From IMG/VR virus record IMGVR_UViG_3300047289_000086: a DNA stretch of 64,000 nucleotides; one strand, written 5' to 3'. The position numbers and the translations under genes are program-made. Numbering within the stretch: position 1 is the stretch's first letter; the number at the start of each line of letters is the position of its first letter. This DNA comes from a virus. Positions 1 through 64,000 of this stretch are shown in pieces. Below the pieces are notes generated by a model, which was given only the letters and a program-made list of their open reading frames with translations, did not search any database and had not been told where the DNA came from.

Positions 1-79
1 AAATATGAATATCGAGCACTGTTTCCAGACGTAGCAGACTGGTCAGCAGTGCCAATGACAATTTTAACACACCCAATAC

Positions 80-1003
80 ATGAAACACAAACTGATCTCA
101 GCTAAAGTTATTGCCGATAGCGTATGCCCTAAAGGTGTACGTATGACTACTATGGAAATTGAGTACCCACGCTTTATCTTAGCTGAACTCAATACACATC
201 GTATGCTGTCAAAGAATAGCGCTAGTAGCCGTGCTATTCCTGTTAAAGCAATGCACGATTTTATTCGTGACAATCCTGCAACTCCTGTTAGTTGGGGCAA
301 AAATCAGCCTGGCATGAAAGCCAAAGAAGAGCTTACTGGTCCTGAGTCTAAAAATGCTATTTTTATTTGGAATCAAGCTAAAGAAGACGCACTACATTGG
401 GCAGACGCTTTAGCTCATAAATTAGCAGTTCACAAACAAATTGCTAACAGGATCACAGAGCCTTGGATGACTATGAAAACAGTTATTTCAGGCACTGAGT
501 GGACTAACTTTTTCCACTTACGTAATCACCCAGATGCACAGCCTGAGATTAAAGCACTTGCAGAAGCAATGACTGTGGCTTACACAACTCATCTACCAGT
601 ACCACTTAAACCAGGCGAATGGCATTTACCTTATATTACTACTGCAACTTATGTACCTACTGGTGAATTACAATATTTTGATGAAAACTTTAACAGACTT
701 GATCTTGAAGATGCTAAGATCATTAGTGCTAGTTGTTGCGCTCAAGTTAGTTATCGTAAAAACGATCCTGGCTTTACTAAAGCATTCAAGATTTGGGAAC
801 AACTTATCGAGAATGATCCTGTACACGCCAGTCCGATTGAGCATCAAGCTACCCCTATGGATGTTGATAGTATGTGTAGGTTTGAACCAGACACATGGCA
901 GCCAGGTGTTAGTCATGTCAGTGCTAATTCTGATTTATGGTCAGGCAACTTGCGTGGCTGGATTCAACATCGCAAACTTATTAGAAGTGAGGCAGTATGG
1001 TAG
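80..1003 (+). CDS. thyX: flavin-dependent thymidylate synthase ThyX
   Basis: 307 aa ORF with the ThyX signature THRMLSKNSASSRA (RHR..S....S.R type). Size fits. Confidence 0.9.
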   Translation: MKHKLISAKVIADSVCPKGVRMTTMEIEYPRFILAELNTHRMLSKNSASSRAIPVKAMHDFIRDNPATPVSWGKNQPGMKAKEELTGPESKNAIFIWNQAKEDALHWADALAHKLAVHKQIANRITEPWMTMKTVISGTEWTNFFHLRNHPDAQPEIKALAEAMTVAYTTHLPVPLKPGEWHLPYITTATYVPTGELQYFDENFNRLDLEDAKIISASCCAQVSYRKNDPGFTKAFKIWEQLIENDPVHASPIEHQATPMDVDSMCRFEPDTWQPGVSHVSANSDLWSGNLRGWIQHRKLIRSEAVW

Positions 1004-1179
1004 AATATCCAACATTTGAAGCGTGGTTTAATGAAATCGAAAACTACAGTTTTAGGTCAGAAAGATTCTTTCAACACTTAGATTTGCTTACAAACAAGTT
1101 AGATCGTAATGAGTTTATTACAAACTGGATGCGAGCAGCATTTGAGTCAGGACGTACCTACGAGGATAAATACTTATGA
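997..1179 (+). CDS. hypothetical protein
   Basis: 60 aa ORF. Its start overlaps the thyX stop and it is part of a chain of overlapping + strand ORFs. Confidence 0.5.
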   Translation: MVEYPTFEAWFNEIENYSFRSERFFQHLDLLTNKLDRNEFITNWMRAAFESGRTYEDKYL

Positions 1180-1364
1180 GTGGCTTTTCTAGCAAAAAAC
1201 AAATGGCTAACAATCGTTGGACTATAGACCTAATTGAAGACGGTGAAGATTTAATACTTCCACTTAGCGATGAAATATTGGAAAGCACTGGTTGGAAAAC
1301 TGGTGACGAACTGCTGTGGGAAACTAAAGCAGAGAATGTCTGGACATTAAGGAAAAAACCATGA
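1176..1364 (+). CDS. hypothetical protein, possible AbrB/SpoVT-like fold
   Basis: 62 aa. ATGA overlap with the upstream ORF. The segment ILPLSDEILESTGWKTGDELLWE resembles swapped-hairpin DNA binders (weak). Confidence 0.45.
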   Translation: MSGFSSKKQMANNRWTIDLIEDGEDLILPLSDEILESTGWKTGDELLWETKAENVWTLRKKP

Positions 1365-1735
1365 TTGTTGTACTCTACACAGAAGACCTCGAGCCTATAA
1401 TTCCAATAGATTTACCATTATGGTTATTAGACCGATTAGAACAAGAAGGAGCTGTCCGTGTAGCAGTAAGTAAGCCTATGGGATTTAAAGGACAAAGAAT
1501 TCCCGTTGGTATGCTAGGTAATGAAGATACGCCTACAGTTCGTATCCGTTACGAAAAATTACGATGGCATGACGGTACACTAAAAACACTTTTAGTTACC
1601 CCTGACGAAGAACTTGCGCTTACACTAACACCTGAATGGCTGCCTGGTCAACGCGCCCCTATTCAGCTTTACTTGAATACAGTACGCAAGATGCACGAAG
1701 AACTAATCAAACAAATCAGAAAAAATCAAGATTGA
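1361..1735 (+). CDS. hypothetical protein
   Basis: 124 aa ORF, start overlaps the previous stop. Confidence 0.55.
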   Translation: MIVVLYTEDLEPIIPIDLPLWLLDRLEQEGAVRVAVSKPMGFKGQRIPVGMLGNEDTPTVRIRYEKLRWHDGTLKTLLVTPDEELALTLTPEWLPGQRAPIQLYLNTVRKMHEELIKQIRKNQD

Positions 1736-1760
1736 CTTCTGTGTTAAATCAAAGTATAAT
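1732..1760 (+). promoter_or_regulatory. sigma70-type promoter
   Basis: TTGACT-N17-TATAAT, upstream of the AAGGAGA RBS and GTG 1786. Confidence 0.6.
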
Positions 1761-1785
1761 ATATTATTGATTTAAGGAGAAAGCC

Positions 1786-1986
1786 GTGTTTTATTGTTTG
1801 ATTTGCACCAATGACGTTAATCCTCAACGCTGGAGTTTAGGCAGGCATACCTGCTTGCCGTGTGGTGAGCGTGTAGCTAAACAGCACAAACACACTATTG
1901 TGCCTATGCCTAAATCAAACTATATTGTAGTTACTGATAAGTCCCTGCTTTTAAACTTAAACTCAAGCCACAAAGGTGGAAGATAA
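1786..1986 (+). CDS. C4 zinc-ribbon protein (TraR/DksA-like?)
   Basis: GTG start 6 nt after an AAGGAGA RBS. CLIC-N16-CLPC zinc-ribbon spacing. Confidence 0.5.
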   Translation: MFYCLICTNDVNPQRWSLGRHTCLPCGERVAKQHKHTIVPMPKSNYIVVTDKSLLLNLNSSHKGGR

Positions 1987-1987
1987 A

Positions 1988-2170
1988 ATGAATAATACTG
2001 CTAAAAGAATGCAAGAACTAATGGTTTTAGTCGATAAGTCGTTGTTGTTGACTGATAACGATAATGAAAGACTAATGTTAGCTTGTGCTATGATGCAACG
2101 AACTAATGAAATTTTTGAAGAAATCCTTGGAGAACAAGGTAGAAAATCAATGTATAAGGAGCTAGTATGA
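1988..2170 (+). CDS. hypothetical protein
   Basis: ATG at 1988 preceded by AAAGGTGGA. The GTG at 1976 given in the ORF track is less likely. Confidence 0.5.
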   Translation: MNNTAKRMQELMVLVDKSLLLTDNDNERLMLACAMMQRTNEIFEEILGEQGRKSMYKELV

Positions 2171-2400
2171 ATACTGATCGCGAATTTGTTAAATGGTTTT
2201 ATGAAGATGCTTATCCTGAACAAGGCAGCAACCGCCGTCAAGTATACTCTACAACTCAAAACTCACAGAACATCGATATTATTGACTACTGGATGCGAGA
2301 AGCTTTTAAAGCAGGTGCAGAAGCAGCAACACATGGCTACGAAGTTAATGCACTAGAACAATTTGAAGCATTTAATATAAACAGGAATTACCCACTATGA
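2167..2400 (+). CDS. hypothetical protein
   Basis: 77 aa, ATGA overlap with the upstream ORF. Confidence 0.5.
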   Translation: MNTDREFVKWFYEDAYPEQGSNRRQVYSTTQNSQNIDIIDYWMREAFKAGAEAATHGYEVNALEQFEAFNINRNYPL

Positions 2401-3083
2401 AAGTCGTAATCGGACCCTACCCCACATGGATTGGTCCATACCAAATTGCGGAAAAGCTTTGCTTTTGGGTTAAGCCTGAGCTTGATGAAATTGGCATGAA
2501 ACGTAAGCCCGACTGGGTTCATGATTTTGGTACTTGGCTTTCTTCAAACAAAGATGGAACAGACTCATGGCTTACTAAAGTGTGTCAGTGGGTTGAGAGC
2601 AAACGCCATCGTCAAATTTATGTTCGTATCGACAAGTTTGATACTTGGGGCATGGATCATACTCTTGCACACATTATTCTTCCAATGCTTAAGCAGCTTA
2701 AAGCAAGCAAGCATGGAGCACCAAACACAGATGATATAGACGTGCCTAAAGAATTGTGGAGCACTAATGCTGAACCTAAAGAAAATGAGCATGACACAGA
2801 TTCAAATCACTTTAAGCGTTGGGACTATATCCTAGACGAAATGATCTTTGCTTTTGAGTGCAAACGTGACGGCACTTGGCAAGATAAGTACTCTAGCGGA
2901 GACATTGATTGGACTTCAGAGCCTTGCGAGTGGGATGAGAACGGCAAGGCTAAAATGTTTACAATGGGTCATGGCCCAAAGCATACTTACAAGTGTGACT
3001 ATGAAGGTATGGAACTTGAGCAAAAACGTATTAGCAAAGGTTTTAAACTGTTTGGCAAGTATTATGAAAATTTATGGGATTAA
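2397..3083 (+). CDS. hypothetical protein
   Basis: 228 aa ORF, ATGA overlap with the upstream ORF. Confidence 0.6.
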   Translation: MKVVIGPYPTWIGPYQIAEKLCFWVKPELDEIGMKRKPDWVHDFGTWLSSNKDGTDSWLTKVCQWVESKRHRQIYVRIDKFDTWGMDHTLAHIILPMLKQLKASKHGAPNTDDIDVPKELWSTNAEPKENEHDTDSNHFKRWDYILDEMIFAFECKRDGTWQDKYSSGDIDWTSEPCEWDENGKAKMFTMGHGPKHTYKCDYEGMELEQKRISKGFKLFGKYYENLWD

Positions 3084-3086
3084 ACT

Positions 3087-3314
3087 ATGACTATTGAAAT
3101 AACGCTTATTATTTTAGGACTTGCTCTTGCAGCGTGTTATATTGTGCTTGAATACCAAAAGCTGGCTAAACCTCCATATCAAGAACCACTTAAACCCGAA
3201 CCAGACGATGGAGCATTAACTTCTAGTCAATTGGAACAAATCAAAGACAGCGTAGAGTCAACTGCAATCAATCCCAAAGCAGCTTGGCCTTTTCCTAGTG
3301 GGAGTAAACCATAA
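3087..3314 (+). CDS. small membrane protein
   Basis: 75 aa. N-terminal hydrophobic helix ITLIILGLALAACYIVL. Confidence 0.5.
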   Translation: MTIEITLIILGLALAACYIVLEYQKLAKPPYQEPLKPEPDDGALTSSQLEQIKDSVESTAINPKAAWPFPSGSKP

Positions 3315-3478
3315 TGGCTAAACCTGATCCTAACAAACCAATTACACATATTAATCCGCCTACTACAGTACCTACTCGTGTAATGCCTCACAAACCTGGT
3401 TATGCAGATACTATTGTAGTACCAGAAACTGAAGCAAATCCTGATAAACCCAAGAAGCCTAAAAAGCCTCGCAAATAA
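3314..3478 (+). CDS. hypothetical Pro/Lys-rich protein (54 aa, below the ORF-track cutoff)
   Basis: Hand translation MAKPDPNKPITHINPP...KPKKPKKPRK. TAATG overlap with the previous stop. Followed directly by a terminator. Confidence 0.4.
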   Translation: MAKPDPNKPITHINPPTTVPTRVMPHKPGYADTIVVPETEANPDKPKKPKKPRK

Positions 3479-3482
3479 CCCC

Positions 3483-3529
3483 AAGGGGACTTAAGCTAAA
3501 AATTATTGGCTTGAGTCCCCTTTTATTTT
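3483..3529 (+). terminator. intrinsic terminator
   Basis: AAGGGGACT ... AGTCCCCTT stem followed by TTTTATTTT. Confidence 0.7.
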
Positions 3530-3539
3530 GTGTTATAAT
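3511..3539 (+). promoter_or_regulatory. sigma70-type promoter overlapping the terminator
   Basis: TTGAGT-N17-TATAAT. Confidence 0.55.
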
Positions 3540-3560
3540 TGTTTATTAAAAAGGATAATT

Positions 3561-3752
3561 ATGAAAATAACTATTGAAGACAGATTGCTTGCCGCTTATA
3601 CTGCTCAAAAGCTACGGCTTAGGGACAGGGAAGACGAAGATTATCGTGCCCGTGTAGAAGCAAAAGTATTTGAAAAGATTATTGTTGACCGAGTTCGTCG
3701 TAATTTACGACTAGACTTGGACAAAGGTACTAACGTAGATTTGGATGTGTAA
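3561..3752 (+). CDS. hypothetical protein
   Basis: ATG at 3561 after AAAAGGA. Lies downstream of the promoter at 3511-3539. Confidence 0.5.
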   Translation: MKITIEDRLLAAYTAQKLRLRDREDEDYRARVEAKVFEKIIVDRVRRNLRLDLDKGTNVDLDV

Positions 3753-3753
3753 C

Positions 3754-3969
3754 ATGAATAATAAATTTAGTTATTTAGCTGAAAAAGCTGGATTAAACAT
3801 GCACAACGATCCTATTGATGGACATGATTTTAGTCATGAGCTAGAGAAATTTGCAGAATTAATTGTACAAGAATGTGCTCACTTAGTCGACACTCTTAAC
3901 GAAGCATATGGAGCTCCTAGTACTGCGGGAAAATTTATTAAAGAACATTTTGGAGTTAAAAATGATTGA
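3754..3969 (+). CDS. hypothetical protein
   Basis: ORF in the track. ATG 3754 lies just after the previous stop; 3745 is an alternative start. Confidence 0.45.
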   Translation: MNNKFSYLAEKAGLNMHNDPIDGHDFSHELEKFAELIVQECAHLVDTLNEAYGAPSTAGKFIKEHFGVKND

Positions 3970-4198
3970 ATTAGCAGAAGACAACAGAGTAGAAATTCTA
4001 TTAGATTTAAGTGATCAAGAATTGCTTGTGCTTTTTAAAATGGCACATGAAAAAGACATGACGTTCAATGATTTTGTTGAACACGTACTAAGAGAATATT
4101 TGGAGCAAATAGAATATGATAACATACTCAACGAACTGGATGGGTCCAGTAAGCATGGGATGGTACAGAACACGTGGCCTTACCCAGACGCAGACTAA
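3962..4198 (+). CDS. hypothetical protein
   Basis: ATG at 3962 overlaps the previous stop. The C-terminal 83 nt overlap the next ORF, so the end is uncertain. Confidence 0.4.
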   Translation: MIELAEDNRVEILLDLSDQELLVLFKMAHEKDMTFNDFVEHVLREYLEQIEYDNILNELDGSSKHGMVQNTWPYPDAD

Positions 4199-4478
4199 AA
4201 CTGCTACTGAGAACTCAATGTTTACCACTGAAGGTGAACCTTATACATCAGAATCAATTACCACACATTACTCATGTGGCAGGATTGATGTACACAACGT
4301 TCCTGGTGAGCCTTATGGTGACGAGATTAATGTACCACCAATGCTCTCAACAGACTGGGCATTGTTTGGAAACTGGCTAGATACTGTTAAAACTCTAAGC
4401 GTCTGGACTTTAGCAGACTTAGTAACAGCATACGAACAACACAATCCGCCCATAACGTGGGATACTTATGACGGATAA
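4116..4478 (+). CDS. hypothetical phage protein
   Basis: 120 aa ORF with ordinary, non-repetitive amino-acid composition. N-terminus MITYSTNWMGPVSMGW. Confidence 0.5.
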   Translation: MITYSTNWMGPVSMGWYRTRGLTQTQTKTATENSMFTTEGEPYTSESITTHYSCGRIDVHNVPGEPYGDEINVPPMLSTDWALFGNWLDTVKTLSVWTLADLVTAYEQHNPPITWDTYDG

Positions 4479-4701
4479 TTGGGCTGAAGAGGCTAGACTC
4501 AAAGTACTAGCTTTAGCTCTTAAAGACATAAAAGCGGGCAAAGACTTAAACACGGTTTTAGAATCAATGTCAAAAGCATTGACTAAAAAGCTAATGCACC
4601 CGCTTTTAGTAAAACTAAAGAGTCCTCAACCAGAGTTTGATGTTGAAACGCATAGAACAAACTATAACGCTGCACTAAACAAACCCGCACTAAAGAAATA
4701 A
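4468..4701 (+). CDS. hypothetical protein
   Basis: 77 aa ORF overlapping the previous stop. Confidence 0.5.
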   Translation: MTDNWAEEARLKVLALALKDIKAGKDLNTVLESMSKALTKKLMHPLLVKLKSPQPEFDVETHRTNYNAALNKPALKK

Positions 4702-4702
4702 T

Positions 4703-4909
4703 ATGACTGAACAAATATTTACATTTAACCAAACAGAAATTCGAGAAATACACGAGTTTGCTCTAAAGTACCCTGACTCTATGTGTGTAGAAGTTACTAC
4801 CACAACTGGCTCAGGCATTGGACAACTTGTTGTAGCCAGCGTAGCCACTTATCTTAATGAAGATTGGGTTACTATTTCCAAAACTATTACAAACGAGAAA
4901 TCATGGTAA
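4703..4909 (+). CDS. hypothetical protein
   Basis: 68 aa ORF, 1 nt after the previous stop. Confidence 0.5.
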   Translation: MTEQIFTFNQTEIREIHEFALKYPDSMCVEVTTTTGSGIGQLVVASVATYLNEDWVTISKTITNEKSW

Positions 4910-5064
4910 AAATTATGCCTTGGATAACAGGTATTGCCTGTGCACTCTACATATACTCATGGACACAGGGTATCCAGTATGAGGCTTGGACTCCACTAAT
5001 CTGGTGTCTAGGATGCTTTGCTAACGACATACACAACTACTTACAGCACAGATATGAACATTGA
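4903..5064 (+). CDS. small membrane protein
   Basis: Internal ATG at 4903 overlaps the previous stop. Hydrophobic segment PWITGIACALYIY. Confidence 0.45.
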   Translation: MVKIMPWITGIACALYIYSWTQGIQYEAWTPLIWCLGCFANDIHNYLQHRYEH

Positions 5065-5284
5065 ACTGTTACTAAAACAATCTCAGAAAACCGCAGGTGA
5101 AATAGATATTTTACAGTACACAAATTTAATACTGCTAGAGGCTTGTAGGCTTATTAAAGATACACCTACTACCTCAGCGTTTACTACTTTTGATCAGGCA
5201 GTAGCAGAAACACAACGTGCAGACTGCTTCCGTTCAGTGTACGACCAAATTGTAAGGAACATAGATGAACTTGCCACCAAATAA
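5054..5284 (+). CDS. hypothetical protein
   Basis: ATG 5054 overlaps the previous stop. Confidence 0.45.
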   Translation: MNIELLLKQSQKTAGEIDILQYTNLILLEACRLIKDTPTTSAFTTFDQAVAETQRADCFRSVYDQIVRNIDELATK

Positions 5285-5633
5285 ATTTCACTTACCATCA
5301 TACGCACAACTAAAGTCTCCTACTCAAGAAGTACAAGAAGCCGAGATTGAAAAGCCTAACCTGCCTCCTACCTCACTCCGTCAAGCACAAACTAACTGGT
5401 TGTTGGACAAACTGCAAGAAGAAGCGGCTGAGATAATTCAAGCGGTAAGCAAAATCCGTAGGTTTGGTGAAAACGCAAATCACCCTGACCGCACAACTAC
5501 CAACAAACAAGAACTCGTCAACGAACTTGAAGATTTTCTTGCAATTCTCGCGGCTCTTGAATATACTAAGTACTTGGATTTGGTTCCACATCAACAAAAC
5601 ATACTAAACAAAACGCATAAACTAATGCTCTGA
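5265..5633 (+). CDS. MazG-like all-alpha NTP pyrophosphohydrolase (tentative)
   Basis: LQEEAAEIIQAV...ELVNELEDFLAILAALE matches the EExxE / ExxD helix pattern of the MazG family. Its stop codon lies inside a TGACCCTAA motif. Confidence 0.5.
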   Translation: MNLPPNKFHLPSYAQLKSPTQEVQEAEIEKPNLPPTSLRQAQTNWLLDKLQEEAAEIIQAVSKIRRFGENANHPDRTTTNKQELVNELEDFLAILAALEYTKYLDLVPHQQNILNKTHKLML

Positions 5634-5689
5634 CCCTAAGCCATCACAACCATAAACATCACAAATTATGTCCTCACTTAAAATTGTAC

Positions 5690-5719
5690 TTGTTATTATG
5701 TTATCGAATGTGCTATAAT
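5690..5719 (+). promoter_or_regulatory. sigma70-type promoter with extended -10
   Basis: TTGTTA-N18-(TGc)TATAAT, about 190 nt upstream of ATG 5909. Confidence 0.5.
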
Positions 5720-5908
5720 TTAGTATAACTTAAAGAGTTAGAGACTAGGTTGATTTTAAGAATTGATCTAAATTATCGAAACCACGTAATGACGAGCCCA
5801 GCCGAGGAAATCTAGTGAGGTTTGATACAATTTAGGGTCAAGTCCATAAAATCTAAAACTAGTCTCCTTGCTTATCGACTCGAACCATATTTGAAATCAA
5901 ATTATAAA

Positions 5909-6691
5909 ATGCTTTTTAAAAAACAAGAAATACACTCCATTGATTTTACGGGAACTGAACACCTTAATTTGGAAGGTTGGGAAACTTGGTGTGAACAAAT
6001 GCAATTGTCCCACCTTTCTAGCTGGTTGCTGCCCCAATTGGTTGCGTGGTATGGATCGTGGACTTTAGTTTTAGATGACAAGAGCAATTACGATTGCTTA
6101 GCTACAGTTAAATTAAACTGCTCTGACCCTAAGTCTAGGGCATTTTATATGTTGTCACGAGTTAAACGAAGTCTACTAGTTGCACAACAAACTAAAACTC
6201 CTGATTACGCAAGCTTAACTCCACTTATTTTAATGGGGCTAAAACGTATGCAAGGTATTAACTATGAAACCTTTAGGAACTCTAGTGGCTTACAATATAT
6301 ACTAGAACCCAGACTACTAGATGCCCTTGTACTAAGTTCCGAGGATTTGGAAGTGTGTGGCGGTTTAGGGTCAAACAGACTACTAGAAATACAAAAGCAG
6401 GGATTAACTACTAAGTCGGGTAAAACAGCAGGCAGCATAAAACCTGCTAGATCTACTTGGAGCTTGTCAGGAATACAGGATACTGAGATTGCACACTTGC
6501 CCAAACTAACACAAACTATATTAACACAATGTTGGTTAGCTCATCCTGAGCTACGCACACCTTATATGATCTTAGACTTACAAGACTGGGATAGGATGCC
6601 ACAACCACTAGTTACAAACGACATTTTTAAAGCAGTACAAACACAACAACCTAAACAAGAACTGGCAGGAGTACTGCCTTGGGACCTATGA
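5909..6691 (+). CDS. hypothetical protein
   Basis: Long ORF. First ATG is at 5909; the track uses TTG 5822. No clear RBS. Contains two TGACCCTAA copies in opposite orientation. Confidence 0.55.
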   Translation: MLFKKQEIHSIDFTGTEHLNLEGWETWCEQMQLSHLSSWLLPQLVAWYGSWTLVLDDKSNYDCLATVKLNCSDPKSRAFYMLSRVKRSLLVAQQTKTPDYASLTPLILMGLKRMQGINYETFRNSSGLQYILEPRLLDALVLSSEDLEVCGGLGSNRLLEIQKQGLTTKSGKTAGSIKPARSTWSLSGIQDTEIAHLPKLTQTILTQCWLAHPELRTPYMILDLQDWDRMPQPLVTNDIFKAVQTQQPKQELAGVLPWDL

Positions 6692-7041
6692 AATATACCA
6701 AAGAAATAACAGACAAATTGATCGCAGACTACAAAGCAGGAATTGCTGTCCAGCAGATATCAGCAGATTTAAACGTACCAGAACGTTCAGTGATAGCTAA
6801 ATTAAGCTCTCTGGGCGTGTACGTCAAAAAGAGCTATGTCAACAAGCGTGGTGAGACGCCAGTAAAAAAATCGGAGCACATCGAGCGCATTGCAGAACTA
6901 CTGGACGTGGATGAAGAATTGCTAGAATCGCTGGAGAAGGTAAATAAAACGGTATTGAAGCTAATCGAGAACAAATTAGCCCAATCTGACCCTAAATTGC
7001 ACTATACGCGACAAACTGACCACTTATTTGCAGATGTTTGA
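6688..7041 (+). CDS. small HTH protein, paralog 1 of 4
   Basis: ATGA overlap with the upstream ORF. Shares DYKAG..V..IA..L....RSVIAKLS..GVY.KK.Y..K.GE.PVKK with ORFs 8435, 9389 and 13411. Confidence 0.65.
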   Translation: MKYTKEITDKLIADYKAGIAVQQISADLNVPERSVIAKLSSLGVYVKKSYVNKRGETPVKKSEHIERIAELLDVDEELLESLEKVNKTVLKLIENKLAQSDPKLHYTRQTDHLFADV

Positions 7042-7073
7042 CCCTAAACTGCGTTAATTTGCCCTAAGAACAC

Positions 7074-7110
7074 AAAAGCCTACTTAATTTGCGTTAAGTA
7101 GGCTTTTTTA
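7074..7110. terminator. bidirectional intrinsic terminator
   Basis: AAAAGCCTACTTAA / TTAAGTAGGCTTTT 14 bp stem, T6 on the + strand, A-run on the other side. Confidence 0.75.
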
Positions 7111-7192
7111 CGTCTATTCTAATCAGGTCTAAGCGGGCGTCTAATCGGGTAAGCTTGTTGCGGTTTAGGGTCAGACGCTGAAGAAAATGCAC

Positions 7193-7222
7193 TTGACAAA
7201 CAAGGTTTACCACTTGTATAAT
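7193..7222 (+). promoter_or_regulatory. cassette A promoter
   Basis: TTGACA-N18-TATAAT followed by GGCGCA. Near-identical to the promoter at 9027-9056. Confidence 0.65.
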
Positions 7223-7228
7223 GGCGCA

Positions 7229-7317
7229 GGACCTCGAAGATTTTGCACTTGCGTTTTGGCGCAGTAAATTGCGGGCAAAACAAAAGCCCCTACATCTTGC
7301 GGACGTAGGGGCTTTTG
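7229..7317 (+). ncRNA. candidate ~90 nt sRNA (cassette A)
   Basis: Runs from the promoter at 7193-7222 to the terminator at 7283-7317. No ORF. Homologous to the 9063-9130 segment (TTTTGCAC..GGCGCAG..AAATT). Confidence 0.4.
7283..7317. terminator. bidirectional intrinsic terminator
   Basis: AAAAGCCCCTAC / GTAGGGGCTTTT stem. Tail TTTTG on the + strand and TTTTGTTTTG on the - strand. Confidence 0.75.
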
Positions 7318-8197
7318 AAAGCTTGACCAGTGCACTGGCGGTTATCTTTTTTAACTCTAGCAGGATTTTTAAGGGAATCACCACAACCTGACCCTAAACC
7401 GTAGCCTGTCGCTACATACGACCTCTGGGGATGAATCCATCGCGAAGTTGCCTAGGTGAGCTTTGCACGTTTCGGCTCTGTCAACCGCTACAAGAACTGC
7501 GAGCAGTGTTGTTGGGTATGCTGAGTATCCGTGACTAACTAGTTTAGATTTATGTGGTTCCGCACAACTGTTTTTTCAATTATTTTAACGACCCGCCACA
7601 GTTTAGGGTCAGCGCACCATTATTTAAGCACCCGTAGCTAGGTCTTGTGCATATTAAGAAAGTATGGCTGCCACCGTACTTAATCGCCAGAGAGATTCCA
7701 TACTCTCATTACAGTCACTAAAGTCTGCTCTTGGTTAGAAGATAGCTGTATTTATTTAAGGAGTTCTTTCTCCTAGAGGTTCCTACCTTGTTGTTACCTC
7801 AAAACCAGTTTCCAGTTTTTAACTAACTCATAGAGGAGTCGGCATGGGATATAGGCGGAACATGCTGCCTAGTACTACTACTTTCCTAACACCAGCAAGT
7901 GGTACACGCTAGGGGTTTCGTCCTGACCCTAAGGTACAGCAGGTTATGAGGTTTGAAGTCTCAATGACCTACTGTGAAGTCTTGGGTTTCGCTGAAATTT
8001 CATCAGCTCATCAGAGGATTATAAAAGGGCTGCAACTTAAGTCTTTCAGTCGCAATTAAAAACTTATCCAGTTACGTGTAGAGCTGGTCTTGGTTTACCC
8101 AATCTGTAGGGGGCTGTGGCTCGGACAATTATTCCCCACAATTAAGACGCATAGCAGATATATCCCGCTTCCGCTGTCACCCTTATTCATCAATTTA
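7283..8197 (-). ncRNA. candidate ~0.9 kb non-coding RNA
   Basis: No ORF of 60 aa or more in any frame over 7385-8392. The - strand promoter at 8204-8232 points into it and the terminator at 7283-7317 closes it. By hand count the core 7380-8160 is G+C-richer than the flanks. Confidence 0.4.
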
Positions 8198-8203
8198 TAA
8201 GTA

Positions 8204-8232
8204 ATTATACACTATTTAGATAACTACTTCAA
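8204..8232 (-). promoter_or_regulatory. sigma70-type promoter (P2 of the ORF-free block)
   Basis: Reverse complement reads TTGAAG-N17-TATAAT. Confidence 0.55.
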
Positions 8233-8374
8233 GTAAAAAATTAGACACTCGTTGCAATCAGACTACTCACAAAACAGACTATTGATAAGTTGAGAGGTTG
8301 AGGTGATAATCATTTGCAGACGGACACCAACTTTCATTGGTATTCATTAAGCCCTTCCCGACTGTCTAATATAT

Positions 8375-8403
8375 ATTATACTTGAAAAACAGTTGAAGAT
8401 CAA
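8375..8403 (-). promoter_or_regulatory. sigma70-type promoter (P1 of the ORF-free block)
   Basis: Reverse complement reads TTGATC-N17-TATAAT, just downstream of the stop of gene 8435..8743. Confidence 0.45.
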
Positions 8404-8434
8404 GTCAATATTTTTTGACCCTCAACTGTTGCAA

Positions 8435-8743
8435 TCAACGCAGGTTCTGGAGGATTGCTTCCAACACTTCGTGGTTGGCTTTCTCCAAAGAGTCGAAAGT
8501 CTCTGGAGCAACACCAACACGGTTGGCGATTGCGTCAACAAGGTCAGCCTTCTTGACACGAGCAACACCAGAAGTCTTAGACTTAGGTGTGTAAACTCCC
8601 TCACGAGAGAGTTTGGCAACCACTGAGCGAGTGGTCTTGCCGAACATTGTTGCCAATGTTTCGACAGTAGCGCCAGCTTTGTAGTTGGCAACGAGCTGAG
8701 CTGTTTGCTCAGGTGTATAGTTCACGGGTTTGTCAGTCATCAT
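8435..8743 (-). CDS. small HTH protein, paralog 2 of 4
   Basis: NYTPEQTAQLVANYKAGATVETLATMFGKTTRSVVAKLSREGVY. AAAGGA RBS before ATG 8743/8740. Own promoter at 8782-8810. Confidence 0.7.
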   Translation of the reverse strand: MMTDKPVNYTPEQTAQLVANYKAGATVETLATMFGKTTRSVVAKLSREGVYTPKSKTSGVARVKKADLVDAIANRVGVAPETFDSLEKANHEVLEAILQNLR

Positions 8744-8781
8744 ATGTCCTTTCAAATGGTTTCTGTGCTGTTTAAAGATTA

Positions 8782-8810
8782 ATTATACTCTTAAAAGGGA
8801 ACATCGTCAA
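8782..8810 (-). promoter_or_regulatory. sigma70-type promoter
   Basis: Reverse complement reads TTGACG-N17-TATAAT, upstream of HTH paralog 2. Confidence 0.6.
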
Positions 8811-8925
8811 ATTCAAAAAATTCGTCGTGATCGTTGGTACAGACGAAAACTTCCGATAGTTCTGCACCCGCAAATTCTCTGAAATAGTCTTCCTGAATTT
8901 GTGCGTAAAATTCATGTTCTGTCAT
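8791..8925 (-). CDS. very acidic 44 aa protein (below the ORF-track cutoff)
   Basis: Hand translation MTEHEFYAQIQEDYFREFAGAELSEVFVCTNDHDEFFEFDDVPF. AAAGGG RBS. Own promoter at 8955-8983. Confidence 0.4.
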   Translation of the reverse strand: MTEHEFYAQIQEDYFREFAGAELSEVFVCTNDHDEFFEFDDVPF

Positions 8926-8954
8926 CTCAGAGCCCTTTCTATCTAATATGTATT

Positions 8955-8983
8955 ATTATACAAAATTTGAAAAAATTCAACAA
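8955..8983 (-). promoter_or_regulatory. sigma70-type promoter
   Basis: Reverse complement reads TTGTTG-N17-TATAAT, upstream of the acidic 44 aa ORF. Confidence 0.5.
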
Positions 8984-9026
8984 GTGCAAAGTTTTTGACG
9001 TGAGCTAACCGCCGCTGAAAATCTAC

Positions 9027-9056
9027 TTGACACATCAAGGTTTACCACTGTATAAT
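9027..9056 (+). promoter_or_regulatory. cassette B promoter
   Basis: TTGACA-N18-TATAAT followed by TGGCGCA. Divergent from the - strand promoter at 8955-8983. Confidence 0.65.
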
Positions 9057-9062
9057 TGGCGC

Positions 9063-9222
9063 ACACGCACCAACGGAAAAATTCCCCAAGTTTTTGCACT
9101 GGCGCAGAAAATTTCTGCGCCCAAATAGTACAAAAGTAGTAGTCGCTTTAAGCGACCGTAATCAGGTCTAATCGGGTATTTAAACGGGTAGGGTCGCTTT
9201 AAGCGACCGTTGCGTTTTTGCA
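9063..9222 (+). ncRNA. candidate sRNA (cassette B), 3' end uncertain
   Basis: Hairpins GGCGCAGAAAATTTCTGCGCC and two GTCGCTTTAAGCGAC copies. The second copy is followed by GTTGCGTTTTTG. Confidence 0.35.
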
Positions 9223-9267
9223 ACATAAATTTTGGCGCCGAAGTGAGTGCTCACTTCGCTTGGAGAT

Positions 9268-9305
9268 AATAAAAAACCGATTATCTGATTATGTCAGATA
9301 ATCGG
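9268..9305 (-). terminator. intrinsic terminator of HTH paralog 3
   Basis: CCGATTATCTGA / TCAGATAATCGG stem, followed by a T-run on the - strand. Confidence 0.65.
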
Positions 9306-9388
9306 GGAAAATAGATTACTGGGATTTTAACCCAGATTCCCGATAATAAAAATCGGATATTAAATATTATATGATAATCTATTATTCA

Positions 9389-9709
9389 TTATATAGGCTT
9401 AGAATTAGCTAATGCCTCGAAAATCACTTTTAAGGCATTTTTATTAGCCTTAGTTAATGATTCAATATCATTTTCGGGTAATCGCAAAATCGCCCCAATA
9501 GCATCTGCATGAATATCTTTTTTAATCGCAGATTCTCCGTTTTTGGTTTTATATTCTTTTTTAATATAAACCTTTTCACGAGATAATTTAGCGACAATAC
9601 TCCGAACAGTTTTACCAAGATTATCAGCGATAATCTCAACTGATAATCCTGCCTGATAATCGGCAATAATCTGAGCAGTTTGCTCAGGGGTATAATTAAT
9701 GTTTTTCAT
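9389..9709 (-). CDS. small HTH protein, paralog 3 of 4
   Basis: NYTPEQTAQIIADYQAGLSVEIIADNLGKTVRSIVAKLSREKVY. Followed by the terminator at 9268-9305. Confidence 0.7.
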   Translation of the reverse strand: MKNINYTPEQTAQIIADYQAGLSVEIIADNLGKTVRSIVAKLSREKVYIKKEYKTKNGESAIKKDIHADAIGAILRLPENDIESLTKANKNALKVIFEALANSKPI

Positions 9710-9721
9710 TTATTTTCTCCT

Positions 9722-9934
9722 TTAAAATGAATTATACAAACCAAGAATATTAGCTAAAAAGAAAGTACCATTAAGGGTAATTAATGATTTATCTTTTCGA
9801 TAATATCCAACCACTAACCAAGATAATGATCCTATAATAAAGAAACAATATCCCAAAAAGAATAATTGACTGGCTACAATAAAAGCACCGATAATGCTAG
9901 ATAATGTGCCAACCCAAGAAATTTTATTAATCAT
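9722..9934 (-). CDS. 3-TM small membrane protein
   Basis: 70 aa with three hydrophobic segments. Overlaps the stop of the upstream gene. Confidence 0.5.
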   Translation of the reverse strand: MINKISWVGTLSSIIGAFIVASQLFFLGYCFFIIGSLSWLVVGYYRKDKSLITLNGTFFLANILGLYNSF

Positions 9935-10308
9935 TATTTAATCCACATATTATGATGTTTATCGGGAGATAATCCGTAGTTAACCATTATCTCTTGCCAT
10001 TTAATACCATGACCACATTTTGCTTCTGATAATCCAAAAAGATTATAATCGGCTTGGTGGATTATCTCATGCGGTAATATGATTTTAGTCATATTATTTG
10101 CAAATTCTGGAGAATATAAAAAGAATTTATAACCCATTTGAATTATATTATCTTCTTGGTGGCATCTGCCCGCAGTCCGATATATTCTGCCATTAACTTC
10201 AATAATCGGTGGATTATAGCGAGATAATCGGGGATATAATTCGCAAAGAGTATCCCAGATAATCAGAGTCTGATTATTTAAAATATTAGTGAGCTTTTTT
10301 CTGTCCAT
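9934..10308 (-). CDS. SprT-like zinc metalloprotease domain protein
   Basis: HEIIH zincin motif plus RTAGRC. True start MDRKK at 10308. The upstream part of track ORF 9934..10449 covers the promoters. Confidence 0.6.
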   Translation of the reverse strand: MDRKKLTNILNNQTLIIWDTLCELYPRLSRYNPPIIEVNGRIYRTAGRCHQEDNIIQMGYKFFLYSPEFANNMTKIILPHEIIHQADYNLFGLSEAKCGHGIKWQEIMVNYGLSPDKHHNMWIK

Positions 10309-10315
10309 GTCGCAA

Positions 10316-10344
10316 ATTATACAGAGTTGTAAAAAATCCCACAA
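10316..10344 (-). promoter_or_regulatory. sigma70-type promoter giving a leaderless mRNA
   Basis: Reverse complement reads TTGTGG-N17-TATAAT, then 7 nt, then ATG 10308. Confidence 0.5.
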
Positions 10345-10360
10345 GTAGGGAAAACCCCTA

Positions 10361-10390
10361 TTGACGGGGGGCAATTTTATGTGATAAAAT
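10361..10390 (+). promoter_or_regulatory. cassette C promoter
   Basis: TTGACG-N18-TAAAAT followed by TGGCGCC. Preceded by the TAGGGAAAACCCCTA palindrome. Confidence 0.55.
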
Positions 10391-10396
10391 TGGCGC

Positions 10397-10442
10397 CTGT
10401 GGTTTTTTCGCAACAGTCGCTTTAAGCGACTGTTGTTTTTTT
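10397..10442 (+). ncRNA. candidate ~45 nt sRNA (cassette C)
   Basis: Runs from the promoter to the CAACAGTCGC TTTAA GCGACTGTTG hairpin plus T7. Confidence 0.35.
10411..10442 (+). terminator. intrinsic terminator
   Basis: 10 bp perfect stem CAACAGTCGC/GCGACTGTTG plus TTTTTTT. Confidence 0.7.
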
Positions 10443-10449
10443 GCCACAT

Positions 10450-10483
10450 ACTTTGGTTTTCAATTTGACTTGAAAACCAAAGT
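10450..10483. terminator. 14 bp perfect hairpin abutting the stop of the PQ-loop gene
   Basis: ACTTTGGTTTTCAA tttgac TTGAAAACCAAAGT. T-rich tail on the + side only. Confidence 0.4.
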
Positions 10484-10485
10484 AT

Positions 10486-10734
10486 TCATTTTCGTTTTAT
10501 TTTATAATAAATAATAATCGACAAAAATAATACATTAGCCGAGTAATTAAATAATAATGGTAAATCCATTTTAGGGAATACATATATTATTGTGAATATC
10601 TCGCCAATAAACCACATTGAAATAAATCCCCAAGTTAATCCCTCAGAGGATTTTGTTTTATATGATTCTATTGCCTGTGGTAATCCACAAAATGCCAAAA
10701 GAATAGAACCAATCCAACCTATATTATCTAACAT
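10486..10734 (-). CDS. PQ-loop / SemiSWEET-like 3-TM protein
   Basis: 82 aa. CGLPQAIESYKTKSSEGLTW PQ motif and three TM helices. Confidence 0.65.
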   Translation of the reverse strand: MLDNIGWIGSILLAFCGLPQAIESYKTKSSEGLTWGFISMWFIGEIFTIIYVFPKMDLPLLFNYSANVLFLSIIIYYKIKRK

Positions 10735-10735
10735 A

Positions 10736-11431
10736 TTATGCCTTAAAATTATCTCTTACTTGAAACTTATTCCAATCATAAGGAATAATATTATCTTGCC
10801 AATTACGTTTTTTGATTATGTGCGTGAGAATAGGTAATTCAAAATCTCTAGCATCTTCTAATGCAGTATGTGGCTCAATAATAAAATTATTATTAATAAA
10901 ACCACAAACCATTTCTGCATTAGTTTTAAAAGTCATATTACCATGCTTAGTAACATTATTAAAACCATGATTATCTAAACAGAATTGTTTATATTTTTTA
11001 GTTTTGCAGATATTACCAACCGAGGCTTGCCACAAGCAGAATTTATTATTAAATCCCGACAAATCAATACCAGTATTAGCGCATTTATTAATATCAAAAG
11101 CGAGATTATATGCAGTAAGTGAGGGATTATATTTGCCGATTGCCTGATTAATCCATTTATTAATTGCATTAACTGATGCAATCATTCTAATGCCATTTTC
11201 TAACATGGCAATATAGCCCATTTTGCGTTTAGTTAATCCCTCATAACCCCAAATATCATTTGCGTTTTTATCATGGAATAATTCCATTGTATTATAATGC
11301 CCATTAACTAAAACAGCGCATTGATTATAGATAATACCCTCACGATCACAGATAATCATGGCAAAATCTGCCACAGTATCGCCCATAGTAGTTTCTGTGT
11401 CCAGAATACAAAAGTATTGCTTTTTAGCCAT
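10736..11431 (-). CDS. DEDD-family 3'-5' exonuclease
   Basis: ExoI ILDTETT, ExoII YNLAFDI and ExoIII HTALEDA motifs in the correct order. Confidence 0.8.
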   Translation of the reverse strand: MAKKQYFCILDTETTMGDTVADFAMIICDREGIIYNQCAVLVNGHYNTMELFHDKNANDIWGYEGLTKRKMGYIAMLENGIRMIASVNAINKWINQAIGKYNPSLTAYNLAFDINKCANTGIDLSGFNNKFCLWQASVGNICKTKKYKQFCLDNHGFNNVTKHGNMTFKTNAEMVCGFINNNFIIEPHTALEDARDFELPILTHIIKKRNWQDNIIPYDWNKFQVRDNFKA

Positions 11432-11528
11432 TGTGTGCTTTCAGTTAATAGACCTGCATCTTACCATAAATTTTAAATAATAGGTGTGGTATTTTAATCA
11501 CACACAAAAAATATGTTATTAAAAAAAC

Positions 11529-11558
11529 TTGACACGCCCCAATTTTATGTGATAAAAT
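11529..11558 (+). promoter_or_regulatory. cassette D promoter
   Basis: TTGACA-N18-TAAAAT followed by TGGCGCAAACTGTGG. Confidence 0.55.
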
Positions 11559-11575
11559 TGGCGCAAACTGTGGTT

Positions 11576-11603
11576 TAAAAACAACAGTCGCTTTAAGCGA
11601 CTG
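11576..11603 (-). terminator. intrinsic terminator of gene 11653..11862
   Basis: CAGTCGC TTTAA GCGACTG hairpin followed by TTGTTTTTA on the - strand. Confidence 0.5.
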
Positions 11604-11610
11604 GTTAAAA

Positions 11611-11636
11611 TTGAAAACCTGAGTATTCAATTTTTT
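11611..11636 (+). terminator. intrinsic terminator (+)
   Basis: GAAAACCTGAGTATTC hairpin followed by AATTTTTT. Confidence 0.5.
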
Positions 11637-11652
11637 CTGCAAACCTGAGTAT

Positions 11653-11862
11653 TCAAAAATATGGTTGTGCCGATTCGCTTTTGTCCATGATATCCGCCCA
11701 ACCATGCCAGCCCATTTGCCATGCTTCTGATTGCGCCTTGTCTAGTGGTTCACCTAGAGCATGAGCATCAAAACCTAATTCATAGTCCCGATTATTAAAA
11801 TAATTGTAAGGGTAGCGAGTACCCCCATCAAATCTATAATGAAATTTTGGATCATTAATCAT
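11653..11862 (-). CDS. hypothetical protein
   Basis: 69 aa ORF, last gene of a - strand operon. Confidence 0.5.
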   Translation of the reverse strand: MINDPKFHYRFDGGTRYPYNYFNNRDYELGFDAHALGEPLDKAQSEAWQMGWHGWADIMDKSESAQPYF

Positions 11863-11863
11863 T

Positions 11864-12016
11864 TTATTTGTCCATAATGAATCTTTTATATTCTTGCATA
11901 TTATTACGATAATCCCAAGTACCCAACATTATTAATGGCAGGATAATAGTTACTAAAAGTTTATCGGGTCTAGAATATATAAAATGCCAGATTATCTGTG
12001 ATAATGTTTTAATCAT
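11864..12016 (-). CDS. hypothetical 50 aa membrane protein (below cutoff)
   Basis: Hand translation MIKTLSQIIWHFIYSRPDKLLVTIILPLIMLGTW... The stop lies 1 nt before the next ATG. The start shares TAATG with the upstream ORF. Confidence 0.35.
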   Translation of the reverse strand: MIKTLSQIIWHFIYSRPDKLLVTIILPLIMLGTWDYRNNMQEYKRFIMDK

Positions 12017-12168
12017 TAATGTATTCTCTTAGTTAATATGTCTAGAATCTGTCTTAATGGCATTTGCATTATTTCCGATATATCATAAAGATTTAAGCCT
12101 TCGGCTAAAAAATCTTTAATTAATGTCTCGGCATAATCAACATTAATGCCCTTGTTTACTTGGTACAT
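12016..12168 (-). CDS. hypothetical 50 aa protein (below cutoff)
   Basis: Hand translation MYQVNKGINVDYAETLIKDFLAEGLNLYDISEIMQMPLRQILDILTKRIH, HTH-like. Overlaps the end of the HAD gene. Confidence 0.35.
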   Translation of the reverse strand: MYQVNKGINVDYAETLIKDFLAEGLNLYDISEIMQMPLRQILDILTKRIH

Positions 12169-12619
12169 ATACACCCCTTATATTAAATCTGTCACAAACC
12201 GCTTTTAAATAAGTTACATTATCTTCATAAAACGTAAATTCAGCATCTTTAAATGTAATTAAATTAAAGAATTTAGCTAAACCATTAATTTTTAATGTAG
12301 CACCTGATATACTAGAACCTTCAGTTCTTGAAATAATATAATCAGGTTCACCCAATACCGAGTCAATAAATGTATAATCAGGGGTATTAAGAACACGGGC
12401 AGTAGCAATAATGACATAACACGATTCATCTTTTAAATCCTTTTTATATTGCTCTGCTAATGGTAAGAGAGAATCATTCAAGGCTAAATCTTGATTTTCT
12501 CTCCAATAATTTAAATCTATTCTCTCGCCATTTTCATCTACGATTGTGCGATACCTATGCAAACTGCAAACAATAGTTCCATCCATATCATAAATTGAAA
12601 CCTTTTTAATTTTAGCCAT
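12143..12619 (-). CDS. HAD-superfamily phosphatase
   Basis: Start MAKIKK after AAAGGA. DxDxT motif YDMDGT. Confidence 0.65.
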   Translation of the reverse strand: MAKIKKVSIYDMDGTIVCSLHRYRTIVDENGERIDLNYWRENQDLALNDSLLPLAEQYKKDLKDESCYVIIATARVLNTPDYTFIDSVLGEPDYIISRTEGSSISGATLKINGLAKFFNLITFKDAEFTFYEDNVTYLKAVCDRFNIRGVYVPSKQGH

Positions 12620-12711
12620 TTTGTAATCCTTTTCTGTTATTGTCCCCATTATACACAAAAACCGCCAAAAAAACCATGTGTGCTAAAATACAACATAGGG
12701 GTTTACACCTA

Positions 12712-12741
12712 TTGACAGGGGCTCCAAAATTATGGTATAAT
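12712..12741 (+). promoter_or_regulatory. cassette E promoter
   Basis: TTGACA-N18-TATAAT followed by TTTGGCGCAAACTGTTG. The palindrome ATAGGGGTTTACACCTAT abuts the -35. Confidence 0.65.
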
Positions 12742-12760
12742 TTTGGCGCAAACTGTTGCT

Positions 12761-12787
12761 AAAAAGCAACAGTCGCTTGAAGCGACT
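12761..12787 (-). terminator. intrinsic terminator of gene 12871..13221
   Basis: AGTCGCT tga AGCGACT hairpin followed by GTTGCTTTTT on the - strand. Confidence 0.5.
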
Positions 12788-12829
12788 ACATCTAGCGAAG
12801 TGAGTGCTTACTTCGCTGCGGCGCAGACC

Positions 12830-12854
12830 TGAATACCTGAGTATTCAATTTTTT
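12830..12854 (+). terminator. intrinsic terminator (+)
   Basis: TGAATAC ctga GTATTCA followed by ATTTTTT. Confidence 0.6.
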
Positions 12855-12870
12855 CTGCAAACCTTGGTAT

Positions 12871-13221
12871 TCAAAAATAAACAATGTCAACCTTGTAAGT
12901 ATCATTAAAATATTTTCTCCATTGCGTGAAACCTGTTTTTGTATCGTGACCTAAATCTTGGTTGTTTTCCATTTGCCATGCATGAACATACTCATGTGCA
13001 AGTGTGCAAAATAATTGCCTATCCGATTTTATTTCACTAGTGGAAAGCCTGATTTTGTGGTTTATCTTTTTTTCTGAAAATTTTGTTCCCTCATACATTC
13101 CCATGCAGGGATCACCATCAAAACGAATAACCTTGTTTTTTGCAAAATTAATCCTGTGTTTTAAGTTAAATTCATCTTGCAGAATTAATTGAAACAAGCG
13201 TATTTTATCTGATTTGATCAT
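12871..13221 (-). CDS. SprT-like/zincin domain protein (second copy)
   Basis: HEYVH HExxH motif within LAHEYVHAWQ. Confidence 0.55.
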   Translation of the reverse strand: MIKSDKIRLFQLILQDEFNLKHRINFAKNKVIRFDGDPCMGMYEGTKFSEKKINHKIRLSTSEIKSDRQLFCTLAHEYVHAWQMENNQDLGHDTKTGFTQWRKYFNDTYKVDIVYF

Positions 13222-13381
13222 TTTGTGAACCAGTTTAAAAGCACAATTTTAATTGCAACAAACACAATAAAAGCGAATAAGTATAAAATAAATTCAAGCA
13301 TGATTTTGTAATAGACTAATGGTTTAAAAACAGACTAATGGTTTTTTGGTTTTCAAAATGAAATTATAACACAATTTCATT

Positions 13382-13410
13382 TTGAAAAACAAGGGGCAAA
13401 GCCCCATTGT
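13382..13410 (-). terminator. intrinsic terminator of HTH paralog 4
   Basis: ACAATGGGGC ttt GCCCCTTGT on the - strand, followed by TTTTTC. Confidence 0.6.
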
Positions 13411-13737
13411 TTACAAGGTCTTTTCAGCCTTGATAAAATCAGCAATTTTCATCAAAGCAATTTTATTTGCTTTAGTGAGTGATTCTGTATCAGCTTCAGT
13501 CAAGCCTAGTGCATTACCGATAAAATCAGCGTGAACATCCTTTTTAATAGGTGTCTCGCCTGATTTCGTTTTGTATGCTTTAGCAACATAAACCTTTTCA
13601 CGGCTCAATTTTGCAACAACAGAACGAACAGTTTTGCCGAATGATTCAGCAATGGTTTCTACGCTAGTGCCAGCTTGATAGTCGGCAACCATTCGAGCAG
13701 TTTGCTCAGGCGTGTAATTCACAGTTTTGGTAGTCAT
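13411..13737 (-). CDS. small HTH protein, paralog 4 of 4
   Basis: NYTPEQTARMVADYQAGTSVETIAESFGKTVRSVVAKLSREKVY. Terminator at 13382-13410. Confidence 0.7.
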   Translation of the reverse strand: MTTKTVNYTPEQTARMVADYQAGTSVETIAESFGKTVRSVVAKLSREKVYVAKAYKTKSGETPIKKDVHADFIGNALGLTEADTESLTKANKIALMKIADFIKAEKTL

Positions 13738-13770
13738 CTTATTTTCTCCTAGTAAGAATGAATTTTAACA

Positions 13771-13899
13771 TCATGGCTTCATTAACGCAAGCCATATCCA
13801 CAATGGTGAAAAGGTTACTGCAACAAACAAAATTGCACATAAAATATCTGTAACCAATTTGTTTTCAATTTTGATCATGTTGCTGTTCCTTGTCATCAT
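13771..13899 (-). CDS. 42 aa membrane protein, apparently leaderless
   Basis: MMTRNSNMIKIENKLVTDILCAILFVAVTFSPLWIWLALMKP. The ATG lies 6 nt after a TATAAT. The longer track ORF 13771..14049 runs through the promoter cassette. Confidence 0.4.
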   Translation of the reverse strand: MMTRNSNMIKIENKLVTDILCAILFVAVTFSPLWIWLALMKP

Positions 13900-13905
13900 G
13901 TGTTT

Positions 13906-13935
13906 ATTATAGCAGAAAAAACCAAAAAAGTTCAA
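13906..13935 (-). promoter_or_regulatory. sigma70-type promoter giving a leaderless mRNA
   Basis: Reverse complement reads TTGAAC-N18-TATAAT, then 6 nt, then ATG 13899. Confidence 0.45.
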
Positions 13936-13969
13936 GTGTGTCAAAATACAACATAGGGGTTTATCCCTA

Positions 13970-13998
13970 TTGACAAGTCGTGGGCGGTGTGGTATAAT
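13970..13998 (+). promoter_or_regulatory. cassette F promoter
   Basis: TTGACA-N17-TATAAT followed by TTTGGCGCC. The palindrome ATAGGGGTTTATCCCTAT abuts the -35. Confidence 0.65.
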
Positions 13999-14004
13999 TT
14001 TGGC

Positions 14005-14205
14005 GCCCCAAAACTGAGTACCTTGGTTCTCAAAAAATCCTGCAAACAAAAGTATTCATTTTTTGTAACAAAAACTGTGGCAAAAAAACAACAGTCGCTT
14101 TAAGCGACTGGTTACGGAAACACCCGCACGGAAAGGATTCGAACTTGCACACTGGCGCACGAATTTCGTGCGCCAAAATCGCTGAAGTGAACGCTCACTT
14201 CGCCT
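14005..14205 (+). ncRNA. candidate sRNA (cassette F), 3' end undefined
   Basis: Contains the CAGTCGC/GCGACTG hairpin, the perfect 23 nt palindrome TGGCGCACGAATTTCGTGCGCCA (14153-14175) and the GAAGTGA/TCACTTC hairpin. Confidence 0.3.
14082..14110 (-). terminator. intrinsic terminator of gene 14337..14495
   Basis: CAGTCGC TTTAA GCGACTG hairpin followed by TTGTTTTTTT on the - strand. Confidence 0.5.
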
Positions 14206-14300
14206 AATGTTAGTGGGCACTTACTACCCAGGCTTTACCCCTACTCGAATCAGGGTTATTCCCCCAATGTTAGTGGGTACTCACTACCCAGGCTTTACCC
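14206..14300. repeat. two 35 bp direct repeats with a 60 bp period
   Basis: AATGTTAGTGGGCACTTACTACCCAGGCTTTACCC (14206-14240) and AATGTTAGTGGGTACTCACTACCCAGGCTTTACCC (14266-14300). Confidence 0.8.
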
Positions 14301-14307
14301 TATGTGA

Positions 14308-14339
14308 TAATATTATAGGGGTTTACCCCTATAATATTA
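14308..14339. repeat. perfect 14 bp-arm palindrome
   Basis: TAATATTATAGGGG ttta CCCCTATAATATTA. The core ATAGGGGTTTACCCCTAT recurs at the -35 of cassettes C, E and F. Confidence 0.85.
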
Positions 14340-14495
14340 ATCTACCTGAATATCGACAATTTTATTATCACGAATAATAAAATACATGTTAAGGTTATTA
14401 AACGCAACCCAAACACAATCATTACCCTTTGCCATATTATATATTGCAGAAGGGTATTTTCTCATCATATATTCACGAACGATTTGATAATCCAT
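14337..14495 (-). CDS. hypothetical 52 aa protein (below cutoff)
   Basis: Hand translation MDYQIVREYMMRKYPSAIYNMAKGNDCVWVAFNNLNMYFIIRDNKIVDIQVD. GGGAGA RBS. Confidence 0.4.
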   Translation of the reverse strand: MDYQIVREYMMRKYPSAIYNMAKGNDCVWVAFNNLNMYFIIRDNKIVDIQVD

Positions 14496-14496
14496 T

Positions 14497-14664
14497 TTAT
14501 TCTCCCTTATAATATTGTGATATTGCCGAGCGATACTCAGATATTGTATTAAAGCGAATATTATGTTTATCGCAAAATGCTTTAAATTCTATTACCTGAG
14601 CATCATTATATTTTGCATATAATACGTCACCTAATACAAAATTGTTTAGTTCATCTTTAGTCAT
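14497..14664 (-). CDS. hypothetical protein
   Basis: Start MTKDEL at 14664 after a GGAGA RBS. Confidence 0.45.
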   Translation of the reverse strand: MTKDELNNFVLGDVLYAKYNDAQVIEFKAFCDKHNIRFNTISEYRSAISQYYKGE

Positions 14665-14711
14665 TTTATTATCTCCGATTATATTATCTATTAAGGGAAA
14701 ACCCTTTCGGG

Positions 14712-15125
14712 TTAACCCTGCCAACCTTGCTTGTCCAATAATTGCAAGGTGCTATGTGATGCACCCATATTGCACATTTCAAACCATGTCACAATATCCA
14801 TGTCACCTTTGAGGGTATTCCATTTTGTGCAAGCAAGGTGAATATTATCAAGGGTATACCCTAATGCAGGGTATTTGCGATCAATGCTTGCGACCATTGG
14901 GTTTTTGCCGAATTTGCCCTTGCCATACCAATCACCGCCTCGCACCAATTCCATGCGTTGACCAGTTAACCCGCATAAACCATTTTGACCCTTGAACATG
15001 CCCTCAAGAAATGTAGGGGTAATTCTGGAATCAAAAACGATGCCGTCTTTTTTAGCCCTACATTTTGCCCAACGTACAGAATCAGAGAAAAAAAGTTCAA
15101 GAGGGGTTTTAGTGCTTTTTGCCAT
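14712..15125 (-). CDS. HNH/His-Me-finger-like nuclease (tentative)
   Basis: SIDRKYPALGYTLDNIHLACTKWNTLKG resembles the DRID..GY..N....C..N..K module of phage HNH enzymes. Confidence 0.5.
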   Translation of the reverse strand: MAKSTKTPLELFFSDSVRWAKCRAKKDGIVFDSRITPTFLEGMFKGQNGLCGLTGQRMELVRGGDWYGKGKFGKNPMVASIDRKYPALGYTLDNIHLACTKWNTLKGDMDIVTWFEMCNMGASHSTLQLLDKQGWQG

Positions 15126-15427
15126 TTTGAGTACCTTTGTTTGCAGTTTGGGAGAGTTGCCCTTTGCTTCTCTCTTGAATGTATTTTACACGTGTTTTTA
15201 GTGAGGTCAACCCCTTTATGCAAATTTTGCATAACTATTTTTCTAGGCTATCCCGACTAGCAAGAATCGTGCCGGCATGGATCTTGCTAGTGTAAGTTGA
15301 AATTGAATACTTTTGTTTCCAGACTGGGGCGGTTATCAGACACATATACCCCCTAGGGTATATCGGCCCCCCGACACGGCCTATTTAAGGAAAATTTCCA
15401 AACCCCCTAAGGTGCCAAAATCCACAC

Positions 15428-15456
15428 TTGCTAAAATAGTCCTAAACTGGTATAAT
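15428..15456 (+). promoter_or_regulatory. sigma70-type promoter of the packaging/structural module
   Basis: TTGCTA-N17-TATAAT, 20 nt upstream of terS. Confidence 0.6.
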
Positions 15457-15476
15457 CAACACAAAAGGACACAATT

Positions 15477-15950
15477 ATGACCACTCATTTACCTGCAGAA
15501 ACTGTACGCATCAGCCCCGAAGCACTAGAAGTTGCCAATGCCTACCTGCAACTTAATGATGCCAGAGCCGTTGCCCAAGAATTAGATCTAGACCCTGAAG
15601 TGGTAACTAGTTTATTAGCTAAACGTGAAGTAAAATCATATATTGATTCAGTATTCTTCGATTCAGGCTATAACAACAGATTTTTAATGCGACGTGCTAT
15701 GGATGCACTAATTAAACAAAAGTTCTCGGAACTAGAAGAATCACAAACTGGTTCAACCAAAGATATTGCTGAACTGCTACAAATGTCCCATAAAATGTCA
15801 ATGGACTTAATGGATCGTGAAATTCAGCTAGCCAAAGCGCAACAAGCTGTTGGCCCACAAAAGCAAGTTAACGTTCAAATCAATGACGCACTAGACGGAT
15901 CAAAGTACTCACAACTAGTGCAGCGTTTAATCACTGGTGAAGGTGTGTAA
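15477..15950 (+). CDS. terS: terminase small subunit (by position and HTH-like N-terminus)
   Basis: First gene after the promoter at 15428-15456. 157 aa, N-terminal HTH-like region. Confidence 0.6.
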   Translation: MTTHLPAETVRISPEALEVANAYLQLNDARAVAQELDLDPEVVTSLLAKREVKSYIDSVFFDSGYNNRFLMRRAMDALIKQKFSELEESQTGSTKDIAELLQMSHKMSMDLMDREIQLAKAQQAVGPQKQVNVQINDALDGSKYSQLVQRLITGEGV

Positions 15951-16747
15951 TGTTGCCTACTACGTATCGCTCAATATTTATTAGCGATGTACACTTAGGC
16001 ACTCGTGACTCACAAGCAGACCGCTTAAACAATTTTCTCAAACACAACACCTGTGACACCCTATATCTTGTAGGCGATATCATTGATGCTTGGAAGATTC
16101 AACAGAACAAATGGCGTTGGAAGCAGAGCCATACCAATGTGGTACGAAGAGTATTAGGTCATGCTAAACGTGGAACTCGCGTTGTTTACATTGCAGGCAA
16201 TCATGACGAGTTTTTGCGACCCATGATACCTTATGGTTTCAGTTTTGGACTAGTAGAGATACACAATCAAATCGAGCACATAGGTGCTGATGGCAAACAC
16301 TATTTAGTAACACACGGCGACTTATTTGACGGAATTACTCGTTTAGCGCCTTGGATAGCGTTTTTAGGAGACAAGGCATATGACGCAGTTTTATCACTCA
16401 ACTCTAAATATAATTGGATACGTCGTCGTTTGGGTTTTGGGTACTTTAGCCTTAGCAAGTTCCTTAAGCACAAGGTCAAAAAAGCTGTAGATTTTATGTT
16501 TAAGTTTGAGCAGAATCTAGCTGGTTACTGTAAAAAACGAGGATATGACGGAGTAATATGTGGACATATACATCATGCAGAAATTAAAGAGATTGATGGT
16601 GTCGCATACATGAATGACGGAGACTGGGTGGAGTCATGTACTGCACTTGTAGAACATCACGATGGACGTTGGGAAATCGTAACATGGACAAGGAGTAGTG
16701 ATGAACCTAAGCGAGAAGATAACAATAGTAATACCCTCGAAAAATGA
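15950..16747 (+). CDS. LpxH-family calcineurin-like metallophosphoesterase
   Basis: Motifs ISDVHLG, LVGDIIDAW, GNHDEF, THGD and GHIHH occur in the order typical of the UDP-2,3-diacylglucosamine hydrolase family. Confidence 0.75.
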   Translation: MLPTTYRSIFISDVHLGTRDSQADRLNNFLKHNTCDTLYLVGDIIDAWKIQQNKWRWKQSHTNVVRRVLGHAKRGTRVVYIAGNHDEFLRPMIPYGFSFGLVEIHNQIEHIGADGKHYLVTHGDLFDGITRLAPWIAFLGDKAYDAVLSLNSKYNWIRRRLGFGYFSLSKFLKHKVKKAVDFMFKFEQNLAGYCKKRGYDGVICGHIHHAEIKEIDGVAYMNDGDWVESCTALVEHHDGRWEIVTWTRSSDEPKREDNNSNTLEK

Positions 16748-17411
16748 GGAAAACTATATAGCCCATTTACTAGATAACCTAATAACTCAAGAAGTTGGTT
16801 TTACTAAGATTATTGTGGCTGATTGCTCTACGGACAAGACTCGTAGTGTAATAGACTTATATCGACCACGCCTTAACATTGAAGTTATTGAAGGCGGACC
16901 AGTTAGCTTAGCAAAGAACCGGGGTGCTAAATTAGTTAATACTCCCTACATTTTATTCATCGATGCTGATGTGCGTTTCTTTAAGTCTACAGTTATCTAT
17001 GATGCAGTCAATGCACTAGAAGCTGAAAACTTAGACTTGGTTGGATTAAATGCCAAGTGTTATGACGGTGACATACGAGCACAAATTGGTTTCTCCGCAT
17101 TTAATGTAATAAATCACGTACTAAAACACTTTTCGCCATTTGCAGTCGGTGCATTTATGTTAACGCGCCGTGACAAGTTTATAGAACTAGGCGGATTTCC
17201 TGAACAGTTTGCTACTAGTGAAGATTACTTCCTGAGTCGCAAGTACAGTGTTAACAGGTTTAAGTTACTTAATCACTACTTTGGACAAGACTCACGTAGG
17301 TTTCGCAAGATGGGTTATTTTGGTATGTCAAAGTACTTAATCAAGAATTTCTGGAATCGCAACAACAAAGCTTATTGGGATAACCTAGACTCTTCAAAGT
17401 ACTGGACTTAA
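16698..17411 (+). CDS. family 2 glycosyltransferase
   Basis: ITIVIPSKNEE...DCSTDKT...FIDADV is a GT-A fold signature. Confidence 0.8.
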   Translation: MMNLSEKITIVIPSKNEENYIAHLLDNLITQEVGFTKIIVADCSTDKTRSVIDLYRPRLNIEVIEGGPVSLAKNRGAKLVNTPYILFIDADVRFFKSTVIYDAVNALEAENLDLVGLNAKCYDGDIRAQIGFSAFNVINHVLKHFSPFAVGAFMLTRRDKFIELGGFPEQFATSEDYFLSRKYSVNRFKLLNHYFGQDSRRFRKMGYFGMSKYLIKNFWNRNNKAYWDNLDSSKYWT

Positions 17412-17412
17412 A

Positions 17413-18006
17413 ATGCTACCACAAATTGGAGACGTGGATGTATACGACAAAATCAATCCCGAAGACCTTTGGTGTGCAGATAAACTTATTTTAGCCAAAC
17501 GACTAGGATACTACTGCGGCCCAGCAGGAATAGCCCCCAAACCAGGTAAGTATATAGTACGCCCAGTAATAAACTTAAAAATGATGGGTGTTGGTGCTAC
17601 AGTAGAATATTTAGACCGCGACTCAATTCCTGATGGTTATTTTTGGTGTGAAGTGTTCGAAGGCCGACACTTGAGTTTTGACTACAACTACGGCAAGCAA
17701 ACCTTAGCAGTTGAAGGATTTAAAACCAATCCACATCGACTTGACAGATTTTCACACTGGAGCCGTGTTCAAGACATTTTCGAACTACCACCAGTACTGC
17801 AAACAGTAGCAGAGAAATACCCTTGGTTTAATGTTGAGGCTATTGGCGACAAGGTAATAGAAGTACACTTCCGTTACAACGATGATTTTGCAAATCATAC
17901 CGCTCAAACTATTGTACCCGTATGGCAAGACGAATTCTATGCTAGTGAGTGTGGAGACCGTTTAGGTTTTATATTAATAAAGGATACTGATGCTAAAAGT
18001 GCTTAA
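17413..18006 (+). CDS. hypothetical protein (possible ATP-grasp fold)
   Basis: 197 aa. YIVRPVINLKMMGVGA and NVEAIGDKVIEVHFR resemble ATP-grasp strands (weak). Confidence 0.5.
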   Translation: MLPQIGDVDVYDKINPEDLWCADKLILAKRLGYYCGPAGIAPKPGKYIVRPVINLKMMGVGATVEYLDRDSIPDGYFWCEVFEGRHLSFDYNYGKQTLAVEGFKTNPHRLDRFSHWSRVQDIFELPPVLQTVAEKYPWFNVEAIGDKVIEVHFRYNDDFANHTAQTIVPVWQDEFYASECGDRLGFILIKDTDAKSA

Positions 18007-18149
18007 CAAATCAATAACTCCAGTTTGTGTGACACTAGCATACATATCATATGTAAATCCTAGCCATTGCGGAGGATTTCATCTAGAAATGCCCCTAATG
18101 TGGCTGGTAATGGCTGTAGCGCATATACAGCCATGGATAGAAGGATAAA

Positions 18150-19436
18150 ATGTTAGTAGTCTCACGACCAGATATCAATGTCGATGTTATACAAGAGTTT
18201 GATCCTCAACAGAGGTTTATTAAGCTACCCATAACAAATTACTTAAAACTGTTGGATGTATACGACACAATCAATCGCCCACAGGTTGCACTCATAAACG
18301 CAGTCAACGATCCCAAATACAGGTTTATCTGTGCTGCACTAGCACGCAGGCTTGGCAAAACTTATATTGCCAACATCATTGGTCAGTTAGTTACACTTGT
18401 ACCTGGCAGTAATGTGCTGATCATTTCACCTAACTATAACTTATCTTCAATATCATTTGAACTCCAACGCAAACTCATCAAACACTTCGACCTCGAAGTC
18501 GCACGTGACAACCTCAAAGACAAAATTATCGAACTCAGCAACGGTTCTACCATTCGTATGGGTTCTCTTAGTACCGTTGATAGTACTGTTGGTCGATCAT
18601 ATGACTTAATCATATTTGATGAGGCTGCCCTAGGCGAAGGCGGTGAAGCAGCTTTTAATGTTGCGCTTAGACCTACACTAGACAAGCCCCAAGCCAAAGC
18701 CATTTTTATCTCTACACCTCGTGGTCGTAACAATTGGTTTTCGCAGTTTTGGCAGCGTGGATTTGATCCAGGTTTCCCCGAGTGGATATCACTGCAAGCA
18801 GATTACACTGAAAATACCCGCATGGCTGAGTCAGACGTTGCCGAAGCGCGACGCTCAATGTCAAAGTCAGAGTTCGAACAAGAATATTTAGCCTCATTTT
18901 CCGTATTTGAGGGTCAGATTTACACACTACAGGATACAGATGTTATTGACATTCCAGAAGATATTAAAGGCGAAGCGTTTGCTGGATGCGACCCTGGTTA
19001 CCGAGACGCTACTGCTTATTGCGCTATCGTTTACGATTGGAACCGCGATTGCTTTTTTATTGTCGACGAATACTTAAAGTCGGAAAAAACTACAGCAGAA
19101 CACGCAGAAGCATTTACTCAAATGAATGAGAAACACGGAGTTGAAGTTACTTTTATTGACTCGGCAGCTGCACAGTTTGCAGGTGACTTGGCTTATCTCT
19201 ACAACATTTCAACTACCAAAGCTAAAAAAGATGTCTTACCAGGCATTGCGTATGTTCAGACCTTGTTACAACAGGGTCGATTAAAGGTTGCTCCACATTG
19301 CACTAACGTGCGAGCCATGTTTGACCAGTATCGCTGGGACCAACGTGAGGGGCTCCAGCGTGAGCGTCCAATGCATGATGATTATAGTCACATGGCCGAT
19401 GCCGTCAGATATGCGCTGTATACCTATACTGTTTAA
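18150..19436 (+). CDS. terL: terminase large subunit
   Basis: Walker A-like RRLGKT, Walker B LIIFDEAA, C-terminal nuclease-like domain, 428 aa. Confidence 0.9.
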   Translation: MLVVSRPDINVDVIQEFDPQQRFIKLPITNYLKLLDVYDTINRPQVALINAVNDPKYRFICAALARRLGKTYIANIIGQLVTLVPGSNVLIISPNYNLSSISFELQRKLIKHFDLEVARDNLKDKIIELSNGSTIRMGSLSTVDSTVGRSYDLIIFDEAALGEGGEAAFNVALRPTLDKPQAKAIFISTPRGRNNWFSQFWQRGFDPGFPEWISLQADYTENTRMAESDVAEARRSMSKSEFEQEYLASFSVFEGQIYTLQDTDVIDIPEDIKGEAFAGCDPGYRDATAYCAIVYDWNRDCFFIVDEYLKSEKTTAEHAEAFTQMNEKHGVEVTFIDSAAAQFAGDLAYLYNISTTKAKKDVLPGIAYVQTLLQQGRLKVAPHCTNVRAMFDQYRWDQREGLQRERPMHDDYSHMADAVRYALYTYTV

Positions 19437-19456
19437 TGCCACAAAAAATTTGTGCA

Positions 19457-19485
19457 TTGACTTTTTGTTGCTTTGCTGTTATAAT
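19457..19485 (+). promoter_or_regulatory. sigma70-type promoter of the dps moron
   Basis: TTGACT-N17-TATAAT. Confidence 0.65.
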
Positions 19486-19527
19486 ACTAGGTAATTGTGG
19501 TGTACTTTGTACCCCTTGGAGAACAAA

Positions 19528-19968
19528 ATGGATAAAACAGAATACGAAGCAATGCTAAAAGCAGCTTTTGCCTCAGAGTTTAGCTTCTTTCTGAAAGCTG
19601 CTAATTTTCACTGGAATGTCGAAGGCAATATGTTTCAACAGTATCATGAACTGTTTGGTAACATTTATGCTGAAGTATATGGCAGCATTGACAGGTTTGC
19701 AGAAGAACTACGCGCATTACGAGTTTATGCACCTGCTAGTTTTAAAACATTTGAAGAGATTTCACAAGTTGAGTGTCAAGAAGACGTGCCCAGTGCTATG
19801 CAAATGAGTCAAGAACTTTTAGCTGATAGTGATCTAATGGCTGAGATGTTTCGTAATGCTTACGTAACCGCCGAATCAATGCGCGATTTTGGATTAGCAA
19901 ATTTCTTAGCAGATCGTCAAGATGCTCACAAAAAACATTCATGGATGTTACGTTCTACACTAAAATAA
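19528..19968 (+). CDS. dps: Dps/ferritin-like protein
   Basis: FHWNVEGNMFQQYHELF...Y is the Dps ferroxidase-site pattern. GGAG RBS. Own consensus promoter. Confidence 0.8.
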   Translation: MDKTEYEAMLKAAFASEFSFFLKAANFHWNVEGNMFQQYHELFGNIYAEVYGSIDRFAEELRALRVYAPASFKTFEEISQVECQEDVPSAMQMSQELLADSDLMAEMFRNAYVTAESMRDFGLANFLADRQDAHKKHSWMLRSTLK

Positions 19969-20406
19969 ATGGCTAAGAACACAAATAAACGAATCCCTGT
20001 AAAGTGGGTTCGTGACAGGGCTAAAGCAGCCTATGAAAAGAAAACAGAGTGCTGCGTTTGTGGAACAACCACAGACTTAGAACTCCATCACCTACATTCA
20101 GTTACTATACTCCTAGATAAATGGTCTGAAGCCCGTGGTTACGATATTTCAACAGATGCCGGTATTTTAGCTGTGCGAGATGAGTTTATTGAAGAGCACC
20201 ATACAGAGTTATATGACCAAGTTTACACCCTTTGTAATCGTCATCATGTAGCGCTGCACAGTGTTTACGGTAAGGCTCCCCGCCCTGGCAGTGAACCCAA
20301 ACAGGCTCACTGGATAGAAACGCAGCGTGCAAAACATACTGGCGGTACTGTTGAGACAGTTGTGCCTAAAAAGAGCTTTGGTAGTTTTTTCTCAGAGTTC
20401 ACTTAA
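19969..20406 (+). CDS. HNH endonuclease (packaging-associated position)
   Basis: CCVCG...LELHHLHS...LCNRHHVALH. Lies between terL and the portal gene. Confidence 0.6.
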   Translation: MAKNTNKRIPVKWVRDRAKAAYEKKTECCVCGTTTDLELHHLHSVTILLDKWSEARGYDISTDAGILAVRDEFIEEHHTELYDQVYTLCNRHHVALHSVYGKAPRPGSEPKQAHWIETQRAKHTGGTVETVVPKKSFGSFFSEFT

Positions 20407-20415
20407 GGGAAAACT

Positions 20416-21591
20416 ATGTCAAGATTTACAGACTGGATTGTTGAAAAACTTAATCCAGCACAAACGCGTATTGCTCAAGAAGCAGGTACGCAAATTGGTT
20501 CGCAAGCTAAGATAACATATCGTCAAAGCTTTCAGCAACTAGAGTCAGTTAATCGTTCAGTTAGTATGCTTGTTAATGCAGCTAGCTCACTAGATTACGA
20601 CGTCAAAGATAAGGTCGCAGAAGGCATTGTTGTTGGAATACGTCAAAAGTCGCTAAATACGCTGCTAAACTTTCGACCCAACCCTTATCAAAGCACCCAA
20701 GAATTTCGCCAAGCAATTTTCTCAGATTTGATCTTGGAAGGTAATGTGTTCATACACTTTGATGGTGTATTTATGTACCACTTGCCTGCAATTTCCACAG
20801 AAATTTTAACAGACACTAAAACGTTTATACGTGGATACCGTTACAACGGTATGGTTGATTTTAAAGAATCGGAAGTTTTTCACTTTCGTGATTTGAATTC
20901 ACAATCAATATATCGTGGTGCATCACGCTTAGAAGCAGCACAACGATCAATTGCTACACTACACGCAATGAAAGAGTTTCAAGAGAACTTTTTCGATAAC
21001 GGAGCTGTATTTGGTTTAGTTTTAACTTCAGAAAATACACTATCACAAGTTGCAAAAGAAAAAACAATTCAATACTGGTTACAGAAGTATTCAACTAAAC
21101 AAGGCGGTAAGCGTCCAGTTATTCTGGATAGTGGACTAAAGCCTGCAAATGTATCGAATCAAAACTTCAAAGATATGGATTTTGATCAATCAATTAAAAC
21201 ACACAATGAACTAATTATGCAATGTATTGGCATCCCACCTATTTTATTAGCTGGTGGAAATAATGCTAACATCTCGCCTAATCTAAGACTATTTTATTTA
21301 GAAACAGTAATGCCAGTTGTTCGTAAGTTTACATCAAGCCTAGAACGATACTTTGGATATGACATTGAAGCAATTACTGCTTCTGTGTCAGCACTACAAC
21401 CAGAATTAAAAGATCAAGCCGCTTACTATCAAGCATTAGTAAATGGTGGAATTATAACAGCTAATGAAGCAAGAAAAGAATTACGTTATGAGCCAAAAAC
21501 TGGCAGTGACGAAATAAGAATACCCGCCAATATTGCGGGTTCGGCTGCTGATCCGTCGACAGGTGGTAGGCCCACAGATAATCAGCAATAA
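20416..21591 (+). CDS. portal protein (HK97-like size class)
   Basis: 391 aa, positioned between terminase and protease/capsid. Confidence 0.85.
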   Translation: MSRFTDWIVEKLNPAQTRIAQEAGTQIGSQAKITYRQSFQQLESVNRSVSMLVNAASSLDYDVKDKVAEGIVVGIRQKSLNTLLNFRPNPYQSTQEFRQAIFSDLILEGNVFIHFDGVFMYHLPAISTEILTDTKTFIRGYRYNGMVDFKESEVFHFRDLNSQSIYRGASRLEAAQRSIATLHAMKEFQENFFDNGAVFGLVLTSENTLSQVAKEKTIQYWLQKYSTKQGGKRPVILDSGLKPANVSNQNFKDMDFDQSIKTHNELIMQCIGIPPILLAGGNNANISPNLRLFYLETVMPVVRKFTSSLERYFGYDIEAITASVSALQPELKDQAAYYQALVNGGIITANEARKELRYEPKTGSDEIRIPANIAGSAADPSTGGRPTDNQQ

Positions 21592-21600
21592 AGGGGTAAT

Positions 21601-23553
21601 ATGGTAGATAAAAGTAAAGTACTGTTTTTAAACAGTTCATTTATCAAGAGCGATACCACCGACGAAAAGACAGCTAGTATAACAATCGAAGGGTACGCAA
21701 GTACCGATGACATTGATAGACAAGGCGACATTGTCCCAGCAAGTGTATGGAAAAAGGGTATACAAAATTATTTGAAGAATCCAGTAATTTTGGCATATCA
21801 CGACCATAGCGAGCCAGTTGGTAGGATGGTAGATCACAGAGTTGACAGCAAGGGATTATGGGTTAAAGCCAGAATTTCTTCAGCTGCTGGCGAAGTTTTT
21901 GATCTTGTAAAAGATGGCATCTTAACGGCATTTAGTATCGGCTTCCGAATCATAGATGCGGAATATGATGCAGCCAAAGAGTTGTTTGTGGTAAAAGAGC
22001 TAGAACTGCACGAAATTTCAGTAGTGTCAGTACCAGCTAATCAAAATACACTATTTAGTCTTTCTAAGGCGTTTGATACAGCCGAAGAATTTAAATCTTT
22101 CAAAATGCAGTTTGCACCCGACAGCGATTCAGCTAAAGGGCTAGAATCCTCAACGGAAGCAATCGGCGAAATTAAAAAGGAATGGGAAATGGATCCTAAA
22201 CAATTAGAACAAATGTTGGCTGATGCAGCTAACAAAGCGGCTGAGCAAACTGCAAAAGCCATTGCCGATACACAGGCAAAAGCATTGGCCGAAAAAGCCG
22301 CTGCTGACAAGGCTGAAGCCGAATTAGATGCACGCGTTAAAGCCGCTGTTGCTTCTATCTCTACTGGCGACACAGGTGCTGAGCGCTTGATGGCCGAAGT
22401 TGAGAAGCGTTTAGCTACTGCTGAAGAGTCAAGCAAATCAGTTATCGCTGGTTTAGAAGCCTCTTTGCGTGAAAAAGCTTCCGAAATCGAAGCAATTACA
22501 AAATCAAAAATGTCTTTCCAGGACAGCAAAGACGGTATGTCTTACGCTGACAAAGAAAAGGCTGTTATGTTGTCCAAAATGGCTGGCAAGTCAGTTGACG
22601 GTACACGTCTTGGTCGCGAATTAGTGCAAAAATACGGTGCTCACGTGCCTTCAGCCACATGGGAACTCGAAGTTTCTTTGAACCTTGAGTCTGAAGTTCG
22701 TCGTCGCTTAGTTGTTGCTCCTATTTTCCGCAACATCGCTATGCAAACCAACGTGATGACCATTCCAGTGAATCCAGAAGCAGGTACTGCTACTTGGGTC
22801 ACTGATGCCAACTTTGGCGCCGTTCCTGCTACCCTTGGTGCAGCTGGTGCTTCTGCTGGTACAACTGCTACCCACGCTCTCAAAGAAATCACTTTGAATG
22901 CTTATAAACTTGCCACAAACGAATATACAGCATACGAAGAAGAAGAAGATTCTTTGTTGGCTTTGATGCCAATCATTCGTGATGGTATGGTTCGTCGTGT
23001 TGCTCGCGCCGTTGACAAGGCTTTCTTGTTAGGTGCAGGTTCCGGTTCTGATCCTGTTAAAGGATTGTCAGTCTGGGCTTCCAACACTACTGCTGTTGGC
23101 GCAACTGCTCCTAACACTGTTGCTGCTGGTTTGAACGTTGCTAAATTGCGCACATTGCGTCAAGGTTTGGGTGCTTGGGGTCTCGACCCAGCTGAAGTGA
23201 TCTATATCGTTAATACCGATGTTTATTATCAATTGCTGGAAGACACAACCTTCCAAACCATGAACCAAGTTGGTACACAAGCTACACTGTTAACCGGTCA
23301 AATCGGTCAAATCGGTGGAAGCCCAGTGTTGGTTTCTGCAGAGTTCGCTTCACCAGCTACTGGCGTTGCAGGAGCTATCTGTGTAAACCCAGGCAACTTT
23401 ATCGTTGGTAACCAGCGCGGTCTCCGCATTGATACCCAAGAATTAGTTGAAACACAACGTCGCGTTATGGTGGCTAGCCTCCGTACTGGTATGACACGTG
23501 TTACTACTAACTTAGGTAACGCTGTTACAGCACACAAGTACACAGCAACCTGA
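21601..23553 (+). CDS. prohead protease - scaffold-like linker - HK97-fold major capsid protein fusion
   Basis: The N-terminus (EGYAS.DDIDRQGDIV, AYHDHSEPVGR, FSIGF, SVVSVPAN) looks like HK97-type prohead protease. The middle is an Ala/Glu/Lys coiled coil. The C-terminus looks capsid-like. A strong terminator follows. Confidence 0.85.
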   Translation: MVDKSKVLFLNSSFIKSDTTDEKTASITIEGYASTDDIDRQGDIVPASVWKKGIQNYLKNPVILAYHDHSEPVGRMVDHRVDSKGLWVKARISSAAGEVFDLVKDGILTAFSIGFRIIDAEYDAAKELFVVKELELHEISVVSVPANQNTLFSLSKAFDTAEEFKSFKMQFAPDSDSAKGLESSTEAIGEIKKEWEMDPKQLEQMLADAANKAAEQTAKAIADTQAKALAEKAAADKAEAELDARVKAAVASISTGDTGAERLMAEVEKRLATAEESSKSVIAGLEASLREKASEIEAITKSKMSFQDSKDGMSYADKEKAVMLSKMAGKSVDGTRLGRELVQKYGAHVPSATWELEVSLNLESEVRRRLVVAPIFRNIAMQTNVMTIPVNPEAGTATWVTDANFGAVPATLGAAGASAGTTATHALKEITLNAYKLATNEYTAYEEEEDSLLALMPIIRDGMVRRVARAVDKAFLLGAGSGSDPVKGLSVWASNTTAVGATAPNTVAAGLNVAKLRTLRQGLGAWGLDPAEVIYIVNTDVYYQLLEDTTFQTMNQVGTQATLLTGQIGQIGGSPVLVSAEFASPATGVAGAICVNPGNFIVGNQRGLRIDTQELVETQRRVMVASLRTGMTRVTTNLGNAVTAHKYTAT

Positions 23554-23571
23554 TTTGCTAATGTAATTGTT

Positions 23572-23599
23572 AACAAGACCCTTCGGGGTCTTGTTTTAT
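23572..23599 (+). terminator. intrinsic terminator after the capsid gene
   Basis: AACAAGACCC ttcg GGGTCTTGTT followed by TTAT. Confidence 0.7.
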
Positions 23600-23638
23600 A
23601 AAGGTATAATGTGCCTTTATAAAACAAGCGAGGTATTT

Positions 23639-24205
23639 ATGGCAACAAATTTAGTAACAAAAGCAGAATACAAAGCTTACATGGGAATTAACAGTACAAA
23701 CTCTGATACAGAAATTGATTTTTTAATACCCAAGGTTAGCGATTTAGTAAAAACATATTGCCGTCGTACTTTTATTGACTATTACGACGAGGCTCTAACA
23801 GAAGTCTGTGATGGCGGTTTTAAAACAATTATCTTAAAAGAGACGCCAGTAGTTACAGTTAACTCTGTAGCTTACAGTGCAGATTATGGTAAGACTTATA
23901 CTAATTTAGTAAAGTTTACAGATTATGTAGTCCGAGGAGACTACGTTCTTAGTTTAAATCCAAACGGGTTTTCGGAACAAATTAATGGTTATAAAGTAGT
24001 TTATTTTGCAGGATACGAAGCAGTACCTGGCGATCTAAAACTAGCAGTATTAGATTTAGTAGAATACTACTCACGCAATAATGGTGCTGTACACAGTACT
24101 CGTGACTTAAATCCTAATACAACACAGATTAATTATGTCGCTTCCAGTAACTTCCCCGCAGCGATCAAACGTGTGTTAGATCAATATATGGCGGATTTTA
24201 CATGA
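23639..24205 (+). CDS. head-tail connector (gp6-like)
   Basis: TKAEYKAYMGI....DTEIDFLIPKVSDLVKTYC pattern, placed right after the capsid gene. Confidence 0.7.
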   Translation: MATNLVTKAEYKAYMGINSTNSDTEIDFLIPKVSDLVKTYCRRTFIDYYDEALTEVCDGGFKTIILKETPVVTVNSVAYSADYGKTYTNLVKFTDYVVRGDYVLSLNPNGFSEQINGYKVVYFAGYEAVPGDLKLAVLDLVEYYSRNNGAVHSTRDLNPNTTQINYVASSNFPAAIKRVLDQYMADFT

Positions 24206-25677
24206 GTATAGCAGACTTTAGTAAAACTGTACAAAGTCAAATTTATAAAAGCTGGTTAGATAAGTTAGAAAAAAATATTATCACTAACTCAACAAAAAGC
24301 TTACGTGGTAGCCAACAAGTTTCTGGAAAAACTGACTTTTATCTTACAAAAGATACTGTAATGAGTATGTACAAGACCATTACAGGTAAGCAAATGGATG
24401 GCCATGAAGCAGACGTTCTATTATATACTATAGCACAGGGCGGCAGCGCTGGCGGTGCAGGTAAGCTAGAAGGAACTTTTACTACTATCAATAATAGTAA
24501 AGCCGTAGTATTTAAATCTATAGGTTTTGATACTATTAGTTCTAGATTAGTAGACGTTTTCGAACACGATTACCTAGTACAAGAAGCATACCGTAAAGCC
24601 GAAGAAAAATATATTAATGGCGAAATAGCAGAGCTTAATAAACGTACCGACTTAAAAGGTAAGGCCAAACAAATTGAAATAGATAAAATTGAAGCAGAAG
24701 GTAAACGTAGAGCTTCTTTTGGATACTATTTTAACAAAGGTCACGTCATCGGCATTGCCACTAACTTAACTAAAGAATTTAGAAATAATCTAGATAAAGC
24801 AGATGCATTATCTAGAAAAGAACGTGACTCCTTGATACAAGTATTAGATCAATATATTGCTAAACTTCAGGCAGACGATTTAAATACTGCTAACTTACCT
24901 AATGCTGTTGATCAAGAACTTTATGCAGGGTATATAAAATCTAGTAGTAAGTACCTTGTAGAAATACAGTGTGCTGTTAAAAATCAAGGTTCTGGCCGTG
25001 ATCAAGCATCTCCTATACTAGATGAGTTAAGAAAGTTATTTTCAGTTAACTCTAAAGATATAACCGATATTTTAACTAAATCACCAACACTAGGAATAGC
25101 ACTAGTAAACACTAAAGGCTCCTCTAGTTTTAAAGATCTAGTTGCAAAAGATATGTTAAATATCCTTACTGGTAGTAAGCTAGATACTAGACAGTATAAG
25201 CAAGCTCCAAAACTTATTGGTAAAAAAACTACTAAGATAAATAAGCCAGCTAGTAATAAAGCTAAAATACAAACTCTTAAAAACCTAAAGAGTAAATTAC
25301 AGTCAACAAAATCTGATAGTAACAAAATTAGAGAAATGCCACAAATAACAGAAACTGTGCCTAATTTATTAGCGTTAATAAATACACAGCTTCAAGATGT
25401 AATTAGTGCAAATATGGGAGATGGCTCAAGCCGTAATGTTTTAAATTACCGTACAGGTAGATTTGCTAGTACTGTTAACGTAGAGTATTTAAGTACTAGC
25501 AGAGAAGGAATGATTAGTGCCTTTTATTCTTATATGAAAAATCCGTACGCAACGTTTAGTGCCGGAGGTCGTCAATCAAAACCTAGTAGCAGAGACCCTA
25601 AATTACTAATCTCTAAATCAATTAGACAGATTGCAGAACAAGTAGCAAGTAATAATTTAAGGGCGGTAGCATTATGA
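24202..25677 (+). CDS. hypothetical structural protein
   Basis: 491 aa ORF in the head-tail joining region, with a Lys-rich central segment. Confidence 0.55.
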   Translation: MSIADFSKTVQSQIYKSWLDKLEKNIITNSTKSLRGSQQVSGKTDFYLTKDTVMSMYKTITGKQMDGHEADVLLYTIAQGGSAGGAGKLEGTFTTINNSKAVVFKSIGFDTISSRLVDVFEHDYLVQEAYRKAEEKYINGEIAELNKRTDLKGKAKQIEIDKIEAEGKRRASFGYYFNKGHVIGIATNLTKEFRNNLDKADALSRKERDSLIQVLDQYIAKLQADDLNTANLPNAVDQELYAGYIKSSSKYLVEIQCAVKNQGSGRDQASPILDELRKLFSVNSKDITDILTKSPTLGIALVNTKGSSSFKDLVAKDMLNILTGSKLDTRQYKQAPKLIGKKTTKINKPASNKAKIQTLKNLKSKLQSTKSDSNKIREMPQITETVPNLLALINTQLQDVISANMGDGSSRNVLNYRTGRFASTVNVEYLSTSREGMISAFYSYMKNPYATFSAGGRQSKPSSRDPKLLISKSIRQIAEQVASNNLRAVAL

Positions 25678-26114
25678 CAAGAAGAATAAGCGTTGTAAAA
25701 GCCTTAGCTGAAAAGTTTAAAATAATTGACGGTACTGGTAGTTTCAAAACTAATTTGTTTGATAATAGCTACCCCAAACTTAAATTTTGGGATGAAGTAC
25801 AAGATTTTCCGTGTGTATATCTTACCGCAGGCACAGAGATCAGAGATTATATGCCTGCTGACTTTACATGGGGATTTTTAAACGTAAGCATCAAGGTATA
25901 TGTTCGCAGTGAAAGCGAAGCTCAAGAACAGTTAGAAGACTTACTTGACGACCTAGAAAAAGTAATTCACGACAACCGTGTATTAGTATACGATACTACT
26001 AATAATTTATCAACAACTGAAATATTAATTCAGTCAATAACTACCGATGAAGGGCTACTGGCTCCTTATGGTGTCGGTGAAATCAACGTACAAGTGCGTT
26101 ACGCATTGGTATAA
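25674..26114 (+). CDS. hypothetical head-tail joining / tail terminator-position protein
   Basis: 146 aa, ATGA overlap, immediately upstream of the major tail gene. Confidence 0.5.
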   Translation: MTRRISVVKALAEKFKIIDGTGSFKTNLFDNSYPKLKFWDEVQDFPCVYLTAGTEIRDYMPADFTWGFLNVSIKVYVRSESEAQEQLEDLLDDLEKVIHDNRVLVYDTTNNLSTTEILIQSITTDEGLLAPYGVGEINVQVRYALV

Positions 26115-26197
26115 CTCTCGGACTTACGCAAGCATAGCAACAGATAAATATCTAGTTAAGGTGCTTAAATACTTCCAAAAATCACAAAGGAAAGAGT

Positions 26198-27388
26198 ATG
26201 GCATTAAATTTACTACGTAATAGTCGAGTTTTTTACACGACTAGATTGGATAGTTCAGGACAAGTTGCTACAAGCGGCTTTACTGTATCAAACACACGAG
26301 AACTCCAAGTTTTGGACGGTTTCTCTTTTTCACAAAACACAGGTCAAGAAACAGTTACTATTAACGAAGCGGGTGCTGCACCTGTTCGCGGTCAACGTAG
26401 TTTTAATACTTCGTTAGAGCCAGTAGATTGGAGTTTTTCTACCTACATTCGTCCCAAGTACAACGAAGGTGCTACTACTACAGCAGGACCTGACGCAAAC
26501 GATGTAATCGATGCTGAAGAATACGTACTGTGGAATTCTATGTCTAGTGTTACAGGCAATGGCTGGACACAGACTGCAGGTGTAGCTCCTTCTACAATGC
26601 CTTATTCAACAGTAAGCTTTGCAAACTCAAATGCACACCAACTACAAGCTTTTGGCTTGATTATTCAATTTGAAGACGTTACTTATGTAATTGACAACTG
26701 CGCTATTGATTCAGCAACTATTGATTTTGGTTTAGATGCTATTGCTGCTGTTGCATGGGCCGGAAAAGGCACTGTAATGCGTCAGCTCGCAACAACATTA
26801 ACCATTAGTGGTGCAGGTTCTGTTACAGGTGGTGGTTTTACTGGAACTAACGATTTTCAGACAAAAGATACTTCAGCACGTTACATTGCTAACAAGTTGT
26901 CTACAATGACATTAGCTTCTTCTACTTTTGGTGGACTGACTGCTACAAGTTACAGCAATGTTGCTATTACTGGTGGTAATATTACAATTAGTAATAACTT
27001 AACATATTTAACACCAGCAAACTTAGGTGTTGTTAATACTCCTATTACTTATTTTACAGGCACACGCTCTGTTACTGCTAACGTTACAGCATACTTGAAA
27101 ACAGGTACAGGTACCAGTGCTGAATTGCTCAAAGATATGTTAGCAGCTAGCTCAAGCAGTACAGCTAACAAGTTTGATGTTGTAATCAAAGTAGGTGGTA
27201 ATAACGATACCCGCTTTGAAATTGCTATGCCAACTACTCAGTTGACTATTCCTGCAATTACCTCAGAGCAGATTATTGCTACTTCAATTACTATGACCGC
27301 TCAAGGTTCTAGTACTGGTGCTGCTGGTGGTGCTTACGATCTTGAAGCCAAGAACGAAATTACACTTAAGTATTACGCAGCCGTTTAA
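26198..27388 (+). CDS. major tail protein (by position)
   Basis: 396 aa. Precedes the chaperone pair and tape measure. Followed by a strong terminator. Confidence 0.6.
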   Translation: MALNLLRNSRVFYTTRLDSSGQVATSGFTVSNTRELQVLDGFSFSQNTGQETVTINEAGAAPVRGQRSFNTSLEPVDWSFSTYIRPKYNEGATTTAGPDANDVIDAEEYVLWNSMSSVTGNGWTQTAGVAPSTMPYSTVSFANSNAHQLQAFGLIIQFEDVTYVIDNCAIDSATIDFGLDAIAAVAWAGKGTVMRQLATTLTISGAGSVTGGGFTGTNDFQTKDTSARYIANKLSTMTLASSTFGGLTATSYSNVAITGGNITISNNLTYLTPANLGVVNTPITYFTGTRSVTANVTAYLKTGTGTSAELLKDMLAASSSSTANKFDVVIKVGGNNDTRFEIAMPTTQLTIPAITSEQIIATSITMTAQGSSTGAAGGAYDLEAKNEITLKYYAAV

Positions 27389-27407
27389 TTAATAGCTGCA
27401 TTTTCAT

Positions 27408-27439
27408 AGAGACTGGGTTGATCTCCAGTCTCTCTTTTT
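27408..27439 (+). terminator. intrinsic terminator after the major tail gene
   Basis: AGAGACTGG ... CCAGTCTCT followed by TTTTT. Confidence 0.7.
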
Positions 27440-27458
27440 CAAAAAACATTATTATAAA

Positions 27459-27878
27459 ATGACTACTCTCTCTTTAAAAACACTGTTAGTTCCTTCTAAA
27501 TCAGTTCAGGTTGAATACCCTGGGATGCCTGGTTTTGTAGTTGATTTGGCATTTTTATCTCGCGAAACGCTTTTGTCGATTCGTAAGAAATCTACTAAAA
27601 CCAGCTTTAAAAATCGTCAAGCCTCAGAAGAATTCAATGAAGATTTATTCTTACAACTTTATGTTGAGGCAGCTGTAAAAGGCTGGACTGGATTCAAGTT
27701 ATCTTATCTTGAGCAATTGGCCCCAGTAGATTTAGACGGTAAAGATCTTGAAGCAGAACTTGGTTACACGGCTGAAAACGCACTGTACTTAATGAAAAAC
27801 TCAAGTAACTTTGACGCTTTTATTAGTGAACAGGTGTCGGACCTGGGAAACTTTTCGACGACCAACTCCACCAAGTAA
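27459..27878 (+). CDS. tail assembly chaperone (G-like)
   Basis: Lies directly upstream of the tape measure. Carries the slippery GGGAAAC heptamer near its 3' end. Confidence 0.65.
   Translation: MTTLSLKTLLVPSKSVQVEYPGMPGFVVDLAFLSRETLLSIRKKSTKTSFKNRQASEEFNEDLFLQLYVEAAVKGWTGFKLSYLEQLAPVDLDGKDLEAELGYTAENALYLMKNSSNFDAFISEQVSDLGNFSTTNSTK
27845..27851 (+). promoter_or_regulatory. -1 programmed frameshift slippery heptamer
   Basis: G GGA AAC in the zero frame of 27459..27878, 25 nt before its stop. The -1 frame is open into 28237. Confidence 0.6.
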
Positions 27879-28237
27879 ACGGGCAGTTGGTCAACTACTT
27901 TCAAAATATGAGTGTTGGCATGACCAAAGACGCATATTTTGAAATGTGCGAAGCGCTAGGTAATGAACCACTAGAGTCTGAGGTTCCAGTTGATTTTGAA
28001 GACTTCCCACTAGAAGTACAACAGGCGTTTAACGCCTATAAAATGCTCCGAGACGAATGGGATACCATGAGTGGTATCTATTTAGGCAAATCCTTGATAG
28101 GTATTAAAGACATTTTAGAAGCAACAGAGATTGACGTTTCTGAACATAAACTTGTAATTATGCTTATACGTATAATTGATAATGTAAGATCAGAAGAGAT
28201 CAATAATAAGAAAAAGATGCAAGAGCCCGCTAGCTAA
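27851..28237 (+). CDS. -1 frame extension of the tail assembly chaperone (G-T-like fusion part)
   Basis: The -1 frame is open from 27830 through 28237, so a shift at 27845-27851 would fuse the two ORFs. Confidence 0.55.
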   Translation, partial: LFDDQLHQVNGQLVNYFQNMSVGMTKDAYFEMCEALGNEPLESEVPVDFEDFPLEVQQAFNAYKMLRDEWDTMSGIYLGKSLIGIKDILEATEIDVSEHKLVIMLIRIIDNVRSEEINNKKKMQEPAS

Positions 28238-28256
28238 AAATTAGCGGGCTTTTTTG
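28224..28256 (+). terminator. intrinsic terminator
   Basis: AGCCCGCTA ... TAGCGGGCT followed by TTTTT. Confidence 0.7.
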
Positions 28257-28274
28257 CGTTAAAAATTTTTTGGT

Positions 28275-28303
28275 TTGACAAAAGAGTGCTCACATGTTAT
28301 AAT
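28275..28303 (+). promoter_or_regulatory. consensus sigma70 promoter before the tape measure
   Basis: TTGACA-N17-TATAAT. Confidence 0.65.
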
Positions 28304-28356
28304 GGTCTCTAGTTAAATTATCAAAAAATTTTGGTAATATACGAATAGGAGTATGC

Positions 28357-31300
28357 ATGGCTAATAATGATACCGCTGTATTATATATTAAACTATCTGA
28401 CCTTGGCACTATTAGTGCCAGTCACAAGGATTTAAAGGCTTTCAAAGGAACTTTTGATTCACTTCAAAAGGATATGAATAGACCTGCTGGTAAAGGTAAA
28501 GGCGGTTGGAAAAACGCCATGATGGGTAGCAACGAGTATGATGTTGCTAGGGGTAGTGCCGGAGCAACAGGTGCATCTGGCCGAGACTTTGCAAATCAAG
28601 CTCGAGGGCTTGATGGATTAGTACGCTTATACGCTACTTATGCAGCTAATGTATTTGCGGCTGGTGCCGCATTTCGCGCATTAAGTAACGCAGCAGATAC
28701 TACTAACATGATCAAAGGTATGGATCAGCTTGGCGCAGCAAGCGGTACGGCTCTTGGTACAATTGCTAAACGATTAGTTGATACTACTGATGGAGCTATT
28801 TCATTTCGTGAAGCTATTGAAGCCACTACTAAAGGTACTGCTGCTGGACTATCATCTAAACAAATGCAACAGTTGGGCGAAGTAGCAAATAAAGCTTCTA
28901 AAGCCCTAGGCGTAGCTATGCCAGATGCTATTAGTCGACTAACTCGCGGTATTAGTAAGTTAGAGCCTGAGTTACTAGATGAACTGGGTTTATTTACAAA
29001 AATTGAAAAAGCTACACAAGAGTATGCACGAAGTATAGGAAAAACAGCAGGTAGCTTAACTGACTTTGAAAAGCGCCAAGCTTTTGCAACAGCAGTGTTA
29101 AAAGAAGGTTTAGATAAGTTTAGTGCTATTGATGTAGGTGCAAATCCTTATGACAAGTTATTAGCCAGTTTACAAAACTTAGGTCAAGGTGCTTTAGAAA
29201 TTGTAAATAAAGTACTAACGCCACTAGTTAATGTACTATCACAAAACCCTACTGCTTTGTTAGCAGTTCTTGGAGCAATTGGTGCGTCAATACTTAAAAG
29301 CGCTATACCTGCACTAGGTCAGTATCGCCAGAATTTACAAAATGCGGCAAACGAAAGCCGAATGGTTTTTACAAAAATATACAGCGACCAACAAGAAAAA
29401 ATTGGTTTATTAGCCGATAGTGCAGGTGCAGCAGCTGCTCAAGCATATAAAAATACTGCCGAAACACGTTCAAAAATTGAAGAACTGCAAAAAAGTGCTA
29501 CATCTATTTCTAAGGGACGTAAAGATTTTGCAAGTTTAGCTGCAAAAGATCCATTTGCTATTACACCTGAAGAAATCAAATCTTTAGAAAATCGTGCCCG
29601 ATATTTAAAAGGTAGAAATGACGCTGAAGCGCAAGCGCTTACGTTACATCTTCAAAAGATGAAAGCAATACGTGCAGGAGCTGCAGCTGCATTTGAAACA
29701 GCTTCTACAGGAGTTATTAAGGGCACTGAACCAGGATATACTACACCAGGCTCTAATGATATTATAAATAAACGCACATTAAATAAATTAGCTGGCGAAA
29801 GCATTAGATCAACTACCGCAGAAACTCAGGCAATATATGGATCTAGAGCCGCATACGCTAAATTAAATCAAGAAATTGCTCTTGCGCGTGAAGGAAAGTT
29901 AAAAACAATTACTCGTTATGATGAAGAAGGCAAAGCAGTAGTAGAAACTACTGGTAAAATGACCAAACTTCAAGCCGGATATACTCGTATTGCAGGTATA
30001 ATTGGTATCGTTGGACAAAAATTAGGCTCTCTAATAAGCGCTTTTGGTATCTACGGAGTCGTAGCAGGTATTGTAGCCGAAGGTATTACTTTAATTGATT
30101 CAAGCTTATCAAAAACAGGAAAACAAGCAGAAGCTTTTGCAAAATCTATAGAAGGTATAGATGACTCTAGTAAAAATCTTGTCCGAACTTTTGAAGTATT
30201 AAATAAAACCCCATTTTCCTCAGGTACTATACAAGGTATTTTAGCTTTATCAAACGCACAACTAGAAGTTTCAAATTCAGTAGAAACTGCTATTGATTCT
30301 GCTAAAAAGCTTCAAAGGGCAATGAAAACTAGTCCTTACGATCAAGTAAAAGACGATATAGCTAAATTTTTTGGCGGTGGAGTAAGCAAGAACTTAGCAA
30401 AAAGTTTAAATACTACTGTTCAAGATTCGCTACAAGTATTTGCCGAAATGGGAAAAACGGATGAAGCTGAGACTATTCTTAAGAAAGCACTAGGAGTAGA
30501 GAGCCTTGATATTACAAGTGTAACCAAGGCATTAGAGACAGGTGACGAGGCTGTTAACAGATATAAAGATGCTCAGAAAAAATTAAGTTCCGTTATAGGA
30601 AATAGTAGCTCTAATTTACAAGCTTTTAAATCTGCTACAGAAGTTAGCAATAAAGCATATCAGGAATTTATTCAATCTACGGCAAATAACAACCCATTAT
30701 TTAAATTAGGTCAGTCACTTAATGATGTAAGTAATGCAATGTTAAAAGTTACAAGTGGTGGTATTAACGAAATTAATGCTGCTTTTGATGACTTAACAAA
30801 GAATCCTGAAAAATTTCAGCTATTCGGAAAAGAATTTGTAGATCAGTTTGTAGGTATGCGAGATCAGTTTAAACTTAGTTTTGAAGCTTACAATACGTAT
30901 AAAAACTCAATCAACCAATTAGATCAACAAGATATAAAGACTAAACGAGAATTAGAACTTGTACAGTCGGCACTTAAAGTTAATCCTTTAAGTGACCGCG
31001 ACAATCGAAGAGCAAAAGAACTACAAGCTAGTTTAGATACAAACAACGAATCTCGTAATTTGGCACGTCGTCAACAAGCAGGACTAAGTACAGATATATT
31101 TAAGCAAGCTTCGGACTTATTTAATAAAGGTGCTGACAAAGCATACGAAAAAAGCAAAGAGCTTATTAATGTAGCACTTGGACAGGCAGCCGAAAAAGCA
31201 GCTTTAGCTATTGATCAAGCAAAAGCTGGTGGATTAACTGGGGCAGCTGCAGCTGCAGAGCAAGGAAGAATAAAGCAACGAGAAATTAGTATTCAGATGA

Positions 31301-33054
31301 AAGCTGTTGATACTAATATTGACTTGATCAAAGCTAATACTGAATTACGTGCAACTATTGAAGAATCCAATGCTATAGCCGCATTAGCTAATGCTCAACC
31401 TGGGGCTGACAGAACTGCATTAGAAGCAGATAAAGCATCAGCTACAAAATTTAATGAGTTACTAGCTAAAGCCAAAAATGGAACCATGGAGTTTAGCTCT
31501 ACAGGCAATAAAGATGCAGATGCAAGATTACAGTTAAAAATATCTAATTATAACGCTTCAATACAAGCGCAGCAAGCTACTAAAAAAGAACTAGGCGGTA
31601 AGCGTGCAGCAACAGATATTGAAACTGAACGTGGAGTACGTGGTGGTCGATTAGAGTATATGCGTCAGATAGAGTCTGCACAAGAAGCTATTAATCAACT
31701 TCAATTAACAAGTTTAAATAATCAACAAAATATTACTGGTGCAGGTACTGAAGGTGGATTAGCTCTTATCAAAGAATTAGAAAACCGTGTTTTACTTAAT
31801 AAACAAGAAGCTGAACGACTTACTATTGAAAATGCAGTAACTAACGCAATGATATCAAGAAATGCTGAAGAGTTTATGCATCAACTTAGACTTAAAGGCT
31901 TACTTGCAGAACGTCAAACTCTTGAAAAGGCCGCTAAAGATGAAAGTGACCGAATTAAGTTGATTGATCTTCGTGTTTCCAAAGAAAAATTAGCACGAGA
32001 CACTAAATCTCAAGCTGATGAAAATTCTTTAAAAATGACAGCAGCGCAATTAGGTGCTAATCAAGAGTTGTACAATGTACAACTATCTTTAGGTATGATA
32101 TATGGCGAAGCAGCTGAAGGTCAAAGAAAAGCTCTTGAACTTGCTAAATTGCGTAACGAAATTTCACAATCTCAATTAGCTTTAACAAAAGCAGAAGCTG
32201 ATGCTCTTGCTGAAATAGATGCAAGAGCGTCAAAACTTAGTAAAGATGATCCACAATACAAAGAGAGAAAAAGACAGCTTGATGACGACAGAACCAAAGA
32301 AATTGAAAGGTTTGCCTCAGAAAGAGCTACCCTAGACATAACTAATCAAGGACGTAAAACAGCTTTAGACTTAACACAATCTTTAACAGATCGTCAGCTA
32401 GCCTATGGTGAAGTATTTAAAAATAGCTTTGCTGATATGGGTAATGCACTTATTGAGTTTACTAAAACTGGTAAATTAAATTTTAAAGGTTTAATTGACT
32501 CAATGATTGAAGGCTTAATTCGTTATGAAATGGCAGAGCAGTCTAAAATGCTGTATGCTGCATTTAGGCCAACTTTAATGAGTGGGATTAATAGTTTATT
32601 TGGACCTACGGTATCTCCACAACAACTAGCTACTTCTGCAAATGCATTTAATATAAACGCCAAGGGTGGAGTTTATGACGCAGGATTGCATATGTTTGCT
32701 AAAGGGGGAATGTTTACCAACTCTGTTGTGAGTTCTCCAACTTTATTTAAGTTTGCCAGAGGCACGGGATTAATGGGCGAAGCAGGTCCTGAAGCTATTA
32801 TGCCCCTAAAGCGTGACAGCAATGGTAACCTTGGAGTTCGTGCAGGAGGTGGAGGCGGCAGTGTTGATGTAGTTGTTAACAACTATGGAAACGAACGTGC
32901 TACTACTAAAGAAACTACTGACTCACGCGGAAATCGTAAAATTGAAGTAGTAATTGGCGATATGGTTGCAAGCGAAGTAGCCCGACCAGGAAGTTCAGTT
33001 CAACAATCGCTAGCAAATGGCTTTAATAATAGGCCCGCATTAGCAAGGAGATAA
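28357..33054 (+). CDS. tape measure protein
   Basis: 1565 aa, long Ala/Lys/Glu-rich helical protein in the canonical position. Confidence 0.9.
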   Translation: MANNDTAVLYIKLSDLGTISASHKDLKAFKGTFDSLQKDMNRPAGKGKGGWKNAMMGSNEYDVARGSAGATGASGRDFANQARGLDGLVRLYATYAANVFAAGAAFRALSNAADTTNMIKGMDQLGAASGTALGTIAKRLVDTTDGAISFREAIEATTKGTAAGLSSKQMQQLGEVANKASKALGVAMPDAISRLTRGISKLEPELLDELGLFTKIEKATQEYARSIGKTAGSLTDFEKRQAFATAVLKEGLDKFSAIDVGANPYDKLLASLQNLGQGALEIVNKVLTPLVNVLSQNPTALLAVLGAIGASILKSAIPALGQYRQNLQNAANESRMVFTKIYSDQQEKIGLLADSAGAAAAQAYKNTAETRSKIEELQKSATSISKGRKDFASLAAKDPFAITPEEIKSLENRARYLKGRNDAEAQALTLHLQKMKAIRAGAAAAFETASTGVIKGTEPGYTTPGSNDIINKRTLNKLAGESIRSTTAETQAIYGSRAAYAKLNQEIALAREGKLKTITRYDEEGKAVVETTGKMTKLQAGYTRIAGIIGIVGQKLGSLISAFGIYGVVAGIVAEGITLIDSSLSKTGKQAEAFAKSIEGIDDSSKNLVRTFEVLNKTPFSSGTIQGILALSNAQLEVSNSVETAIDSAKKLQRAMKTSPYDQVKDDIAKFFGGGVSKNLAKSLNTTVQDSLQVFAEMGKTDEAETILKKALGVESLDITSVTKALETGDEAVNRYKDAQKKLSSVIGNSSSNLQAFKSATEVSNKAYQEFIQSTANNNPLFKLGQSLNDVSNAMLKVTSGGINEINAAFDDLTKNPEKFQLFGKEFVDQFVGMRDQFKLSFEAYNTYKNSINQLDQQDIKTKRELELVQSALKVNPLSDRDNRRAKELQASLDTNNESRNLARRQQAGLSTDIFKQASDLFNKGADKAYEKSKELINVALGQAAEKAALAIDQAKAGGLTGAAAAAEQGRIKQREISIQMKAVDTNIDLIKANTELRATIEESNAIAALANAQPGADRTALEADKASATKFNELLAKAKNGTMEFSSTGNKDADARLQLKISNYNASIQAQQATKKELGGKRAATDIETERGVRGGRLEYMRQIESAQEAINQLQLTSLNNQQNITGAGTEGGLALIKELENRVLLNKQEAERLTIENAVTNAMISRNAEEFMHQLRLKGLLAERQTLEKAAKDESDRIKLIDLRVSKEKLARDTKSQADENSLKMTAAQLGANQELYNVQLSLGMIYGEAAEGQRKALELAKLRNEISQSQLALTKAEADALAEIDARASKLSKDDPQYKERKRQLDDDRTKEIERFASERATLDITNQGRKTALDLTQSLTDRQLAYGEVFKNSFADMGNALIEFTKTGKLNFKGLIDSMIEGLIRYEMAEQSKMLYAAFRPTLMSGINSLFGPTVSPQQLATSANAFNINAKGGVYDAGLHMFAKGGMFTNSVVSSPTLFKFARGTGLMGEAGPEAIMPLKRDSNGNLGVRAGGGGGSVDVVVNNYGNERATTKETTDSRGNRKIEVVIGDMVASEVARPGSSVQQSLANGFNNRPALARR

Positions 33055-33056
33055 GT

Positions 33057-33422
33057 ATGACAATTCCAGCATGGTCAGCACAACAACTACCACAAGTTCC
33101 ACAAAAAGGATTTTCAGAGTCTATTGGGTTGAACGTTATACGTTCGCCCATGGACGCTGGTCCCTCTAAGATGCGTCGTAGAGCTGCAGGTGTTAATACA
33201 ATGGATCTATCCTTTATTATGACAACTGCTCAATGCACAACATTAGAAAATTTTATTAAAAACACACTACTTGGCGTTAAACGATTTACATTCCCGCATC
33301 CACGTACAAATACTAATGTAGAAGTACGTATTGTACCAAGTGGCGACGGGGAGTTCTTTAAACTCCAATACTTAGCACCAGGCTACTGGAACACGTCTTT
33401 AAAATTTGAAATACTACCATAA
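33057..33422 (+). CDS. minor/distal tail protein
   Basis: 121 aa, directly after the tape measure. Confidence 0.55.
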   Translation: MTIPAWSAQQLPQVPQKGFSESIGLNVIRSPMDAGPSKMRRRAAGVNTMDLSFIMTTAQCTTLENFIKNTLLGVKRFTFPHPRTNTNVEVRIVPSGDGEFFKLQYLAPGYWNTSLKFEILP

Positions 33423-33964
33423 TGAGCAGACTAAGTAGGTTATCACCACAAGCAATTAAAGCAATGTTTTCATCTGAAACAGATGAACAGCTTATAATGC
33501 TTTTAACAATATATGATCCTAATGGGTCAACAGATCCCGCAGCTACAACTACTCCAATTAGATTAACTGATAACTATACACAAAGATTGTCTTCTACTAC
33601 AGATGACGAAGTAGTTTATGGTGTTGTAAGTAACTCACAGGAATATGTATTTATCCCAATGACACTAAACTTACCCAACGAACAAGAAACTGGGTTAGGC
33701 GACTGCTCAATCACATTAAACTTTGTTACTCCAGAAACAATTACAGTTATCAGAGATCACTTACGCATTAGAACTAAAGTTCTAATACAGTTGGTAGTAT
33801 CTAGCAATCTTAATTACGTTGAAGCAACCCTACAAGATTATTATATTACAGCAGCATCTTATAATGCTGAAAGCGTTAACCTAACTCTAAGCATGGTAAG
33901 TTATAATACTGAACCATTTCCTAGTTTTAGTTTTACCCCTAGTTACTTTCCAGGATTATTCTAA
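33422..33964 (+). CDS. minor tail protein
   Basis: 180 aa, ATAATG overlap, in the lambda L-like position. Confidence 0.55.
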   Translation: MSRLSRLSPQAIKAMFSSETDEQLIMLLTIYDPNGSTDPAATTTPIRLTDNYTQRLSSTTDDEVVYGVVSNSQEYVFIPMTLNLPNEQETGLGDCSITLNFVTPETITVIRDHLRIRTKVLIQLVVSSNLNYVEATLQDYYITAASYNAESVNLTLSMVSYNTEPFPSFSFTPSYFPGLF

Positions 33965-36900
33965 TGAATTATGATAAGTATATTGGACTACCCTATCTAG
34001 ACAATGGCAGAACTCCAACTGGCGTAGATTGCTGGGGATTGGCTCGTCTGGTTTACAAAGACGAATTTGGGATAGACTTGCCCAGTTATACTGAAGAATA
34101 CATTGGCGGAACTGATCCTCATATTGTTCAAGTAGTAGAACTTTACAAAGATAATTGGGAAGATACTACCACACCAGATATTGGGGATTTGTGTCTGTTC
34201 AATATCTTTGGTGAGCCTATGCACGTGGGTGTATTTGTAGGCAACAATAAGTTTTTACATTGCCGTCGTGGTAGCGACTCAGTAATTGAATCACTAACCA
34301 ATATCAAGTGGAAAAACCGTTTTGTAGGTTTTTATAAGTATGCTCCGCAAACACAAGTACAATCAGTTGGAGCGCCACACCCACTAAAGCTTAGTGTATA
34401 CCGTGACTGGACAGTGGAAGGTACTAGTGTCCATGACTTTGTAGAATTTGTAAAATCCAAGTATACAGTAAGCACAGAATTAGTAAGTAAAATTGTAGTT
34501 ATGATTGATGGCATAGTTGTGCCTAAATCAGAATGGAAAAATACTGTAGTAAAAGGTGGCCAACAAATTAGCTATAAAAGCGTAGCTGAAGGTACTTCTA
34601 CTAAACGATTATTAATAACACTTGCAGCAGTTGCACTTGCTACTGTTGATGGAGGTACTTACTCCTCACAGCTTGGAGGATATCTTACTAACGGCTATCT
34701 TACTGGTAACGCAGCAATGGTAGCCGGAAACATAGCTATTCAAATAGCAAGCATGGCTTTGCAAAATGTTATTGCACCTATTCGTCCACCCAAAACAAAT
34801 GATCCAGGTAGTGCAAATGCACTAAACTTATTAAATGGCAGTGCTAATCAAGCAAGCCAGCATGGAGCAATTCCAGTTGTACTAGGTAAAGTTAGATTTA
34901 CAGGTATGCTTGGAGCTATTCCTTATGTTGAGTCATTAACAGAAACAAACATTTTAAATTTGGCTATTGTTTGGGGGTTCGGCCCTCTAGCTATAACAGA
35001 TTTGTGCATTGGCGCAAAACCAATGGAAGACTTTTATTATGGTGAACCTGCTTCTGTACCAAGGCCTATTATTATTAATGGTTTTGCACGTGATTACGTA
35101 CTTGGTGCTGCAGGCGGTATTGGCGGTACTTTCAACAACCAGTACGGTCGTGATGTTCAACAAAAACAAGTAAACTTAGAACTAACAAATAATGCAAGTA
35201 ACATAACTGTTAGCCATCCTGGTACACGTAGATGGCAGCAAGTTGATTTAACACAAGAGTCTGATGCAGTTGATATTGTGTTATCATTTCCAGAAGGTAT
35301 GCGTAAGGTTAATACTAAAAATGGTGAAGTAGCTGCAACTACGTGCGGTATTGAAATACAGATGCGCGAGTATAGTACCACTGCATGGGGTGAAGAAGAC
35401 GCTAGTTCGGCTTTAAATGTATATACTTTTAAAGCTGGTGATACCAATGCATATCAGTTATTTACAATGATTCCGCCTGGAGACGCAGGCTTTGAAACAA
35501 ACTTATATCGTTATACCACTTTTTGTGTATCACCTAATGGAGGTGTACAACGATTTGACGGAGCTATAACAGATAGATTAGGGTTAGACGCTACTGATCC
35601 TATACAGGCAATGTTTGCACAAACTGCATATAGTTCTCTACTAGGTACTTCAGGTACTAAAAGTTATCAGCCACAAATACCTACGGGATATTTGCCAATA
35701 TATACCATTTATCAAGATAGAGGTACAGGAGCAATTACACAAATAACTCCGCACCCTATAACAGCTTATAGCGGTAAAACTGGTTTAGAGTATGAACTAA
35801 TTGAAACTCCAGAAACAATTGGTAGTGGACAAGATGCTACATTTACTACATCAGCAATTAAAACAGTTAAAATAAAATCGGGACGTGTATATAGTGATGC
35901 TAGCGGTATTGATCTTACTGCCACCGAAAGACCAATTTGGAGTACCAATGATTTATTAACCGCAGGTACTCCAGGAGTTGTAAGGGCTTCTGGCCCAGGG
36001 AGTTGGGGTGACTTCTTAAAAAACTACGCGGTTTGGGGCACTACAGGCTATACTACTCCAGCAGCAAATGCTGCAAATCCTAATGCCTATGGAGGTACAT
36101 GGAATTTTACTGTACCTCCTGTTAATTTTCCTTATACTGGATACTATACAGTTGAAGCAGCTGCAGATGATCAAGGTGAAATTTTAATTGATGGTATTCG
36201 CGCTGTACAGATTCCTAAATCTGGAAAAGATAATAGTAGTATCAAAGGTTTAATAAAACTAAAAGAAGGATACCATACTATTGTACTAAATGGTGTAGAT
36301 AATCAAGCTACTCAATTTGGTATAGCTGCTAAAATTACTTATATTGCTAACAATGGTGTTAATATACAAGCTTCGTCTAATACTATTCTTACATTTGGTG
36401 AAGGTTCTTGGTTTGCAAAACGCAAAGACGCATTTAACTGGGTTCACTCAGTTGAAAATCTTAAAAGAGCTAAATATCAAGTACGTGTTCGTCGTACAAA
36501 TTCAGATGAAACAGAAGATGAAACAGATTATAAAAAGTTTCATAAAGCAATTTTAGCTAACGTTACTGGATATGACAGTCAAAAATTGCCAATGGAAAAT
36601 CCTCCTGGATGCTACTTGGCAAAGACTGGTATACGAGTACAAAGTAGCAGTAAGATAAATGGACAGATAGATGGCGTTAATGCTATGGTCCAAACCATTA
36701 CATGGGACTACGATAGAACCACAGGTAGCTGGCAAAACTTACGAGAAACTAATAATCCTGCTAGTTTATTTGCTTATGTGTTAATGCACCCTGCAAATGC
36801 TTTCCGTGTTACACCAGACAAGATTGACCTTGCTAGTTTAACAGCATGGCATAACTACTGCAACCCTATTCCGCAAGATGTAAGTTCAGCAAACTTAGTT

Positions 36901-38697
36901 ACAGGTAGATACTATACTATTAAAACTGCTGGCACTACTAATTGGATGGCTATTGGAGCTGCTTCTAATAGTGTAGGTGAAAGCTTTTATGCTACAGGTA
37001 CTTGGAGTGGTGGAGGCGTTGCCACATACGACCCTAAATTTACTTATAATGGAGTATTGTCTAGCACACAAAGCGTAATGGAAACACTACGTGATATATG
37101 TGCAGCTGGCAAAGCTAGCCCTACATACATCGACGGTAAGTGGGGCGTAGTAATTGATATAGAACGTTCGCATACTGTGCAACATTTTACCGAACATAAT
37201 AGCTGGGGGTTCGAAGCAAACAAAGTATTACCAGTATTACCACACGCTTTTCGTGTTAATATAAATGACGAAACTTTAGCTTATCAAGCAAATGAAATTA
37301 TTGTTTACAACTATGGTTACGGACCAACAACTGCAAATGGTAAGATTGGTGCTACACTATTTGAGCAAATTAGTTTACCAGGTGTAACAAATCCTGACCA
37401 AGCTACACGTTTGGCTCGTTGGCACTTTGCACAAATTAAACTGCGCCCAGAAACTTATACAATTAATGTAGACTTTGAGCATTTAGTTTGTACTCGCGGA
37501 GATCGAGTAAAGATTACTCACAGTGTTCCTCAGTGGGGTATTGGTAGTGGTCGTTTAGGTCCTGGTGTTGATGATGCTGTTACAGGAACTACGCTAACAC
37601 TAACAGAGCCAGTATCATTAACTAACAATACTCAGTATACTATTTTAATTAGAACTAATAATATTACTACTACCGCTGGTAGTGGCAGTGTAACACGAAC
37701 ATTTACTTATACTGGTGCCACAGGCTATACTAATACTATTACTGTACCTGCAATAACACTAGCTGACGGCGTAAAAACTGACAACTTATTTATGATAGGT
37801 TTAACTACTAATACTGTGCAAGATTGTATAGTTACCTCAGTTGAGCCAAGTACTAATTACAGTGCACGACTAACCTTAGTTGATTACTCACCAGAAATTT
37901 ACACTGCAGATTTAAGCGGATTATTAACTTATAATCCAAAAATATCTACTAGCAATATTACTTTAGTAAAAAACAGTATTACAAGTGTGCCTGTTATTAC
38001 TAGTATTACTAGCAGTAGTGTTCAAAGTAATCAGATTGCACCAGGCGCTTATCAAAACAAAGCAACTGTAGCTTTTACAAACCCAAATGATTTGCAAGCT
38101 GTTGCTGTTCGCGTACAGTTTGATATTATTGAAGGTGACGTAGCTGGTTGGGATTCTAATCCTGGCACTATCTACGATACTGATAAAAGTAATAGTAACT
38201 TTGAGTTTACTAATTTATTTAATGATAAAAAGTATAAGGTACGTGCAAGATATACAAACGCTGATCGTACAATCTGTGGGCCTTGGTCCGAAGACTATGC
38301 CTTTACCAATGATGGTAAGAACAGAAACTTCCAGACCCCACCAGCAATTGCATTAGACTTAGAAAATACATATATTGTAGTAGACCCTACAATAGTTAGT
38401 ACTTCTAAAGAAATTGCTGGATATGCTTATAGATTATATAGAGATAGTGGTACTGCGGATTTATGGGATACTACACCTATTATTCCACAAGTAATAAATA
38501 ATGGGCAAGGCAGACTAAATTTACTCGATATACCCGTAACTTCGACTAGTCATCGAATATCGGAAACTGGAGTAACTTATAGAGTAGCTTGCAAAGTTGT
38601 AGATAAGCTCGGTAATTATAGTGATACAACTAGTTATGGTACAACTATAGCAGGTGGCGTTACTTATAACTACATAAAAATTAAAACAATTGTTTAA
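33964..38697 (+). CDS. NlpC/P60 peptidase + host-specificity (lambda K-I-J-like) fusion protein
   Basis: N-terminal VDCWGLARLVY...HVGVFVG...FLHC is an NlpC/P60 Cys-His pattern. A hydrophobic segment LLITLAAVALATV follows, then a >1200 aa J-like body. Confidence 0.8.
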   Translation: MNYDKYIGLPYLDNGRTPTGVDCWGLARLVYKDEFGIDLPSYTEEYIGGTDPHIVQVVELYKDNWEDTTTPDIGDLCLFNIFGEPMHVGVFVGNNKFLHCRRGSDSVIESLTNIKWKNRFVGFYKYAPQTQVQSVGAPHPLKLSVYRDWTVEGTSVHDFVEFVKSKYTVSTELVSKIVVMIDGIVVPKSEWKNTVVKGGQQISYKSVAEGTSTKRLLITLAAVALATVDGGTYSSQLGGYLTNGYLTGNAAMVAGNIAIQIASMALQNVIAPIRPPKTNDPGSANALNLLNGSANQASQHGAIPVVLGKVRFTGMLGAIPYVESLTETNILNLAIVWGFGPLAITDLCIGAKPMEDFYYGEPASVPRPIIINGFARDYVLGAAGGIGGTFNNQYGRDVQQKQVNLELTNNASNITVSHPGTRRWQQVDLTQESDAVDIVLSFPEGMRKVNTKNGEVAATTCGIEIQMREYSTTAWGEEDASSALNVYTFKAGDTNAYQLFTMIPPGDAGFETNLYRYTTFCVSPNGGVQRFDGAITDRLGLDATDPIQAMFAQTAYSSLLGTSGTKSYQPQIPTGYLPIYTIYQDRGTGAITQITPHPITAYSGKTGLEYELIETPETIGSGQDATFTTSAIKTVKIKSGRVYSDASGIDLTATERPIWSTNDLLTAGTPGVVRASGPGSWGDFLKNYAVWGTTGYTTPAANAANPNAYGGTWNFTVPPVNFPYTGYYTVEAAADDQGEILIDGIRAVQIPKSGKDNSSIKGLIKLKEGYHTIVLNGVDNQATQFGIAAKITYIANNGVNIQASSNTILTFGEGSWFAKRKDAFNWVHSVENLKRAKYQVRVRRTNSDETEDETDYKKFHKAILANVTGYDSQKLPMENPPGCYLAKTGIRVQSSSKINGQIDGVNAMVQTITWDYDRTTGSWQNLRETNNPASLFAYVLMHPANAFRVTPDKIDLASLTAWHNYCNPIPQDVSSANLVTGRYYTIKTAGTTNWMAIGAASNSVGESFYATGTWSGGGVATYDPKFTYNGVLSSTQSVMETLRDICAAGKASPTYIDGKWGVVIDIERSHTVQHFTEHNSWGFEANKVLPVLPHAFRVNINDETLAYQANEIIVYNYGYGPTTANGKIGATLFEQISLPGVTNPDQATRLARWHFAQIKLRPETYTINVDFEHLVCTRGDRVKITHSVPQWGIGSGRLGPGVDDAVTGTTLTLTEPVSLTNNTQYTILIRTNNITTTAGSGSVTRTFTYTGATGYTNTITVPAITLADGVKTDNLFMIGLTTNTVQDCIVTSVEPSTNYSARLTLVDYSPEIYTADLSGLLTYNPKISTSNITLVKNSITSVPVITSITSSSVQSNQIAPGAYQNKATVAFTNPNDLQAVAVRVQFDIIEGDVAGWDSNPGTIYDTDKSNSNFEFTNLFNDKKYKVRARYTNADRTICGPWSEDYAFTNDGKNRNFQTPPAIALDLENTYIVVDPTIVSTSKEIAGYAYRLYRDSGTADLWDTTPIIPQVINNGQGRLNLLDIPVTSTSHRISETGVTYRVACKVVDKLGNYSDTTSYGTTIAGGVTYNYIKIKTIV

Positions 38698-38706
38698 GGG
38701 ATAAAT

Positions 38707-41700
38707 ATGGCAGCAAGCTTATCCGCAGGTGTAAATTCACTAATATTAAAGTTAGACACTCCTTATGATAGTCTAAGAACTTATGATATTAGGGATGACT
38801 TAGTTAAAGTAAAGGTCTGGTGTTCTACTACGTCAGGCTTTACACCATCAGATAGTAATCTAGTGTTTAATGCTAGTGGTCTGTCTATTATTATATCATC
38901 GATACCCAATGGCACTAGCACACCAACTCCCATAGTAGCAGGTACAACGTACTATGTAAAGTATGCTTTTATTAGTGCTATTGAAGAGTCTGAGTTTACT
39001 ATTTTATCACCAACACCTGCCTTTGCAGTTCCTGTAACAGGAGCTGCAGGCAGTAGTGTTTCTATGGTATTTAAACGCAGTGCTACTCAGCCTGCTACAC
39101 CTGATCCAAGTGCGTCTACACCTGCAGGTTGGTATCCAGATGTAAATTCAGTACCAGTAGGAACTGATGCTATTTGGACTAGTGTTGGTTCAAAATCAAG
39201 TACTGCAACACTATTTACTTGGCAAACTCCAGTTCGTGTCGAAGGCGAAGGCGGAGTACGTGGTGATAGCGCGCGTATTGCTTACAAAACACAAAGTCAA
39301 CAGCTAGCTGCACCAGTAATCAGCGAAACAAATAGTCAAACTACAGGAAATACTAGTTTTCCAACAGGTTGGTCGGGGACTATTACTACACCTACGGCAG
39401 GACAAAGTCTTTGGGCAGTAGACGGTATTTTTAATACCCCTTCTAATAAGACAACTTGGAGCACCCCTTACTTAACGCAAGGCTTTCCTACCACTATTCA
39501 AAGTGACAACTATAATGCAAACACATTAGGTTGGCAAATTCAGCGTGATACTGGAAATGCTTTCTTTAATAATGTTACCGCACGCGGTAGTCTTATTACT
39601 GGTGACATTGCAGCGCAACGTATTGAGATTAATAAAGTTGTTACACCTGGAACTGCAACTACACAACAAGTTGGTACCAATAGACTAGAAGCTTTTTCAA
39701 GTAATAATATTAGATTTTTAACACTTGGTGGTTCAGGCGGAACTACGCAAGATACTGCTGTTATCGGTATTAGTGCTAATAACAATGTTATAAACCCTGT
39801 TTGGATTGAAAGTAGTGCTGATATTGGCTCTAATATTCTAAGCAATACGTTAGGCAAAGCTAATGCTATTTCTTCAGTATCTAATAATGGTGGACGTTTA
39901 TTTTATGGTTATGTAACAGGACCCGGAGCAAATGCGCCTAAAGATGCTTTTCAGATTGATGTAAATAGTCCTAATCATACTGGTAATGCTATTGCTATAA
40001 ATATGGGTGCCAGTACAGGATCCGCTATTTCTGTTGGTGGTAGTGGGGATGGGTACGCAATTGATGCAGTTACAAATACTAGTGGAGCTGCGGGCACTAA
40101 ATCTGGTATTGCTTACTTTCGTGGAATAGATTTTCCTACAACTCAAGCCGTACTTACAGGAAGCGGTTCACAAGCAAAAATTACAGTTAATTTTACTAAC
40201 TTAAATACTGCTGGCGAATTAACTTATTCATTTACGCTAGAGGGTGTATCTTACAGCTTTCCACTAGAGTACGACTTTGAAACTTTTAATAGTTTGCCAC
40301 TGTTTGTTAGTGCTATAGCTGCATCTATTAATAATACGTGGCAAGTGTCCTATACTACTGCAAATACAGCAAGTCCGTTTGCTAGTGGCAGTTTTATTCT
40401 TACAAAACCAACAGTTGGAGTAGCTACAGGTACTAACTCTGGTTCTATTGGCACATTTACTGGTAGTTTTGTAAACGGTACTGCACCTACTTATACTACC
40501 AGTAATACTAAGGTTCGTCTTACTCCTTTTCCAAACGACACTACAAAAGTATTACGCGGAGATGGGTCATGGGGAACTGTTGCAGGTTCGGGCGGGTATG
40601 TAGATCTTCGCTACAGTGTTCGTGATTATGGTGCTAAAGGTGATAATAGTACAGACGATACAGCGGCTATTCAAGCTACTATTAATATGGCAAGAACTAC
40701 GGGTGGAACAGTTTATTTTCCACGCGGAGTATATACCATTACGTCTAGCTTAAACTATACTGCTATTGCAGGTAACGACCCAATTTATAGGGTTCACTTT
40801 GCTGGAGACGGTATTGGCGCAAGTTTAATCCGCCAAATTGGCAGTGGTGATGGACTAGTTATTGCAGGATACACAGGTAGCCCTATAAATCCTAATTTGT
40901 ATACACACATTTCCGATCTTCAGTTTGTGGGTTCAGGTAGTGGCCAAGGTTTAAGTATAACTAATGGTGCTTATGTATATGTAGAAGCCTGCCACTTTAC
41001 AAATTGGGCATATGGTTTTTATGGATCTAACTTTTTAAGTTCTACATTTTCAGCTTGTGCTTTCCGTTTTAATCAACGCGGTTTTGTAATTGAACGCATA
41101 GCTGGTGGAAACTATGCTAGTAGTCCGAACGCCCTTACAATGCTAAATTGTGAGATAGGTGCTAATTCACTGTTTGGTGGTTGGGTACTTGGTCCTGGTG
41201 TATTTACTATGCAAGGCGGGGCTATCGAAGGAAATGGTACTACATCGGGTAGTACGTCAAACTGGGGTTTAAAGATAAGCGAACCAAGCGGTTCTACTGC
41301 AATAGAAAGTGCAGTTGGAGTTTCACTTGATGGTGTTTACTTTGAAGTTAACTCAGGTATTGCTGACTTGTGGATTGAAAGTAGCTCAGCAAAACCAGGT
41401 GTAACAAATAATATTAATGGTTGTAGCTTTGTACGTATAAGCAGTAATTATCCAACATATAGTATTTTACTATATGCTTCTAGCGCAGCCAATAGCTATA
41501 ACAATGTTATTAGTGGTTGCGGATTTAAAGGACTGTCAGGATATACTCCAAGTGCTAGTCGCATGACTATTTCAAACTACAACACTAAAGTACAATTATT
41601 AGGCTGTAGTTTTGACAGTGTTGTAGATGCTTATGTTACTGGAGACGAAAATCAGTTTGAAACCGCCCTACGTGTTCCAGACCTTAAAGATCTTAGCGGT

Positions 41701-44334
41701 AATAAATATATTGAAGCTGCGACGCAATACAAAATACCATTCTATTCTATTTCAGGAACTAAAGCTAATTTAAGCGGTGCTGATTATTTAACCTATAGCG
41801 ACAACGGTCTATACGTTAATCAAAGTGGCGTAACTGACTTACGTTTAAGCTATAACTTGCCAGGAATAACTGCTCCTGGTATGACCAGTAAGGGTAGTGC
41901 TGTAGGCATTGCTAGTGGTTTTAATAACAGTACAGGTGCGTACACTGCTGGAGTATTAGTTACCAACAACTATGATTCAGCACCTAGCTTTAGTGGTAAC
42001 GCTACTGGCGGTACTAAAATGAACCTAGGAACTAGCATTGCTGCTTGGGATAAGTTCTACTGGGGCACTGCCGCTATTCCAGCACCTGCTGGCTCAACAA
42101 CTACTTTTTTAAGAAATGATGGAACATGGGCAGTAGCAGGTACGGGAACTGTTAATACTAGCACAGCAGCTAGCCAATTAGCGTACTACTCGGCTGTAGG
42201 AACTGCAGTAAATGGTACTACATACTTAACTTATGAAGATAATGCTTTGTATGTTAATAAAGCAGGGGTTACAGATTTACGTTTAGGGTATAGTTTACCT
42301 AACGTAATAGCCCCTGGTATGACTACAACAGGCAGCGCATTAGCTATTGCCGCTGGTTTTAATAACAGTAGTGGAGTATTTACAGCAGGACTGCTGTTAA
42401 GTCGGAATGTTGACGGAGCAGCAAGTTTTAGTGGTACAGGAGATAATAACACTACTAAGATGAACCTAGGTACTAGCGCGAGTACTTGGGGTAAGTTTTA
42501 TTGGGGTACAGTTACTACAGGTATTGCTGCCCCTAGTGGAGATACTACTAAATTCTTAAGAAACGATGGCACTTGGATAGCTCCAGCGGGAGGAATTAGT
42601 TCTGTTACAGGCACATCTCCAGTTAATGCATCTACTACATCCGGAGCTGTAACAATTAGTATGTCGGCTGCTAGTTCAGGAGTAAACGGTTATATGACCA
42701 GTACGTATGCTACTAAGCTAGATGGTATAGCTACTGGTGCTACTGTTAACTCCGGTAATGTAAATGCAGGCAGTATTAACCAATTAACTTATTACTCTGC
42801 CACAGGTAGTACTGTTAGTGGTACCACCTACTTAACTTATGAAGATAATGCTTTATATATTAATAAACCTGGAGTTACTGATTTACGTTTAGGCTATAGT
42901 TTACCTGGAGTAATAGCTCCCGGCATGACTACAACAGGTAGCGCATTAGCTATTGCTGCTGGTTTTAATAACAGTAGTGGAGCATTTACAGCTGGAGTAT
43001 TAATTAGTCGTAATGTTGATAATGCTGCAAGTTTTAGCGGTGTTGGTGATACTAATACTACTAAGATGAACTTAGGAACTAGCTCAGCTAGTTGGGGTAA
43101 GTTTTATTGGGGTACTGCAGGTATTGATGCTCCAGCAGGCTCAACAGCTACCTTTTTACGTAATGACGGTACTTGGGCTTCACCAGTAGGAGCAGTAGTA
43201 AGCTCAATAACAGGAACAGCACCAATTAGCGCTTCAGCCTCAACTGGGGCAGTTACACTTAGTATGGCAGCTGCTAGTTCAGGTGTAAATGGTTATATGA
43301 CTGGTACATATGCTACTAAACTTGATGGCATTGCTGCTGGAGCAACTAACGTAACTAACACTAATCAATTAACAAACGGAGCAAGCTTTATTACTTTAGG
43401 TAGTATTAGCGCAACTGCACCAGTAAGTTATGTTAGCGGTGTTATTAGTATGGCAGCTGCGTCTTCTGGCGTAAACGGTTATATGACTGGAACTTATGCC
43501 ACTAAACTTGATGGCATTGCTGCTGGTGCAACTAACGTAACTAACACTAATCAGTTAACAAATGGAGCTGGTTATATTACTACTGCTGTAACTAGTGTCG
43601 GCGGTACAGGGAGCGGATTAGGATTTAGTTTAAGTGGTAGTGTTACAACAACAGGAAATCTAACTTTAGCTGCCCCAACAGTTGCAGCCCTACAAGGTAC
43701 TTTAGGTCTAGGTGCTTTAGCTTATGTAAGTAGTTTAACATCATTCACAGAACTCAATAATACAGCTTTAGCAGGCAATCCTTCAGCAACTGGTAGTAGA
43801 ATTCTCGGTACTTACAACGGTGCTAGAGCGTGGGCTACCATGGCCGAGGTTCGTGCAGTACTTGCTGATCAAGGCGGAACTGCTGGTAGTACAACATTCT
43901 TACGTGGAGACGGATATTGGGCAGTACCAGCAGAAGCAGATACTTTAGCAACTGTAACAAGTAGAGGTGCTTCAACCACTGCTGCTATATCAACAGGTAC
44001 TATAAGTGTTACTGGTTCAATCACTGCAACAGGTGATATTACGGCATATTCTGATGTTAGATTAAAAACTAATATTAAACCTATTAGTAATGCTTTTAAA
44101 GGTTCAGAAGATATCTATGGTGTAACTTATACTCGTACTGATACTGGCGATCGTGGTATGGGCTTTATTGCTCAAGACTTTGAAAAGCACTATCCTGATA
44201 TTGTTAACGAAAACGAAGATGGTATGCTTTCCTTAAAATACTTAAACATTATTGCTATTTTATGGGAACAGAATCGTGAACTGCACAGCCGTGTACAAGC
44301 CTTAGAGGTTAAGCATGACTCTACCAGCAAGTAA
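38707..44334 (+). CDS. tail fibre/spike with pectate-lyase-like beta-helix and C-terminal intramolecular chaperone domain
   Basis: YSVRDYGAKGDNSTDDTAAIQATI...GGTVYFPRGVY beta-helix start. C-terminus SDVRLKTNI...GFIAQDFEKHYPD is an S74-type autoproteolytic chaperone pattern. Three ~190 aa repeats. Confidence 0.85.
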   Translation: MAASLSAGVNSLILKLDTPYDSLRTYDIRDDLVKVKVWCSTTSGFTPSDSNLVFNASGLSIIISSIPNGTSTPTPIVAGTTYYVKYAFISAIEESEFTILSPTPAFAVPVTGAAGSSVSMVFKRSATQPATPDPSASTPAGWYPDVNSVPVGTDAIWTSVGSKSSTATLFTWQTPVRVEGEGGVRGDSARIAYKTQSQQLAAPVISETNSQTTGNTSFPTGWSGTITTPTAGQSLWAVDGIFNTPSNKTTWSTPYLTQGFPTTIQSDNYNANTLGWQIQRDTGNAFFNNVTARGSLITGDIAAQRIEINKVVTPGTATTQQVGTNRLEAFSSNNIRFLTLGGSGGTTQDTAVIGISANNNVINPVWIESSADIGSNILSNTLGKANAISSVSNNGGRLFYGYVTGPGANAPKDAFQIDVNSPNHTGNAIAINMGASTGSAISVGGSGDGYAIDAVTNTSGAAGTKSGIAYFRGIDFPTTQAVLTGSGSQAKITVNFTNLNTAGELTYSFTLEGVSYSFPLEYDFETFNSLPLFVSAIAASINNTWQVSYTTANTASPFASGSFILTKPTVGVATGTNSGSIGTFTGSFVNGTAPTYTTSNTKVRLTPFPNDTTKVLRGDGSWGTVAGSGGYVDLRYSVRDYGAKGDNSTDDTAAIQATINMARTTGGTVYFPRGVYTITSSLNYTAIAGNDPIYRVHFAGDGIGASLIRQIGSGDGLVIAGYTGSPINPNLYTHISDLQFVGSGSGQGLSITNGAYVYVEACHFTNWAYGFYGSNFLSSTFSACAFRFNQRGFVIERIAGGNYASSPNALTMLNCEIGANSLFGGWVLGPGVFTMQGGAIEGNGTTSGSTSNWGLKISEPSGSTAIESAVGVSLDGVYFEVNSGIADLWIESSSAKPGVTNNINGCSFVRISSNYPTYSILLYASSAANSYNNVISGCGFKGLSGYTPSASRMTISNYNTKVQLLGCSFDSVVDAYVTGDENQFETALRVPDLKDLSGNKYIEAATQYKIPFYSISGTKANLSGADYLTYSDNGLYVNQSGVTDLRLSYNLPGITAPGMTSKGSAVGIASGFNNSTGAYTAGVLVTNNYDSAPSFSGNATGGTKMNLGTSIAAWDKFYWGTAAIPAPAGSTTTFLRNDGTWAVAGTGTVNTSTAASQLAYYSAVGTAVNGTTYLTYEDNALYVNKAGVTDLRLGYSLPNVIAPGMTTTGSALAIAAGFNNSSGVFTAGLLLSRNVDGAASFSGTGDNNTTKMNLGTSASTWGKFYWGTVTTGIAAPSGDTTKFLRNDGTWIAPAGGISSVTGTSPVNASTTSGAVTISMSAASSGVNGYMTSTYATKLDGIATGATVNSGNVNAGSINQLTYYSATGSTVSGTTYLTYEDNALYINKPGVTDLRLGYSLPGVIAPGMTTTGSALAIAAGFNNSSGAFTAGVLISRNVDNAASFSGVGDTNTTKMNLGTSSASWGKFYWGTAGIDAPAGSTATFLRNDGTWASPVGAVVSSITGTAPISASASTGAVTLSMAAASSGVNGYMTGTYATKLDGIAAGATNVTNTNQLTNGASFITLGSISATAPVSYVSGVISMAAASSGVNGYMTGTYATKLDGIAAGATNVTNTNQLTNGAGYITTAVTSVGGTGSGLGFSLSGSVTTTGNLTLAAPTVAALQGTLGLGALAYVSSLTSFTELNNTALAGNPSATGSRILGTYNGARAWATMAEVRAVLADQGGTAGSTTFLRGDGYWAVPAEADTLATVTSRGASTTAAISTGTISVTGSITATGDITAYSDVRLKTNIKPISNAFKGSEDIYGVTYTRTDTGDRGMGFIAQDFEKHYPDIVNENEDGMLSLKYLNIIAILWEQNRELHSRVQALEVKHDSTSK

Positions 44335-45412
44335 TCTATCTTTTTCAGCTATTCAAACAGAGTTTGGTGGGAGTAATCCCATCTCTCTGAGTGAGTATTA
44401 TAAAGGAGGAACCTATGTTAACGCTTATACTGTTGGTTCAATTCCTACTTCTGGAGCAATTAGTTTAAGTCAGTTCTTAGGTAGGACTCAAGGTGTAAAT
44501 CCTACCTATAGCTTAACAAGATCTGTATCAAGTGTAAATGAGCCCGGTAGTTTTACTATAACTTTTAGTACTAATCAAAGCGGTTCTTTTGCCTATACAA
44601 TTTCAGGAATTAACTCTGCTGATATAGGCGGAGCTAGCTTAACAGGATCAGTTAGTAATGGCAGTGTTTTAACATATAGTGTAACTGCAGATGCTTCAAC
44701 CGAAAATGCAGAAACATTTACAATTGCTTTAGATAATGGTTTAGCATCTGCTAGTGTAACTATTAATGACACTTCTCAAACACCTCCAACAGCTGGAACT
44801 ATACTAAGTCAAGGTTGCGTTGCTTATGGCGTATCGCCCTATACTTATAGAATTGTTAGAGCTAATGGCAGTGGTGGAAGCTATAACGACGACACTCCTA
44901 ACAGTACAAGTTGCGGTTATGTAGCTCCTCCAGTATATGGAACCGTATTAAGTCAAGGTTGTGTTTATGCTTATGGTACAGCACCTTATACTTATCGAGT
45001 TACTAAAGCGGATGGTAGTGGGGGTAGCTTTAATGAAGATACTCCTAACAGTACAAGCTGCGGTTATGTTGCACCAGTTCCACCTTCTTCAGCTACCTGG
45101 AGTGTTGGATATAGTAATAGTGGAACAGCAGGAGCAATTAGTGTATTTGTACTTGTAACTCTTAATCAACCCGCAACTGTATATACTACATTTACCTTTA
45201 CTGGAGTAGTTGTACAAAACGGAGTAGCTTTCTCCGTACCAAGCGTAAATATTCCAGTAGGATCAACTTCAAGTAATCCTAGTGCATTCTCTGGAGTTTA
45301 TAACGGAAGCGGGCCTTATGTACCTATTACATTAAGAGCTACACCAAGTAGTGCTCCATATTCATTATCACCTTCAGGGTCTATTGATACTACATTCTAT
45401 TACAGCGCCTAA
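44315..45412 (+). CDS. fibre-associated structural protein with internal duplication
   Basis: GT.LSQGCV.YG..PYTYR...A.GSGGS.N.DTPNSTSCGYVAP occurs twice. Followed by a terminator. Confidence 0.55.
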   Translation: MTLPASNLSFSAIQTEFGGSNPISLSEYYKGGTYVNAYTVGSIPTSGAISLSQFLGRTQGVNPTYSLTRSVSSVNEPGSFTITFSTNQSGSFAYTISGINSADIGGASLTGSVSNGSVLTYSVTADASTENAETFTIALDNGLASASVTINDTSQTPPTAGTILSQGCVAYGVSPYTYRIVRANGSGGSYNDDTPNSTSCGYVAPPVYGTVLSQGCVYAYGTAPYTYRVTKADGSGGSFNEDTPNSTSCGYVAPVPPSSATWSVGYSNSGTAGAISVFVLVTLNQPATVYTTFTFTGVVVQNGVAFSVPSVNIPVGSTSSNPSAFSGVYNGSGPYVPITLRATPSSAPYSLSPSGSIDTTFYYSA

Positions 45413-45443
45413 ACTGGGATTAACCCTAAACTGTACTGTCCAA

Positions 45444-45479
45444 AATACCCTGTCCATTATATGGGCAGGGTATTTTTTT
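45444..45479 (+). terminator. intrinsic terminator
   Basis: AATACCCTG ... CAGGGTATT followed by TTTTTT. Confidence 0.7.
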
Positions 45480-45482
45480 GCA

Positions 45483-45511
45483 TTGACAACTTACCGCCCT
45501 TGTGGTATAAT
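45483..45511 (+). promoter_or_regulatory. consensus sigma70 promoter
   Basis: TTGACA-N17-TATAAT. Confidence 0.65.
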
Positions 45512-45634
45512 ATACCAAAATGTCAGAACGTTTCAATATTTTTTCTTGACAAGCTTTTAACTAGATGTAAAGGGCAGACCTGCCGTTTGGATTATAATTA
45601 AATATACAACCACTGCTAATAAGGAGATCTGATT

Positions 45635-45991
45635 ATGGTGGAGATTAACGACCACAGCCTCATTCAGACAGTTTCACTAGTTGCGTTAGCAGTTGTTGCT
45701 TTCTCAGTTGGAATACAGAAACTGTTAAAAGACTGGAAAAGTACTAATGCAGAAACTAGCGTAATTACTTTAATGCACACAGAGCTAGAGCGCATGAGTG
45801 AACAAAACGGCTTACTAGCAACCGAATTAAATCGCTTGCAACAAGAAATGATTTTACTTAATACTCAACTAGCACAGTTATGCATTGAAAACCAGCAACT
45901 ACAAACAGAAGTTGTTGCACTAACTGAAGAAGTTAATAAGTTTAGAGTATCAGCTACTATAGCAGCAGCTAAAAAGGTTAAGGTGGGCTAA
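45635..45991 (+). CDS. membrane-anchored coiled-coil protein
   Basis: N-terminal TM segment VSLVALAVVAFSVGI followed by a Leu/Gln heptad region. Own promoter. Confidence 0.5.
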   Translation: MVEINDHSLIQTVSLVALAVVAFSVGIQKLLKDWKSTNAETSVITLMHTELERMSEQNGLLATELNRLQQEMILLNTQLAQLCIENQQLQTEVVALTEEVNKFRVSATIAAAKKVKVG

Positions 45992-46584
45992 TGCAACCAG
46001 CAAAAATTAACTATAAAATCTATCAAGGCAGCACTTTTCAAGAGACATTTCGTTGGGAATCAGAAACAAAAGTTTATGTACCAATTTCGTCTATTGCAAA
46101 AGCAGCCCCTTGCGTAGTTACTACTACCACACCACATAATCTACCAATAGGCTGGAGATTTCGTGTAGTTGGTGCAGGTGGTATGAAAGAAATTAACTCA
46201 ACAGGTGAAGAATATCACCTGTCAACCCTTATACCCACTACTACTACTGTAGAAATAAATCAAGTAAATAGTTTGGCATATACTACGTATACAAGCGGCG
46301 GCGTAATAGAGTTTAACCAACCTGTTTCTTTAGCGGGGTATGCTGCACGTATGCAAATCCGTGAAACAGTAGACAGTCCTACAGTAATTCACGAAGCAAC
46401 AACGCAGAATACACAAATTAGTTTAGATAATACTACTAAAACAATTCAAATTACATTATTAGCAAATGTAACACAAGCTTTTACTTTTTCAACCGCAGTA
46501 TATAGTTTAGAACTATATAATGGTAACAATGTAATTCCGTTTATTTACGGAAATCTTACTTTAGTTCAAGAGGTTACTAGATGA
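45991..46584 (+). CDS. hypothetical structural protein
   Basis: 197 aa, TAATG overlap. Confidence 0.5.
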   Translation: MQPAKINYKIYQGSTFQETFRWESETKVYVPISSIAKAAPCVVTTTTPHNLPIGWRFRVVGAGGMKEINSTGEEYHLSTLIPTTTTVEINQVNSLAYTTYTSGGVIEFNQPVSLAGYAARMQIRETVDSPTVIHEATTQNTQISLDNTTKTIQITLLANVTQAFTFSTAVYSLELYNGNNVIPFIYGNLTLVQEVTR

Positions 46585-46850
46585 CAACCGAAGTAATTGT
46601 AACACAAAGTAACAATACTAGTATAGTTCAAGAACAACTAGTAAATCGCGTTGTCACAGACGATAAACCTGCTAGAATTATTACTAGTGGTATGATGCCA
46701 CCTCCGGCAGTAAATTCATTGACAAACTCCGCAGACGTTGACGTTAGTCAACTACGAGACGGCGGAGTATTAGTTTATAACACAGCAACAAATATGTGGA
46801 AAGCTACTAATTTGCTAGACAAGCAAATTTTTGAAGCTGGTCAATTTTAA
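46581..46850 (+). CDS. hypothetical protein
   Basis: 89 aa, ATGA overlap. Confidence 0.5.
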   Translation: MTTEVIVTQSNNTSIVQEQLVNRVVTDDKPARIITSGMMPPPAVNSLTNSADVDVSQLRDGGVLVYNTATNMWKATNLLDKQIFEAGQF

Positions 46851-46861
46851 AGGATTAAGCT

Positions 46862-48193
46862 ATGGCTTCTATTTTAAGAATTAAGCGCAGTGAAACGTCA
46901 GGTAATCCTGGGGTACTAGGCGCAGGCGAATTAGCCTATTCAGGCTTAACGGATAATGGATCAAATGGCGGTGATCGCCTCTATATTGGTCTAGGACTTG
47001 AAACTGCAGGAAATGCAGTAAATCACATTATTATTGGTGGTAAGCGCTATACCGACATGGTTGACGCAGCTACTAATCTAAACACAGTAGGCACACTAGT
47101 AAAACGCGATTCAAATGGTGATTTTACTGCACGCCGTGTTACAGCAGATTTAATTGGTAATGCCGATACAGCTACCAAATGGTTAAATGCTCGCAACTTA
47201 TCGTTAACAGGTGACGCAACTGCTACACTGTCAGCAATTGATGGTTCAGCAAATGTTTCCGCAGCTTTAACTTTAGCAAATACTGGAGTTACTGCAGGTA
47301 GTTATGGTAGTGCTACAGCAATTCCTACTTTTACTGTTGACACAAAAGGTCGATTAAGTGCTGCAGGTACTGTAGCTGTTGCAACTAATTTATTGATTGC
47401 AGGTAACACGGGCACAGATACAGTCAGTTTGTTAACCGATACCTTAACAGTTACTGGTGGTACAGGAATTACAACTGCTGTTACAAATAATACAATTACA
47501 ATTAGTTTACCACAAGCCGTATCACCTACATCAAATGTTACTTTCAACGATGTAACTGTATCTGGTACACTAAACTCAAATGACATTACTGCTGCAAATA
47601 TTTCTATTGCAGGTAATGCAGAAATCACAGGCAACTTAACAGTCTTAGGTACTGTTACCACAGTTAATTCAACTACTGTTGCAATTGGCGATAAAAATAT
47701 TGAGCTAGCCAAAGACGCTACTACTGCTGCACAGGCAGATGGCGGTGGTTTAACAGTCAAAGGTCCAACAGTTGCAGCAGCAATAACATATTCAAGTGGC
47801 GATGATCGCTGGAATATGAACAAAGATTTAAACGCTACAAATGTTTATGCTGAATTAGTTGGTAATGCAGCAACAGCTACCAAATGGAAAACAGCTCGCA
47901 ATTTATCGTTAACGGGCGATGCAACCGCTACATTAACAGCAGTTGATGGAAACGCAGCAGTTTCCGCAGCTCTTACATTAGCCACAGTTAACACAAACGT
48001 TGGTACTTATGGAGATTCTGTAACAGTGCCCACACTAACAGTAAATGCTAAAGGTTTGGTAACTGCTGTGTCACAAACAGTTATTCCAACAGCTACTACC
48101 TTAATCAAAGGTTTATCTAAGTTTCTTGCCACACAATTTACAGTTACTGACGGATTAGTCGAAATTGTGCAGGTTGATGGCGGAAGTTATTAA
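46862..48193 (+). CDS. tail fibre protein
   Basis: N-terminal L.IKRS...G.P..L..GELA fibre motif. Internal duplication [30 protein letters not shown]. Confidence 0.65.
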
Positions 48194-48204
48194 AAGGAGT
48201 AGTT

Positions 48205-48648
48205 ATGGCAATACTTAGTGGACCTATTACTTCAGCCTATGGCTATGACTCTCTTGTAGCTTTTAATGGACAAACAAATATAGTTGTAGTTGGCGGAAAT
48301 GGTGATGGCAGAATCAGTATTAGTAATAGTGTTATAACAGTAACTAATCCAGGTACTAGCTACACTGAAGGTATTGCAATTATAGGCGGTGGTACACGGA
48401 TTGTACTAACTGTTGATCCAGTACTTAAAATTCAACTTAAAAGAAGTTCTGTAACTGGAAAAATTCCTACTCAAGCTGATTTAGAAGACGGCGAGTTAGC
48501 AATAAATACTGCAGACGGCATTTTGTATTATAAAAATAATCAGGGCAACATTTCGTCACTATCCAGTGGCGGTGGCGGTGGCAGTACGGCACTAACCGAA
48601 CAAATAGCAACAGAAAAAGCCATTATTATGGCAATTGCATTGGGGTAA
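48205..48648 (+). CDS. fibre-like protein
   Basis: LKRSSVTGKIPTQADLEDGELAINTADGILYYK shares the fibre N-terminal motif. Confidence 0.5.
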   Translation: MAILSGPITSAYGYDSLVAFNGQTNIVVVGGNGDGRISISNSVITVTNPGTSYTEGIAIIGGGTRIVLTVDPVLKIQLKRSSVTGKIPTQADLEDGELAINTADGILYYKNNQGNISSLSSGGGGGSTALTEQIATEKAIIMAIALG

Positions 48649-48651
48649 TAT

Positions 48652-48972
48652 ATGGCAACAGTATTTGTAAATGGAATATCACGTGCCGTAGGTACTACTG
48701 AAGTAGAAGCTTTTAGTGCAGTAGATAAATCAATTGTAATTGGATGTTCAATAACTAATTTGTTATCTACAACAGTTCCAATCACAATTAAATTGCGAAG
48801 AGGTGGGGTAGATACTTACATCCACAAGGACAAACGAATAGAGAGCGGTGAGCCTTTTGAGCTCATGAAAGGCAACAAACTGGTACTTGCAACTAGCGAT
48901 AAACTAATTGTTTCATCAAAAGTAGATAGTAGCCTAGATGTTGTATTTTCAATACTACAAGGAGTCTCATAA
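48652..48972 (+). CDS. hypothetical protein
   Basis: 106 aa ORF in the fibre module. Confidence 0.5.
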   Translation: MATVFVNGISRAVGTTEVEAFSAVDKSIVIGCSITNLLSTTVPITIKLRRGGVDTYIHKDKRIESGEPFELMKGNKLVLATSDKLIVSSKVDSSLDVVFSILQGVS

Positions 48973-49202
48973 TGAGTGGTTTTTATGAAGGCACAGATTT
49001 AGCCGACAAGGTGTTTTATGGGTTTCGTCTAGACCCCGACACAGGCAATTTGAATGTAGAAGTTTTAGACGGGGATACTCCAGTCTCTTTGCCTGAAGAA
49101 GGCGTAATTGATAAGTATGAATACAAACAATGGGTTTGGTCAAAAGATACTATTCAGTTTGAGTGGGGTAATAAAGGACACTTACTTATGAGGCTAATAT
49201 AA
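48972..49202 (+). CDS. hypothetical protein
   Basis: 76 aa, TAATG overlap. Confidence 0.5.
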   Translation: MSGFYEGTDLADKVFYGFRLDPDTGNLNVEVLDGDTPVSLPEEGVIDKYEYKQWVWSKDTIQFEWGNKGHLLMRLI

Positions 49203-49203
49203 T

Positions 49204-52200
49204 ATGAGTCAACTAATTGATCTAGGAAAATTACGCTTCCACTTTGCTGGACAGTGGAGCGCCAGTACTACGTACGAATCTAATGATATCGTTAAGTACG
49301 GTGGTAACGTATACGTATATACATATGCTTTAAAATCAGCAGGCGTACTGCCGACCGACACAGCTTATTGGGCTTTAATGGTGTCTGGCTTTAACTTTAT
49401 GGGTGTCTTTACCACAACGGGTACTTATAAAGTAGGTGATGGTATTGCACACGGCGGAGTTGTTTACGTTTGTATTAAAGATGCTGTAAATATTACTCCT
49501 CCTAATACAACTTATTGGTCTAGATTTTTAGACGGTATTCAGTACGAAGGTGTATACTCACCAACAACTTCTTATCAAAAGAATGACGTTGTTAAATATG
49601 GTGGCTCAATTTTTGTTGCAAAACAAGACGGAACAAATAACTTACCAACAGTTACCGCATATTGGGATAAATTTGTAGAAGGCGTAAGCCCTAACGGTAT
49701 TTATAACGATGCTACTGCATATAAGCCAAACGATTTAGTTGCTTATGGTGCAAATATTTATCGCGCTAAAGTAGAGACAACTGCAAATGCTCCAAGTAAC
49801 ACAACTTACTGGGAATTATATGTTGGCGGCATTAAATTTACTGGTAATTTTAGCGCAGTAACAGAATATTATGTTAATGATATTGTTGTGTATGGTAACA
49901 ACATTTATCGTTCTAGACAAACACAATCTAATGTTCTTCCAACAGTTTCAGCTAATTGGGAATTATTAACGGCGGGTAATAGTTACAAAGGTACTTACGT
50001 AAACGCTACTGCATACTTTCAGGGCGATATCGTTAGCTATGGCGGCAATGTTTATATTGCACTTGGTGTAACAACAGGTAATTTACCCACAGATACTACT
50101 AAGTGGCAGATTTATAGTTCTGGTTTCTCTTACCAAGGTGTTTGGTCTAGTGGAACAGCTTATAAGATTAATGAGATCGTTGGTTACGGTGGTTCTTTAT
50201 ATCGCTCTAAATCTGATAATCAAAATGTTAATCCTACAACAACAGCTACTTGGGATAAAGTAGTTGCAGGATTTAAAATTAGCGGTCCTTGGTCTACAAG
50301 TACACAGTACGCTACGGATGAAGTTGTTACTTATGGTGGCAACACTTACATTTCTATTTTACCACACGCTTCTACAGTATTTGCTACTGACTTAGCTGCT
50401 AATAAATGGCAAAAGTTTAACTCAGGTATTCGTTGGATGGGTACTTGGGTAAGTACTACTCAATACTACAAAGATGACGTTGTAAAAGCAGGAGCTTCTA
50501 GTTTCATTGCAAACGTCGATACTATCGGCGGAAGTAACCCAGCTGGTGGGACAAATACAAACTGGAGTAGCTTTGCTACTGGTGCTGAAGGGTTCTTGTC
50601 TAAAGACGGCGATGCGATGTTGGGTATGCTTACCCTGTATGCAGCCCCAACAGATCCGTTACATGCAGCTACTAAAGCCTACGCAGATTTATTCTTAAAT
50701 CGCACGGCAGGTGGCACAGTTACTGGACCAATAGTTGCTAGCGGTGCTGCTGCTACGTATACTGCCACAGGCGGTGCTACTATTAACATTAATGGTGGCA
50801 GTTTAAATCTTACTAACGGTACAACACTTACAACTGACGGTACTTCTACACTTGGCAACACGCGCGTAAGTGGTAGCTTAGATGTTGATGGTGATCTTAA
50901 TGTTGACGGTGGTGATTTAACCGTTTCAGGTACTACTTTCAACCTTGCAAATACCACAGTTACTACAGTTAATTTGGCTGGTGCTGCTACCACAGTTAAT
51001 GTTGGTGCTGCAACTGGTACAACTACTGTTAAGAATAACTTGGTTGTTGATGGTGATGTACAGGTTAAAGGTGGTGACATTACCACTAACCAAACAACTT
51101 TTAACTTATTAAACACAACTGCAACAACTGTAAATGCATTTAATGCAGCAACAACCTTAAATATTGCTGGTGCTGCTACTACTGTTGAAATCGGTGCTGC
51201 AACTGGTACAACCAATATCAATAACAACGTTGTTATTGACGGGGTACTTGATGTTATTAGTGGCTCTACAGTTACAAATACAACAGACGACCCTACTGGT
51301 TTCGATAACCAACATCCTGATACTCGCGGTGTTGTAGAGTTTAGCGATAATGGTACACGTGTTTATTCAATCGACAAAAATGGTGATGTTACTGTTCGTG
51401 AGAACAGTCAGTTTGCTACTGGCACAGCCTATCAAACTGCAGCAATAGCAAAAACATTAGCAATCTTTCCTGCTCCAGGCCAAACAAAATTTGTTTACTG
51501 GATCAGTGGTGTACGTTACGAAAAAACAACATTAGTAACCAGTACAGCGTCAAATATTAATGGGTATAATTATTTCTACTTTAGTGGTGCTTCATTAACA
51601 AATGGTACTACACGCAATGATGGGATTTTAACTACAAAAGCAAATGTTGCTGCTGTTCGTGGAACTAGTCAAAACAATCGTGCTATATCAGTTGAAGATC
51701 AACGACATGGCATTTCAATTGATGGAGCTACATTAGCTTATATCAAACGTGCTGAAGGCATTAAATTAGTAAGCGGTCACGGTGTTACACCAGGAACTGT
51801 TGGTACAGGTATCTATACTAATACTAAAGCTGGTGAATTACGTGATGCAGATTTAACTATTACTAGCCCTGTAAAAACTTCTAATAAGTTTTTAGTACGT
51901 GATGTTAATGACTGGAAATTAGCAGACAATAACGATAATTTATTAAGTTATAAATTAGGTATTTTAAGTGGTGTAACAGTTACTGCTCAAGGTAGCGGTT
52001 ATTCAGGTTTAACAACCTCATTGAGTGTTCAAGGTGATGGCGAAGGTGCTACAGTAACTCCAATTTTGGCAGGTGCTGCATTACAATCAATTACACTTAA
52101 TAATGGTGGTACTAACTACGCTAATAACTCTACTGTTACTCTTTTAGGTGACGGCACTGGTGCTACAGCAACTATTGTTGTCCCACCAGGTAAAAACGTT

Positions 52201-55200
52201 GCAAGCGCAGCTATTAATAGTGTTGGTTCACGCTATACTAGTGTAACTGGAACAGTTACAGGCGGCGGCGGTACAGGTGCTACAGTCGCTATAGCACTCA
52301 ATTTGGGTACTCCAATTGCTGCAGTTCATATGACTAGTTTAGGTAGCGGATATACAACTGCTACTGCTACAATTAACGGTGACGGTACTGGAGCTACTGC
52401 ATCTGTAACTATTGTTGCTGGCGCTGTAACAGACATTGACTTATTAACTCCAGGTAGCGGATACACTTACGCAACAGTAACTATTACTGGTAACGGCACA
52501 GGTGCTGCTGCAACAGTTCATACTCGCAAAAGTACTATTCAAAACTATGAAATTACTAATGTAGGTAGTGGATATACAAGCAATCCTACAGTAGCTATTA
52601 CTGGTGATGGACACGAAGCTACAGCAACTGCTCAAATTACTGCTGGTGGTGTAACTGATATTGTCATTACAAATCCTGGTCACGGGTATACTTATGCTAC
52701 TATTACCATTACTGGTGGTGGCGGTACAGGTGCTACTGCTAATGCAGTTCTTAGTGGTTATCCATTAGGTTCTATAACTGTTACCAATCCTGGTAAAAAC
52801 TATACTAGTCAACCAACGGTAGTATTAACTGCTAATCAATATGCTGCTGGTGGAGCTGCTTCGGTAACACTTGCTCAAGGCAATACTATTGATAGTATTA
52901 CTTTAAATAATACTGGTACAAATTATACGTACGCAACAGTACAAGTTAATAGTTCCACAGCAGGCACAGGGGCTAACTTCACAGTTTCTGCTACACCAAG
53001 CGGTATTTTAGGTGTTACAGTTACTAATGGTGGACGCCACTATAGTTATGCAAATATTGTTGTAACTGATACTGGTGGAGCTACTGGATTTGCTTCAACT
53101 ACAGCATTGACTCCTGTTCCACAGTATAACAATTATGTTAATGTCAGCACAGGATACGACACAAACAATATTCCAGCAGGAAAATTTACTAATACTTACT
53201 TTATGGCAGTATCCAGTACTGACCGTGTTGTTAAGATACCTAGTTCGTACTTATTTGATACAGTGCGCGAAGCTTTCCAATATGCTGAAAAAGAAATAAA
53301 AGAATTACAAACATACGGAATACCTTACGCCAATTATAAATTTTTAGGTGTGTCAGTTATTAATAGTTCTGGTGAACTGCAGTCTATACCTGATACAAAT
53401 ACAGGAACTGTGTTGTACTATGATTTATTAAATAATAGTATTAATTCAGCTCCGCTAAACCCTAACGGTGCAAAAGTAGGTAGATCGTTAACAACAGATG
53501 CAACTGGAAATGCTTTAGCATGGTTAGGTGCTACAGAGTCCGCAAAAGTTTACTATGTTGCACCACATGGTCGTGACGCAGTAACTAGTGGTAGTAATAT
53601 GGCTACTCCGTTTGCGACCATTAAATATGCTTGCCAACGCGCTGAAGAAGGTTCTACAATCTTTGTTAAAACTGGCACTTATAGTGAACAACTGCCAATT
53701 ACAATTCCAGCAAATGTAGCTATTGTTGGTGATAATCAACGTACAGTAAATATTCAACCAGCAGCTGGTTTGAGTGATGATGGCGTTACAGCAAATAATC
53801 AAGCTTCAATGTTTTTAATGAGCAACGGCTCAATTTTAAACAAAGTTACTATGAGAAATATGACTGGCTGGGTACCAGGCACTACTCCTAGTGATATTAC
53901 TACTTCTACAATTAAAGGTGTGGTAGTTAGATTGAATCCTGCTTCTCCTATACTTACTAAATCTCCTTATGTTTTGGAATGTTCGTTTATTGGTTCAGGC
54001 GCTATTGGTGCTTTAATTGATGGTACAGTCCATGCAACTGGAGCTAAAACCATGATCTTCCATGGCTATACTATTATTAATGATAATGGTGTTGGCTACT
54101 GGGTTAAAGATGAAGGTAAGTCAGAGATTGTAAGTTGCTTTACTTATTATAATTATTTTGGTTACATAGCAACTGGTGGCGGATTTATTCGTGCGCTAAA
54201 CGGTAACAATAGTTATGGTACTTGGGGTGCAGTATCACAAGGATTTGGAGTATCTGAAACAGCAATAACTGGTACAGTTTTAGGTAGACAACTTAATTTT
54301 GTTTATACTGGTGGCACAATTAATGTAGGCGACACTTGTACAAGTAGTGGTGGCGGTACTGGTATTGTTACTAATGTACAGTACAGTGCTAACAAAATAT
54401 ATCTAAAGAATACTTCAGGTAATTTTTCTTTTGGTAATAGTTTAACCTTTCCTAATGGAGGCACAGGCACTATTAGTGCAGGCGCACTAGAGGATCAAAA
54501 AGGTTTTGTACTAGTATTAAATAACTTGACCGCAGTACCTAAACCAGGACAAAGTATTCAATTAGCAGGCGATACTTATGCTTATGTTATACAAAGTATA
54601 GCAGGAACTTATACAAATAGTTCCAGTGAAATTGCGGTAATTTTAGCACAAGAAAAACCAAGTGGTAGTGCTAGTGGTACAGTAGCTACTTTACGTAGTA
54701 AGTATTCGCAGATTCGTTTAACTGGTCATGATTTCTTGTCAATTGGTACTGGTGGTATTACTACTACAAATTATCCAGGTACGCCAACACAAGCAGCTGC
54801 TCAAGGTAATGAAACAAACGAAGTGTTTCCAGGACGTGTCTACTACGTAAGTACAGACCAAGATGGTAACTTCCGTGTTGGTGAATACTTCCGTATTGAT
54901 CAAGCAACTGGACGTGCTACCTTGAATGCTAACGCATTTGACTTGAGCGGTTTGACTAGTTTGAAACTGGGTAGTATTGGTGCTCAATTAGGTGAAACTA
55001 TTAATGAGTTTTCCAGCGATGTTACTTTAAGTGGTAATTCAAATACTGCTGTTCCAACAGAGTATGCTGTTAAAACTTATGTTGATAATAATAATGAAAT
55101 ATATTTGTCTAATACAATTAGTTTTGATAAGTCATTACCACCTAATAAGTTAGCGTTTAGTATGAATTCACTTACATTGACAGGTACAACTGTATATACT

Positions 55201-55260
55201 ATACAAGACGGTGCTTATCATACAATTATGAATCCTACTGGATTTGCACACTCAAAATAA
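49204..55260 (+). CDS. giant (2018 aa) repeat-rich structural/fibre protein
   Basis: About ten N-terminal repeats Y..ND.V.YGGN.Y....T.....P....YW (carbohydrate-binding-module-like). A dozen GSGYT..ATVTI.G.GTGATA repeats. Beta-helix-like C-terminal half. Confidence 0.7.
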   Translation: MSQLIDLGKLRFHFAGQWSASTTYESNDIVKYGGNVYVYTYALKSAGVLPTDTAYWALMVSGFNFMGVFTTTGTYKVGDGIAHGGVVYVCIKDAVNITPPNTTYWSRFLDGIQYEGVYSPTTSYQKNDVVKYGGSIFVAKQDGTNNLPTVTAYWDKFVEGVSPNGIYNDATAYKPNDLVAYGANIYRAKVETTANAPSNTTYWELYVGGIKFTGNFSAVTEYYVNDIVVYGNNIYRSRQTQSNVLPTVSANWELLTAGNSYKGTYVNATAYFQGDIVSYGGNVYIALGVTTGNLPTDTTKWQIYSSGFSYQGVWSSGTAYKINEIVGYGGSLYRSKSDNQNVNPTTTATWDKVVAGFKISGPWSTSTQYATDEVVTYGGNTYISILPHASTVFATDLAANKWQKFNSGIRWMGTWVSTTQYYKDDVVKAGASSFIANVDTIGGSNPAGGTNTNWSSFATGAEGFLSKDGDAMLGMLTLYAAPTDPLHAATKAYADLFLNRTAGGTVTGPIVASGAAATYTATGGATININGGSLNLTNGTTLTTDGTSTLGNTRVSGSLDVDGDLNVDGGDLTVSGTTFNLANTTVTTVNLAGAATTVNVGAATGTTTVKNNLVVDGDVQVKGGDITTNQTTFNLLNTTATTVNAFNAATTLNIAGAATTVEIGAATGTTNINNNVVIDGVLDVISGSTVTNTTDDPTGFDNQHPDTRGVVEFSDNGTRVYSIDKNGDVTVRENSQFATGTAYQTAAIAKTLAIFPAPGQTKFVYWISGVRYEKTTLVTSTASNINGYNYFYFSGASLTNGTTRNDGILTTKANVAAVRGTSQNNRAISVEDQRHGISIDGATLAYIKRAEGIKLVSGHGVTPGTVGTGIYTNTKAGELRDADLTITSPVKTSNKFLVRDVNDWKLADNNDNLLSYKLGILSGVTVTAQGSGYSGLTTSLSVQGDGEGATVTPILAGAALQSITLNNGGTNYANNSTVTLLGDGTGATATIVVPPGKNVASAAINSVGSRYTSVTGTVTGGGGTGATVAIALNLGTPIAAVHMTSLGSGYTTATATINGDGTGATASVTIVAGAVTDIDLLTPGSGYTYATVTITGNGTGAAATVHTRKSTIQNYEITNVGSGYTSNPTVAITGDGHEATATAQITAGGVTDIVITNPGHGYTYATITITGGGGTGATANAVLSGYPLGSITVTNPGKNYTSQPTVVLTANQYAAGGAASVTLAQGNTIDSITLNNTGTNYTYATVQVNSSTAGTGANFTVSATPSGILGVTVTNGGRHYSYANIVVTDTGGATGFASTTALTPVPQYNNYVNVSTGYDTNNIPAGKFTNTYFMAVSSTDRVVKIPSSYLFDTVREAFQYAEKEIKELQTYGIPYANYKFLGVSVINSSGELQSIPDTNTGTVLYYDLLNNSINSAPLNPNGAKVGRSLTTDATGNALAWLGATESAKVYYVAPHGRDAVTSGSNMATPFATIKYACQRAEEGSTIFVKTGTYSEQLPITIPANVAIVGDNQRTVNIQPAAGLSDDGVTANNQASMFLMSNGSILNKVTMRNMTGWVPGTTPSDITTSTIKGVVVRLNPASPILTKSPYVLECSFIGSGAIGALIDGTVHATGAKTMIFHGYTIINDNGVGYWVKDEGKSEIVSCFTYYNYFGYIATGGGFIRALNGNNSYGTWGAVSQGFGVSETAITGTVLGRQLNFVYTGGTINVGDTCTSSGGGTGIVTNVQYSANKIYLKNTSGNFSFGNSLTFPNGGTGTISAGALEDQKGFVLVLNNLTAVPKPGQSIQLAGDTYAYVIQSIAGTYTNSSSEIAVILAQEKPSGSASGTVATLRSKYSQIRLTGHDFLSIGTGGITTTNYPGTPTQAAAQGNETNEVFPGRVYYVSTDQDGNFRVGEYFRIDQATGRATLNANAFDLSGLTSLKLGSIGAQLGETINEFSSDVTLSGNSNTAVPTEYAVKTYVDNNNEIYLSNTISFDKSLPPNKLAFSMNSLTLTGTTVYTIQDGAYHTIMNPTGFAHSK

Positions 55261-55272
55261 GGATAATATTAA

Positions 55273-56241
55273 ATGTCAAAACTTGTAGTAGATACAATTC
55301 AAAGACCAGGGGGAGCGGCAGTGTCGTTCCCCATTGCTGACGGCACAGCAGGTCAATTTTTAAAAACAGATGCCGTAGGTAATTTAACGTTCAGTAGCAG
55401 CTACACTTTTCCAAGCGTAACTTTACCAATAATTGCTCAAGAAGGTAAAGGTATAGTTGGCTGCGTTTCTAGCTTTACTGATCGTTATAATACCTATAGT
55501 AGTCCACAATGGACTTCAACTGGACCTAGCGGTAGTAATTATACTAACTATCTAGCTCATGATGATCCTAGTTTAATACAGTTTATTAATATGGCATTAG
55601 GTGACGGTGTACCTCAAGGTACTAACGAGTGGTTTATAGGCGACGATGATCGTGGTGGTGGTTCAAGAACTCTAATATTTGCTAACGGTGATCGCTTAGG
55701 ATATAAACGTGATAGATTACAGTGGTCAAATAATACGTCTTACGGTGGACATACTTTTAGAATTATGCCTATTCGTAATACTTCTGCAGCACCTATAAGC
55801 GTTACTTTTTATGCTAGATGCTCAGACTACTATAGTTCAGGGTATGAAGGTACCTGTATGTTTGTGTTAACACCAAATACTAGTACATATAGCACTGTAA
55901 CAACTGTATCAAGTACTAGACTTGCTTATACTCAAACTAGTTATGATCAATCTGGTGGTAATCTTACAGGCGCTATTAGTATTCCAGCCAATACTACAGT
56001 ATTGGTATGTTTAGCAAATACTAACTCATATCAAACTACTTATAGATTTAAAGATATTAGTCATTGGTATTATTTAAATACTAGTTATACTTTTAGTAAT
56101 GCAAGTATTGTGTGTGATATGCGTATGTTAAGCTCATTATATGCCAGTAACTTTAACTTGCCTAATTCAGGAACCTGTAATGGCACCGGTATTTTAGCTC
56201 CTCTTTGGACTAAAACTGCCACTAATTTTGGAGATAGATAA
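55273..56241 (+). CDS. receptor-binding-type fibre protein, paralog A
   Basis: Shares the N-terminus MSK..VD.IQ and the C-terminal block HTDR.NTYS...GGH.FR.MP.RNT...TTYRFKD...CDMRML...NYGDR with 56649 and 57933. Confidence 0.65.
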   Translation: MSKLVVDTIQRPGGAAVSFPIADGTAGQFLKTDAVGNLTFSSSYTFPSVTLPIIAQEGKGIVGCVSSFTDRYNTYSSPQWTSTGPSGSNYTNYLAHDDPSLIQFINMALGDGVPQGTNEWFIGDDDRGGGSRTLIFANGDRLGYKRDRLQWSNNTSYGGHTFRIMPIRNTSAAPISVTFYARCSDYYSSGYEGTCMFVLTPNTSTYSTVTTVSSTRLAYTQTSYDQSGGNLTGAISIPANTTVLVCLANTNSYQTTYRFKDISHWYYLNTSYTFSNASIVCDMRMLSSLYASNFNLPNSGTCNGTGILAPLWTKTATNFGDR

Positions 56242-56242
56242 A

Positions 56243-56635
56243 ATGTTTGTAAAATTCAATGAACAAAATATGGCAAAAGAAGTTTTGGGAATATTGCCAC
56301 CCACAGAAAATGCAGCAGATTGGACAGTAGTTGACGATGCACTAATGTCAGCTCGTCGCATTATTAAAGACGGTGATGTTGTACGTGCTGCTACAGATGC
56401 AGAATGTGATGCTGAATTAGCAACACTTCGTGTTGCTGCTGCCGCAAATAAAATGCGCTGGGAACGTGATCAAGCTTTAGCACTTTCTGATAGTTTAGTG
56501 CTGCCAGATCGTTTTGCTAAATTTACAGCAGCTCAACAAGCTAGTATTACTACTTATAGAGAAGCTTTGCGTAATCTTCCCAACCAAACAGGCTTTCCAC
56601 TTGAGGTTACAATTCCCGGCGCACCAGTACTATAA
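56243..56635 (+). CDS. tail fibre assembly/chaperone-like protein
   Basis: GGAG RBS. C-terminus ...ITTYREALRNLPNQTGFPLEVTIPGAP resembles the Tfa W..YR..L......WP..P tail. Confidence 0.55.
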   Translation: MFVKFNEQNMAKEVLGILPPTENAADWTVVDDALMSARRIIKDGDVVRAATDAECDAELATLRVAAAANKMRWERDQALALSDSLVLPDRFAKFTAAQQASITTYREALRNLPNQTGFPLEVTIPGAPVL

Positions 56636-56648
56636 TAGGAGCTAAAAC

Positions 56649-57932
56649 ATGTCAAAGATTATAGTAGACCAAATACAAAAACTAACAGTACCTAGCAGTC
56701 CTAGTGTACTTGCGGTTACTAACTCGGGTTCCGGCTCTTATACTATTAATTCAGCAAGTAACCCAACACTAACTCTAGTTAGAGGTTCTACTTATACCTT
56801 TAACGTAAATGCAGCGGGACACCCTTTTCATATACAGACAGTAAACAGCGCTTATAGTTCTGCAGATGTGTATACTAGTGGGGTAACAAATCCAGGGGCA
56901 TCAGTAGGTACTATAACTTTTACAGTACCTGGTGGAGCACCTAATACCTTATACTATGTTTGTCAAAACCACGCGGCAATGCGTGGAACAATCAACATAA
57001 TTAACAACACTGCAGCAGCTTTTAATATACCTGCAACAGATGGAACTGTTGGTCAGTATATGAAAACTGATGGTAGTCAAAATCTTGGCTGGGCTAGTAT
57101 GACTAACCCAAATCCTGAAATTAAAGCAGCAATACCTATGCAAGAAGGCAAAGGTATTATTGGTAGCATTGTTACACATACTGATCGTGAAAATACGTAT
57201 TCAACAGGTGAATGGGTGGGTACTCCTGCTTGGACAACTTATTATAATTATAATATTTCTGTTGACAATAATGCGATTCAATTTTGGAATATGGTATTCG
57301 GCGATGCACAAGCTAACCGAACTGACCTAACTACTGAACGTATGCCTGGCGGAGACTCAGAGCATCAATTTGCAAGAACACTACAATTTGCTGCTGGTAA
57401 ACGTCTAGGTTATGCCAGAGATTTCTTTCACTATGACAATGCCACTGGTAGCGGGGGACATAGTTTTAGAGTTATGCCAGTACGTAATACTACTGGATCA
57501 CCAATTACAGTTACTATTGCTGGACGAGTAAGTGACTATTATTCAAATAGTTATGAAGGTACTAGTTTGGCGGTATTTGAACCTAATACTACTACGTACA
57601 GCACTGTTACAAGTGTTACAGGAACTTTAATTTCTCAAACTCAGACAAGTGGTCAAAGTTTAAATTTAACTGGTACTTATACTATACCTGCTGGTAAAAC
57701 CGTGTTAGTGTGTTTGGCTAGTACAGACTGCTATATGACTACTTATCGGTTCCGTGACACAAATTTCTTTTATAACCTAGACGCAACTTTTCCTACAGGT
57801 GTTATTTGTGATATGCGTATGTTGTATAATTTACATAATGGTAGGTTTGTAGATTTACAGTATAGCGGCAGTTTTACACCACAAATTTCAGCTATTTGGA
57901 AACAATGTGCAGTTAACTATGGAGACAGATAA
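56649..57932 (+). CDS. receptor-binding-type fibre protein, paralog B, with inserted cupredoxin-like domain
   Basis: Same N- and C-terminal blocks as A and C, plus a ~100 aa insert with GHPFHI and YYVCQNHAAMRG (H...C-x2-H-x2-M). Confidence 0.65.
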   Translation: MSKIIVDQIQKLTVPSSPSVLAVTNSGSGSYTINSASNPTLTLVRGSTYTFNVNAAGHPFHIQTVNSAYSSADVYTSGVTNPGASVGTITFTVPGGAPNTLYYVCQNHAAMRGTINIINNTAAAFNIPATDGTVGQYMKTDGSQNLGWASMTNPNPEIKAAIPMQEGKGIIGSIVTHTDRENTYSTGEWVGTPAWTTYYNYNISVDNNAIQFWNMVFGDAQANRTDLTTERMPGGDSEHQFARTLQFAAGKRLGYARDFFHYDNATGSGGHSFRVMPVRNTTGSPITVTIAGRVSDYYSNSYEGTSLAVFEPNTTTYSTVTSVTGTLISQTQTSGQSLNLTGTYTIPAGKTVLVCLASTDCYMTTYRFRDTNFFYNLDATFPTGVICDMRMLYNLHNGRFVDLQYSGSFTPQISAIWKQCAVNYGDR

Positions 57933-58895
57933 ATGTCAAGAATTTTTGCTGATCAAATACAAAAACCTAGTGGAACTGCTTTTAGTTTACCCGTAGGTAA
58001 CGGAGCTAATAATCAATTTATTCAAACTGATGGACAAGGTAACTTAAGTTTTGAAAATCCTGTAGTTTATGAACCAGGAGAAAGTTGGCTAGTTGCTCCA
58101 GAAACCAGTTATAATATTGGTACAGTATCTACACATACTGACCGCCAAAATATTTATTCAACTGGCGAGTGGGGTGGTAGCAGTAGTTGGACTACGTACA
58201 CAAACTATCAAATACATACTGATAATACTGCTATTCAATTTTGGAATATGTTAATGGGTGATGGTTATGCTAGTGCTAGTGCTACTAGTGAATATATGCA
58301 GGGAGCTGATTCAGAGAATGAGTTACCTCGCAGATTACAGTTTGCAAGCGGTAACCGTGTAGGATATATGCGTGACGTATTTCACTATGATAATTCTCAG
58401 GGTAATCCTGGGCATACTCTTAGATGTTTACCAATTCGTAATACTAATGCGGGTAGTGTTTCAGTAAGTATAAGCGGTGTTGTATCTAATTATTGGAGTA
58501 GCGGAAATGAAGGTGCTCAAATAGCTTATTTTACCCCTAATACAAGCAAATATAGTACAGTTACTAGTGTAACTGGAACAAGCGTAGCTAATGTAACTAG
58601 TAGTAATAATACTAGAGTTAAAGAATTAACTGGTTCAGTAACTATTCCAGGTGGTACAACTGTACTAGTCACATTAACTAGTACTGATTGGTATGAGACT
58701 ACATACAGATTTAAAGACACTAACCTTTTCTATAAATTAAACGAAACTTTTACTGGAGCTAATGGGGTAATTTGTGATATGCGCATGTTAACACATTTAG
58801 CTCGTGGAAGACCAAATTTAAGTTATACAGGAGCTTTAGCCACTAATTTAGCCCCAATATGGACCACTTGCGCAACACAGTACGGAGATAGATAA
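57933..58895 (+). CDS. receptor-binding-type fibre protein, paralog C
   Basis: Same blocks, ends QYGDR. Confidence 0.65.
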   Translation: MSRIFADQIQKPSGTAFSLPVGNGANNQFIQTDGQGNLSFENPVVYEPGESWLVAPETSYNIGTVSTHTDRQNIYSTGEWGGSSSWTTYTNYQIHTDNTAIQFWNMLMGDGYASASATSEYMQGADSENELPRRLQFASGNRVGYMRDVFHYDNSQGNPGHTLRCLPIRNTNAGSVSVSISGVVSNYWSSGNEGAQIAYFTPNTSKYSTVTSVTGTSVANVTSSNNTRVKELTGSVTIPGGTTVLVTLTSTDWYETTYRFKDTNLFYKLNETFTGANGVICDMRMLTHLARGRPNLSYTGALATNLAPIWTTCATQYGDR

Positions 58896-59272
58896 TGAGT
58901 GCAAATATAATTGAAAACTTAACAGTATGTGAAATAAAGGAAGTTATTAGTACTCCTTTATTTCAAACAAATACTTTTTCACTAACAGATTCCTGTACTT
59001 TTTATATAACCAGCAATCCTGGTACTACTGTAAATTTAACTAATGTTAGTTTAACAACAAATGGTGTAATTACAGTTACTTTTATTAGTCCTAATGGAAG
59101 TATGGTAATGCCTACTACGTTAACTGTTAATGGTACTGCTGCAGGTATTAAGTGGCAGGGCGGTAGCGCACCTAGTCAAAGTAGTGGTCAAATTCAATTA
59201 GTAGTGTTTTCTATAATTACTTTGAATAATGCTGTAGCACATGTAATTGGTGCAAAATCAAATTATAGTTAA
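58895..59272 (+). CDS. hypothetical protein
   Basis: 125 aa, TAATG overlap. Confidence 0.5.
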   Translation: MSANIIENLTVCEIKEVISTPLFQTNTFSLTDSCTFYITSNPGTTVNLTNVSLTTNGVITVTFISPNGSMVMPTTLTVNGTAAGIKWQGGSAPSQSSGQIQLVVFSIITLNNAVAHVIGAKSNYS

Positions 59273-59280
59273 GGTATAAC

Positions 59281-60213
59281 ATGACAATTCTAAACAGAGT
59301 TTCTTCTCAAGTTATACTAAGTTCTGCTGCTGGAGGTGCTGCTGCTGCTGCTGAAGTGGTAGCAGCTCCAGGACAAGCTATATTTGGTACAAACGTTGGC
59401 CCCGGTACATTTACTTGGACAGTTCCTGCTAATGTTAAAACAATTAGTGCAGTAGCTGTAGGCGGTGGCGGTGGTGGTCCTTTTATTTGGGCATATCCAG
59501 GAGGATGCGGCGGCGGCTTAGGTTGGAAAAATGCTATTGCAGTTCAACCTGGTCAATCAGTTACTGTTCAAGTAGGTTCAGGCGGTGGGCATTGGAGTTT
59601 TGGTGCTAGTGCTGGCGGTGAAAGCTATGTAGTTAGTAGTGCTGTTGTTCGTGCCGGTGGTGGTGCAGCAGGCGATAATGGTTTTGCAATGTATGGTACT
59701 TATACTGGTGACGGTGGCGGTCAAGGCGGAACTACTGGTTTTTTTGCTTCTCCTGGCGGCGGAGCTGGCGGCTATACTGGTGCTGGTGGCAATGGCGGAA
59801 GCCCTAGTTACGGTTTTGGTGGCGGTGGCGGTACTTTTTACAGTAGTTTTGGCGGTAGTGGTTCAGGCGGTGGTGTTGGTTTACGAGGCACTCAAGTTTT
59901 ACCTAATGGATTTGGTAGCGCTAACGTTTATTTTTACAGCCCCTACAGCGGATACACTACTACTGGTGGTTTTGGTAATGGCGGTGGCGGTGGCGCAGGT
60001 GGCGGAGGCAATGGTGAACATGGCCAAAGTCCTTGGACTAGTTTTGGACCTAATGGTGTCAATTCTAAAGGCGGTACTTATGGCGGAGGCGGTGGCGGTA
60101 GTGGTACTCACGGATTTAGTGGATATACTGGCGGTGATGGTGCTCAAGGCGGTTGCCGTATTATCTGGGGCAAGGGCAGGGAATTTCCTGGTACCTTAAC
60201 TGATGACGTATGA
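59281..60213 (+). CDS. glycine-rich protein
   Basis: 310 aa with many GGGGG/GGxGG tracts. The other long ORFs over the same DNA are low-complexity artefacts. Confidence 0.6.
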   Translation: MTILNRVSSQVILSSAAGGAAAAAEVVAAPGQAIFGTNVGPGTFTWTVPANVKTISAVAVGGGGGGPFIWAYPGGCGGGLGWKNAIAVQPGQSVTVQVGSGGGHWSFGASAGGESYVVSSAVVRAGGGAAGDNGFAMYGTYTGDGGGQGGTTGFFASPGGGAGGYTGAGGNGGSPSYGFGGGGGTFYSSFGGSGSGGGVGLRGTQVLPNGFGSANVYFYSPYSGYTTTGGFGNGGGGGAGGGGNGEHGQSPWTSFGPNGVNSKGGTYGGGGGGSGTHGFSGYTGGDGAQGGCRIIWGKGREFPGTLTDDV

Positions 60214-60232
60214 TCTTGGTTAATTATTAAAA

Positions 60233-60718
60233 ATGAAATTATATATTAAATTAGACGGAAGTGGCGGTGTTATAGATCACCCAATGCAATTTGATTCTGC
60301 ACAAGTTAGTGTAAGTTTTCTTTTAAATAAAGAAGCCGAATCAGTTACTGAAGAAGAAATATTAGCAAATTATTTTGCTGTTTTTGAAAATCTTATAGTT
60401 GACGCTGCTGAAGAAGTTATTGGAGATAACGGATATAAACAATTGCCTAACGGTAATTGGACTAGAAATCTTGTTTTAAAAAGTTTAACACAAAAAGAAA
60501 AAGTAGATAGATGGGTTCGTGGTGTTCGTGATCACAGATTATATATTAGTGACTGGTCGCAATTATCAGATAATGAACTTACTGAAACGGAACGTGCTAA
60601 ATGGGTAGAGTATAGACACTATCTAAGAAAAATGCCTGAAATATACGCAGATGTAACACATCCCGAAGAAATAGTATGGCCAGAGCCTCCACTGCGCAAA
60701 CCACTACCCAAAGTTTGA
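60233..60718 (+). CDS. tail fibre assembly/chaperone-like protein
   Basis: C-terminus ERAKWVEYRHYLRKMPE...IVWPEPP matches the Tfa-type W..YR..L...WP..P tail. Confidence 0.5.
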   Translation: MKLYIKLDGSGGVIDHPMQFDSAQVSVSFLLNKEAESVTEEEILANYFAVFENLIVDAAEEVIGDNGYKQLPNGNWTRNLVLKSLTQKEKVDRWVRGVRDHRLYISDWSQLSDNELTETERAKWVEYRHYLRKMPEIYADVTHPEEIVWPEPPLRKPLPKV

Positions 60719-60719
60719 A

Positions 60720-61256
60720 ATGACTACATTAAAAGAGTTAACTCAGGAAATTCATGAACAAGCAGAGTCTCACCCGTTTACCAAGCTAGTTTTATCAAAA
60801 AATATTACTCACCAAGTATATGCTGACTTTTTATATAATCAACACGCAGTATACCACACACTGGAAACAGTTTGTGGTGTGCGTGGATTATTACAAGACT
60901 TGCCAGGGCTATGTCGAGCTGATTTAATAAGTGAAGATTTAGATGATTTAAACATAACAACAATTAAGTTATATAATAGCACACACAAGTATACACACTA
61001 TGTGGCGTGCAACTTAACAAACGATCAACTGCTAGCACACTTATATGTCAGACATATGGGTGATATGTATGGTGGTCAAATGATTAAAAATTGTGTTCCT
61101 GGCAGTGGCCGTATGTATAATTTTGAAAATCGCAAAGAATTAATTCAAGCGTTGCGAGACAAATTAGATATCTCAATGGCTTCTGAAGCTATCCATTGTT
61201 TTGGTTATGCTATTCAACTATTTACAGAGTTAGCTAATGAGCACAATATTCAATAA
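60720..61256 (+). CDS. heme oxygenase-like protein
   Basis: 178 aa. N-terminal L...T...H..AE....F helix with a candidate proximal His. Translationally overlapped with a bilin reductase gene. Confidence 0.7.
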   Translation: MTTLKELTQEIHEQAESHPFTKLVLSKNITHQVYADFLYNQHAVYHTLETVCGVRGLLQDLPGLCRADLISEDLDDLNITTIKLYNSTHKYTHYVACNLTNDQLLAHLYVRHMGDMYGGQMIKNCVPGSGRMYNFENRKELIQALRDKLDISMASEAIHCFGYAIQLFTELANEHNIQ

Positions 61257-61923
61257 ACTAAAAGCTCATGCAGCTGAGTTGGAATCAATTCTTGCCGCAC
61301 GAGCTTTTCTTTTGCCAACAGAACATGATTCTGGGTGGTATACAAAGAATTTTTCTAGTGCCTGGGTTCGTCGTGCTAACTTAGACATTATTGACGTATC
61401 GGAATCCAAAAAACTGTACATGATGCACTTATGTATATTTCCGCATACATACGATGCTGCCCCTATATACGGTTTTGATATTATAGCTGGCACAAACAAA
61501 GTTACAGGTGCTTTTTTAGATTTTTCACCTACAGGTGACCCTGAGCATCCTTTATGTAAATGGTTTCAAGAATTTGTAGAACCTACGTCGTGGGCAAAAC
61601 CACGAGAACTGCCAGAGTGGGCACGCAATATATTTTCAAATCGTATGGTTGCCGCAGGTAACATTAATACAGACTATGAAATGAGCGTAGTTTTAGAAAT
61701 TTCTAAAAAGTCATTGACATACTACTTAGACAATATACAAAAACATCGTCCTCGGTTAAAATACGAAGATATGGTAGCACAGCACGATTTTACTGACAAA
61801 CAAAATTATTATTGTCAGCAACAGAAATGTAACCCACATACTCCCAGAGTATTGAAAACACTAGGATTTAATGATGATCAAGTACATGAGTACATACATA
61901 AAGAATTATTTCCTGAAGTATGA
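61237..61923 (+). CDS. ferredoxin-dependent bilin reductase (PcyA/PebS/PcyX family)
   Basis: APIYGFDIIAG....GAFLDFSP matches the family PI(F/Y)G.D.......D.SP core. 228 aa. Confidence 0.75.
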   Translation: MSTIFNKLKAHAAELESILAARAFLLPTEHDSGWYTKNFSSAWVRRANLDIIDVSESKKLYMMHLCIFPHTYDAAPIYGFDIIAGTNKVTGAFLDFSPTGDPEHPLCKWFQEFVEPTSWAKPRELPEWARNIFSNRMVAAGNINTDYEMSVVLEISKKSLTYYLDNIQKHRPRLKYEDMVAQHDFTDKQNYYCQQQKCNPHTPRVLKTLGFNDDQVHEYIHKELFPEV

Positions 61924-61968
61924 GCAGCAATGGGTAGATTATTGGTATCACTACGGGGGACCTAAATA

Positions 61969-62388
61969 ATGTGGATCTTACAATTTTTACCAAACTGGTT
62001 ATTTTACTTAACATTATTAGCTGGCATAGCAGCATTTTTAGTTACCAAGTTTATTAAAGTATTACCCAACGCACAATTGATTCAACTAGCAAGCGTTGCC
62101 ACAGTTGTGGTCAGCACTTATATGATAGGTGCTATTAGCAACAACGATGCTTGGTTAGCCAAAATCAAAGACTTAGAAGTTAAAGTAGCAGAGGCGGAAG
62201 CCAAGTCTGCTGCCGCTAATACTGACATTGTGGAAAAAACGGTGACTAAAACTCAAGTCATCAAGCAACGCGGACAAGATATCATCAAGTATGTAGATCG
62301 CGAAGTTGTTAAGTTTGACGCTAATTGTGTAATTCCCAAAGAATTTGTAGCAACACATAATCAAGCAGCAGAGGCACCAAAGAAATGA
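61969..62388 (+). CDS. i-spanin (Rz-like)
   Basis: N-terminal TM region, coiled coil AKIKDLEVKVAEAEAKSAA, C-terminal C.IP.EF....N.AA pattern. Confidence 0.6.
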   Translation: MWILQFLPNWLFYLTLLAGIAAFLVTKFIKVLPNAQLIQLASVATVVVSTYMIGAISNNDAWLAKIKDLEVKVAEAEAKSAAANTDIVEKTVTKTQVIKQRGQDIIKYVDREVVKFDANCVIPKEFVATHNQAAEAPKK

Positions 62389-62648
62389 AATTATTATTAA
62401 TCCCACTAATTTTACTACTTAGTGCGTGTACAACTGTTCCTGTGGTCGCAAAGTTTCCGCAGGCTCCGGGTGCCCTAGTGCAAGAGCCTTGTCCTAACCT
62501 GCAAAAGCTTGAAGAACAAGCTAAACTGTCAGATGTGGCAAAAACTATCACAGTTAATTATTCAGAATACTATATGTGTGCTGTTAAACTAGAAGCCTGG
62601 CAACGTTGGTACAGCGAACAAAAAACCATTTATGAAAGTGTAAAGTAA
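62385..62648 (+). CDS. o-spanin lipoprotein (Rz1-like)
   Basis: Signal peptide with lipobox LLSAC, Pro-rich mature part, ATGA overlap with the i-spanin. Confidence 0.7.
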   Translation: MKLLLIPLILLLSACTTVPVVAKFPQAPGALVQEPCPNLQKLEEQAKLSDVAKTITVNYSEYYMCAVKLEAWQRWYSEQKTIYESVK

Positions 62649-63262
62649 TGGAACTACGACTAGATCAGTTAAAACAAATAGTTGACAAAAACCCTTACAT
62701 AGAGTACTGGCACAAAGCTTTAGTACAACTATTACCAGATTACGAAATTAATACCCCACAACGTATGGCTGCGTTTTTAGCACAATGTGCTCACGAGTCA
62801 GGTGGTTTTCGTGCAATCAAAGAAAATTTAAATTATCGTGCAGTTACACTCCGCAAGATTTTTGGTAAATACTTTCCAACAGACGAGATGGCAGCACAGT
62901 ATGCCAACAAGCCAGAAAAAATTGCTAATTTAGTTTATGCTAACCGTATGGGTAATGGAGGTCCAGAGTCGGGAGATGGTTATCGTTACTGCGGTCGTGG
63001 GTTAATTCAACTAACAGGCAAAGATAATTACTTTTGGTTTGCCGCTTCATTAGAAATTAGTCCAGAAGAAGCCAGCGAATACATGGAAACCTTTGAAGGT
63101 GCTGCACAGTCGGCTTGTTGGTTCTGGGAAACAAATAAGCTAAATCAGTGGGCAGATGCCGACGATATCCTTACCCTAACCAAACGTATTAACGGCGGCA
63201 CAATCGGTCTAGAAGATCGTATAAAACATTATGAACATGCCAAGCATGTACTAGGAGCATAA
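62648..63262 (+). CDS. endolysin, glycoside hydrolase family 19 (chitinase-like lysozyme)
   Basis: FLAQCAHESGGF...YCGRGLIQLTGKDNY catalytic-core pattern. Confidence 0.85.
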   Translation: MELRLDQLKQIVDKNPYIEYWHKALVQLLPDYEINTPQRMAAFLAQCAHESGGFRAIKENLNYRAVTLRKIFGKYFPTDEMAAQYANKPEKIANLVYANRMGNGGPESGDGYRYCGRGLIQLTGKDNYFWFAASLEISPEEASEYMETFEGAAQSACWFWETNKLNQWADADDILTLTKRINGGTIGLEDRIKHYEHAKHVLGA

Positions 63263-63265
63263 GCG

Positions 63266-63406
63266 GTGTTTTCCGCTTTGCTAATTTCATTGATATTAGC
63301 CCAAGCCAAACCTGAATACGAATGTGTTAGGTGGACATGGACTGGAGATGTATATAACAGAAAAGTAATTTGTTTAGAATGGCGTAAAAAGCCAGATAGG
63401 AGATAA
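63266..63406 (+). CDS. possible 46 aa secreted peptide (below cutoff)
   Basis: GTG start 8 nt after GGAG. Signal-like FSALLISLILAQA and two Cys. Confidence 0.3.
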   Translation: MFSALLISLILAQAKPEYECVRWTWTGDVYNRKVICLEWRKKPDRR

Positions 63407-63408
63407 GT

Positions 63409-63903
63409 ATGATAGATCCAATTACCGCACTAGCGGGGATACAATCAGCCATTTCAATGGTAAAGAAAGCTGCGCAAGTTGCTAACGATTTAGGGTCATT
63501 GGCTCCTATGATCGGTAAAATGTTTGATGCTAAGAGTACGGCTACTAAAGCTTTAATGGAAGCAAAGAAGTCTAAAAAAGGTTCAAACATGGGTACTGCT
63601 CTTCAAATTGAAATGGCACTAGAGCAAGCCAGGGCATTTGAAGAAGAACTTAAAATGTTGTTTATGCAAACAGGCAAAATAGATGTTTGGAATAAAATTA
63701 AAGCTCGTCAAGCAGAAATGGATGCAGACGATGCCAATGAAGTGCGACTTTTTAACGCTGAAGAACGTAAACGTAAACAAAAAGAACAAGAACTAAATGA
63801 GTGGGCCATAATACTAAGTGTTTGTGGATTTATACTATTCTTAATGTTTGTTGGCGGATATGAAATGATGCAGTATTGTGAAACTCACAGGTGTGGCAGA
63901 TGA
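63409..63903 (+). CDS. hypothetical protein with C-terminal TM anchor
   Basis: 164 aa, coiled-coil middle, C-terminal WAIILSVCGFILFLMFVGGY. Confidence 0.5.
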   Translation: MIDPITALAGIQSAISMVKKAAQVANDLGSLAPMIGKMFDAKSTATKALMEAKKSKKGSNMGTALQIEMALEQARAFEEELKMLFMQTGKIDVWNKIKARQAEMDADDANEVRLFNAEERKRKQKEQELNEWAIILSVCGFILFLMFVGGYEMMQYCETHRCGR

Positions 63904-64000
63904 ACGAGTACCAAAAAACAGCCGATATTTGTTTTAAAATATTTGTATACGGATGTGTTGCACTTTGGTTTTTAGGCTTTTTAAAATTTTTACCAGACGA
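63900..64000 (+). CDS. partial CDS (5' end), membrane protein
   Basis: ATGA overlap with the previous stop. MNEYQKTADICFKIFVYGCVALWFLGFLKFLPD... runs off the window. Confidence 0.35.
   Translation, partial: MNEYQKTADICFKIFVYGCVALWFLGFLKFLPD

Follow-up and report, generated by a model that had tools for sequence, protein, structure and literature searches.

Why should a nine-nucleotide word, TGACCCTAA, recur ten times within 2.3 kb of a phage genome, its copies facing now one way and now the other? The question was raised by a sequence-only reading of a viral DNA of 64,000 nucleotides (IMG/VR record IMGVR_UViG_3300047289_000086; hereafter the window), and our recount bears out the pattern. 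Exact copies start at 5631, 6124, 6987, 7039, 7389 and 7924 on the plus strand and at 5832, 6365, 7165 and 7603 on the minus strand, in the order + - + - + + - + - +, which is the maximal alternation for six plus and four minus copies (P = 5/210 = 0.024). The 9-mer had been estimated to occur less than once by chance in 64 kb; we obtained 11 exact copies against 0.36 expected, and 11 or more were reached in 0 of 100 shuffles. Counted across the whole window, the motif is clustered, with 10 of the 11 exact copies in 3.6% of the DNA, and the single exception starts at 63490 on the minus strand, as had been reported. A one-mismatch copy had also been noted at 45421; it is present, but as one of 19, so that the class with zero or one mismatch comprises 30 copies versus ~13 by chance. 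Within the array, the spacing between copies is irregular (52-622 bp).

The longer form TGACCCTAAAC(C/T)G is indeed found in five copies (6365, 7039, 7165, 7389, and 7603), copies 5631 and 7039 provide the TGA stop codons of ORFs 5265-5633 and 6679/6688-7041, and copies 6124 and 6365 lie within ORF 5909-6691. The remaining copies, however, are not all in the ORF-free block (7042-8434), as had been thought: copy 6987 falls within the small HTH gene 6688-7041, and copy 5832 falls in the 5' leader of the 5909 gene. Alignment of the relatives defined 11 orthologous sites, A to K, whose position and orientation are fixed in 12 close relatives:

Box A, 5630-5651 (core 5631-5639), plus strand: between the MazG-like gene and the promoter at 5690-5719; in relatives, downstream of the stop codon that it supplies here.
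Box B, 5820-5841 (core 5832-5840), minus strand: in the structured 5' leader of gene 5909-6691; exact in 10 of the 10 genomes covering the site and present in the divergent locus L016 too.
Box C, 6123-6144 (core 6124-6132), plus strand: within ORF 5909-6691, codons D-P-K.
Box D, 6353-6374 (core 6365-6373), minus strand: within ORF 5909-6691, codons L-G-S.
Box E, 6986-7007 (core 6987-6995), plus strand: within the 3' end of the A2-like gene HTH1.
Box F, 7038-7059 (core 7039-7047), plus strand: its TGA ends HTH1; directly precedes the bidirectional terminator 7074-7107.
Box G, 7153-7174 (core 7165-7173), minus strand: exact in all 12 genomes; 18 nt separate its end from the -35 element of the downstream perfect-consensus promoter 7193-7222, a conserved spacing.
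Box H, 7388-7409 (core 7389-7397), plus strand: exact in 12 of 12 genomes.
Box I, 7591-7612 (core 7603-7611), minus strand.
Box J, 7924-7932, plus strand: on the minus strand, UUAGGGUC followed by A, the 3' strand of hammerhead helix III with the cleavage site, between C7925 and A7924.
Box K, 8415-8436 (core 8416-8424), plus strand: 11 nt past the stop codon of the A2-like gene HTH2; the -35 element of a minus-strand promoter follows 11 nt downstream.

Site K had escaped the sequence-only reading; it is a one-mismatch form, TGACCCTCA in 11 of the 12 aligned genomes, and more distant relatives carry an exact TTAGGGTCA at the same place.

The 9-mer TGACCCTAA forms the core of a longer unit, an asymmetric box of ~22 bp in two parts, Y-TGACCCTAA-ACYG-NNN-CAA-N-Y. 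Two sets of unique box instances, 72 and 294 in number, both show this extended consensus. The NNN spacer is free to vary, and the CAA part is missing from boxes H, I, J, and C. The array is still present in loci where the flanking A2-like protein is just 52 to 70% identical, within a clade of uncultured T5-like phages with >488 loci and ~2,000 A2-like proteins; no relative was found among 185,579 reference genomes. The noncoding segment 7700-8400 is 85 to 98% identical among relatives, compared with 60 to 85% for the flanking genes.

Both orientations of the box are conserved to an equal degree, which fits double-stranded DNA as the target. Several observations further argue that the nucleic acid, rather than a protein, is under selection. 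Box A forms an invariant island amid DNA with large indels. Box C was lost in L003 and regained as a new, opposite-orientation copy ~30 nt upstream; it has moved ~8 codons away, into a different reading frame, in L075. In the divergent locus L016, boxes, including C, are retained within the non-homologous N-terminal half of the 260-aa protein gene. Lastly, synonymous positions are frozen at box D, where 10 genomes share unchanged TTA and GGG codons although just 23% of comparable codons are invariant.

The selected nucleic acid might also be RNA, and the array adjoins or contains several elements that are predicted to act at that level:

Hammerhead ribozyme (predicted), 7921-8018, minus strand: type I arrangement, UCCU-CUGAUGAG-helix II-CGAAA-long helix III-GUC/AGGA (slash, cleavage site).
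J', 7981-7987, minus strand: ACCCAAG, forming the 5' side of hammerhead helix III; a degenerate version of the box in opposite orientation, ACCCUAAAC in L067 and L093.
K', 8393-8403, minus strand: plus-strand sequence TTGAAGATCAA; degenerate partner of K, overlapping the -35 element (TTGATC) of the minus-strand promoter 8403-8375.
Sigma-70 consensus promoter, 7193-7222, plus strand: followed by terminators at 7281-7317 and 7327-7352.
Conserved promoter of a small structured RNA, 8375-8403, minus strand: hexamers conserved, spacer variable.
Conserved promoter of the hammerhead-containing RNA, 8204-8232, minus strand: with a K-like degenerate element at 8240-8262.

The predicted hammerhead is strongly supported by covariation. 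Its core, CUGAUGAG ... CGAAAC ... GUC/A, is invariant in 14 close sequences and largely retained in 35 distant loci, a few of which carry CUGACGA or GUA and a few of which match only partially or in truncated form. The covariation in the 14 sequences was reached by 0 of 500 shuffles, the 35 distant sequences show double changes in 22 of 29 pairs with 87.8% of cells paired, and the signal collapses in slide controls. The junction is reproduced by the MFE fold. Rfam model RF00008 gives 19.8 bits, under its gathering threshold of 48.5, likely owing to the long helix III insert. In some relatives, the hammerhead directly follows a tRNA-Glu gene. Hammerhead ribozymes occur in phage intergenic regions (Perreault et al. 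2011, PMC3088659), and the one described here is likewise intergenic, with the same canonical core (CUGAUGA, GAAA, GUC) and three covarying helices. Unlike those, it scores under the Rfam thresholds and has an unusually long helix III, the base of which is a box recurring ten more times as DNA; the ribozyme accounts for copy J only.

A second, RNA-level role falls to two boxes: J provides a strand of hammerhead helix III together with the cleavage site, and the variants of J in L001 and L007 are compensated within the helix; K is one half of a terminator hairpin, K:K', which shows compensatory changes. It had been proposed that complementary copies build long-range helices in a candidate noncoding RNA. 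Extended to the whole array, opposite copies would pair in transcripts (A:B, C:D, F:G, H:I, J:J', and K:K') and organize noncoding RNAs or mRNAs, for processing or for hammerhead-related alternative structures. The near-strict and conserved alternation of orientation would suit this proposal, as would the C-G to U-G changes at pair 3 of helix III, on the strand of the A2-like gene, and the pairing of H with I by RNAalifold, on both strands. Yet helices need no single invariant sequence across all copies and phages, and beyond the box, complementarity between flanks is no greater for neighboring opposite copies than for non-neighbors. Pairing also leaves unexplained the CAA part with its variable spacer. 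Moreover, B is transcribed from a promoter downstream of A, G lies past the terminator that follows F, L003 has an opposite-orientation copy in place of C, and only one hammerhead core was found within 5300-9000. RNA-level roles are limited to J and K, with H:I a possible addition, and no partner-specific helices are seen for the array as a whole; as a general explanation, we regard RNA pairing as unlikely.

If the boxes are read as DNA, candidate readers are encoded next to them:

260-aa protein gene, 5909-6691, plus strand: carries boxes C and D; an alternative candidate binder.
HTH1, 6688-7041, plus strand: A2-like paralog bordering the noncoding block on its early-gene side.
HTH2, 8435-8755, minus strand: assigned to the T5 A2 family.
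HTH3, 9389-9709, minus strand: A2-like paralog.
HTH4, 13411-13737, minus strand: A2-like paralog.

The four paralogous HTH proteins flank the array and share an invariant putative recognition helix, RS(V/I)(V/I)AKLS; each is predicted to consist of two small three-helix domains with a basic linker between them. The assignment of HTH2 to PF26822 (Phage_T5_A2) comes from precomputed matches on its ortholog and on most of its homologs; a direct hhalign comparison with T5 A2 gave an E value of 6.4e-5 over 99 columns, with a probability of only 64%. The AF2 model of HTH2 (pLDDT 85) displays two three-helix bundles and a basic linker, and a fold search with it returned the two-HTH domains of Tc3, Pax, IstA, and SETMAR among the top rows, none of them significant (best E = 0.28, TM ~0.36). 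By comparison, the 260-aa protein matched nothing in Pfam or PHROG, its 302 homologs are all annotated as hypothetical, and its AF2 model (pLDDT 51) has no recognizable fold.

The wider setting resembles that of T5. Judging from its proteins, the phage is a distant T5 relative: its TerL is 49% identical to that of T5-like Vibrio phages, a dmp homolog is present (E = 3.6e-12), as are the T5-type TerS, nickase, and dNMPase families, and PF26822, PF26823, PF26848, and PF26880 match orthologs of its proteins. No A1 homolog was detected in the phage. The array is located between the pre-early-like block and the early genes, the place that the untranslated repeat and injection-stop region occupies in T5. 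In T5-type phages, DNA injection proceeds in two steps; to our knowledge, neither the cis signal that stops entry nor the DNA target of A2 has ever been defined, and the mechanism of injection stop and restart has gone unexplained for decades. The injection-stop (iss) region of T5 was reportedly described by Heusterspreute in 1987. T5 A2 is a DNA-binding dimer required for second-step transfer, and Repeat Region 3, an untranslated region more conserved than its adjoining ORFs, has been linked to the A1/A2-dependent two-step transfer (bioRxiv 10.1101/866236).

We therefore favor the view that the boxes are double-stranded DNA binding sites, probably of the A2-like two-domain HTH proteins, which would control local promoters and perhaps DNA entry; we give this reading an even chance. 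Of the roles proposed by the sequence-only reading, which were borne out in part, operator sites for the adjacent HTH proteins come closest to it. In favor are the conserved asymmetric box, the proximity of G and K to promoters, and the A2-family paralogs, which are candidate binders solely by adjacency and family. G and K have the same orientation relative to transcription, although no more than 2 or 3 of the 11 boxes lie close to a promoter. Against an A2 dimer counts the asymmetry of the box, dimers usually reading palindromes. That the box is invariant across a wide clade would be compatible with a conserved host protein as well.

We rank origin iterons, host-factor sites, and nick sites below A2-type binding sites in likelihood. 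Among these, boxes at which a host protein arrests the entering DNA would parallel the DnaA-box model that has been put forward for the injection-stop signal of T5. The array occupies the position of T5 Repeat Region 3, which contains 8 DnaA 9-mers in inverted arrangement (bioRxiv 10.1101/866236), and the box is invariant though the phage proteins have diverged to ~52% identity. But the invariant recognition helix of the phage paralogs accounts equally well for this invariance, the DnaA model of T5 is itself unproven, and that no relative was found among the reference genomes is a further point against. The box here also differs from the DnaA box, no DnaA box (TTWTNCACA) occurs in 5000-9500, and the paired DnaA boxes that lie inside the IRC/IRD inverted repeats in T5 have no equivalent. 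A host reader appears a little less probable than the RNA-level alternative.

A replication origin, with the boxes as iterons of a phage initiator such as the 260-aa protein, strikes us as improbable. Initiator genes often contain their own sites (lambda O, SPP1 G38P), boxes C and D are retained inside this gene despite sequence turnover, and strong promoters and processed RNAs adjoin the array. P4 ori/crr type I octamers and initiator iterons are likewise short asymmetric words that recur in either orientation across a stretch containing a gene. Here, however, copies that alternate at irregular spacing replace the phased direct repeats expected by an AT-rich unwinding element with initiator or DnaA sites; DnaA boxes are absent, the neighborhood has no replication genes, there is no initiator signature, and the 260-aa protein, as noted, has no recognizable fold. 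The cumulative GC-skew minimum is near 15 kb, away from the array, and T5 origins map close to the genome center. Support for this part of the original proposal is thus weak.

Recognition by a T5-type nicking endonuclease is highly improbable: the phage encodes a PF26848 homolog and the major 7.9% nick of T5 lies within its repeat region, but T5 nicks affect one strand and are spread along the genome (PMC10644984), unlike the clustered and alternating copies here, and the annotated T5 nick sequence CCTGCGCT is unrelated to the box. Crossover sites of a shufflon-like multi-inversion system, also suggested by the short, alternating inverted repeats, have a negligible chance and were rejected, given that the 12 close relatives and the distant ones are all colinear, that no recombinase is encoded nearby, and that inversion between C and D, opposite copies in one ORF, would destroy that conserved ORF.

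Returning to A2-type binding sites, our working model, in which the binder, the looping, and the effects on transcription or DNA entry are what we infer, is as follows. One HTH domain would read TGACCCTAAAC, and the second domain or the linker would read CAA, about one helical turn away. Dimers, which the dimeric state of T5 A2 makes conceivable, may link neighboring opposite-orientation boxes, which are 120-330 bp from each other, and so fold the DNA between them into small loops. How active the strong sigma-70 promoters of local noncoding RNAs are would be set by the promoter-proximal boxes G and K. The looped complex could mark the end of the first-entering DNA and take part in the A2-dependent resumption of transfer or in the switch from pre-early to early expression. 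Bipartite two-HTH domains of Tc3/mariner, Pax, and IS21 IstA offer a precedent: like the predicted A2-like protein, they have two three-helix bundles and a basic linker, and their targets are asymmetric two-part sites of ~20-26 bp, in inverted pairs that dimers could join. The structural matches to them are not significant, as indicated above, and the A2-like proteins lack a catalytic domain and any sign of mobility.

More speculatively, the array may be the cis element by which A2-type proteins act in two-step DNA entry, a possibility that we consider rather unlikely. Gathered by A2-like two-HTH dimers at the inner end of the DNA that enters first, the inverted 22-bp boxes would form a looped complex that holds or releases this DNA while switching local promoters. 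As with Repeat Region 3 and the T5 iss signal, a large noncoding block, more conserved than the adjoining ORFs and rich in short conserved boxes (in T5, the DnaA 9-mers and nine copies of the 15-bp box TGTGCAAATCCGACA), sits at the junction of pre-early-like genes (A2-like genes, dmp) and oppositely transcribed early genes. The two blocks nevertheless share no detectable sequence similarity. The box is different and DnaA boxes are absent; here, a single box alternates and reaches 1.4 kb into two genes, four A2 paralogs replace the one of T5, and the block includes a predicted hammerhead and small-RNA promoters.

The clade presents a simple, strongly conserved array of 22-bp boxes at the T5-equivalent place, flanked by four A2 paralogs. 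One short sequence serves there in several ways, as a DNA box, a ribozyme helix and cleavage site, part of a terminator stem, and stop or sense codons; box J would be read both by a protein, as DNA, and by the ribozyme, as RNA. If the array is an A2-type entry element, it would be the first defined target of A2 and would make the stop and restart of T5-type injection directly testable, and a result on the pairing of A2 with its box could carry back to T5.

The 64-kb window contains 11 exact matches to the 9-mer TGACCCTAA, where 0.36 would be expected, and none of 100 shuffles got to that count; ten lie within 5631-7932, the single outlier being at 63490 on the minus strand. An exact-match count thus reproduced the ten-copy cluster of the sequence-only reading, with the order + - + - + + - + - +, and the overlap of the copies at 5631 and 7039 with stop codons and the presence of two copies within ORF 5909-6691 were also as first described. 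The remaining copies had been placed in an ORF-free block, which is correct except for those at 6987, inside a small gene (6688-7041), and 5832, in the leader that precedes ORF 5909-6691. Alignment of the oriented instances yielded an extended asymmetric consensus, Y-TGACCCTAA-A-C-Y-G-NNN-(C)-A-A-N-Y, which is borne out by 72 unique instances taken from seven sites and by 294 clade-wide. The three-base spacer NNN is free to vary, and the CAA part is missing at sites H, I, J, and C.

Boxes of the array in the 12-genome alignment (position, strand, site)
5631, plus strand: site A
5832, minus strand: site B
6124, plus strand: site C
6365, minus strand: site D
6987, plus strand: site E
7039, plus strand: site F
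7165, minus strand: site G
7389, plus strand: site H
7603, minus strand: site I
7924, plus strand: site J
8416, plus strand: site K, which reads TGACCCTCA in 11 of 12 genomes

Megablast and tblastn searches of annotated phage records with the region and with the 260-aa protein encoded by ORF 5909-6691 came back empty, and the 185,579 reference genomes searched for a clue to the host held no relative. Eight relatives in IMG/VR were reached via the 260-aa protein, and further ones via a conserved noncoding 30-mer and via a metagenome look-up. Across the 12-genome alignment, both position and orientation of sites A-K are constant. Site A forms an unchanged island between indels that range from tens to >100 bases and, though it supplies a stop codon in the window, lies outside the stop codon in relatives. 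Site C is absent in the relative L003, which has a replacement copy ∼30 nt upstream, and in L075 it is about eight codons off, in a different reading frame (LTLK, not DPK). In L016, the homolog of the 260-aa protein has 342 aa with an unrelated N-terminal half, and B, C, and a one-mismatch D are retained with order and orientation unchanged. Among the amino-acid-invariant degenerate codons of the 5909-6691 gene, only 23% are codon-invariant; the Leu and Gly codons of site D are codon-invariant. The island at A, the loss, regain, and frame change of C, the retention in L016, and the frozen codons of D together argue that what is selected at the boxes is the nucleic acid and not the protein it encodes. 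With a profile built from the small HTH proteins, >488 loci were retrieved from IMG/VR, and 3 to 10 copies, with arrangement and synteny unchanged, occur in loci whose HTH protein is only 52 to 70% identical. Several contigs stop within or near the array, at scattered end positions. The 260-aa protein itself belongs to a family with two forms, of ∼260 aa (window, 5909-6691) and ∼340 aa (L016, 423-1451; L093, 7844-8863), which have unrelated N-terminal halves and a common, strongly conserved C-terminal half (GL..K.G..AG...W.L.G...TE...LP.L.Q..L.Q.W.AHP).

We give about an even chance to the reading that proteins, probably the A2-like paralogs, recognise the boxes of the array on DNA, where the pre-early and early regions of this T5-like phage meet. 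Both orientations are equally conserved, which fits recognition of double-stranded DNA. RNA helices between opposite copies would account for J, K, and perhaps H:I, but not for the whole array. Pairing is conceivable between any two opposite copies, and RNAalifold pairs H with I, but partner-specific helices are rejected since flanking sequence is no more complementary between adjacent opposite copies than between non-adjacent ones (4.18 versus 3.96 of 12 positions and, in a second comparison, 2.93 versus 2.85 of 11). Moreover, pairing leaves the conserved CAA unexplained and has no need for one invariant sequence in all copies and all phages, the promoter transcribing B is downstream of A, and a terminator after F separates it from G. 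Boxes for a host factor, iterons of an origin, and nick sites are less well supported, though possible, explanations. A role as inversion sites is contradicted: relatives are colinear, no recombinase lies nearby, and a single ORF holds two opposed sites.

An RNA-level role is assigned to two of the copies, J and K.

Predicted ribozyme at copy J
7921-8018, minus strand: hammerhead ribozyme, type I arrangement with a long helix III, from covariation in 14 close sequences and 35 more distant loci

The minus strand from 8018 to 7921 reads UCCU-CUGAUGAG-(helix II)-CGAAA-CCCAAG...CUUAGGGUC/AGGA (slash, predicted cleavage), and folding the isolated sequence reproduces the junction. Support for the three-helix structure comes from the 14 close sequences, with the observed scores reached by 0 of 500 shuffles. 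In the 35 more distant loci, found by a covariance model, 87.8% of cells are paired and 22 of 29 pairs change on both sides (three of these in helix I and four in helix II), and sliding controls collapse. The core is canonical in most distant loci, a few having CUGACGA or GUA variants and some being truncated or partial matches. Rfam gives the element no more than a sub-threshold Hammerhead_3 hit (19.8 bits), and no gathering threshold picks it up. From this structure and its covariation, copy J is read as the 3' strand of helix III together with the predicted GUC/A cleavage site. Its degenerate opposite-orientation partner, J', reads ACCCUAAAC in L067 and L093, and the J variants of L001 and L007 are compensated in helix III. 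Because a tRNA-Glu(UUC) gene lies directly upstream in L075 and L059, the predicted hammerhead probably processes a small-RNA or tRNA transcript. Trans-cleavage of other boxes is rejected, given that the AGG for helix I follows only H and J and that cleavage leaves helix III closed within the ribozyme. The region has a single hammerhead core, and we found no link between hammerheads and T5-like phages in the literature.

Immediately after an A2-like gene, box K and its degenerate partner K' (8393-8403) form a hairpin that shows compensatory changes; K' also overlaps the -35 of the minus-strand promoter that comes next. Conserved sigma-70-type promoters have their -35 elements 18 nt downstream of the end of box G and 11 nt downstream of the end of box K. 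The two boxes are oriented alike relative to transcription, and L075, a distant relative, has the same spacing for K. A degenerate element resembling K, TAGACACTC-GTTGCAATCAG, at 8240-8262, immediately upstream of a minus-strand promoter (8232-8204), has GTTGCAATCA in common with the flank of box K (8426-8435).

Other local elements were observed. A candidate small RNA (∼8222-8368, minus strand; promoter 8403-8375) is 90 to 98% conserved; its long-range stem, UAGACAG.../...GUGUCUA, precedes U6, and an inner hairpin shows compensatory changes. At 7193-7352 (plus strand), a perfect-consensus promoter, TTGACA-N18-TATAAT, with two terminators immediately after it would give an RNA of ∼60 to 90 nt that contains a variable insert; 9027-9056 holds a paralogous promoter, and the box TAATCAGGTCTAA.CGGGTA occurs at both 7120-7151 and 9159-9190. 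The highly conserved leader of the 260-aa gene (5726-5908, plus strand) may be a regulatory RNA element, with compensatory changes (ACCACGU/GUGGU to ACCCCGU/GGGU and ACCUCU/AGAGU) and long-range pairing of GAGACUAG (5742) with CUAGUCUC (5860). Rfam at gathering thresholds and ARAGORN found nothing in the whole window; both missed a tRNA-like sequence at 9311-9381 (minus strand) that reaches 37.7 bits with Rfam tRNA, above the gathering score, if only 3.9 kb is scanned. Between its boxes at 6755 (plus) and 7226 (minus), L092 has five tandem telomere-like units of ∼10 nt (ATATTTAGGG and close variants), each repeating the TTTAGGG part of the box. Per 6 to 12 kb in the pre-early blocks of the relatives L040-L102, AAACAAAAG(TA) reaches as many as 17 copies, ATAATTTTG(GC) as many as 15, and (GAT)GTTATAACA has 9; these words may be promoter or regulator elements.

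The favoured candidate binders of the DNA boxes are four paralogs.

A2-like paralogs in the window
6688-7041, plus strand: HTH1
8435-8755, minus strand: HTH2
9389-9709, minus strand: HTH3
13411-13737, minus strand: HTH4

Their putative recognition helix, RS(V/I)(V/I)AKLS, is invariant among the four, and precomputed hits assign PF26822 to most of the closest homologs listed among 2,061 found for HTH2. Similarity to T5 A2 is seen at the profile level only, in a near full-length alignment (E = 6.4e-5, probability 64%). The AF2 model of HTH2 (pLDDT 85) consists of two three-helix bundles (residues 11-47 and 65-100) with a basic linker between them, an architecture that could plausibly read an asymmetric box in two parts. 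For the A2-like protein, a PDB sequence profile search gave nothing below E = 0.1, and nothing in a fold search reached E ≤ 0.001; the top, non-significant rows of the fold search include two-HTH domains from Tc3, Pax, IstA, and SETMAR, a resemblance that we take as a lead only. The 260-aa protein remains an alternative candidate binder because its AF2 model (pLDDT 51.5) is unfit for fold search.

The T5-like setting is supported by the terminase large subunit, which shares 49% identity with its counterparts in T5-like Vibrio phages, and by a homolog of T5 pre-early dmp at 12143-12658, the sole match when T5 A1, A2, and other pre-early proteins were compared with the window by tblastn. Orthologs on a 103.7-kb relative match Pfam Phage_T5_A2, T5_dNMPase, T5_Terminase_small, and T5_Nicking_endo. 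Three ORFs at 15950-18006, one of them metallophosphoesterase-like, separate the terminase genes for the small (15477-15950) and the large (18150-19436) subunit and are an insertion, because the two terminase genes abut in the relative L023. The layout, a pre-early-like block followed by a 1.4-kb noncoding block and oppositely transcribed early genes, mirrors that of T5, in which the untranslated Repeat Region 3/injection-stop region lies between first-step operons and early genes. The T5 untranslated repeat region is conserved above neighbouring ORFs, and Repeat Region 3 has eight DnaA 9-mers in an inverted arrangement (bioRxiv 10.1101/866236); we found in it a 15-bp box in nine copies. Like the T5 region, the noncoding block of the window is the best-conserved stretch, but it is without DnaA boxes, none of which occur in the box cluster. 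T5 A2 is a DNA-binding dimer needed for the second step of DNA transfer (bioRxiv 10.1101/866236). Recognition of the array by A2-like proteins could involve looping between inverted neighbour boxes, and the array may have a role in DNA entry.

Follow-up and report, generated by a model that had tools for sequence, protein, structure and literature searches.

In phage lambda, the OOP RNA is made from the promoter pO antisense to the 3' end of cII; it is a conserved RNA of 77 nt that comes from a single locus, overlaps the coding sequence and acts on the cII mRNA. The same phage has a poised late promoter, pR', that occurs in one copy upstream of the genes it eventually drives, reads into the terminator tR' (6S RNA) and needs the Q protein. 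In bacteria, stopping of read-through at bidirectional terminators requires head-on collisions at the stem-loop (10.1101/2022.10.23.513370), and a synthetic part made of a terminator plus an antisense promoter represses in proportion to the strength of that promoter (PMC4731013). At the level of DNA, the major nick consensus of phage T5 is R/GCGCRGG, found on one strand only (PMC3517423).

The DNA analyzed here, a stretch of 64,000 nucleotides from an IMG/VR virus record (the window), belongs to a group of uncultured T5-like phages that carry a predicted, reversed promoter after almost every accessory gene unit. No cultured close relative of this group was found.

Promoters facing the accessory genes

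Six + strand promoters had been proposed in the initial annotation, at 7193, 9027, 10361, 11529, 12712 and 13970, and all are present. Their hexamers match the consensus at 12 of 12 positions in four cases, 11 of 12 in one and 10 of 12 in one, with spacers of 17-18 nt, and the composite motif TTGAC-N17-20-TAWAAT-N0-4-GGCGC has six matches in the window, on the + strand only, compared with none in 100 shuffles. Promoters A (7193..7227; TTGACA-N18-TATAAT-GGCGC, with a AAGGTTTACCACT box inside the spacer) and B (9027..9062; 12/12) form a non-palindromic class, and the G/GCGCAGG of promoter A equals the full T5 nick consensus (PMC3517423). Promoters C (10361..10396; CAATTTTAT-gtg-ATAAAATTG flanking the -10 box), D (11529..11564) and E (12712..12749; CCAAAATTAT-ggt-ATAATTTTGG) are palindromic. 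Promoter F (13970..14006; 12/12, with an extended -10 box) represents a third class without the inverted repeat. Altogether, the six sites are predicted to belong to one conserved promoter family, very strong and of sigma-70 type.

Across 185 related viral contigs, more than 600 copies of the composite motif were counted, and in 185 of 185 loci it is confined to one strand. Eighty loci recovered via an island protein hold 220 copies, none of them on that gene's strand; further loci, in at least 120 contig stretches, were collected by DNA pattern. Ten divergent loci were tested, and in all of them each island-gene homologue is encoded opposite the motif. Ahead of four unit-head genes, 72-88% of distinct contexts contain the motif. 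An open frame of at least 55 codons converges on 145 of 156 cassettes, at a median distance of 77 nt. No clearly co-oriented downstream frame was seen in the protein-derived loci; nine instances were counted in the pattern-derived loci; homology was checked for two of the loci with such an instance, and both proved spurious. The orientation of the promoters against the genes they separate is a real and repeated property of a conserved family, and judged by sequence the antisense promoter-hairpin cassettes of the initial annotation are confirmed as a whole, while their interpretation is partly supported. Insertions and deletions between the window and its relatives are seen at cassette boundaries. 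The modular shuffling that had been described is PeSL-like but modest, with modules mostly syntenic among close relatives.

Hairpins, terminators and predicted RNAs

The 70 nt that follow GGCGC fold at -19.2 kcal/mol, compared with -11.1 for random 70-mers, and a hairpin precedes the converging stop codon in 139 of 151 unique cassettes. A T-run lies on the promoter strand in 86 of these 151 cassettes, on the gene strand in 89 and on both in 63 (controls 9%, 10% and 3%), and the first promoter-strand terminator ends at a median of ~36 nt downstream of GGCGC. The presence of a hairpin is conserved; its sequence differs between cassettes and between orthologues. The recurrent hairpin modules of the window were largely found where they had been placed: H2 has six copies (0.06 expected), H3 has three, and the CTGCAAAC..GTATTCA box has three exact + strand copies, H4-like variants and two inverted copies (15128 and 15304). 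At 9099 and 14153 H1 forms a clean hairpin; its 7246 copy is degenerate. The first inverted box copy (15128..15146, - strand) coincides with the 5' untranslated and ribosome-binding region of - strand gene 14712-15125; the second (15304-15322, - strand) is a sequence match to the box.

It had been claimed that in cassettes D, E and F the T-run of H2 lies on the - strand, ending the upstream - strand gene, and that the + strand RNA stops at H4 just before that gene's stop codon. This holds for D and E, in which the + strand T-run of H4 directly precedes the stop codons at 11653 and 12871. Cassette D (11565..11655, + strand; fold z -3.0) consists of H2 (11585-11603), H4 (11608-11636) and the box (11637-11655); the three final nucleotides of this box form the stop codon of - strand gene 11653-11862. 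Cassette E (12750..12873, + strand; z -4.0) carries hairpins at 12754-12771, 12769-12789 (H2), 12795-12816 (H3) and 12830-12847 (H4), followed by the box (12855-12873) with the stop codon of - strand gene 12871-13221; its orthologues in relatives are without H2 and/or H3. Cassette F (14007..14210, + strand; weak fold, z -1.6) has no - strand gene end within ~330 nt. It is composed of a degenerate box hairpin with a T-run (14015-14064), H2 (14092-14110, - strand T-run), a CACTGGCGCA box with the H1 palindrome (14150-14176) and H3 (14183-14204).

Short RNAs antisense to the 3' UTR or terminator of each - strand gene, as envisaged earlier, are likewise predicted here, with cassettes A, B and F as departures. 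The predicted RNA of cassette A (7228..7322, + strand; ~90 nt, z -3.0) would end at a bidirectional terminator (7283-7318) and contains a decayed promoter-like box with TGGCGCA at 7257. This cassette faces a 1.1 kb noncoding stretch and no gene; in one relative, L001, its promoter and terminator are retained and the intervening body is replaced. Cassette B (9063..9260, + strand) carries a TTTTTGCACTGGCGCAG box with an H1 hairpin (9099-9119), H2 copies at 9141-9157 (T-run on the - strand) and 9192-9208 (T-run on the + strand; this second copy is missing in L001) and H3 (9239-9260); its transcribed stretch of ~170-240 nt would face a tRNA-like gene and an operon terminator. Cassette C (10397..10492, + strand; z -4.5) departs in another way, as the T-runs of both of its hairpins, H2 (10410-10436) and a 16-bp hairpin formed by two inverted box copies (10448-10485), lie only on the + (promoter) strand. 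An A-T pair of its H2 has become G-C in L001, a compensatory change, and the final TCA of the cassette is the stop codon of - strand gene 10486-10734.

Proposed convergent transcription and its alternatives

Our preferred reading, held tentatively and at somewhat less than an even chance, is that dedicated convergent promoters enforce termination by head-on polymerase collisions, yielding short 3' UTR-antisense RNAs. Each promoter lies on the strand opposite the accessory genes, immediately downstream of the unit's terminator hairpin(s), and would fire into these hairpins, giving only a short terminated RNA; its length would be ~35-40 nt in the majority of relatives, and cassettes C to F of the window would yield ~50-110 nt. 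The island genes all point one way, and it is therefore proposed that the phage equips every junction with its own small convergent partner. Antisense polymerases would meet a read-through polymerase head-on at the stem-loop, and such collisions may enforce termination, shield the next promoter and insulate each unit. The short RNA would match the 3' end of the converging mRNA in antisense and could be a by-product or a second, OOP-like layer of control.

Window cassettes except A adjoin the predicted promoter of the next unit back to back. At cassette E this gene-strand promoter occupies 12648..12690 (- strand; -10 box 12653..12648), and a second palindrome (ATAGGGGTTTACACCTAT, 12695..12712) abuts the -35 box of promoter E. 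This palindrome recurs at 10346-10360, 13953-13970 and 14315-14332; read along the gene strand, it is a hairpin followed by TGTTGTATTTT, resembling a terminator, and its arms co-vary among relatives. Equivalent - strand promoters are placed at 13935..13906, 11519..11470 and ~8984..8955, and a - strand -10 box (10321..10316) lies 7 nt before the ATG at 10308. The back-to-back layout recurs across relatives, and in their commonest cassette type its spacing is fixed, the gene-strand -10 box starting 64 nt from the complement of the antisense -35 box, along the gene strand. Against enforced collision stand cassette A, with neither a converging gene nor an adjoining gene promoter, cassettes B and F, with the next gene end 230-330 nt away, and cassette C, with its promoter-strand T-runs. 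Promoter C is also precisely missing from L001 and four other relatives, a clean loss in one lineage that kept the hairpins, and a wobble-pair test on the hairpins gave no strand preference.

The initial annotation proposed that the short hairpin RNAs are themselves effectors. Abundant and perfectly complementary to their target, they would pair with the 3' UTR or terminator of the converging mRNA; the shared modules could also pair with other island mRNAs, leading to cleavage of double-stranded RNA or altered mRNA stability, as OOP does for the cII mRNA. This is conceivable and, on balance, rather unlikely. The geometry is OOP-like (constitutive promoter, short terminated RNA, overlap with the converging 3' end), promoter-strand terminators that would stop the RNA before the coding region are enriched (57% vs 9%), and the common H2, H4 and box modules would permit pairing in trans. 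The loops of H2 and H4 (TTTAA, CTGA) presumably fit the U-turn loop pattern of antisense RNAs, which would also speak for effectors. However, the overlap is mostly with the terminator hairpin alone and rarely reaches coding sequence, wobble pairs are not biased to the promoter strand, and the cassette RNAs gave no match to known RNA families. Moreover, the RNA body differs between orthologous cassettes, being replaced or shortened, which argues against a sequence-specific small RNA and favors an effect in cis or of the act of transcription.

Neither the sequence around the -10 box nor the GCGC core is explained by polymerase collisions, which counts against them. TGGCGC had been taken as an initial transcribed box with about ten copies in one orientation. 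Ten copies of TGGCGCM do lie on the + strand (7222-14159), but there is one - strand copy, the palindromic partner at 14169, and with a distance to the -10 box that varies from 0 to 3 nt the box appears to be more than a transcribed start. In most copies the -10 box is enclosed in a perfect inverted repeat of 8-12 bp, overlooked previously, that is closed by the first G of the TGGCGC box; its arms co-vary, and arms and loop vary in both length and sequence. GCGC is conserved as sequence, being invariant though its pairing with the left arm is seen in no more than 23-65% of cases. It is also found without a promoter, which had been missed too, in CACTGGCGC arrays that resemble the injection-stop boxes and nick consensus of T5.

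The conserved core might then be a DNA-level signal to which the promoter is secondary, an explanation of low probability. GCGC beside a hairpin-forming repeat would mark strand-specific nick sites of T5 type or, alternatively, an array of protein-binding sites akin to the T5 injection-stop region or to a replication origin. In its favor, the ten window boxes all read G/GCGC on one strand, that of promoter A with the full T5 consensus, and an iteron-like 9-mer array adjoins. A palindrome follows the T5 injection-stop nick, whose sequence is GGATTTGCAC-AAAA/GCGCAGGG, and about ten GTCGGATTTGCACA boxes lie on the nicked strand; in relatives of the window, (A)AGGATTTGCACTG/GCGCAG precedes a palindrome, with a strong strand bias and often as a tandem array that lacks a -10 box. 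However, no promoter adjoins the three T5 major nick sites that were examined, the promoter motif was not found in the first 45 kb of T5, GGCGC alone has no strand bias in the loci, and a putative nick signal would leave perfect -35 and -10 hexamers at optimal spacing unexplained.

Poised promoters under conditional antitermination in the style of lambda pR'-tR' are similarly improbable. Polymerase would stop after tens of nt until a phage factor bound at the promoter-overlapping element made it terminator-resistant; long + strand transcripts antisense to the island would then shut the island off, possibly supplying the + strand block of packaging and structural genes, which begins at 15477. 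The cassettes have the pR'-tR' layout of a constitutive-looking strong promoter directly followed by a terminator, all promoters face the small-terminase and structural block, and four DNA-binding proteins, paralogues of one another and annotated as D5-like regulators, have their genes inside and next to the island. However, the small-terminase gene has a good promoter of its own at 15428, read-through would need to traverse up to 8 kb of opposing units, and the variable arms and loop of the inverted repeat are more in keeping with a hairpin than with a site read by a sequence-specific protein; a Q-like protein was not identified, and a protein model gave no significant structural match.

Finally, the cassettes are unlikely to be mainly recombination joints, as PeSL are, with repeated promoter and hairpin sequences that would supply homology for swapping, gaining or losing gene units and an antisense promoter activity that would be tolerated rather than selected. 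In favor of such joints, blocks of 35-70 nt with 64-94% identity are repeated among the window cassettes, L001 is without gene 11653-11862, its breakpoint falling exactly at a box, the window and L001 are not alike in promoter C or in the second H2 of B, distant relatives with another gene order still keep cassettes, and PeSL stem-loops also lie between or over the -35 and -10 boxes (PMC2839356). However, close relatives are largely syntenic, and homology needs no 12/12 hexamers, optimal spacing, extended -10 box or strict orientation over more than 600 copies.

Comparison with described systems

With lambda OOP, the cassettes share a constitutive promoter and a short terminated RNA, here predicted, that converges on and overlaps an mRNA 3' end; they differ in their many copies per genome, their variable RNA bodies and an overlap that is mostly with the terminator or 3' UTR. 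Lambda pR'-tR' likewise combines a strong promoter, a nearby terminator and a regulatory element overlapping the promoter, whereas here there are many copies, all antisense to their neighbors, and a Q-like factor was not found. PeSL of T4-type phages (PMC2839356, PMC4122927) also pair a strong sigma-70-like promoter and an AT-rich upstream region with a stem-loop, which may sit just downstream of the promoter or between or over its -35 and -10 boxes; they are repeated in the genome, dense among small accessory genes and coincide with indels between relatives. However, PeSL lie upstream of, and co-oriented with, the gene they drive, whereas the promoters described here face the flanking genes and would drive none; the phage is T5-like rather than T4-like, and PeSL lack the invariant GCGC as well as the perfect AT-rich inverted repeat that surrounds the -10 box.

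T5 nick and injection-stop sites (AY543070; PMC3517423) have in common with the cassettes an R/GCGC(AG) core on one strand next to palindromes, preceded by a GGATTTGCAC-type box that forms direct arrays beside a noncoding stretch of ~1 kb. No promoter adjoins the T5 nick sites examined, and the flanks of the box are not the same (GTC...A vs CAA...T). T5 also separates same-strand units by a terminator and a same-strand promoter, without antisense promoters, which speaks against a need for collisions. The preferred reading of convergent promoters has parallels in collision-driven termination and the synthetic terminator with its antisense promoter, in which, as here, a stem-loop lies between converging units, an antisense promoter directly follows the terminator, and the strength of the opposing promoter matters (10.1101/2022.10.23.513370, PMC4731013). 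In bacterial collision termination the opposing polymerases come from a real converging gene, whereas here they would come from an orphan promoter with an RNA of ~36 nt, and the synthetic part lets the antisense transcript through, whereas the natural cassettes would usually also stop it before the gene.

Genomic setting and gene content of the island

The window covers part of the roughly 100-kb genome of an uncultured T5-like phage. Its large terminase (18150-19436) has 49% identity to those of Vibrio T5-like phages, and no nucleotide match to the window was found in the phage collection. Genes for thymidylate synthase, a nucleotide pyrophosphohydrolase and a D5-like DNA-binding protein are among those on the + strand at 1-7041, and the + strand is used again from 15477, by the small terminase and then structural genes. 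Between these blocks lies an island of small - strand genes with 30-34% G+C. These are real genes, whose products include two SprT-like paralogues (9934-10308 and 12871-13221), a PQ-loop protein, a DUF6552 protein, an endonuclease VII/HNH-like protein and three D5-like paralogues (8435-8755, 9389-9709 and 13411-13737) that share 40-44% identity with the first D5-like protein, encoded on the + strand beside the island (6679-7041). The helix-turn-helix protein of the island has no match in the phage collection. For the D5-like protein, there was no sequence match among solved structures and the match to GcrA was weak and sub-threshold; its model (pLDDT 73) predicts two three-helix bundles, with no significant match in a structure search. 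Only 6-7 nt separate the ATG of a SprT-like gene from the -10 box of its gene-strand promoter (10306-10321, - strand), and this spacing is equally short for several genes heading units, the gene or genes between two junctions, in relatives. This short distance suggests that mRNAs from such promoters may be leaderless.

Two features of the island may be noncoding RNA genes. The 1.1-kb stretch at 7320-8400 contains no open frame of at least 40 codons; ten relatives match it over all or nearly all of its length, at 74-93% identity. On both strands, its consensus folds with energies well below those obtained from column shuffles. It matched no Rfam family and resembles nothing in the first 45 kb of T5. 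Good predicted - strand promoters (8403..8375 and 8232..8204) and a bidirectional terminator (7283-7318) accompany it and suggest that its - strand is transcribed into a noncoding RNA about 0.9-1.05 kb long. The second feature is a tRNA-like gene at 9311-9381 (- strand, 25% G+C), flanked by the 9389-9709 gene and a - strand terminator (9277-9305). It scores 37.7 bits against Rfam tRNA (threshold 29), was missed by ARAGORN and by default Rfam filters, and is the only regional Rfam match at curated threshold, the promoter cassettes described below giving none. The anticodon in its loop, UUUUAUU, is UUA and would decode the stop codon UAA, and the sequence of the gene recurs among cassette sequences of three related loci (L003, L009 and L018). 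Decayed tRNA genes were considered elsewhere in the island and rejected, as the T-loop-like GGATTCGAAC at 14136 is not kept in the close collinear relative L001 and ARAGORN found no tRNA.

Cassette architecture in the window and its relatives

Six + strand promoters, at 7193, 9027, 10361, 11529, 12712 and 13970, head cassettes A to F, as the initial annotation had proposed. All are present, with 10-12 of 12 consensus positions and spacers of 17-18 nt, and the pattern TTGAC-N17-20-TAWAAT-N0-4-GGCGC matches six times in the window, only on the + strand, and never in shuffled sequence. Most of the predicted promoters have an extended -10 box, and an A-rich stretch lies 5' of the -35 box. The hairpin modules H2 and H3 and the box CTGCAAAC..GTATTCA, described as shared among cassettes, do recur far above chance, and the final three bases of the box form the TGA stop codon of three - strand genes (10486-10488, 11653-11655 and 12871-12873). 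The description of H1 is corrected in that the copy at 7246 is degenerate. The hairpins assigned to the predicted transcripts were borne out for A, C, D and E (z of -3.0 to -4.5) and less strongly for B (-2.2) and F (-1.6). Antisense products of 45-110 nt had been predicted; for B and F, far more than 110 nt precede any - strand gene end. Cassette A faces a noncoding stretch and not, as had been thought, a - strand gene, and the description of C is corrected in that both of its hairpins carry + strand T-runs.

Several repeats were observed around the last cassette. Between F and a palindrome at 14315-14332, two 42-nt copies with 90% identity lie 60 nt apart (14199-14300), each holding an imperfect AGTGGGYACTYACT palindrome. 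An inverted copy of the GTATTCA box forms the 5' untranslated and ribosome-binding region of gene 14712-15125. The motif GGCACGATTCTTGC, which contains GATTC, has a single inverted copy in the window (15262-15275), in the divergent region between the endonuclease and small-terminase genes; in relatives such as L003, L009 and L011, it forms a direct pair just 5' of the -10 box in one type of gene-strand promoter.

Homologues of the cassettes were found in relatives, and the promoter motif occupies a single strand in 185 of 185 motif-carrying loci. A search with the helix-turn-helix protein yielded 80 viral loci containing 220 copies, none on the strand of that gene, and a DNA-pattern scan added at least 120 further contig stretches. 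Ten contigs richer in G+C gave a mixed strand picture by crude open-frame counts; their gene order is unlike that of the window, but their island-gene homologues all lie opposite the promoters, and the apparent co-oriented frames proved spurious once these homologues had been placed. The strict motif precedes four unit-head genes, themselves placed via protein homology and not via the motif, in 72-88% of distinct contexts, figures that are biased somewhat upward because part of the set was found through the motif itself. In close relatives, unit order is retained and the promoter is missing at roughly 10% of junctions.

The junctions have a common anatomy. On the gene strand, a gene and its stop codon are typically followed by one or more hairpins, GCGCC, the complement of the -10 box, TGTCAA, a second small hairpin TAGGNGTAAACNCCTA and then TGTTGTATTTTT, a T-rich stretch, and finally the TATAAT of the next unit's promoter, which in the commonest cassette type starts 64 nt in, counting from TGTCAA. 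The next gene promoter therefore stands back to back with the antisense one. Seen from the cassette promoter, GGCGC is nearly always followed by a hairpin, with a sequence that varies among cassettes, and a hairpin lies ahead of the converging stop codon in 139 of 151 unique cassettes. The 70 nt after GGCGC fold at -19.2 kcal/mol, compared with -11.1 for random 70-mers. A converging open frame is present in 145 of 156 cassettes, with a median distance of 77 nt between its stop codon and GGCGC.

Of 120 unique promoter strings, 75 contain a perfect inverted repeat, 8-12 bp long, across the spacer and -10 box (a class that includes C, D and E in the window, not A, B or F), and shuffling the spacer gave essentially no repeats of at least 8 bp. 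Its arms co-vary (CAATTTTAT/ATAAAATTG, CAATTATA/TATAATTG, CCAAAATTAT/ATAATTTTGG and CCATTTTAC/GTAAAATGG). The core of the pairing begins at a C and ends with the first G of GGCGC. The remaining GCGC finds a partner in the left arm in only 23-65% of cases and is therefore conserved as sequence and not as stem. The distance between GGCGC and the -10 box ranges from 0 to 3 nt and tracks the end of the repeat, which speaks against the earlier view of TGGCGC as an initial transcribed box; a stringent-type discriminator was rejected on the same grounds. A leftward second promoter using the mirrored -10 box was also discarded, no usable -35 or extended -10 box being present at the right distance.

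A possible role in termination and its alternatives

Perfect hexamers, spacing and a single orientation have been kept over hundreds of diverged copies, which is evidence that the host polymerase's binding and firing there are under selection. Among 151 unique cassettes, T-runs follow on the promoter strand in 86, on the gene strand in 89 and on both in 63 (controls 9%, 10% and 3%); measured from GGCGC, the first promoter-strand terminator ends at a median distance of about 36 nt. As promoter-strand terminators are so enriched, the promoters probably do fire, and antisense entry into the gene is presumably selected against. Since all units point one way, no island unit has a natural converging partner. 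Single-molecule work has shown that, at bidirectional terminators, read-through is not prevented unless polymerases collide head-on at the stem-loop, and that release improves with trailing polymerases (10.1101/2022.10.23.513370). Moreover, in a synthetic design combining a terminator with an antisense promoter, the upstream gene was tuned in proportion to promoter strength (PMC4731013). Taking hexamer, hairpin, terminator, orientation and this collision evidence together, it is tentatively proposed that the cassette promoters are dedicated convergent partner promoters, a reading that we regard as quite possible and as the likeliest of those considered. They would enforce termination at unit junctions, shield the promoter of the next unit and insulate the units from one another, with the short antisense RNA as a by-product or as a second, OOP-like layer. 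If so, the cassettes would be a natural counterpart of the terminator and antisense promoter device, so far only synthetic, employed systematically at nearly all junctions in an array of co-directional genes, and phages could provide orphan convergent promoters that make termination collision-proof. The cassettes offer hundreds of natural predicted strong promoter/terminator pairs for testing. The convergent-partner model leaves the -10 inverted repeat and the invariant GCGC without explanation.

An effect mediated by the RNA itself, as for lambda OOP, is rather unlikely, even though the predicted transcripts are structured and mostly converge on a gene end. Hairpin presence is kept while hairpin sequence is not, and RNA bodies are swapped or shortened between orthologues, which is evidence against a sequence-specific small RNA. 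L001 was reached through one exact H2 match and is collinear with the window at about 86-90% identity. Its cassette A retains promoter and terminator around a transcribed body swapped for other sequence, its cassette B has no second H2 copy, and at its cassette C one H2 base pair is G-C in place of A-T, a compensatory change. A conserved trans-acting small RNA was rejected, the RNA body being neither conserved nor matched in Rfam, as were small proteins encoded 3' of the promoters, for which a consistent same-strand open frame is absent. Counts of G-T and A-C pairs in the hairpins (100 vs 121) were uninformative for the functional strand.

Conditional antitermination in the manner of lambda pR'-tR' is given little weight. 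A mainly recombinational role, like that considered for PeSL elements, the promoter-stem-loop cassettes of T4-type phages, is improbable too. In its favor are gains and losses at cassette boundaries, with three clear cases between the window and L001 and order changes in distant relatives. The - strand gene 11653-11862 (69 codons) is missing from the 87%-identical L001 (at about 6207), with its breakpoint exactly at the box end and a short tcattt microhomology, and promoter C is cleanly missing from its -35 box through GGCGC, the flanking palindrome and H2 being retained. However, close relatives are mostly syntenic.

Comparison with T5, PeSL elements and OOP RNA

A slim chance is left for a DNA-level role of the GCGC and its boxes, as a nick site, an injection-stop signal or a replication origin. 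Within 7222-14159, the + strand has ten copies of TGGCGCM, in agreement with the roughly ten same-orientation boxes first annotated, and the whole window has 16 on the + strand and one on the - strand. Across loci, CACTGGCGC is strongly strand-biased while bare GGCGC is not, and regions of the cassette B type contain CACTGGCGC(A/C) boxes without a promoter, often as tandem TTTTGCACTGGCGCAG units. Boxes of the form (A)AGNTTTTGCACTGGCGCAG without a -10 box were observed at 7236-7263, 9085-9119 and 14132-14176 and form tandem arrays in relatives (L058, L074, L101 and others); by our reading, they resemble a DnaA box at 8 of 9 positions. The 9-mer TGACCCTAA, which also adjoins cassette A in relatives, has exactly ten copies in 2.3 kb (5631-7932), in both orientations and partly within coding sequence, and one in the remaining 61.7 kb, so that it looks like an iteron-type protein-binding array. 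Contig-end mapping of the island as a terminal repeat was confounded by cross-matches between paralogues.

The major nick consensus of T5 is R/GCGCRGG (PMC3517423; notes of T5 record AY543070). All ten window boxes read G/GCGC, with the full GCGCAGG only in the box of cassette A (7223-7230). On its nicked strand, the injection-stop region of T5 has about ten GTCGGATTTGCACA boxes, and after the last of them come AAA/GCGCAGGG and a palindrome; in relatives of the window, the unit AAGGATTTGCACTG/GCGCAG and then a palindrome has a 10-nt core and the cut-site core in common with it. Likewise, GGATTTGCAC and R/GCGCAG are common to the (A)AGNTTTTGCACTGGCGCAG boxes and to the nick site and injection-stop boxes of T5. 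However, no promoter lies beside the three major T5 nick sites examined, and this promoter type is absent from the first 45 kb of T5. It seems very improbable that the invariant GCGC after the -10-containing hairpin repeat is a T5-type strand-specific nicking recognition site, by which the strongest promoters of packaged genomes would be nicked at their -10/+1 boundary, on the non-template strand. Were it so, the long-unexplained T5 nicks would be coupled to transcription, for example through pre-melted promoters on relaxed, freshly injected DNA, or alternatively a structure-specific nuclease might cut the base of an extruded cruciform. The likeness of GCGC and the boxes to the nick and injection-stop region opens a new, testable way into two old puzzles of T5.

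In the way they would work, the cassettes resemble PeSL elements and OOP-type units, yet they differ from PeSL elements in orientation. As with OOP, they overlap the 3' ends of converging mRNAs, and their hairpins are common to both strands. A short RNA from its own promoter, ending at an intrinsic terminator, is a prediction from sequence here, with folding at z of -1.6 to -4.5; unlike in OOP, which is antisense to the cII 3' end, coding-sequence overlap is unusual here. With PeSL elements they share predicted sigma-70-like, near-consensus promoters with an AT-rich upstream region, stem-loop sequence in or next to the promoter and hairpins directly after it; PeSL stem-loops of T4-type phages are also found between or over the -35 and -10 boxes (PMC2839356). 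PeSL elements are upstream of and co-oriented with the gene they serve, whereas these promoters always lie opposite the island genes, and no clearly co-oriented downstream frame was left after the homology check. The cassettes carry the idea of promoter-plus-stem-loop units beyond T4-type phages into T5-like ones, but in the opposite orientation.

Follow-up and report, generated by a model that had tools for sequence, protein, structure and literature searches.

A probable, conserved non-coding RNA locus with a predicted embedded hammerhead ribozyme in a T5-like phage

The DNA analysed, here called the window, is a 64,000-nt stretch of the virus record IMGVR_UViG_3300047289_000086, and its interval 7385-8392 has no ORF of at least 60 aa in any frame, the longest reaching 32-37 aa. 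A preliminary description had noted this block, and its size sets it apart: the gap of 1008 nt is the largest of the window, and the runner-up has 447 nt. The neighbouring ORFs that were scanned include a thymidylate synthase, an NTP pyrophosphohydrolase, a D5-like protein and a SprT-like protein; the same ORFs gave no match to A1, A2 or dmp. Further along, 12143-12658 encodes a PNK-like protein. There are no tRNA genes in the window, and none of its four DnaA boxes (TTWTNCACA) lies within 7000-8500. Regarding base composition, the block has a G+C content of 0.42 and the long RNA described below one of 0.45, against a window mean of 0.386 (sd 0.030, 1-kb windows); with this mean and spread, the block is merely in the top 8%, and the contrast is modest. 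The block does exceed the window mean, as had been proposed, but its immediate flanks have a G+C of 0.39-0.51 and not the "upper 20s to 30s" given for typical coding lines.

Conservation of the block extends to about 100 related metagenomic contigs. Those retrieved through the D5-like neighbour protein have a block identity of 72-92%; the 289-aa neighbour protein led to no related locus, and a DNA-pattern scan added 46 metagenome contigs, leading to an alignment, A2, of 35 distinct full-length homologues. A blastn search with the block found no match in cultured phage genomes, and a scan of genome contigs for the motif of the small RNA described below also gave no match and, with it, no clue to the host. 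As for more distant relatives, phage contigs of ~100 kb repeat the same order, with a promoter, ~0.2-0.4 kb, a hammerhead, ~0.5-0.8 kb and a T-run. The possibility that the block is a decayed gene finds no coding signature in these homologues: indels are multiples of three in just 13% of the cases, no ORF common to the relatives was found in the block, and codon periodicity is absent, with variability flat across the three phases (0.160/0.161/0.156), while the adjacent gene has 0.087/0.056/0.218.

Two minus-strand promoters had been reported, and a consensus scan recovered both at the same positions: P1 (TTGATC-17-TATAAT, 8403-8375) and P2 (TTGAAG-17-TATAAT, 8232-8204). Both hexamers of P1 and P2 are kept in 27/27 aligned relatives, and distant ones have a P2-like promoter 170-450 nt before the hammerhead; transcription from P2 would start near 8197. 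P1 has an inverted repeat of the GGGTCA...TGACCC type (I7), or a copy of the dispersed motif discussed below, just upstream of its -35 hexamer. It had been taken as a second promoter of the same block; it exists, but it appears to drive a separate transcript that had been missed, a structured small RNA of ~135 nt, sRNA-A (minus strand, ~8369-8235), recognised with RNAalifold and with ends placed from the sequence. sRNA-A is predicted to be closed by the stem UUAGACAGUCG/CGAGUGUCUAA, followed by a U6 run; its structure has 26 pairs, 11 of them compensatory among 39 distinct sequences, and it has no match in Rfam.

At the other end of the block, an inverted-repeat search confirmed the hairpin already indicated at 7283-7317, the core of a putative minus-strand intrinsic terminator (~7281-7317) with a UUUUGUUUUG tail. 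Its minus-strand tail reads TTTTGTTTTG, while the tail on the plus-strand side is just UUUUGAAA, so that the minus strand has the better U-tract; this hairpin, helix 39 of the consensus structure, covaries in the relatives, with compensatory change at 2 pairs and 99.7% of cells paired. A perfect-consensus promoter on the plus strand (TTGACA-18-TATAAT, 7193-7222), also from the consensus scan, faces the terminator; it is kept in relatives, it is preceded by a copy of the dispersed motif at 7163-7174, and it has a paralogous copy at 9027-9056.

Between P2 and the terminator, the sequence points to a minus-strand non-coding RNA of ~0.92 kb (8197-7275), with ends set by these two signals. Alignment A2 gave a consensus structure of 197 pairs in 39 helices, with 93.6% of cells paired, compared to 34-44% when the partners were slid. 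Double-sided, compensatory change occurs at 74 of the 197 pairs, a number that none of 500 shuffles equalled (39.3 ± 3.5), and slid controls gave 17-30. In a split-sample analysis, the structure was derived from 13 sequences, and the 22 held-out ones had pairing in 92.9% of cells and compensatory change at 72 pairs; slid partners gave 13-25. Folding of the single sequence gave weak z values of -2.6 for the minus strand and -1.5 for the plus strand (20 shuffles each); as for the strand test on helices predicted on both strands, 96 G-U cells were counted against 84 A-C cells, with the 5' domain leaning the opposite way. Conservation, the non-coding pattern and covariation together support the earlier proposal of a large structured RNA with its own promoter and terminator.

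The predicted RNA has several parts, all on the minus strand. The 5' domain, D1 (8182-8027, helices 1-9), is a multi-helix junction, with GGGU/GCCC (8182-8179 with 8030-8027) as its closing helix, and adjoins stem I of the hammerhead; compensatory changes occur in helices 2, 3, 7 and 9, its first half (8179-8102) is missing from the relatives L005 and L016, and an alignment of D1 over 59 distinct relatives was too gappy for use. Domain D2 (7924-7686, helices 15-27), with which the predicted 3' cleavage product would begin, has several covarying hairpins, a predicted long-range helix of 7892-7888 with 7752-7748, and a nearly invariant stretch, CCCUAGCGUGUACCACU...GGUGUUAGG. This stretch is invariant in 16 relatives reached via the neighbouring protein; A2 owes 22 of its 35 sequences to an exact match inside D2, so that the invariance of the stretch in these is by construction. 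A variable central region follows (7685-7540, columns 670-1040 of A2), with 1-3 copies of a (C/T)GACCCTAAAC..GGGTCG unit and an A/T-rich run; alignment is poor here, and no RNA structure finds support. The 3' domain, D3 (7539-7324, helices 28-38), is detected by nhmmer in distant relatives, in which D2 is replaced. This replacement, with the partial deletion of D1, suggests modularity over one integrated fold. In addition, the supported helices are mostly local hairpins, and the long-range closing helices 1, 16 and 24 have no compensatory changes, which makes a single ornate RNA less secure than many conserved hairpins.

Between D1 and D2, pattern search, covariation and a covariance model identify a type I hammerhead ribozyme (minus strand, 8018-7921). 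Stem I pairs 8018-8015 with 7924-7921, and it is followed by CUGAUGA (8014-8008), stem II (8007-8003 with 7995-7991), GAAA (7990-7987) and stem III with a long hairpin extension (7987-7979 with 7934-7926). Cleavage is predicted between C7925 and A7924, which would yield pieces of ~273 and ~650 nt. The hammerhead is present in at least 31 loci, and its core (C3-A9, G12-A14, A15.1-U16.1) is invariant in 26 distinct sequences apart from N7, which is U or C; H17 is C in 23 of them, A in 3 and never G, and 12 further loci follow this pattern. In these 26 sequences, pairing is 87.6% and 10 of 18 pairs are compensatory (4/5 in stem II, 5/9 in stem III and 1/4 in stem I), a result matched by 0/500 shuffles, with 27-46% pairing for slid partners; more stem variants occur in further loci. 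The acceptance rule of Perreault et al. (PMC3088659) asks for intact pairs N1.1-N2.1, N10.1-N11.1 and A15.1-U16.1 beside the core; here, the core-adjacent pairs 10-111 (UA/AU), 18-34 (GC) and 38-109 (AU) are paired in 26/26 sequences. Stem I has just 3-4 bp, and its fourth pair is mismatched in 11/35 sequences.

A covariance model made for this hammerhead scores 109 bits and has a single match in the window. At gathering threshold, the Rfam hammerhead models have no match in the window or in six relatives; the best score is that of Hammerhead_3, 19.8 bits against a gathering value of 48.5, and it spans 8041-7981 only. The long insert in stem III and the short stem I plausibly account for this miss. 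The pairing of 7936-7944 with 7968-7976 proposed earlier proved to lie inside the extended stem III, where 6 of 8 pairs are compensatory (helix 13); the hammerhead itself had been overlooked.

Compared with known examples, the ribozyme has the features of the type I hammerheads of Rfam clan CL00010, namely the CUGAUGA...GAAA core, the closing pairs G10.1-C11.1 and A15.1-U16.1, a GUC/GUA triplet, three covarying stems and an open stem I. Hammerheads in phage intergenic regions, and others cutting long transcripts, have been described (Perreault et al. 2011, PMC3088659), and the location found here is that of the PaP3, Bcep176 and prophage hammerheads (PMC3088659). It differs from known type I members in the ~45-nt structured insertion of stem III and the 3-4 bp of stem I, and it is embedded in a structured non-coding RNA of ~0.9 kb instead of lying beside a gene. 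No description of hammerheads in T5-like phages or Demerecviridae was found in the literature searched.

A further trait of the locus is a dispersed motif, GTTTAGGGTCAG / TGACCCTAAAC, with 12 copies in the window versus 0.9 expected; copies occur on both strands, in coding genes too, and the motif is kept in relatives in both orientations. One copy is at 7601-7612, and others in or near the block are at 7163-7174, 7388-7399, 7923-7934 and 8416-8426. Most likely, GTTTAGGGTCAG is a protein-binding DNA site for a phage regulator of these promoters, the four flanking D5-like helix-turn-helix paralogues being candidate regulators. The complementarity of 7388-7399 with 7601-7612, and of 7923-7932 with 7603-7612, had been read as long-range helices; it exists, but it is that of dispersed-motif copies, and in the consensus structure the proposed partners are superseded, with 7399-7393 pairing with 7456-7450 in a D3 helix that uses a motif copy, and 7934-7926 forming the 3' strand of stem III. 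Three other roles for the motif were rejected. That it marks trans-cleavage targets or extra ribozymes is contradicted by L017, L018, L020 and L006, in which the ribozyme site is different and the dispersed copies still read TTTAGGGTCAG; the hammerhead model, moreover, has one match only in the window. Pairing of the central CUGACCCUAAAC with the ribozyme site, the "alternative partner" suggested earlier, finds no covarying partner in L017, L018 and L020.

Other explanations of the block have to be weighed. It could be a cluster of independent short elements (the sRNA, the ribozyme, regulatory hairpins and the terminator) in which the ribozyme trims a leader or spacer transcript, a processing proposed for other phage hammerheads. 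The separate promoter and U-run of sRNA-A agree with such a cluster, as do the mainly local helices with long-range ones devoid of covariation, the swap of D2 in distant relatives, the loss of half of D1 in L005 and L016, the varying copy number of the central region, and the known intergenic phage hammerheads and long-transcript cutters (PMC3088659). This reading is nevertheless unlikely: no internal minus-strand promoter or terminator was found between 8197 and 7317; the ribozyme would have no downstream gene to free, the long RNA being followed by the terminator and then by convergent genes; and the order D1-hammerhead-3' domain-terminator and the ~0.9-kb length are kept in distant clades. 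Far less probable is an element acting as DNA, such as an origin of replication, an operator array or a site for partition or packaging, made of GTTTAGGGTCAG/GGGTCA half-sites and the A/T-rich run between convergent strong promoters, with RNA structure as a secondary trait. It would explain why the motif is 13-fold enriched on both strands and in neighbouring coding genes, is kept in relatives, stands just upstream of the -35 hexamer at two promoters, forms a variable-copy array beside the A/T-rich run and, in its dispersed copies, does not covary with the hammerhead site (L017, L018, L020). However, a site array leaves unexplained 74 compensatory pairs across ~900 nt and a canonical, strand-specific hammerhead core, and the motif fills less than 10% of the block. 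The motif is taken here as a regulatory layer atop an RNA locus, so that the DNA and RNA readings are compatible.

The least credible explanation is that the block is a decayed pseudogene, holds unannotated small ORFs, or marks an assembly junction or genome terminus. Many metagenome contigs do stop inside the block, one 100-kb contig has the hammerhead at both ends, and in T5-like phages a large untranslated region forms part of the long terminal repeats. The two ends of that contig share an exact overlap of 127 nt, beyond which lies a variant copy with 90% identity; this indicates a strain-variant assembly bubble and not a terminal repeat, and a genome terminus was rejected on this ground. 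Moreover, the block is crossed without a break in the window and in several long contigs, and the indels, codon phases and frames given above speak against decay. Similarly, the T5 iss is an untranslated stretch of more than 1 kb with direct and inverted repeats (Davison, bioRxiv 10.1101/866236), and the block resembles it in lying between convergent gene blocks, in being repeat-dense and in having repeats conserved across relatives. The iss itself stands at the inner end of the long terminal repeat, beside the pre-early genes dmp, A1 and A2, and has paired DnaA boxes within inverted repeats. Conservation here instead follows RNA base-pairing rules, and a terminal-repeat location is without support; as the block lacks DnaA boxes and the scanned neighbours gave no match to A1, A2 or dmp, this identification was discarded.

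The long RNA has no counterpart in Rfam. As for other large RNAs, the Rfam families GOLLD, ROOL, HEARO, OLE and raiA have no match at gathering threshold in the window, and none at E ≤ 10 in 6900-8700 on either strand, in line with the first impression that the RNA was not obviously GOLLD or ROOL; the literature searched on large phage non-coding RNAs gave no prior description of it. GOLLD and ROOL, large ornate RNAs of phages and bacteria that form oligomeric assemblies, are likewise phage-borne and non-coding, with several hundred to ~900 nt and many covarying helices; GOLLD has "Lake" in its name, and the contig names suggest that many relatives of this locus are lake-derived. A cryo-EM paper reportedly deals with GOLLD and ROOL (PMC12286853). 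The long RNA differs from both in the lack of a covariance-model match and of adjoining tRNAs, in the self-cleaving ribozyme predicted inside it, and in a less well supported long-range architecture. A parallel in setting is RNAX of T5 (719 nt, AY543070 40848-41566), annotated as "stable RNA with unknown functions": it is a large non-coding stable RNA of the Demerecviridae early region, after a strong early promoter; the thymidylate synthase gene lies within a few kb, and next to RNAX is a bidirectional terminator where genes converge. RNAX, however, is co-oriented with thy and abuts a tRNA, while the long RNA runs towards the thy cluster, and no tRNA is present. Homology was not detected, as nhmmer profiles of the long RNA and sRNA-A found nothing at E ≤ 10 in T5 1-50000 and the hammerhead model R1 had no match on T5; the likeness is an analogy only.

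In conclusion, the block is probably a minus-strand non-coding RNA locus of a T5-like (Demerecviridae-like) phage, and the long RNA is rated as a new family of large phage RNAs in which a ribozyme of a known kind is embedded. The comparison of relatives establishes its conservation, the absence of coding signal, the covariation and a hammerhead with canonical core and stems; transcription, transcript ends, RNA abundance and cleavage are read from the DNA. A host RNA polymerase of the sigma-70 type would initiate at the tandem conserved promoters, producing the ~135-nt structured sRNA from P1 and, from P2, the ~0.92-kb RNA ending at the terminator 7317-7283. The latter would fold into the modular, covariation-supported D1, hammerhead, D2 and D3, and the hammerhead would cut itself between C7925 and A7924. 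Hammerhead self-cleavage gives 2',3'-cyclic phosphate and 5'-OH ends; the ~273-nt 5' piece, with D1 and the ribozyme, would end in the former, and the ~650-nt 3' piece, with D2, the variable region and D3, would begin with the latter. As a guess, the RNAs would be abundant and early-expressed, acting in trans as structured RNAs or RNPs in host takeover, and ribozyme processing would separate and end-protect two functional pieces.

A wider proposal, put forward tentatively and with rather less than even confidence, is that the locus represents an undescribed class of ~0.9-kb multi-domain phage RNAs of which the hammerhead is an integral part. D1 adjoins stem I of the ribozyme and could for this reason gate cleavage, as in a natural allosteric hammerhead; the end-protected products may be structured RNAs or RNA-only assemblies used in host takeover by a widespread, metagenome-only T5-like lineage, with RNAX as a possible functional analogue.

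To our knowledge, few classes of large structured non-coding RNA have been described, and such RNAs are rare. Every one of these classes has shown RNA architecture that was not expected, and the present locus contributes a further family, for which the comparative support (~100 contigs, 35 distinct full-length copies) is unusually good. Its predicted built-in hammerhead activity, which is easily assayed, would give a direct handle on expression, processing and function. In addition, the Rfam models miss a clear hammerhead whose stem III has a long insert and whose stem I is short, and similar phage ribozymes may be under-counted. Finally, the result suggests a fresh look at the 719-nt RNAX of T5, a tractable model phage in which this large early non-coding RNA has stayed unexplained.

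The preliminary description read the ORF-free stretch 7385-8392 (hereafter, the block) as a candidate large structured ncRNA with its own promoter and terminator; the present analysis supports this interpretation and sharpens it into two putative, conserved structured ncRNA genes, the larger of which carries a predicted hammerhead ribozyme. As described, the block lacks ORFs of ≥60 aa (the longest have 32-37 aa), and with its 1008 nt it is the largest ORF gap of the window, the runner-up being 447 nt. Likewise, the two minus-strand promoter-like sites, P1 (8403-8375) and P2 (8232-8204), and the hairpin at 7283-7317 were found where they had been placed. The G+C contrast was far weaker than claimed: the block (0.42) and the long RNA behind P2 (0.45; minus strand, inferred ends 8197 and 7275, ∼0.92 kb) compare with a window mean of 0.386 ± 0.030, which puts the block within the top 8% among 1-kb windows, and the immediate flanks range from 0.39 to 0.51. 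Folding of the single sequence was mildly better than that of shuffles, with z = -2.6 for the minus strand and -1.5 for the plus strand.

As for its source, the window is assigned to a Demerecviridae-like phage because the product of its large terminase gene (18150-19436) has 49% identity to Vibrio T5-like phage terminases, and because Pfam and PHROG matches delineate a T5-type structural module and early genes. No tRNAs were found in the window, nor did any Rfam family reach its gathering threshold over the full 64 kb. A single 650-aa ORF (21601-23553, plus strand) joins an N-terminal prohead protease domain (Peptidase_S78) to a major capsid domain (Phage_capsid). Convergent gene clusters flank the block, each bordered by a D5-like helix-turn-helix paralogue, 6679-7041 (plus) and 8435-8755 (minus); with 9389-9709 and 13411-13737 (both minus), four such small D5-like/GcrA-like proteins (phrog_323/1725) surround the RNA locus.

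Searches with blastn found no match to the block in cultured phages. The D5-like neighbour used as query retrieved 40 IMG/VR loci, the closer of which have 72-92% identity over the whole length of the block and no ORF shared across it; a 24-base conserved pattern, scanned against metagenome contigs, gave 46 additional loci, and a hammerhead pattern matched 36 viral contigs, 10 of them new, mostly of ∼100 kb. Searches with nhmmer delimited 35 distinct full-length copies, 850-1000 nt long, which were aligned (alignment A2). Only 13% of the indels relative to the window sequence are multiples of three, and variability by codon phase is flat in the block (0.160/0.161/0.156) versus 0.087/0.056/0.218 in the adjacent D5-like gene; on these comparative data, the block is judged to be non-coding.

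The structure of the long RNA, which combines per-domain RNAalifold folds with the canonical hammerhead and was counted on A2, comprises 39 helices with a total of 197 pairs, and 93.6% of cells can pair; double-sided changes occur in 74 pairs, against 39.3 ± 3.5 in shuffled alignments (0 of 500 reach 74) and 17-30 when partners are slid. Because this structure was derived from the alignment on which it was scored, the test was repeated with prediction from 13 sequences and scoring on 22 held-out ones: 92.9% of cells were paired and 72 pairs were compensatory, against 13-25 slid. Three minus-strand domains are predicted, D1 (8182-8027), D2 (7924-7686), and D3 (7539-7324); the terminator (7317-7281) comes after D3. 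The supported helices are mostly local, and covariation was never seen in the long-range closing helices in A2. Distant clades have a replacement for D2, two relatives (L005 and L016) lack the first half of D1 (8179-8102), and five others (L013, L067, L051, L077, and L069) have a ∼60-nt insertion directly after the inferred transcription start (A2 columns 23-82); the distance from promoter to ribozyme ranges from 122 to 412 nt in 59 distinct relatives. The minus strand is assigned on the hammerhead core, the conserved P1 and P2, and the better U-tract of that strand. A test of strand by G-U versus A-C counted 96 G-U against 84 A-C cells in helices predicted on both strands, with D1 tending the opposite way.

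Even the most distant relatives retain the segment 8021-7907, where a sub-threshold Rfam Hammerhead_3 match occurs. On the minus strand, 8018-7921 folds as a predicted type I hammerhead: the stem I strand UCCU (8018-8015) pairs with AGGA (7924-7921), and is followed by the CUGAUGA core (8014-8008), stem II (GCUGA-UGAAAUU-UCAGC, 8007-7991), the GAAA core (7990-7987), and stem III (7987-7979 with 7934-7926), which encloses a long hairpin; the GUC cleavage triplet places C17 at 7925. The previously proposed pairing 7936-7944/7968-7976 turned out to be the extension of stem III, with compensatory change in 6 of 8 pairs. In 26 distinct sequences all core nucleotides are invariant, H17 being C or A, and 87.6% of cells are paired, against 76.6% shuffled and 27-46% with slid partners; compensatory change affects 10 of 18 pairs, a value reached by 0 of 500 shuffles, and 12 more loci provided further variants of stems II and III. 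The base pairs that border the core are unbroken, in line with published acceptance rules (PMC3088659), and a covariance model built from these hammerhead sequences has one match in the window (109 bits). Rfam hammerhead models had no match at threshold in the window and six relatives, plausibly because of the ∼45-nt insert in stem III and the 3-4 bp stem I. Since hammerheads in phage intergenic regions are already known (PMC3088659), the ribozyme adds a member to an established class.

The same layout occurs in a related contig, L035 (promoter 9234-9262, hammerhead 9574-9682, terminator 10158-10177), where profile similarity is detectable only in the ribozyme region. Eleven of 12 further contigs have a TTGnnn-N16-18-TAnAAT promoter 170-450 nt upstream, and 11 of 12 a T-run 460-800 nt downstream.

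The second, small RNA (∼135 nt, 8369-8235, minus strand) lies behind the conserved P1 and has a closing stem and a U6 run; P2 comes immediately after it. Its hairpins covary, with compensatory change in 11 of 26 predicted pairs over 39 sequences, and the 8235-8403 region has no Rfam match. On the plus strand, two paralogous perfect-consensus promoters (TTGACA-18-TATAAT) have similar downstream leaders (7193-7270 and 9027-9100, leaders included). The former is directed at the long RNA's terminator and could thus produce an antisense or short RNA; the latter sits in another ORF-poor stretch, 8756-9388, which has a terminator (9277-9305) as well as two GTCGCTTTAAGCGAC hairpins.

The long-range complementarities 7388-7399/7601-7612 and 7923-7932/7603-7612, formerly taken as potential helices, exist, but both are copies of one dispersed 11-12-nt motif that occurs in two orientations, GTTTAGGGTCAG/CTGACCCTAAAC. 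The motif TGACCCTAAAC has 12 copies in the window at ≤1 mismatch versus 0.9 expected (∼13-fold enrichment), nine of them within 5631-8426, on both strands and also inside neighbouring coding genes; the copies noted in this stretch are at 5631, 5830, 6363, 6987, 7039, 7163, 7389, 7601, 7923, and 8416. Relatives (L001-L033) keep it in both orientations. P1 and one plus-strand promoter each have a copy immediately upstream of the -35 hexamer, and in mid-block a GACCCTAAAC..GGGTCG unit, present 1-3 times, stands beside an A/T-rich run. The dispersed copies do not covary with the hammerhead cleavage site, although one copy falls on it. The motif is probably a protein-binding DNA site for a phage regulator, the four D5-like/GcrA-like paralogues being candidate binders.

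Regarding a genome terminus or an assembly artefact as other readings of the block, contig ends fall inside it in many cases (L001, L004, L008, L009, L016, L019, L024, and L025), and one 100-kb contig (L105 and L118, IMGVR_UViG_3300043436_004120) has the ribozyme at both ends. There, a 127-nt exact overlap precedes a variant copy of the block with 90% identity, a strain-variant assembly bubble, and the window, like further long contigs, continues across the block; a terminus was thus rejected, and the breaks point to high strain-level diversity that fragments assemblies. The resemblance to the T5 iss untranslated region is superficial: this identity was rejected on the absence of DnaA boxes in the block and of A1, A2, or dmp matches among the neighbouring ORFs scanned. 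The comparison with known large RNAs proposed in the preliminary description gave no covariance-model match to GOLLD, ROOL, HEARO, OLE, or raiA at E ≤ 10, and a literature search found neither a link between hammerheads and T5-like phages nor an account of the long RNA. The nearest analogue of the long RNA, possibly a functional one, is the 719-nt "RNAX, stable RNA with unknown functions" annotated in T5 (AY543070, 40848-41566, minus strand), which lies behind the early promoter P16-17, near thy, adjoins tRNA-Arg, and is close to an efficient bidirectional terminator; neither a hammerhead nor profile similarity to the long RNA was found in it.

In conclusion, the larger RNA is predicted to be split by a canonical hammerhead into pieces of ∼273 and ∼650 nt. 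Hammerhead cleavage leaves 5'-OH and 2',3'-cyclic phosphate ends, on which an enzyme of the polynucleotide kinase type would act; the minus-strand ORF at 12143-12658, which matches a polynucleotide-kinase PHROG family (E = 2e-8) and has no Pfam match, offers a lead as to a candidate enzyme that may act on such ends in this phage.
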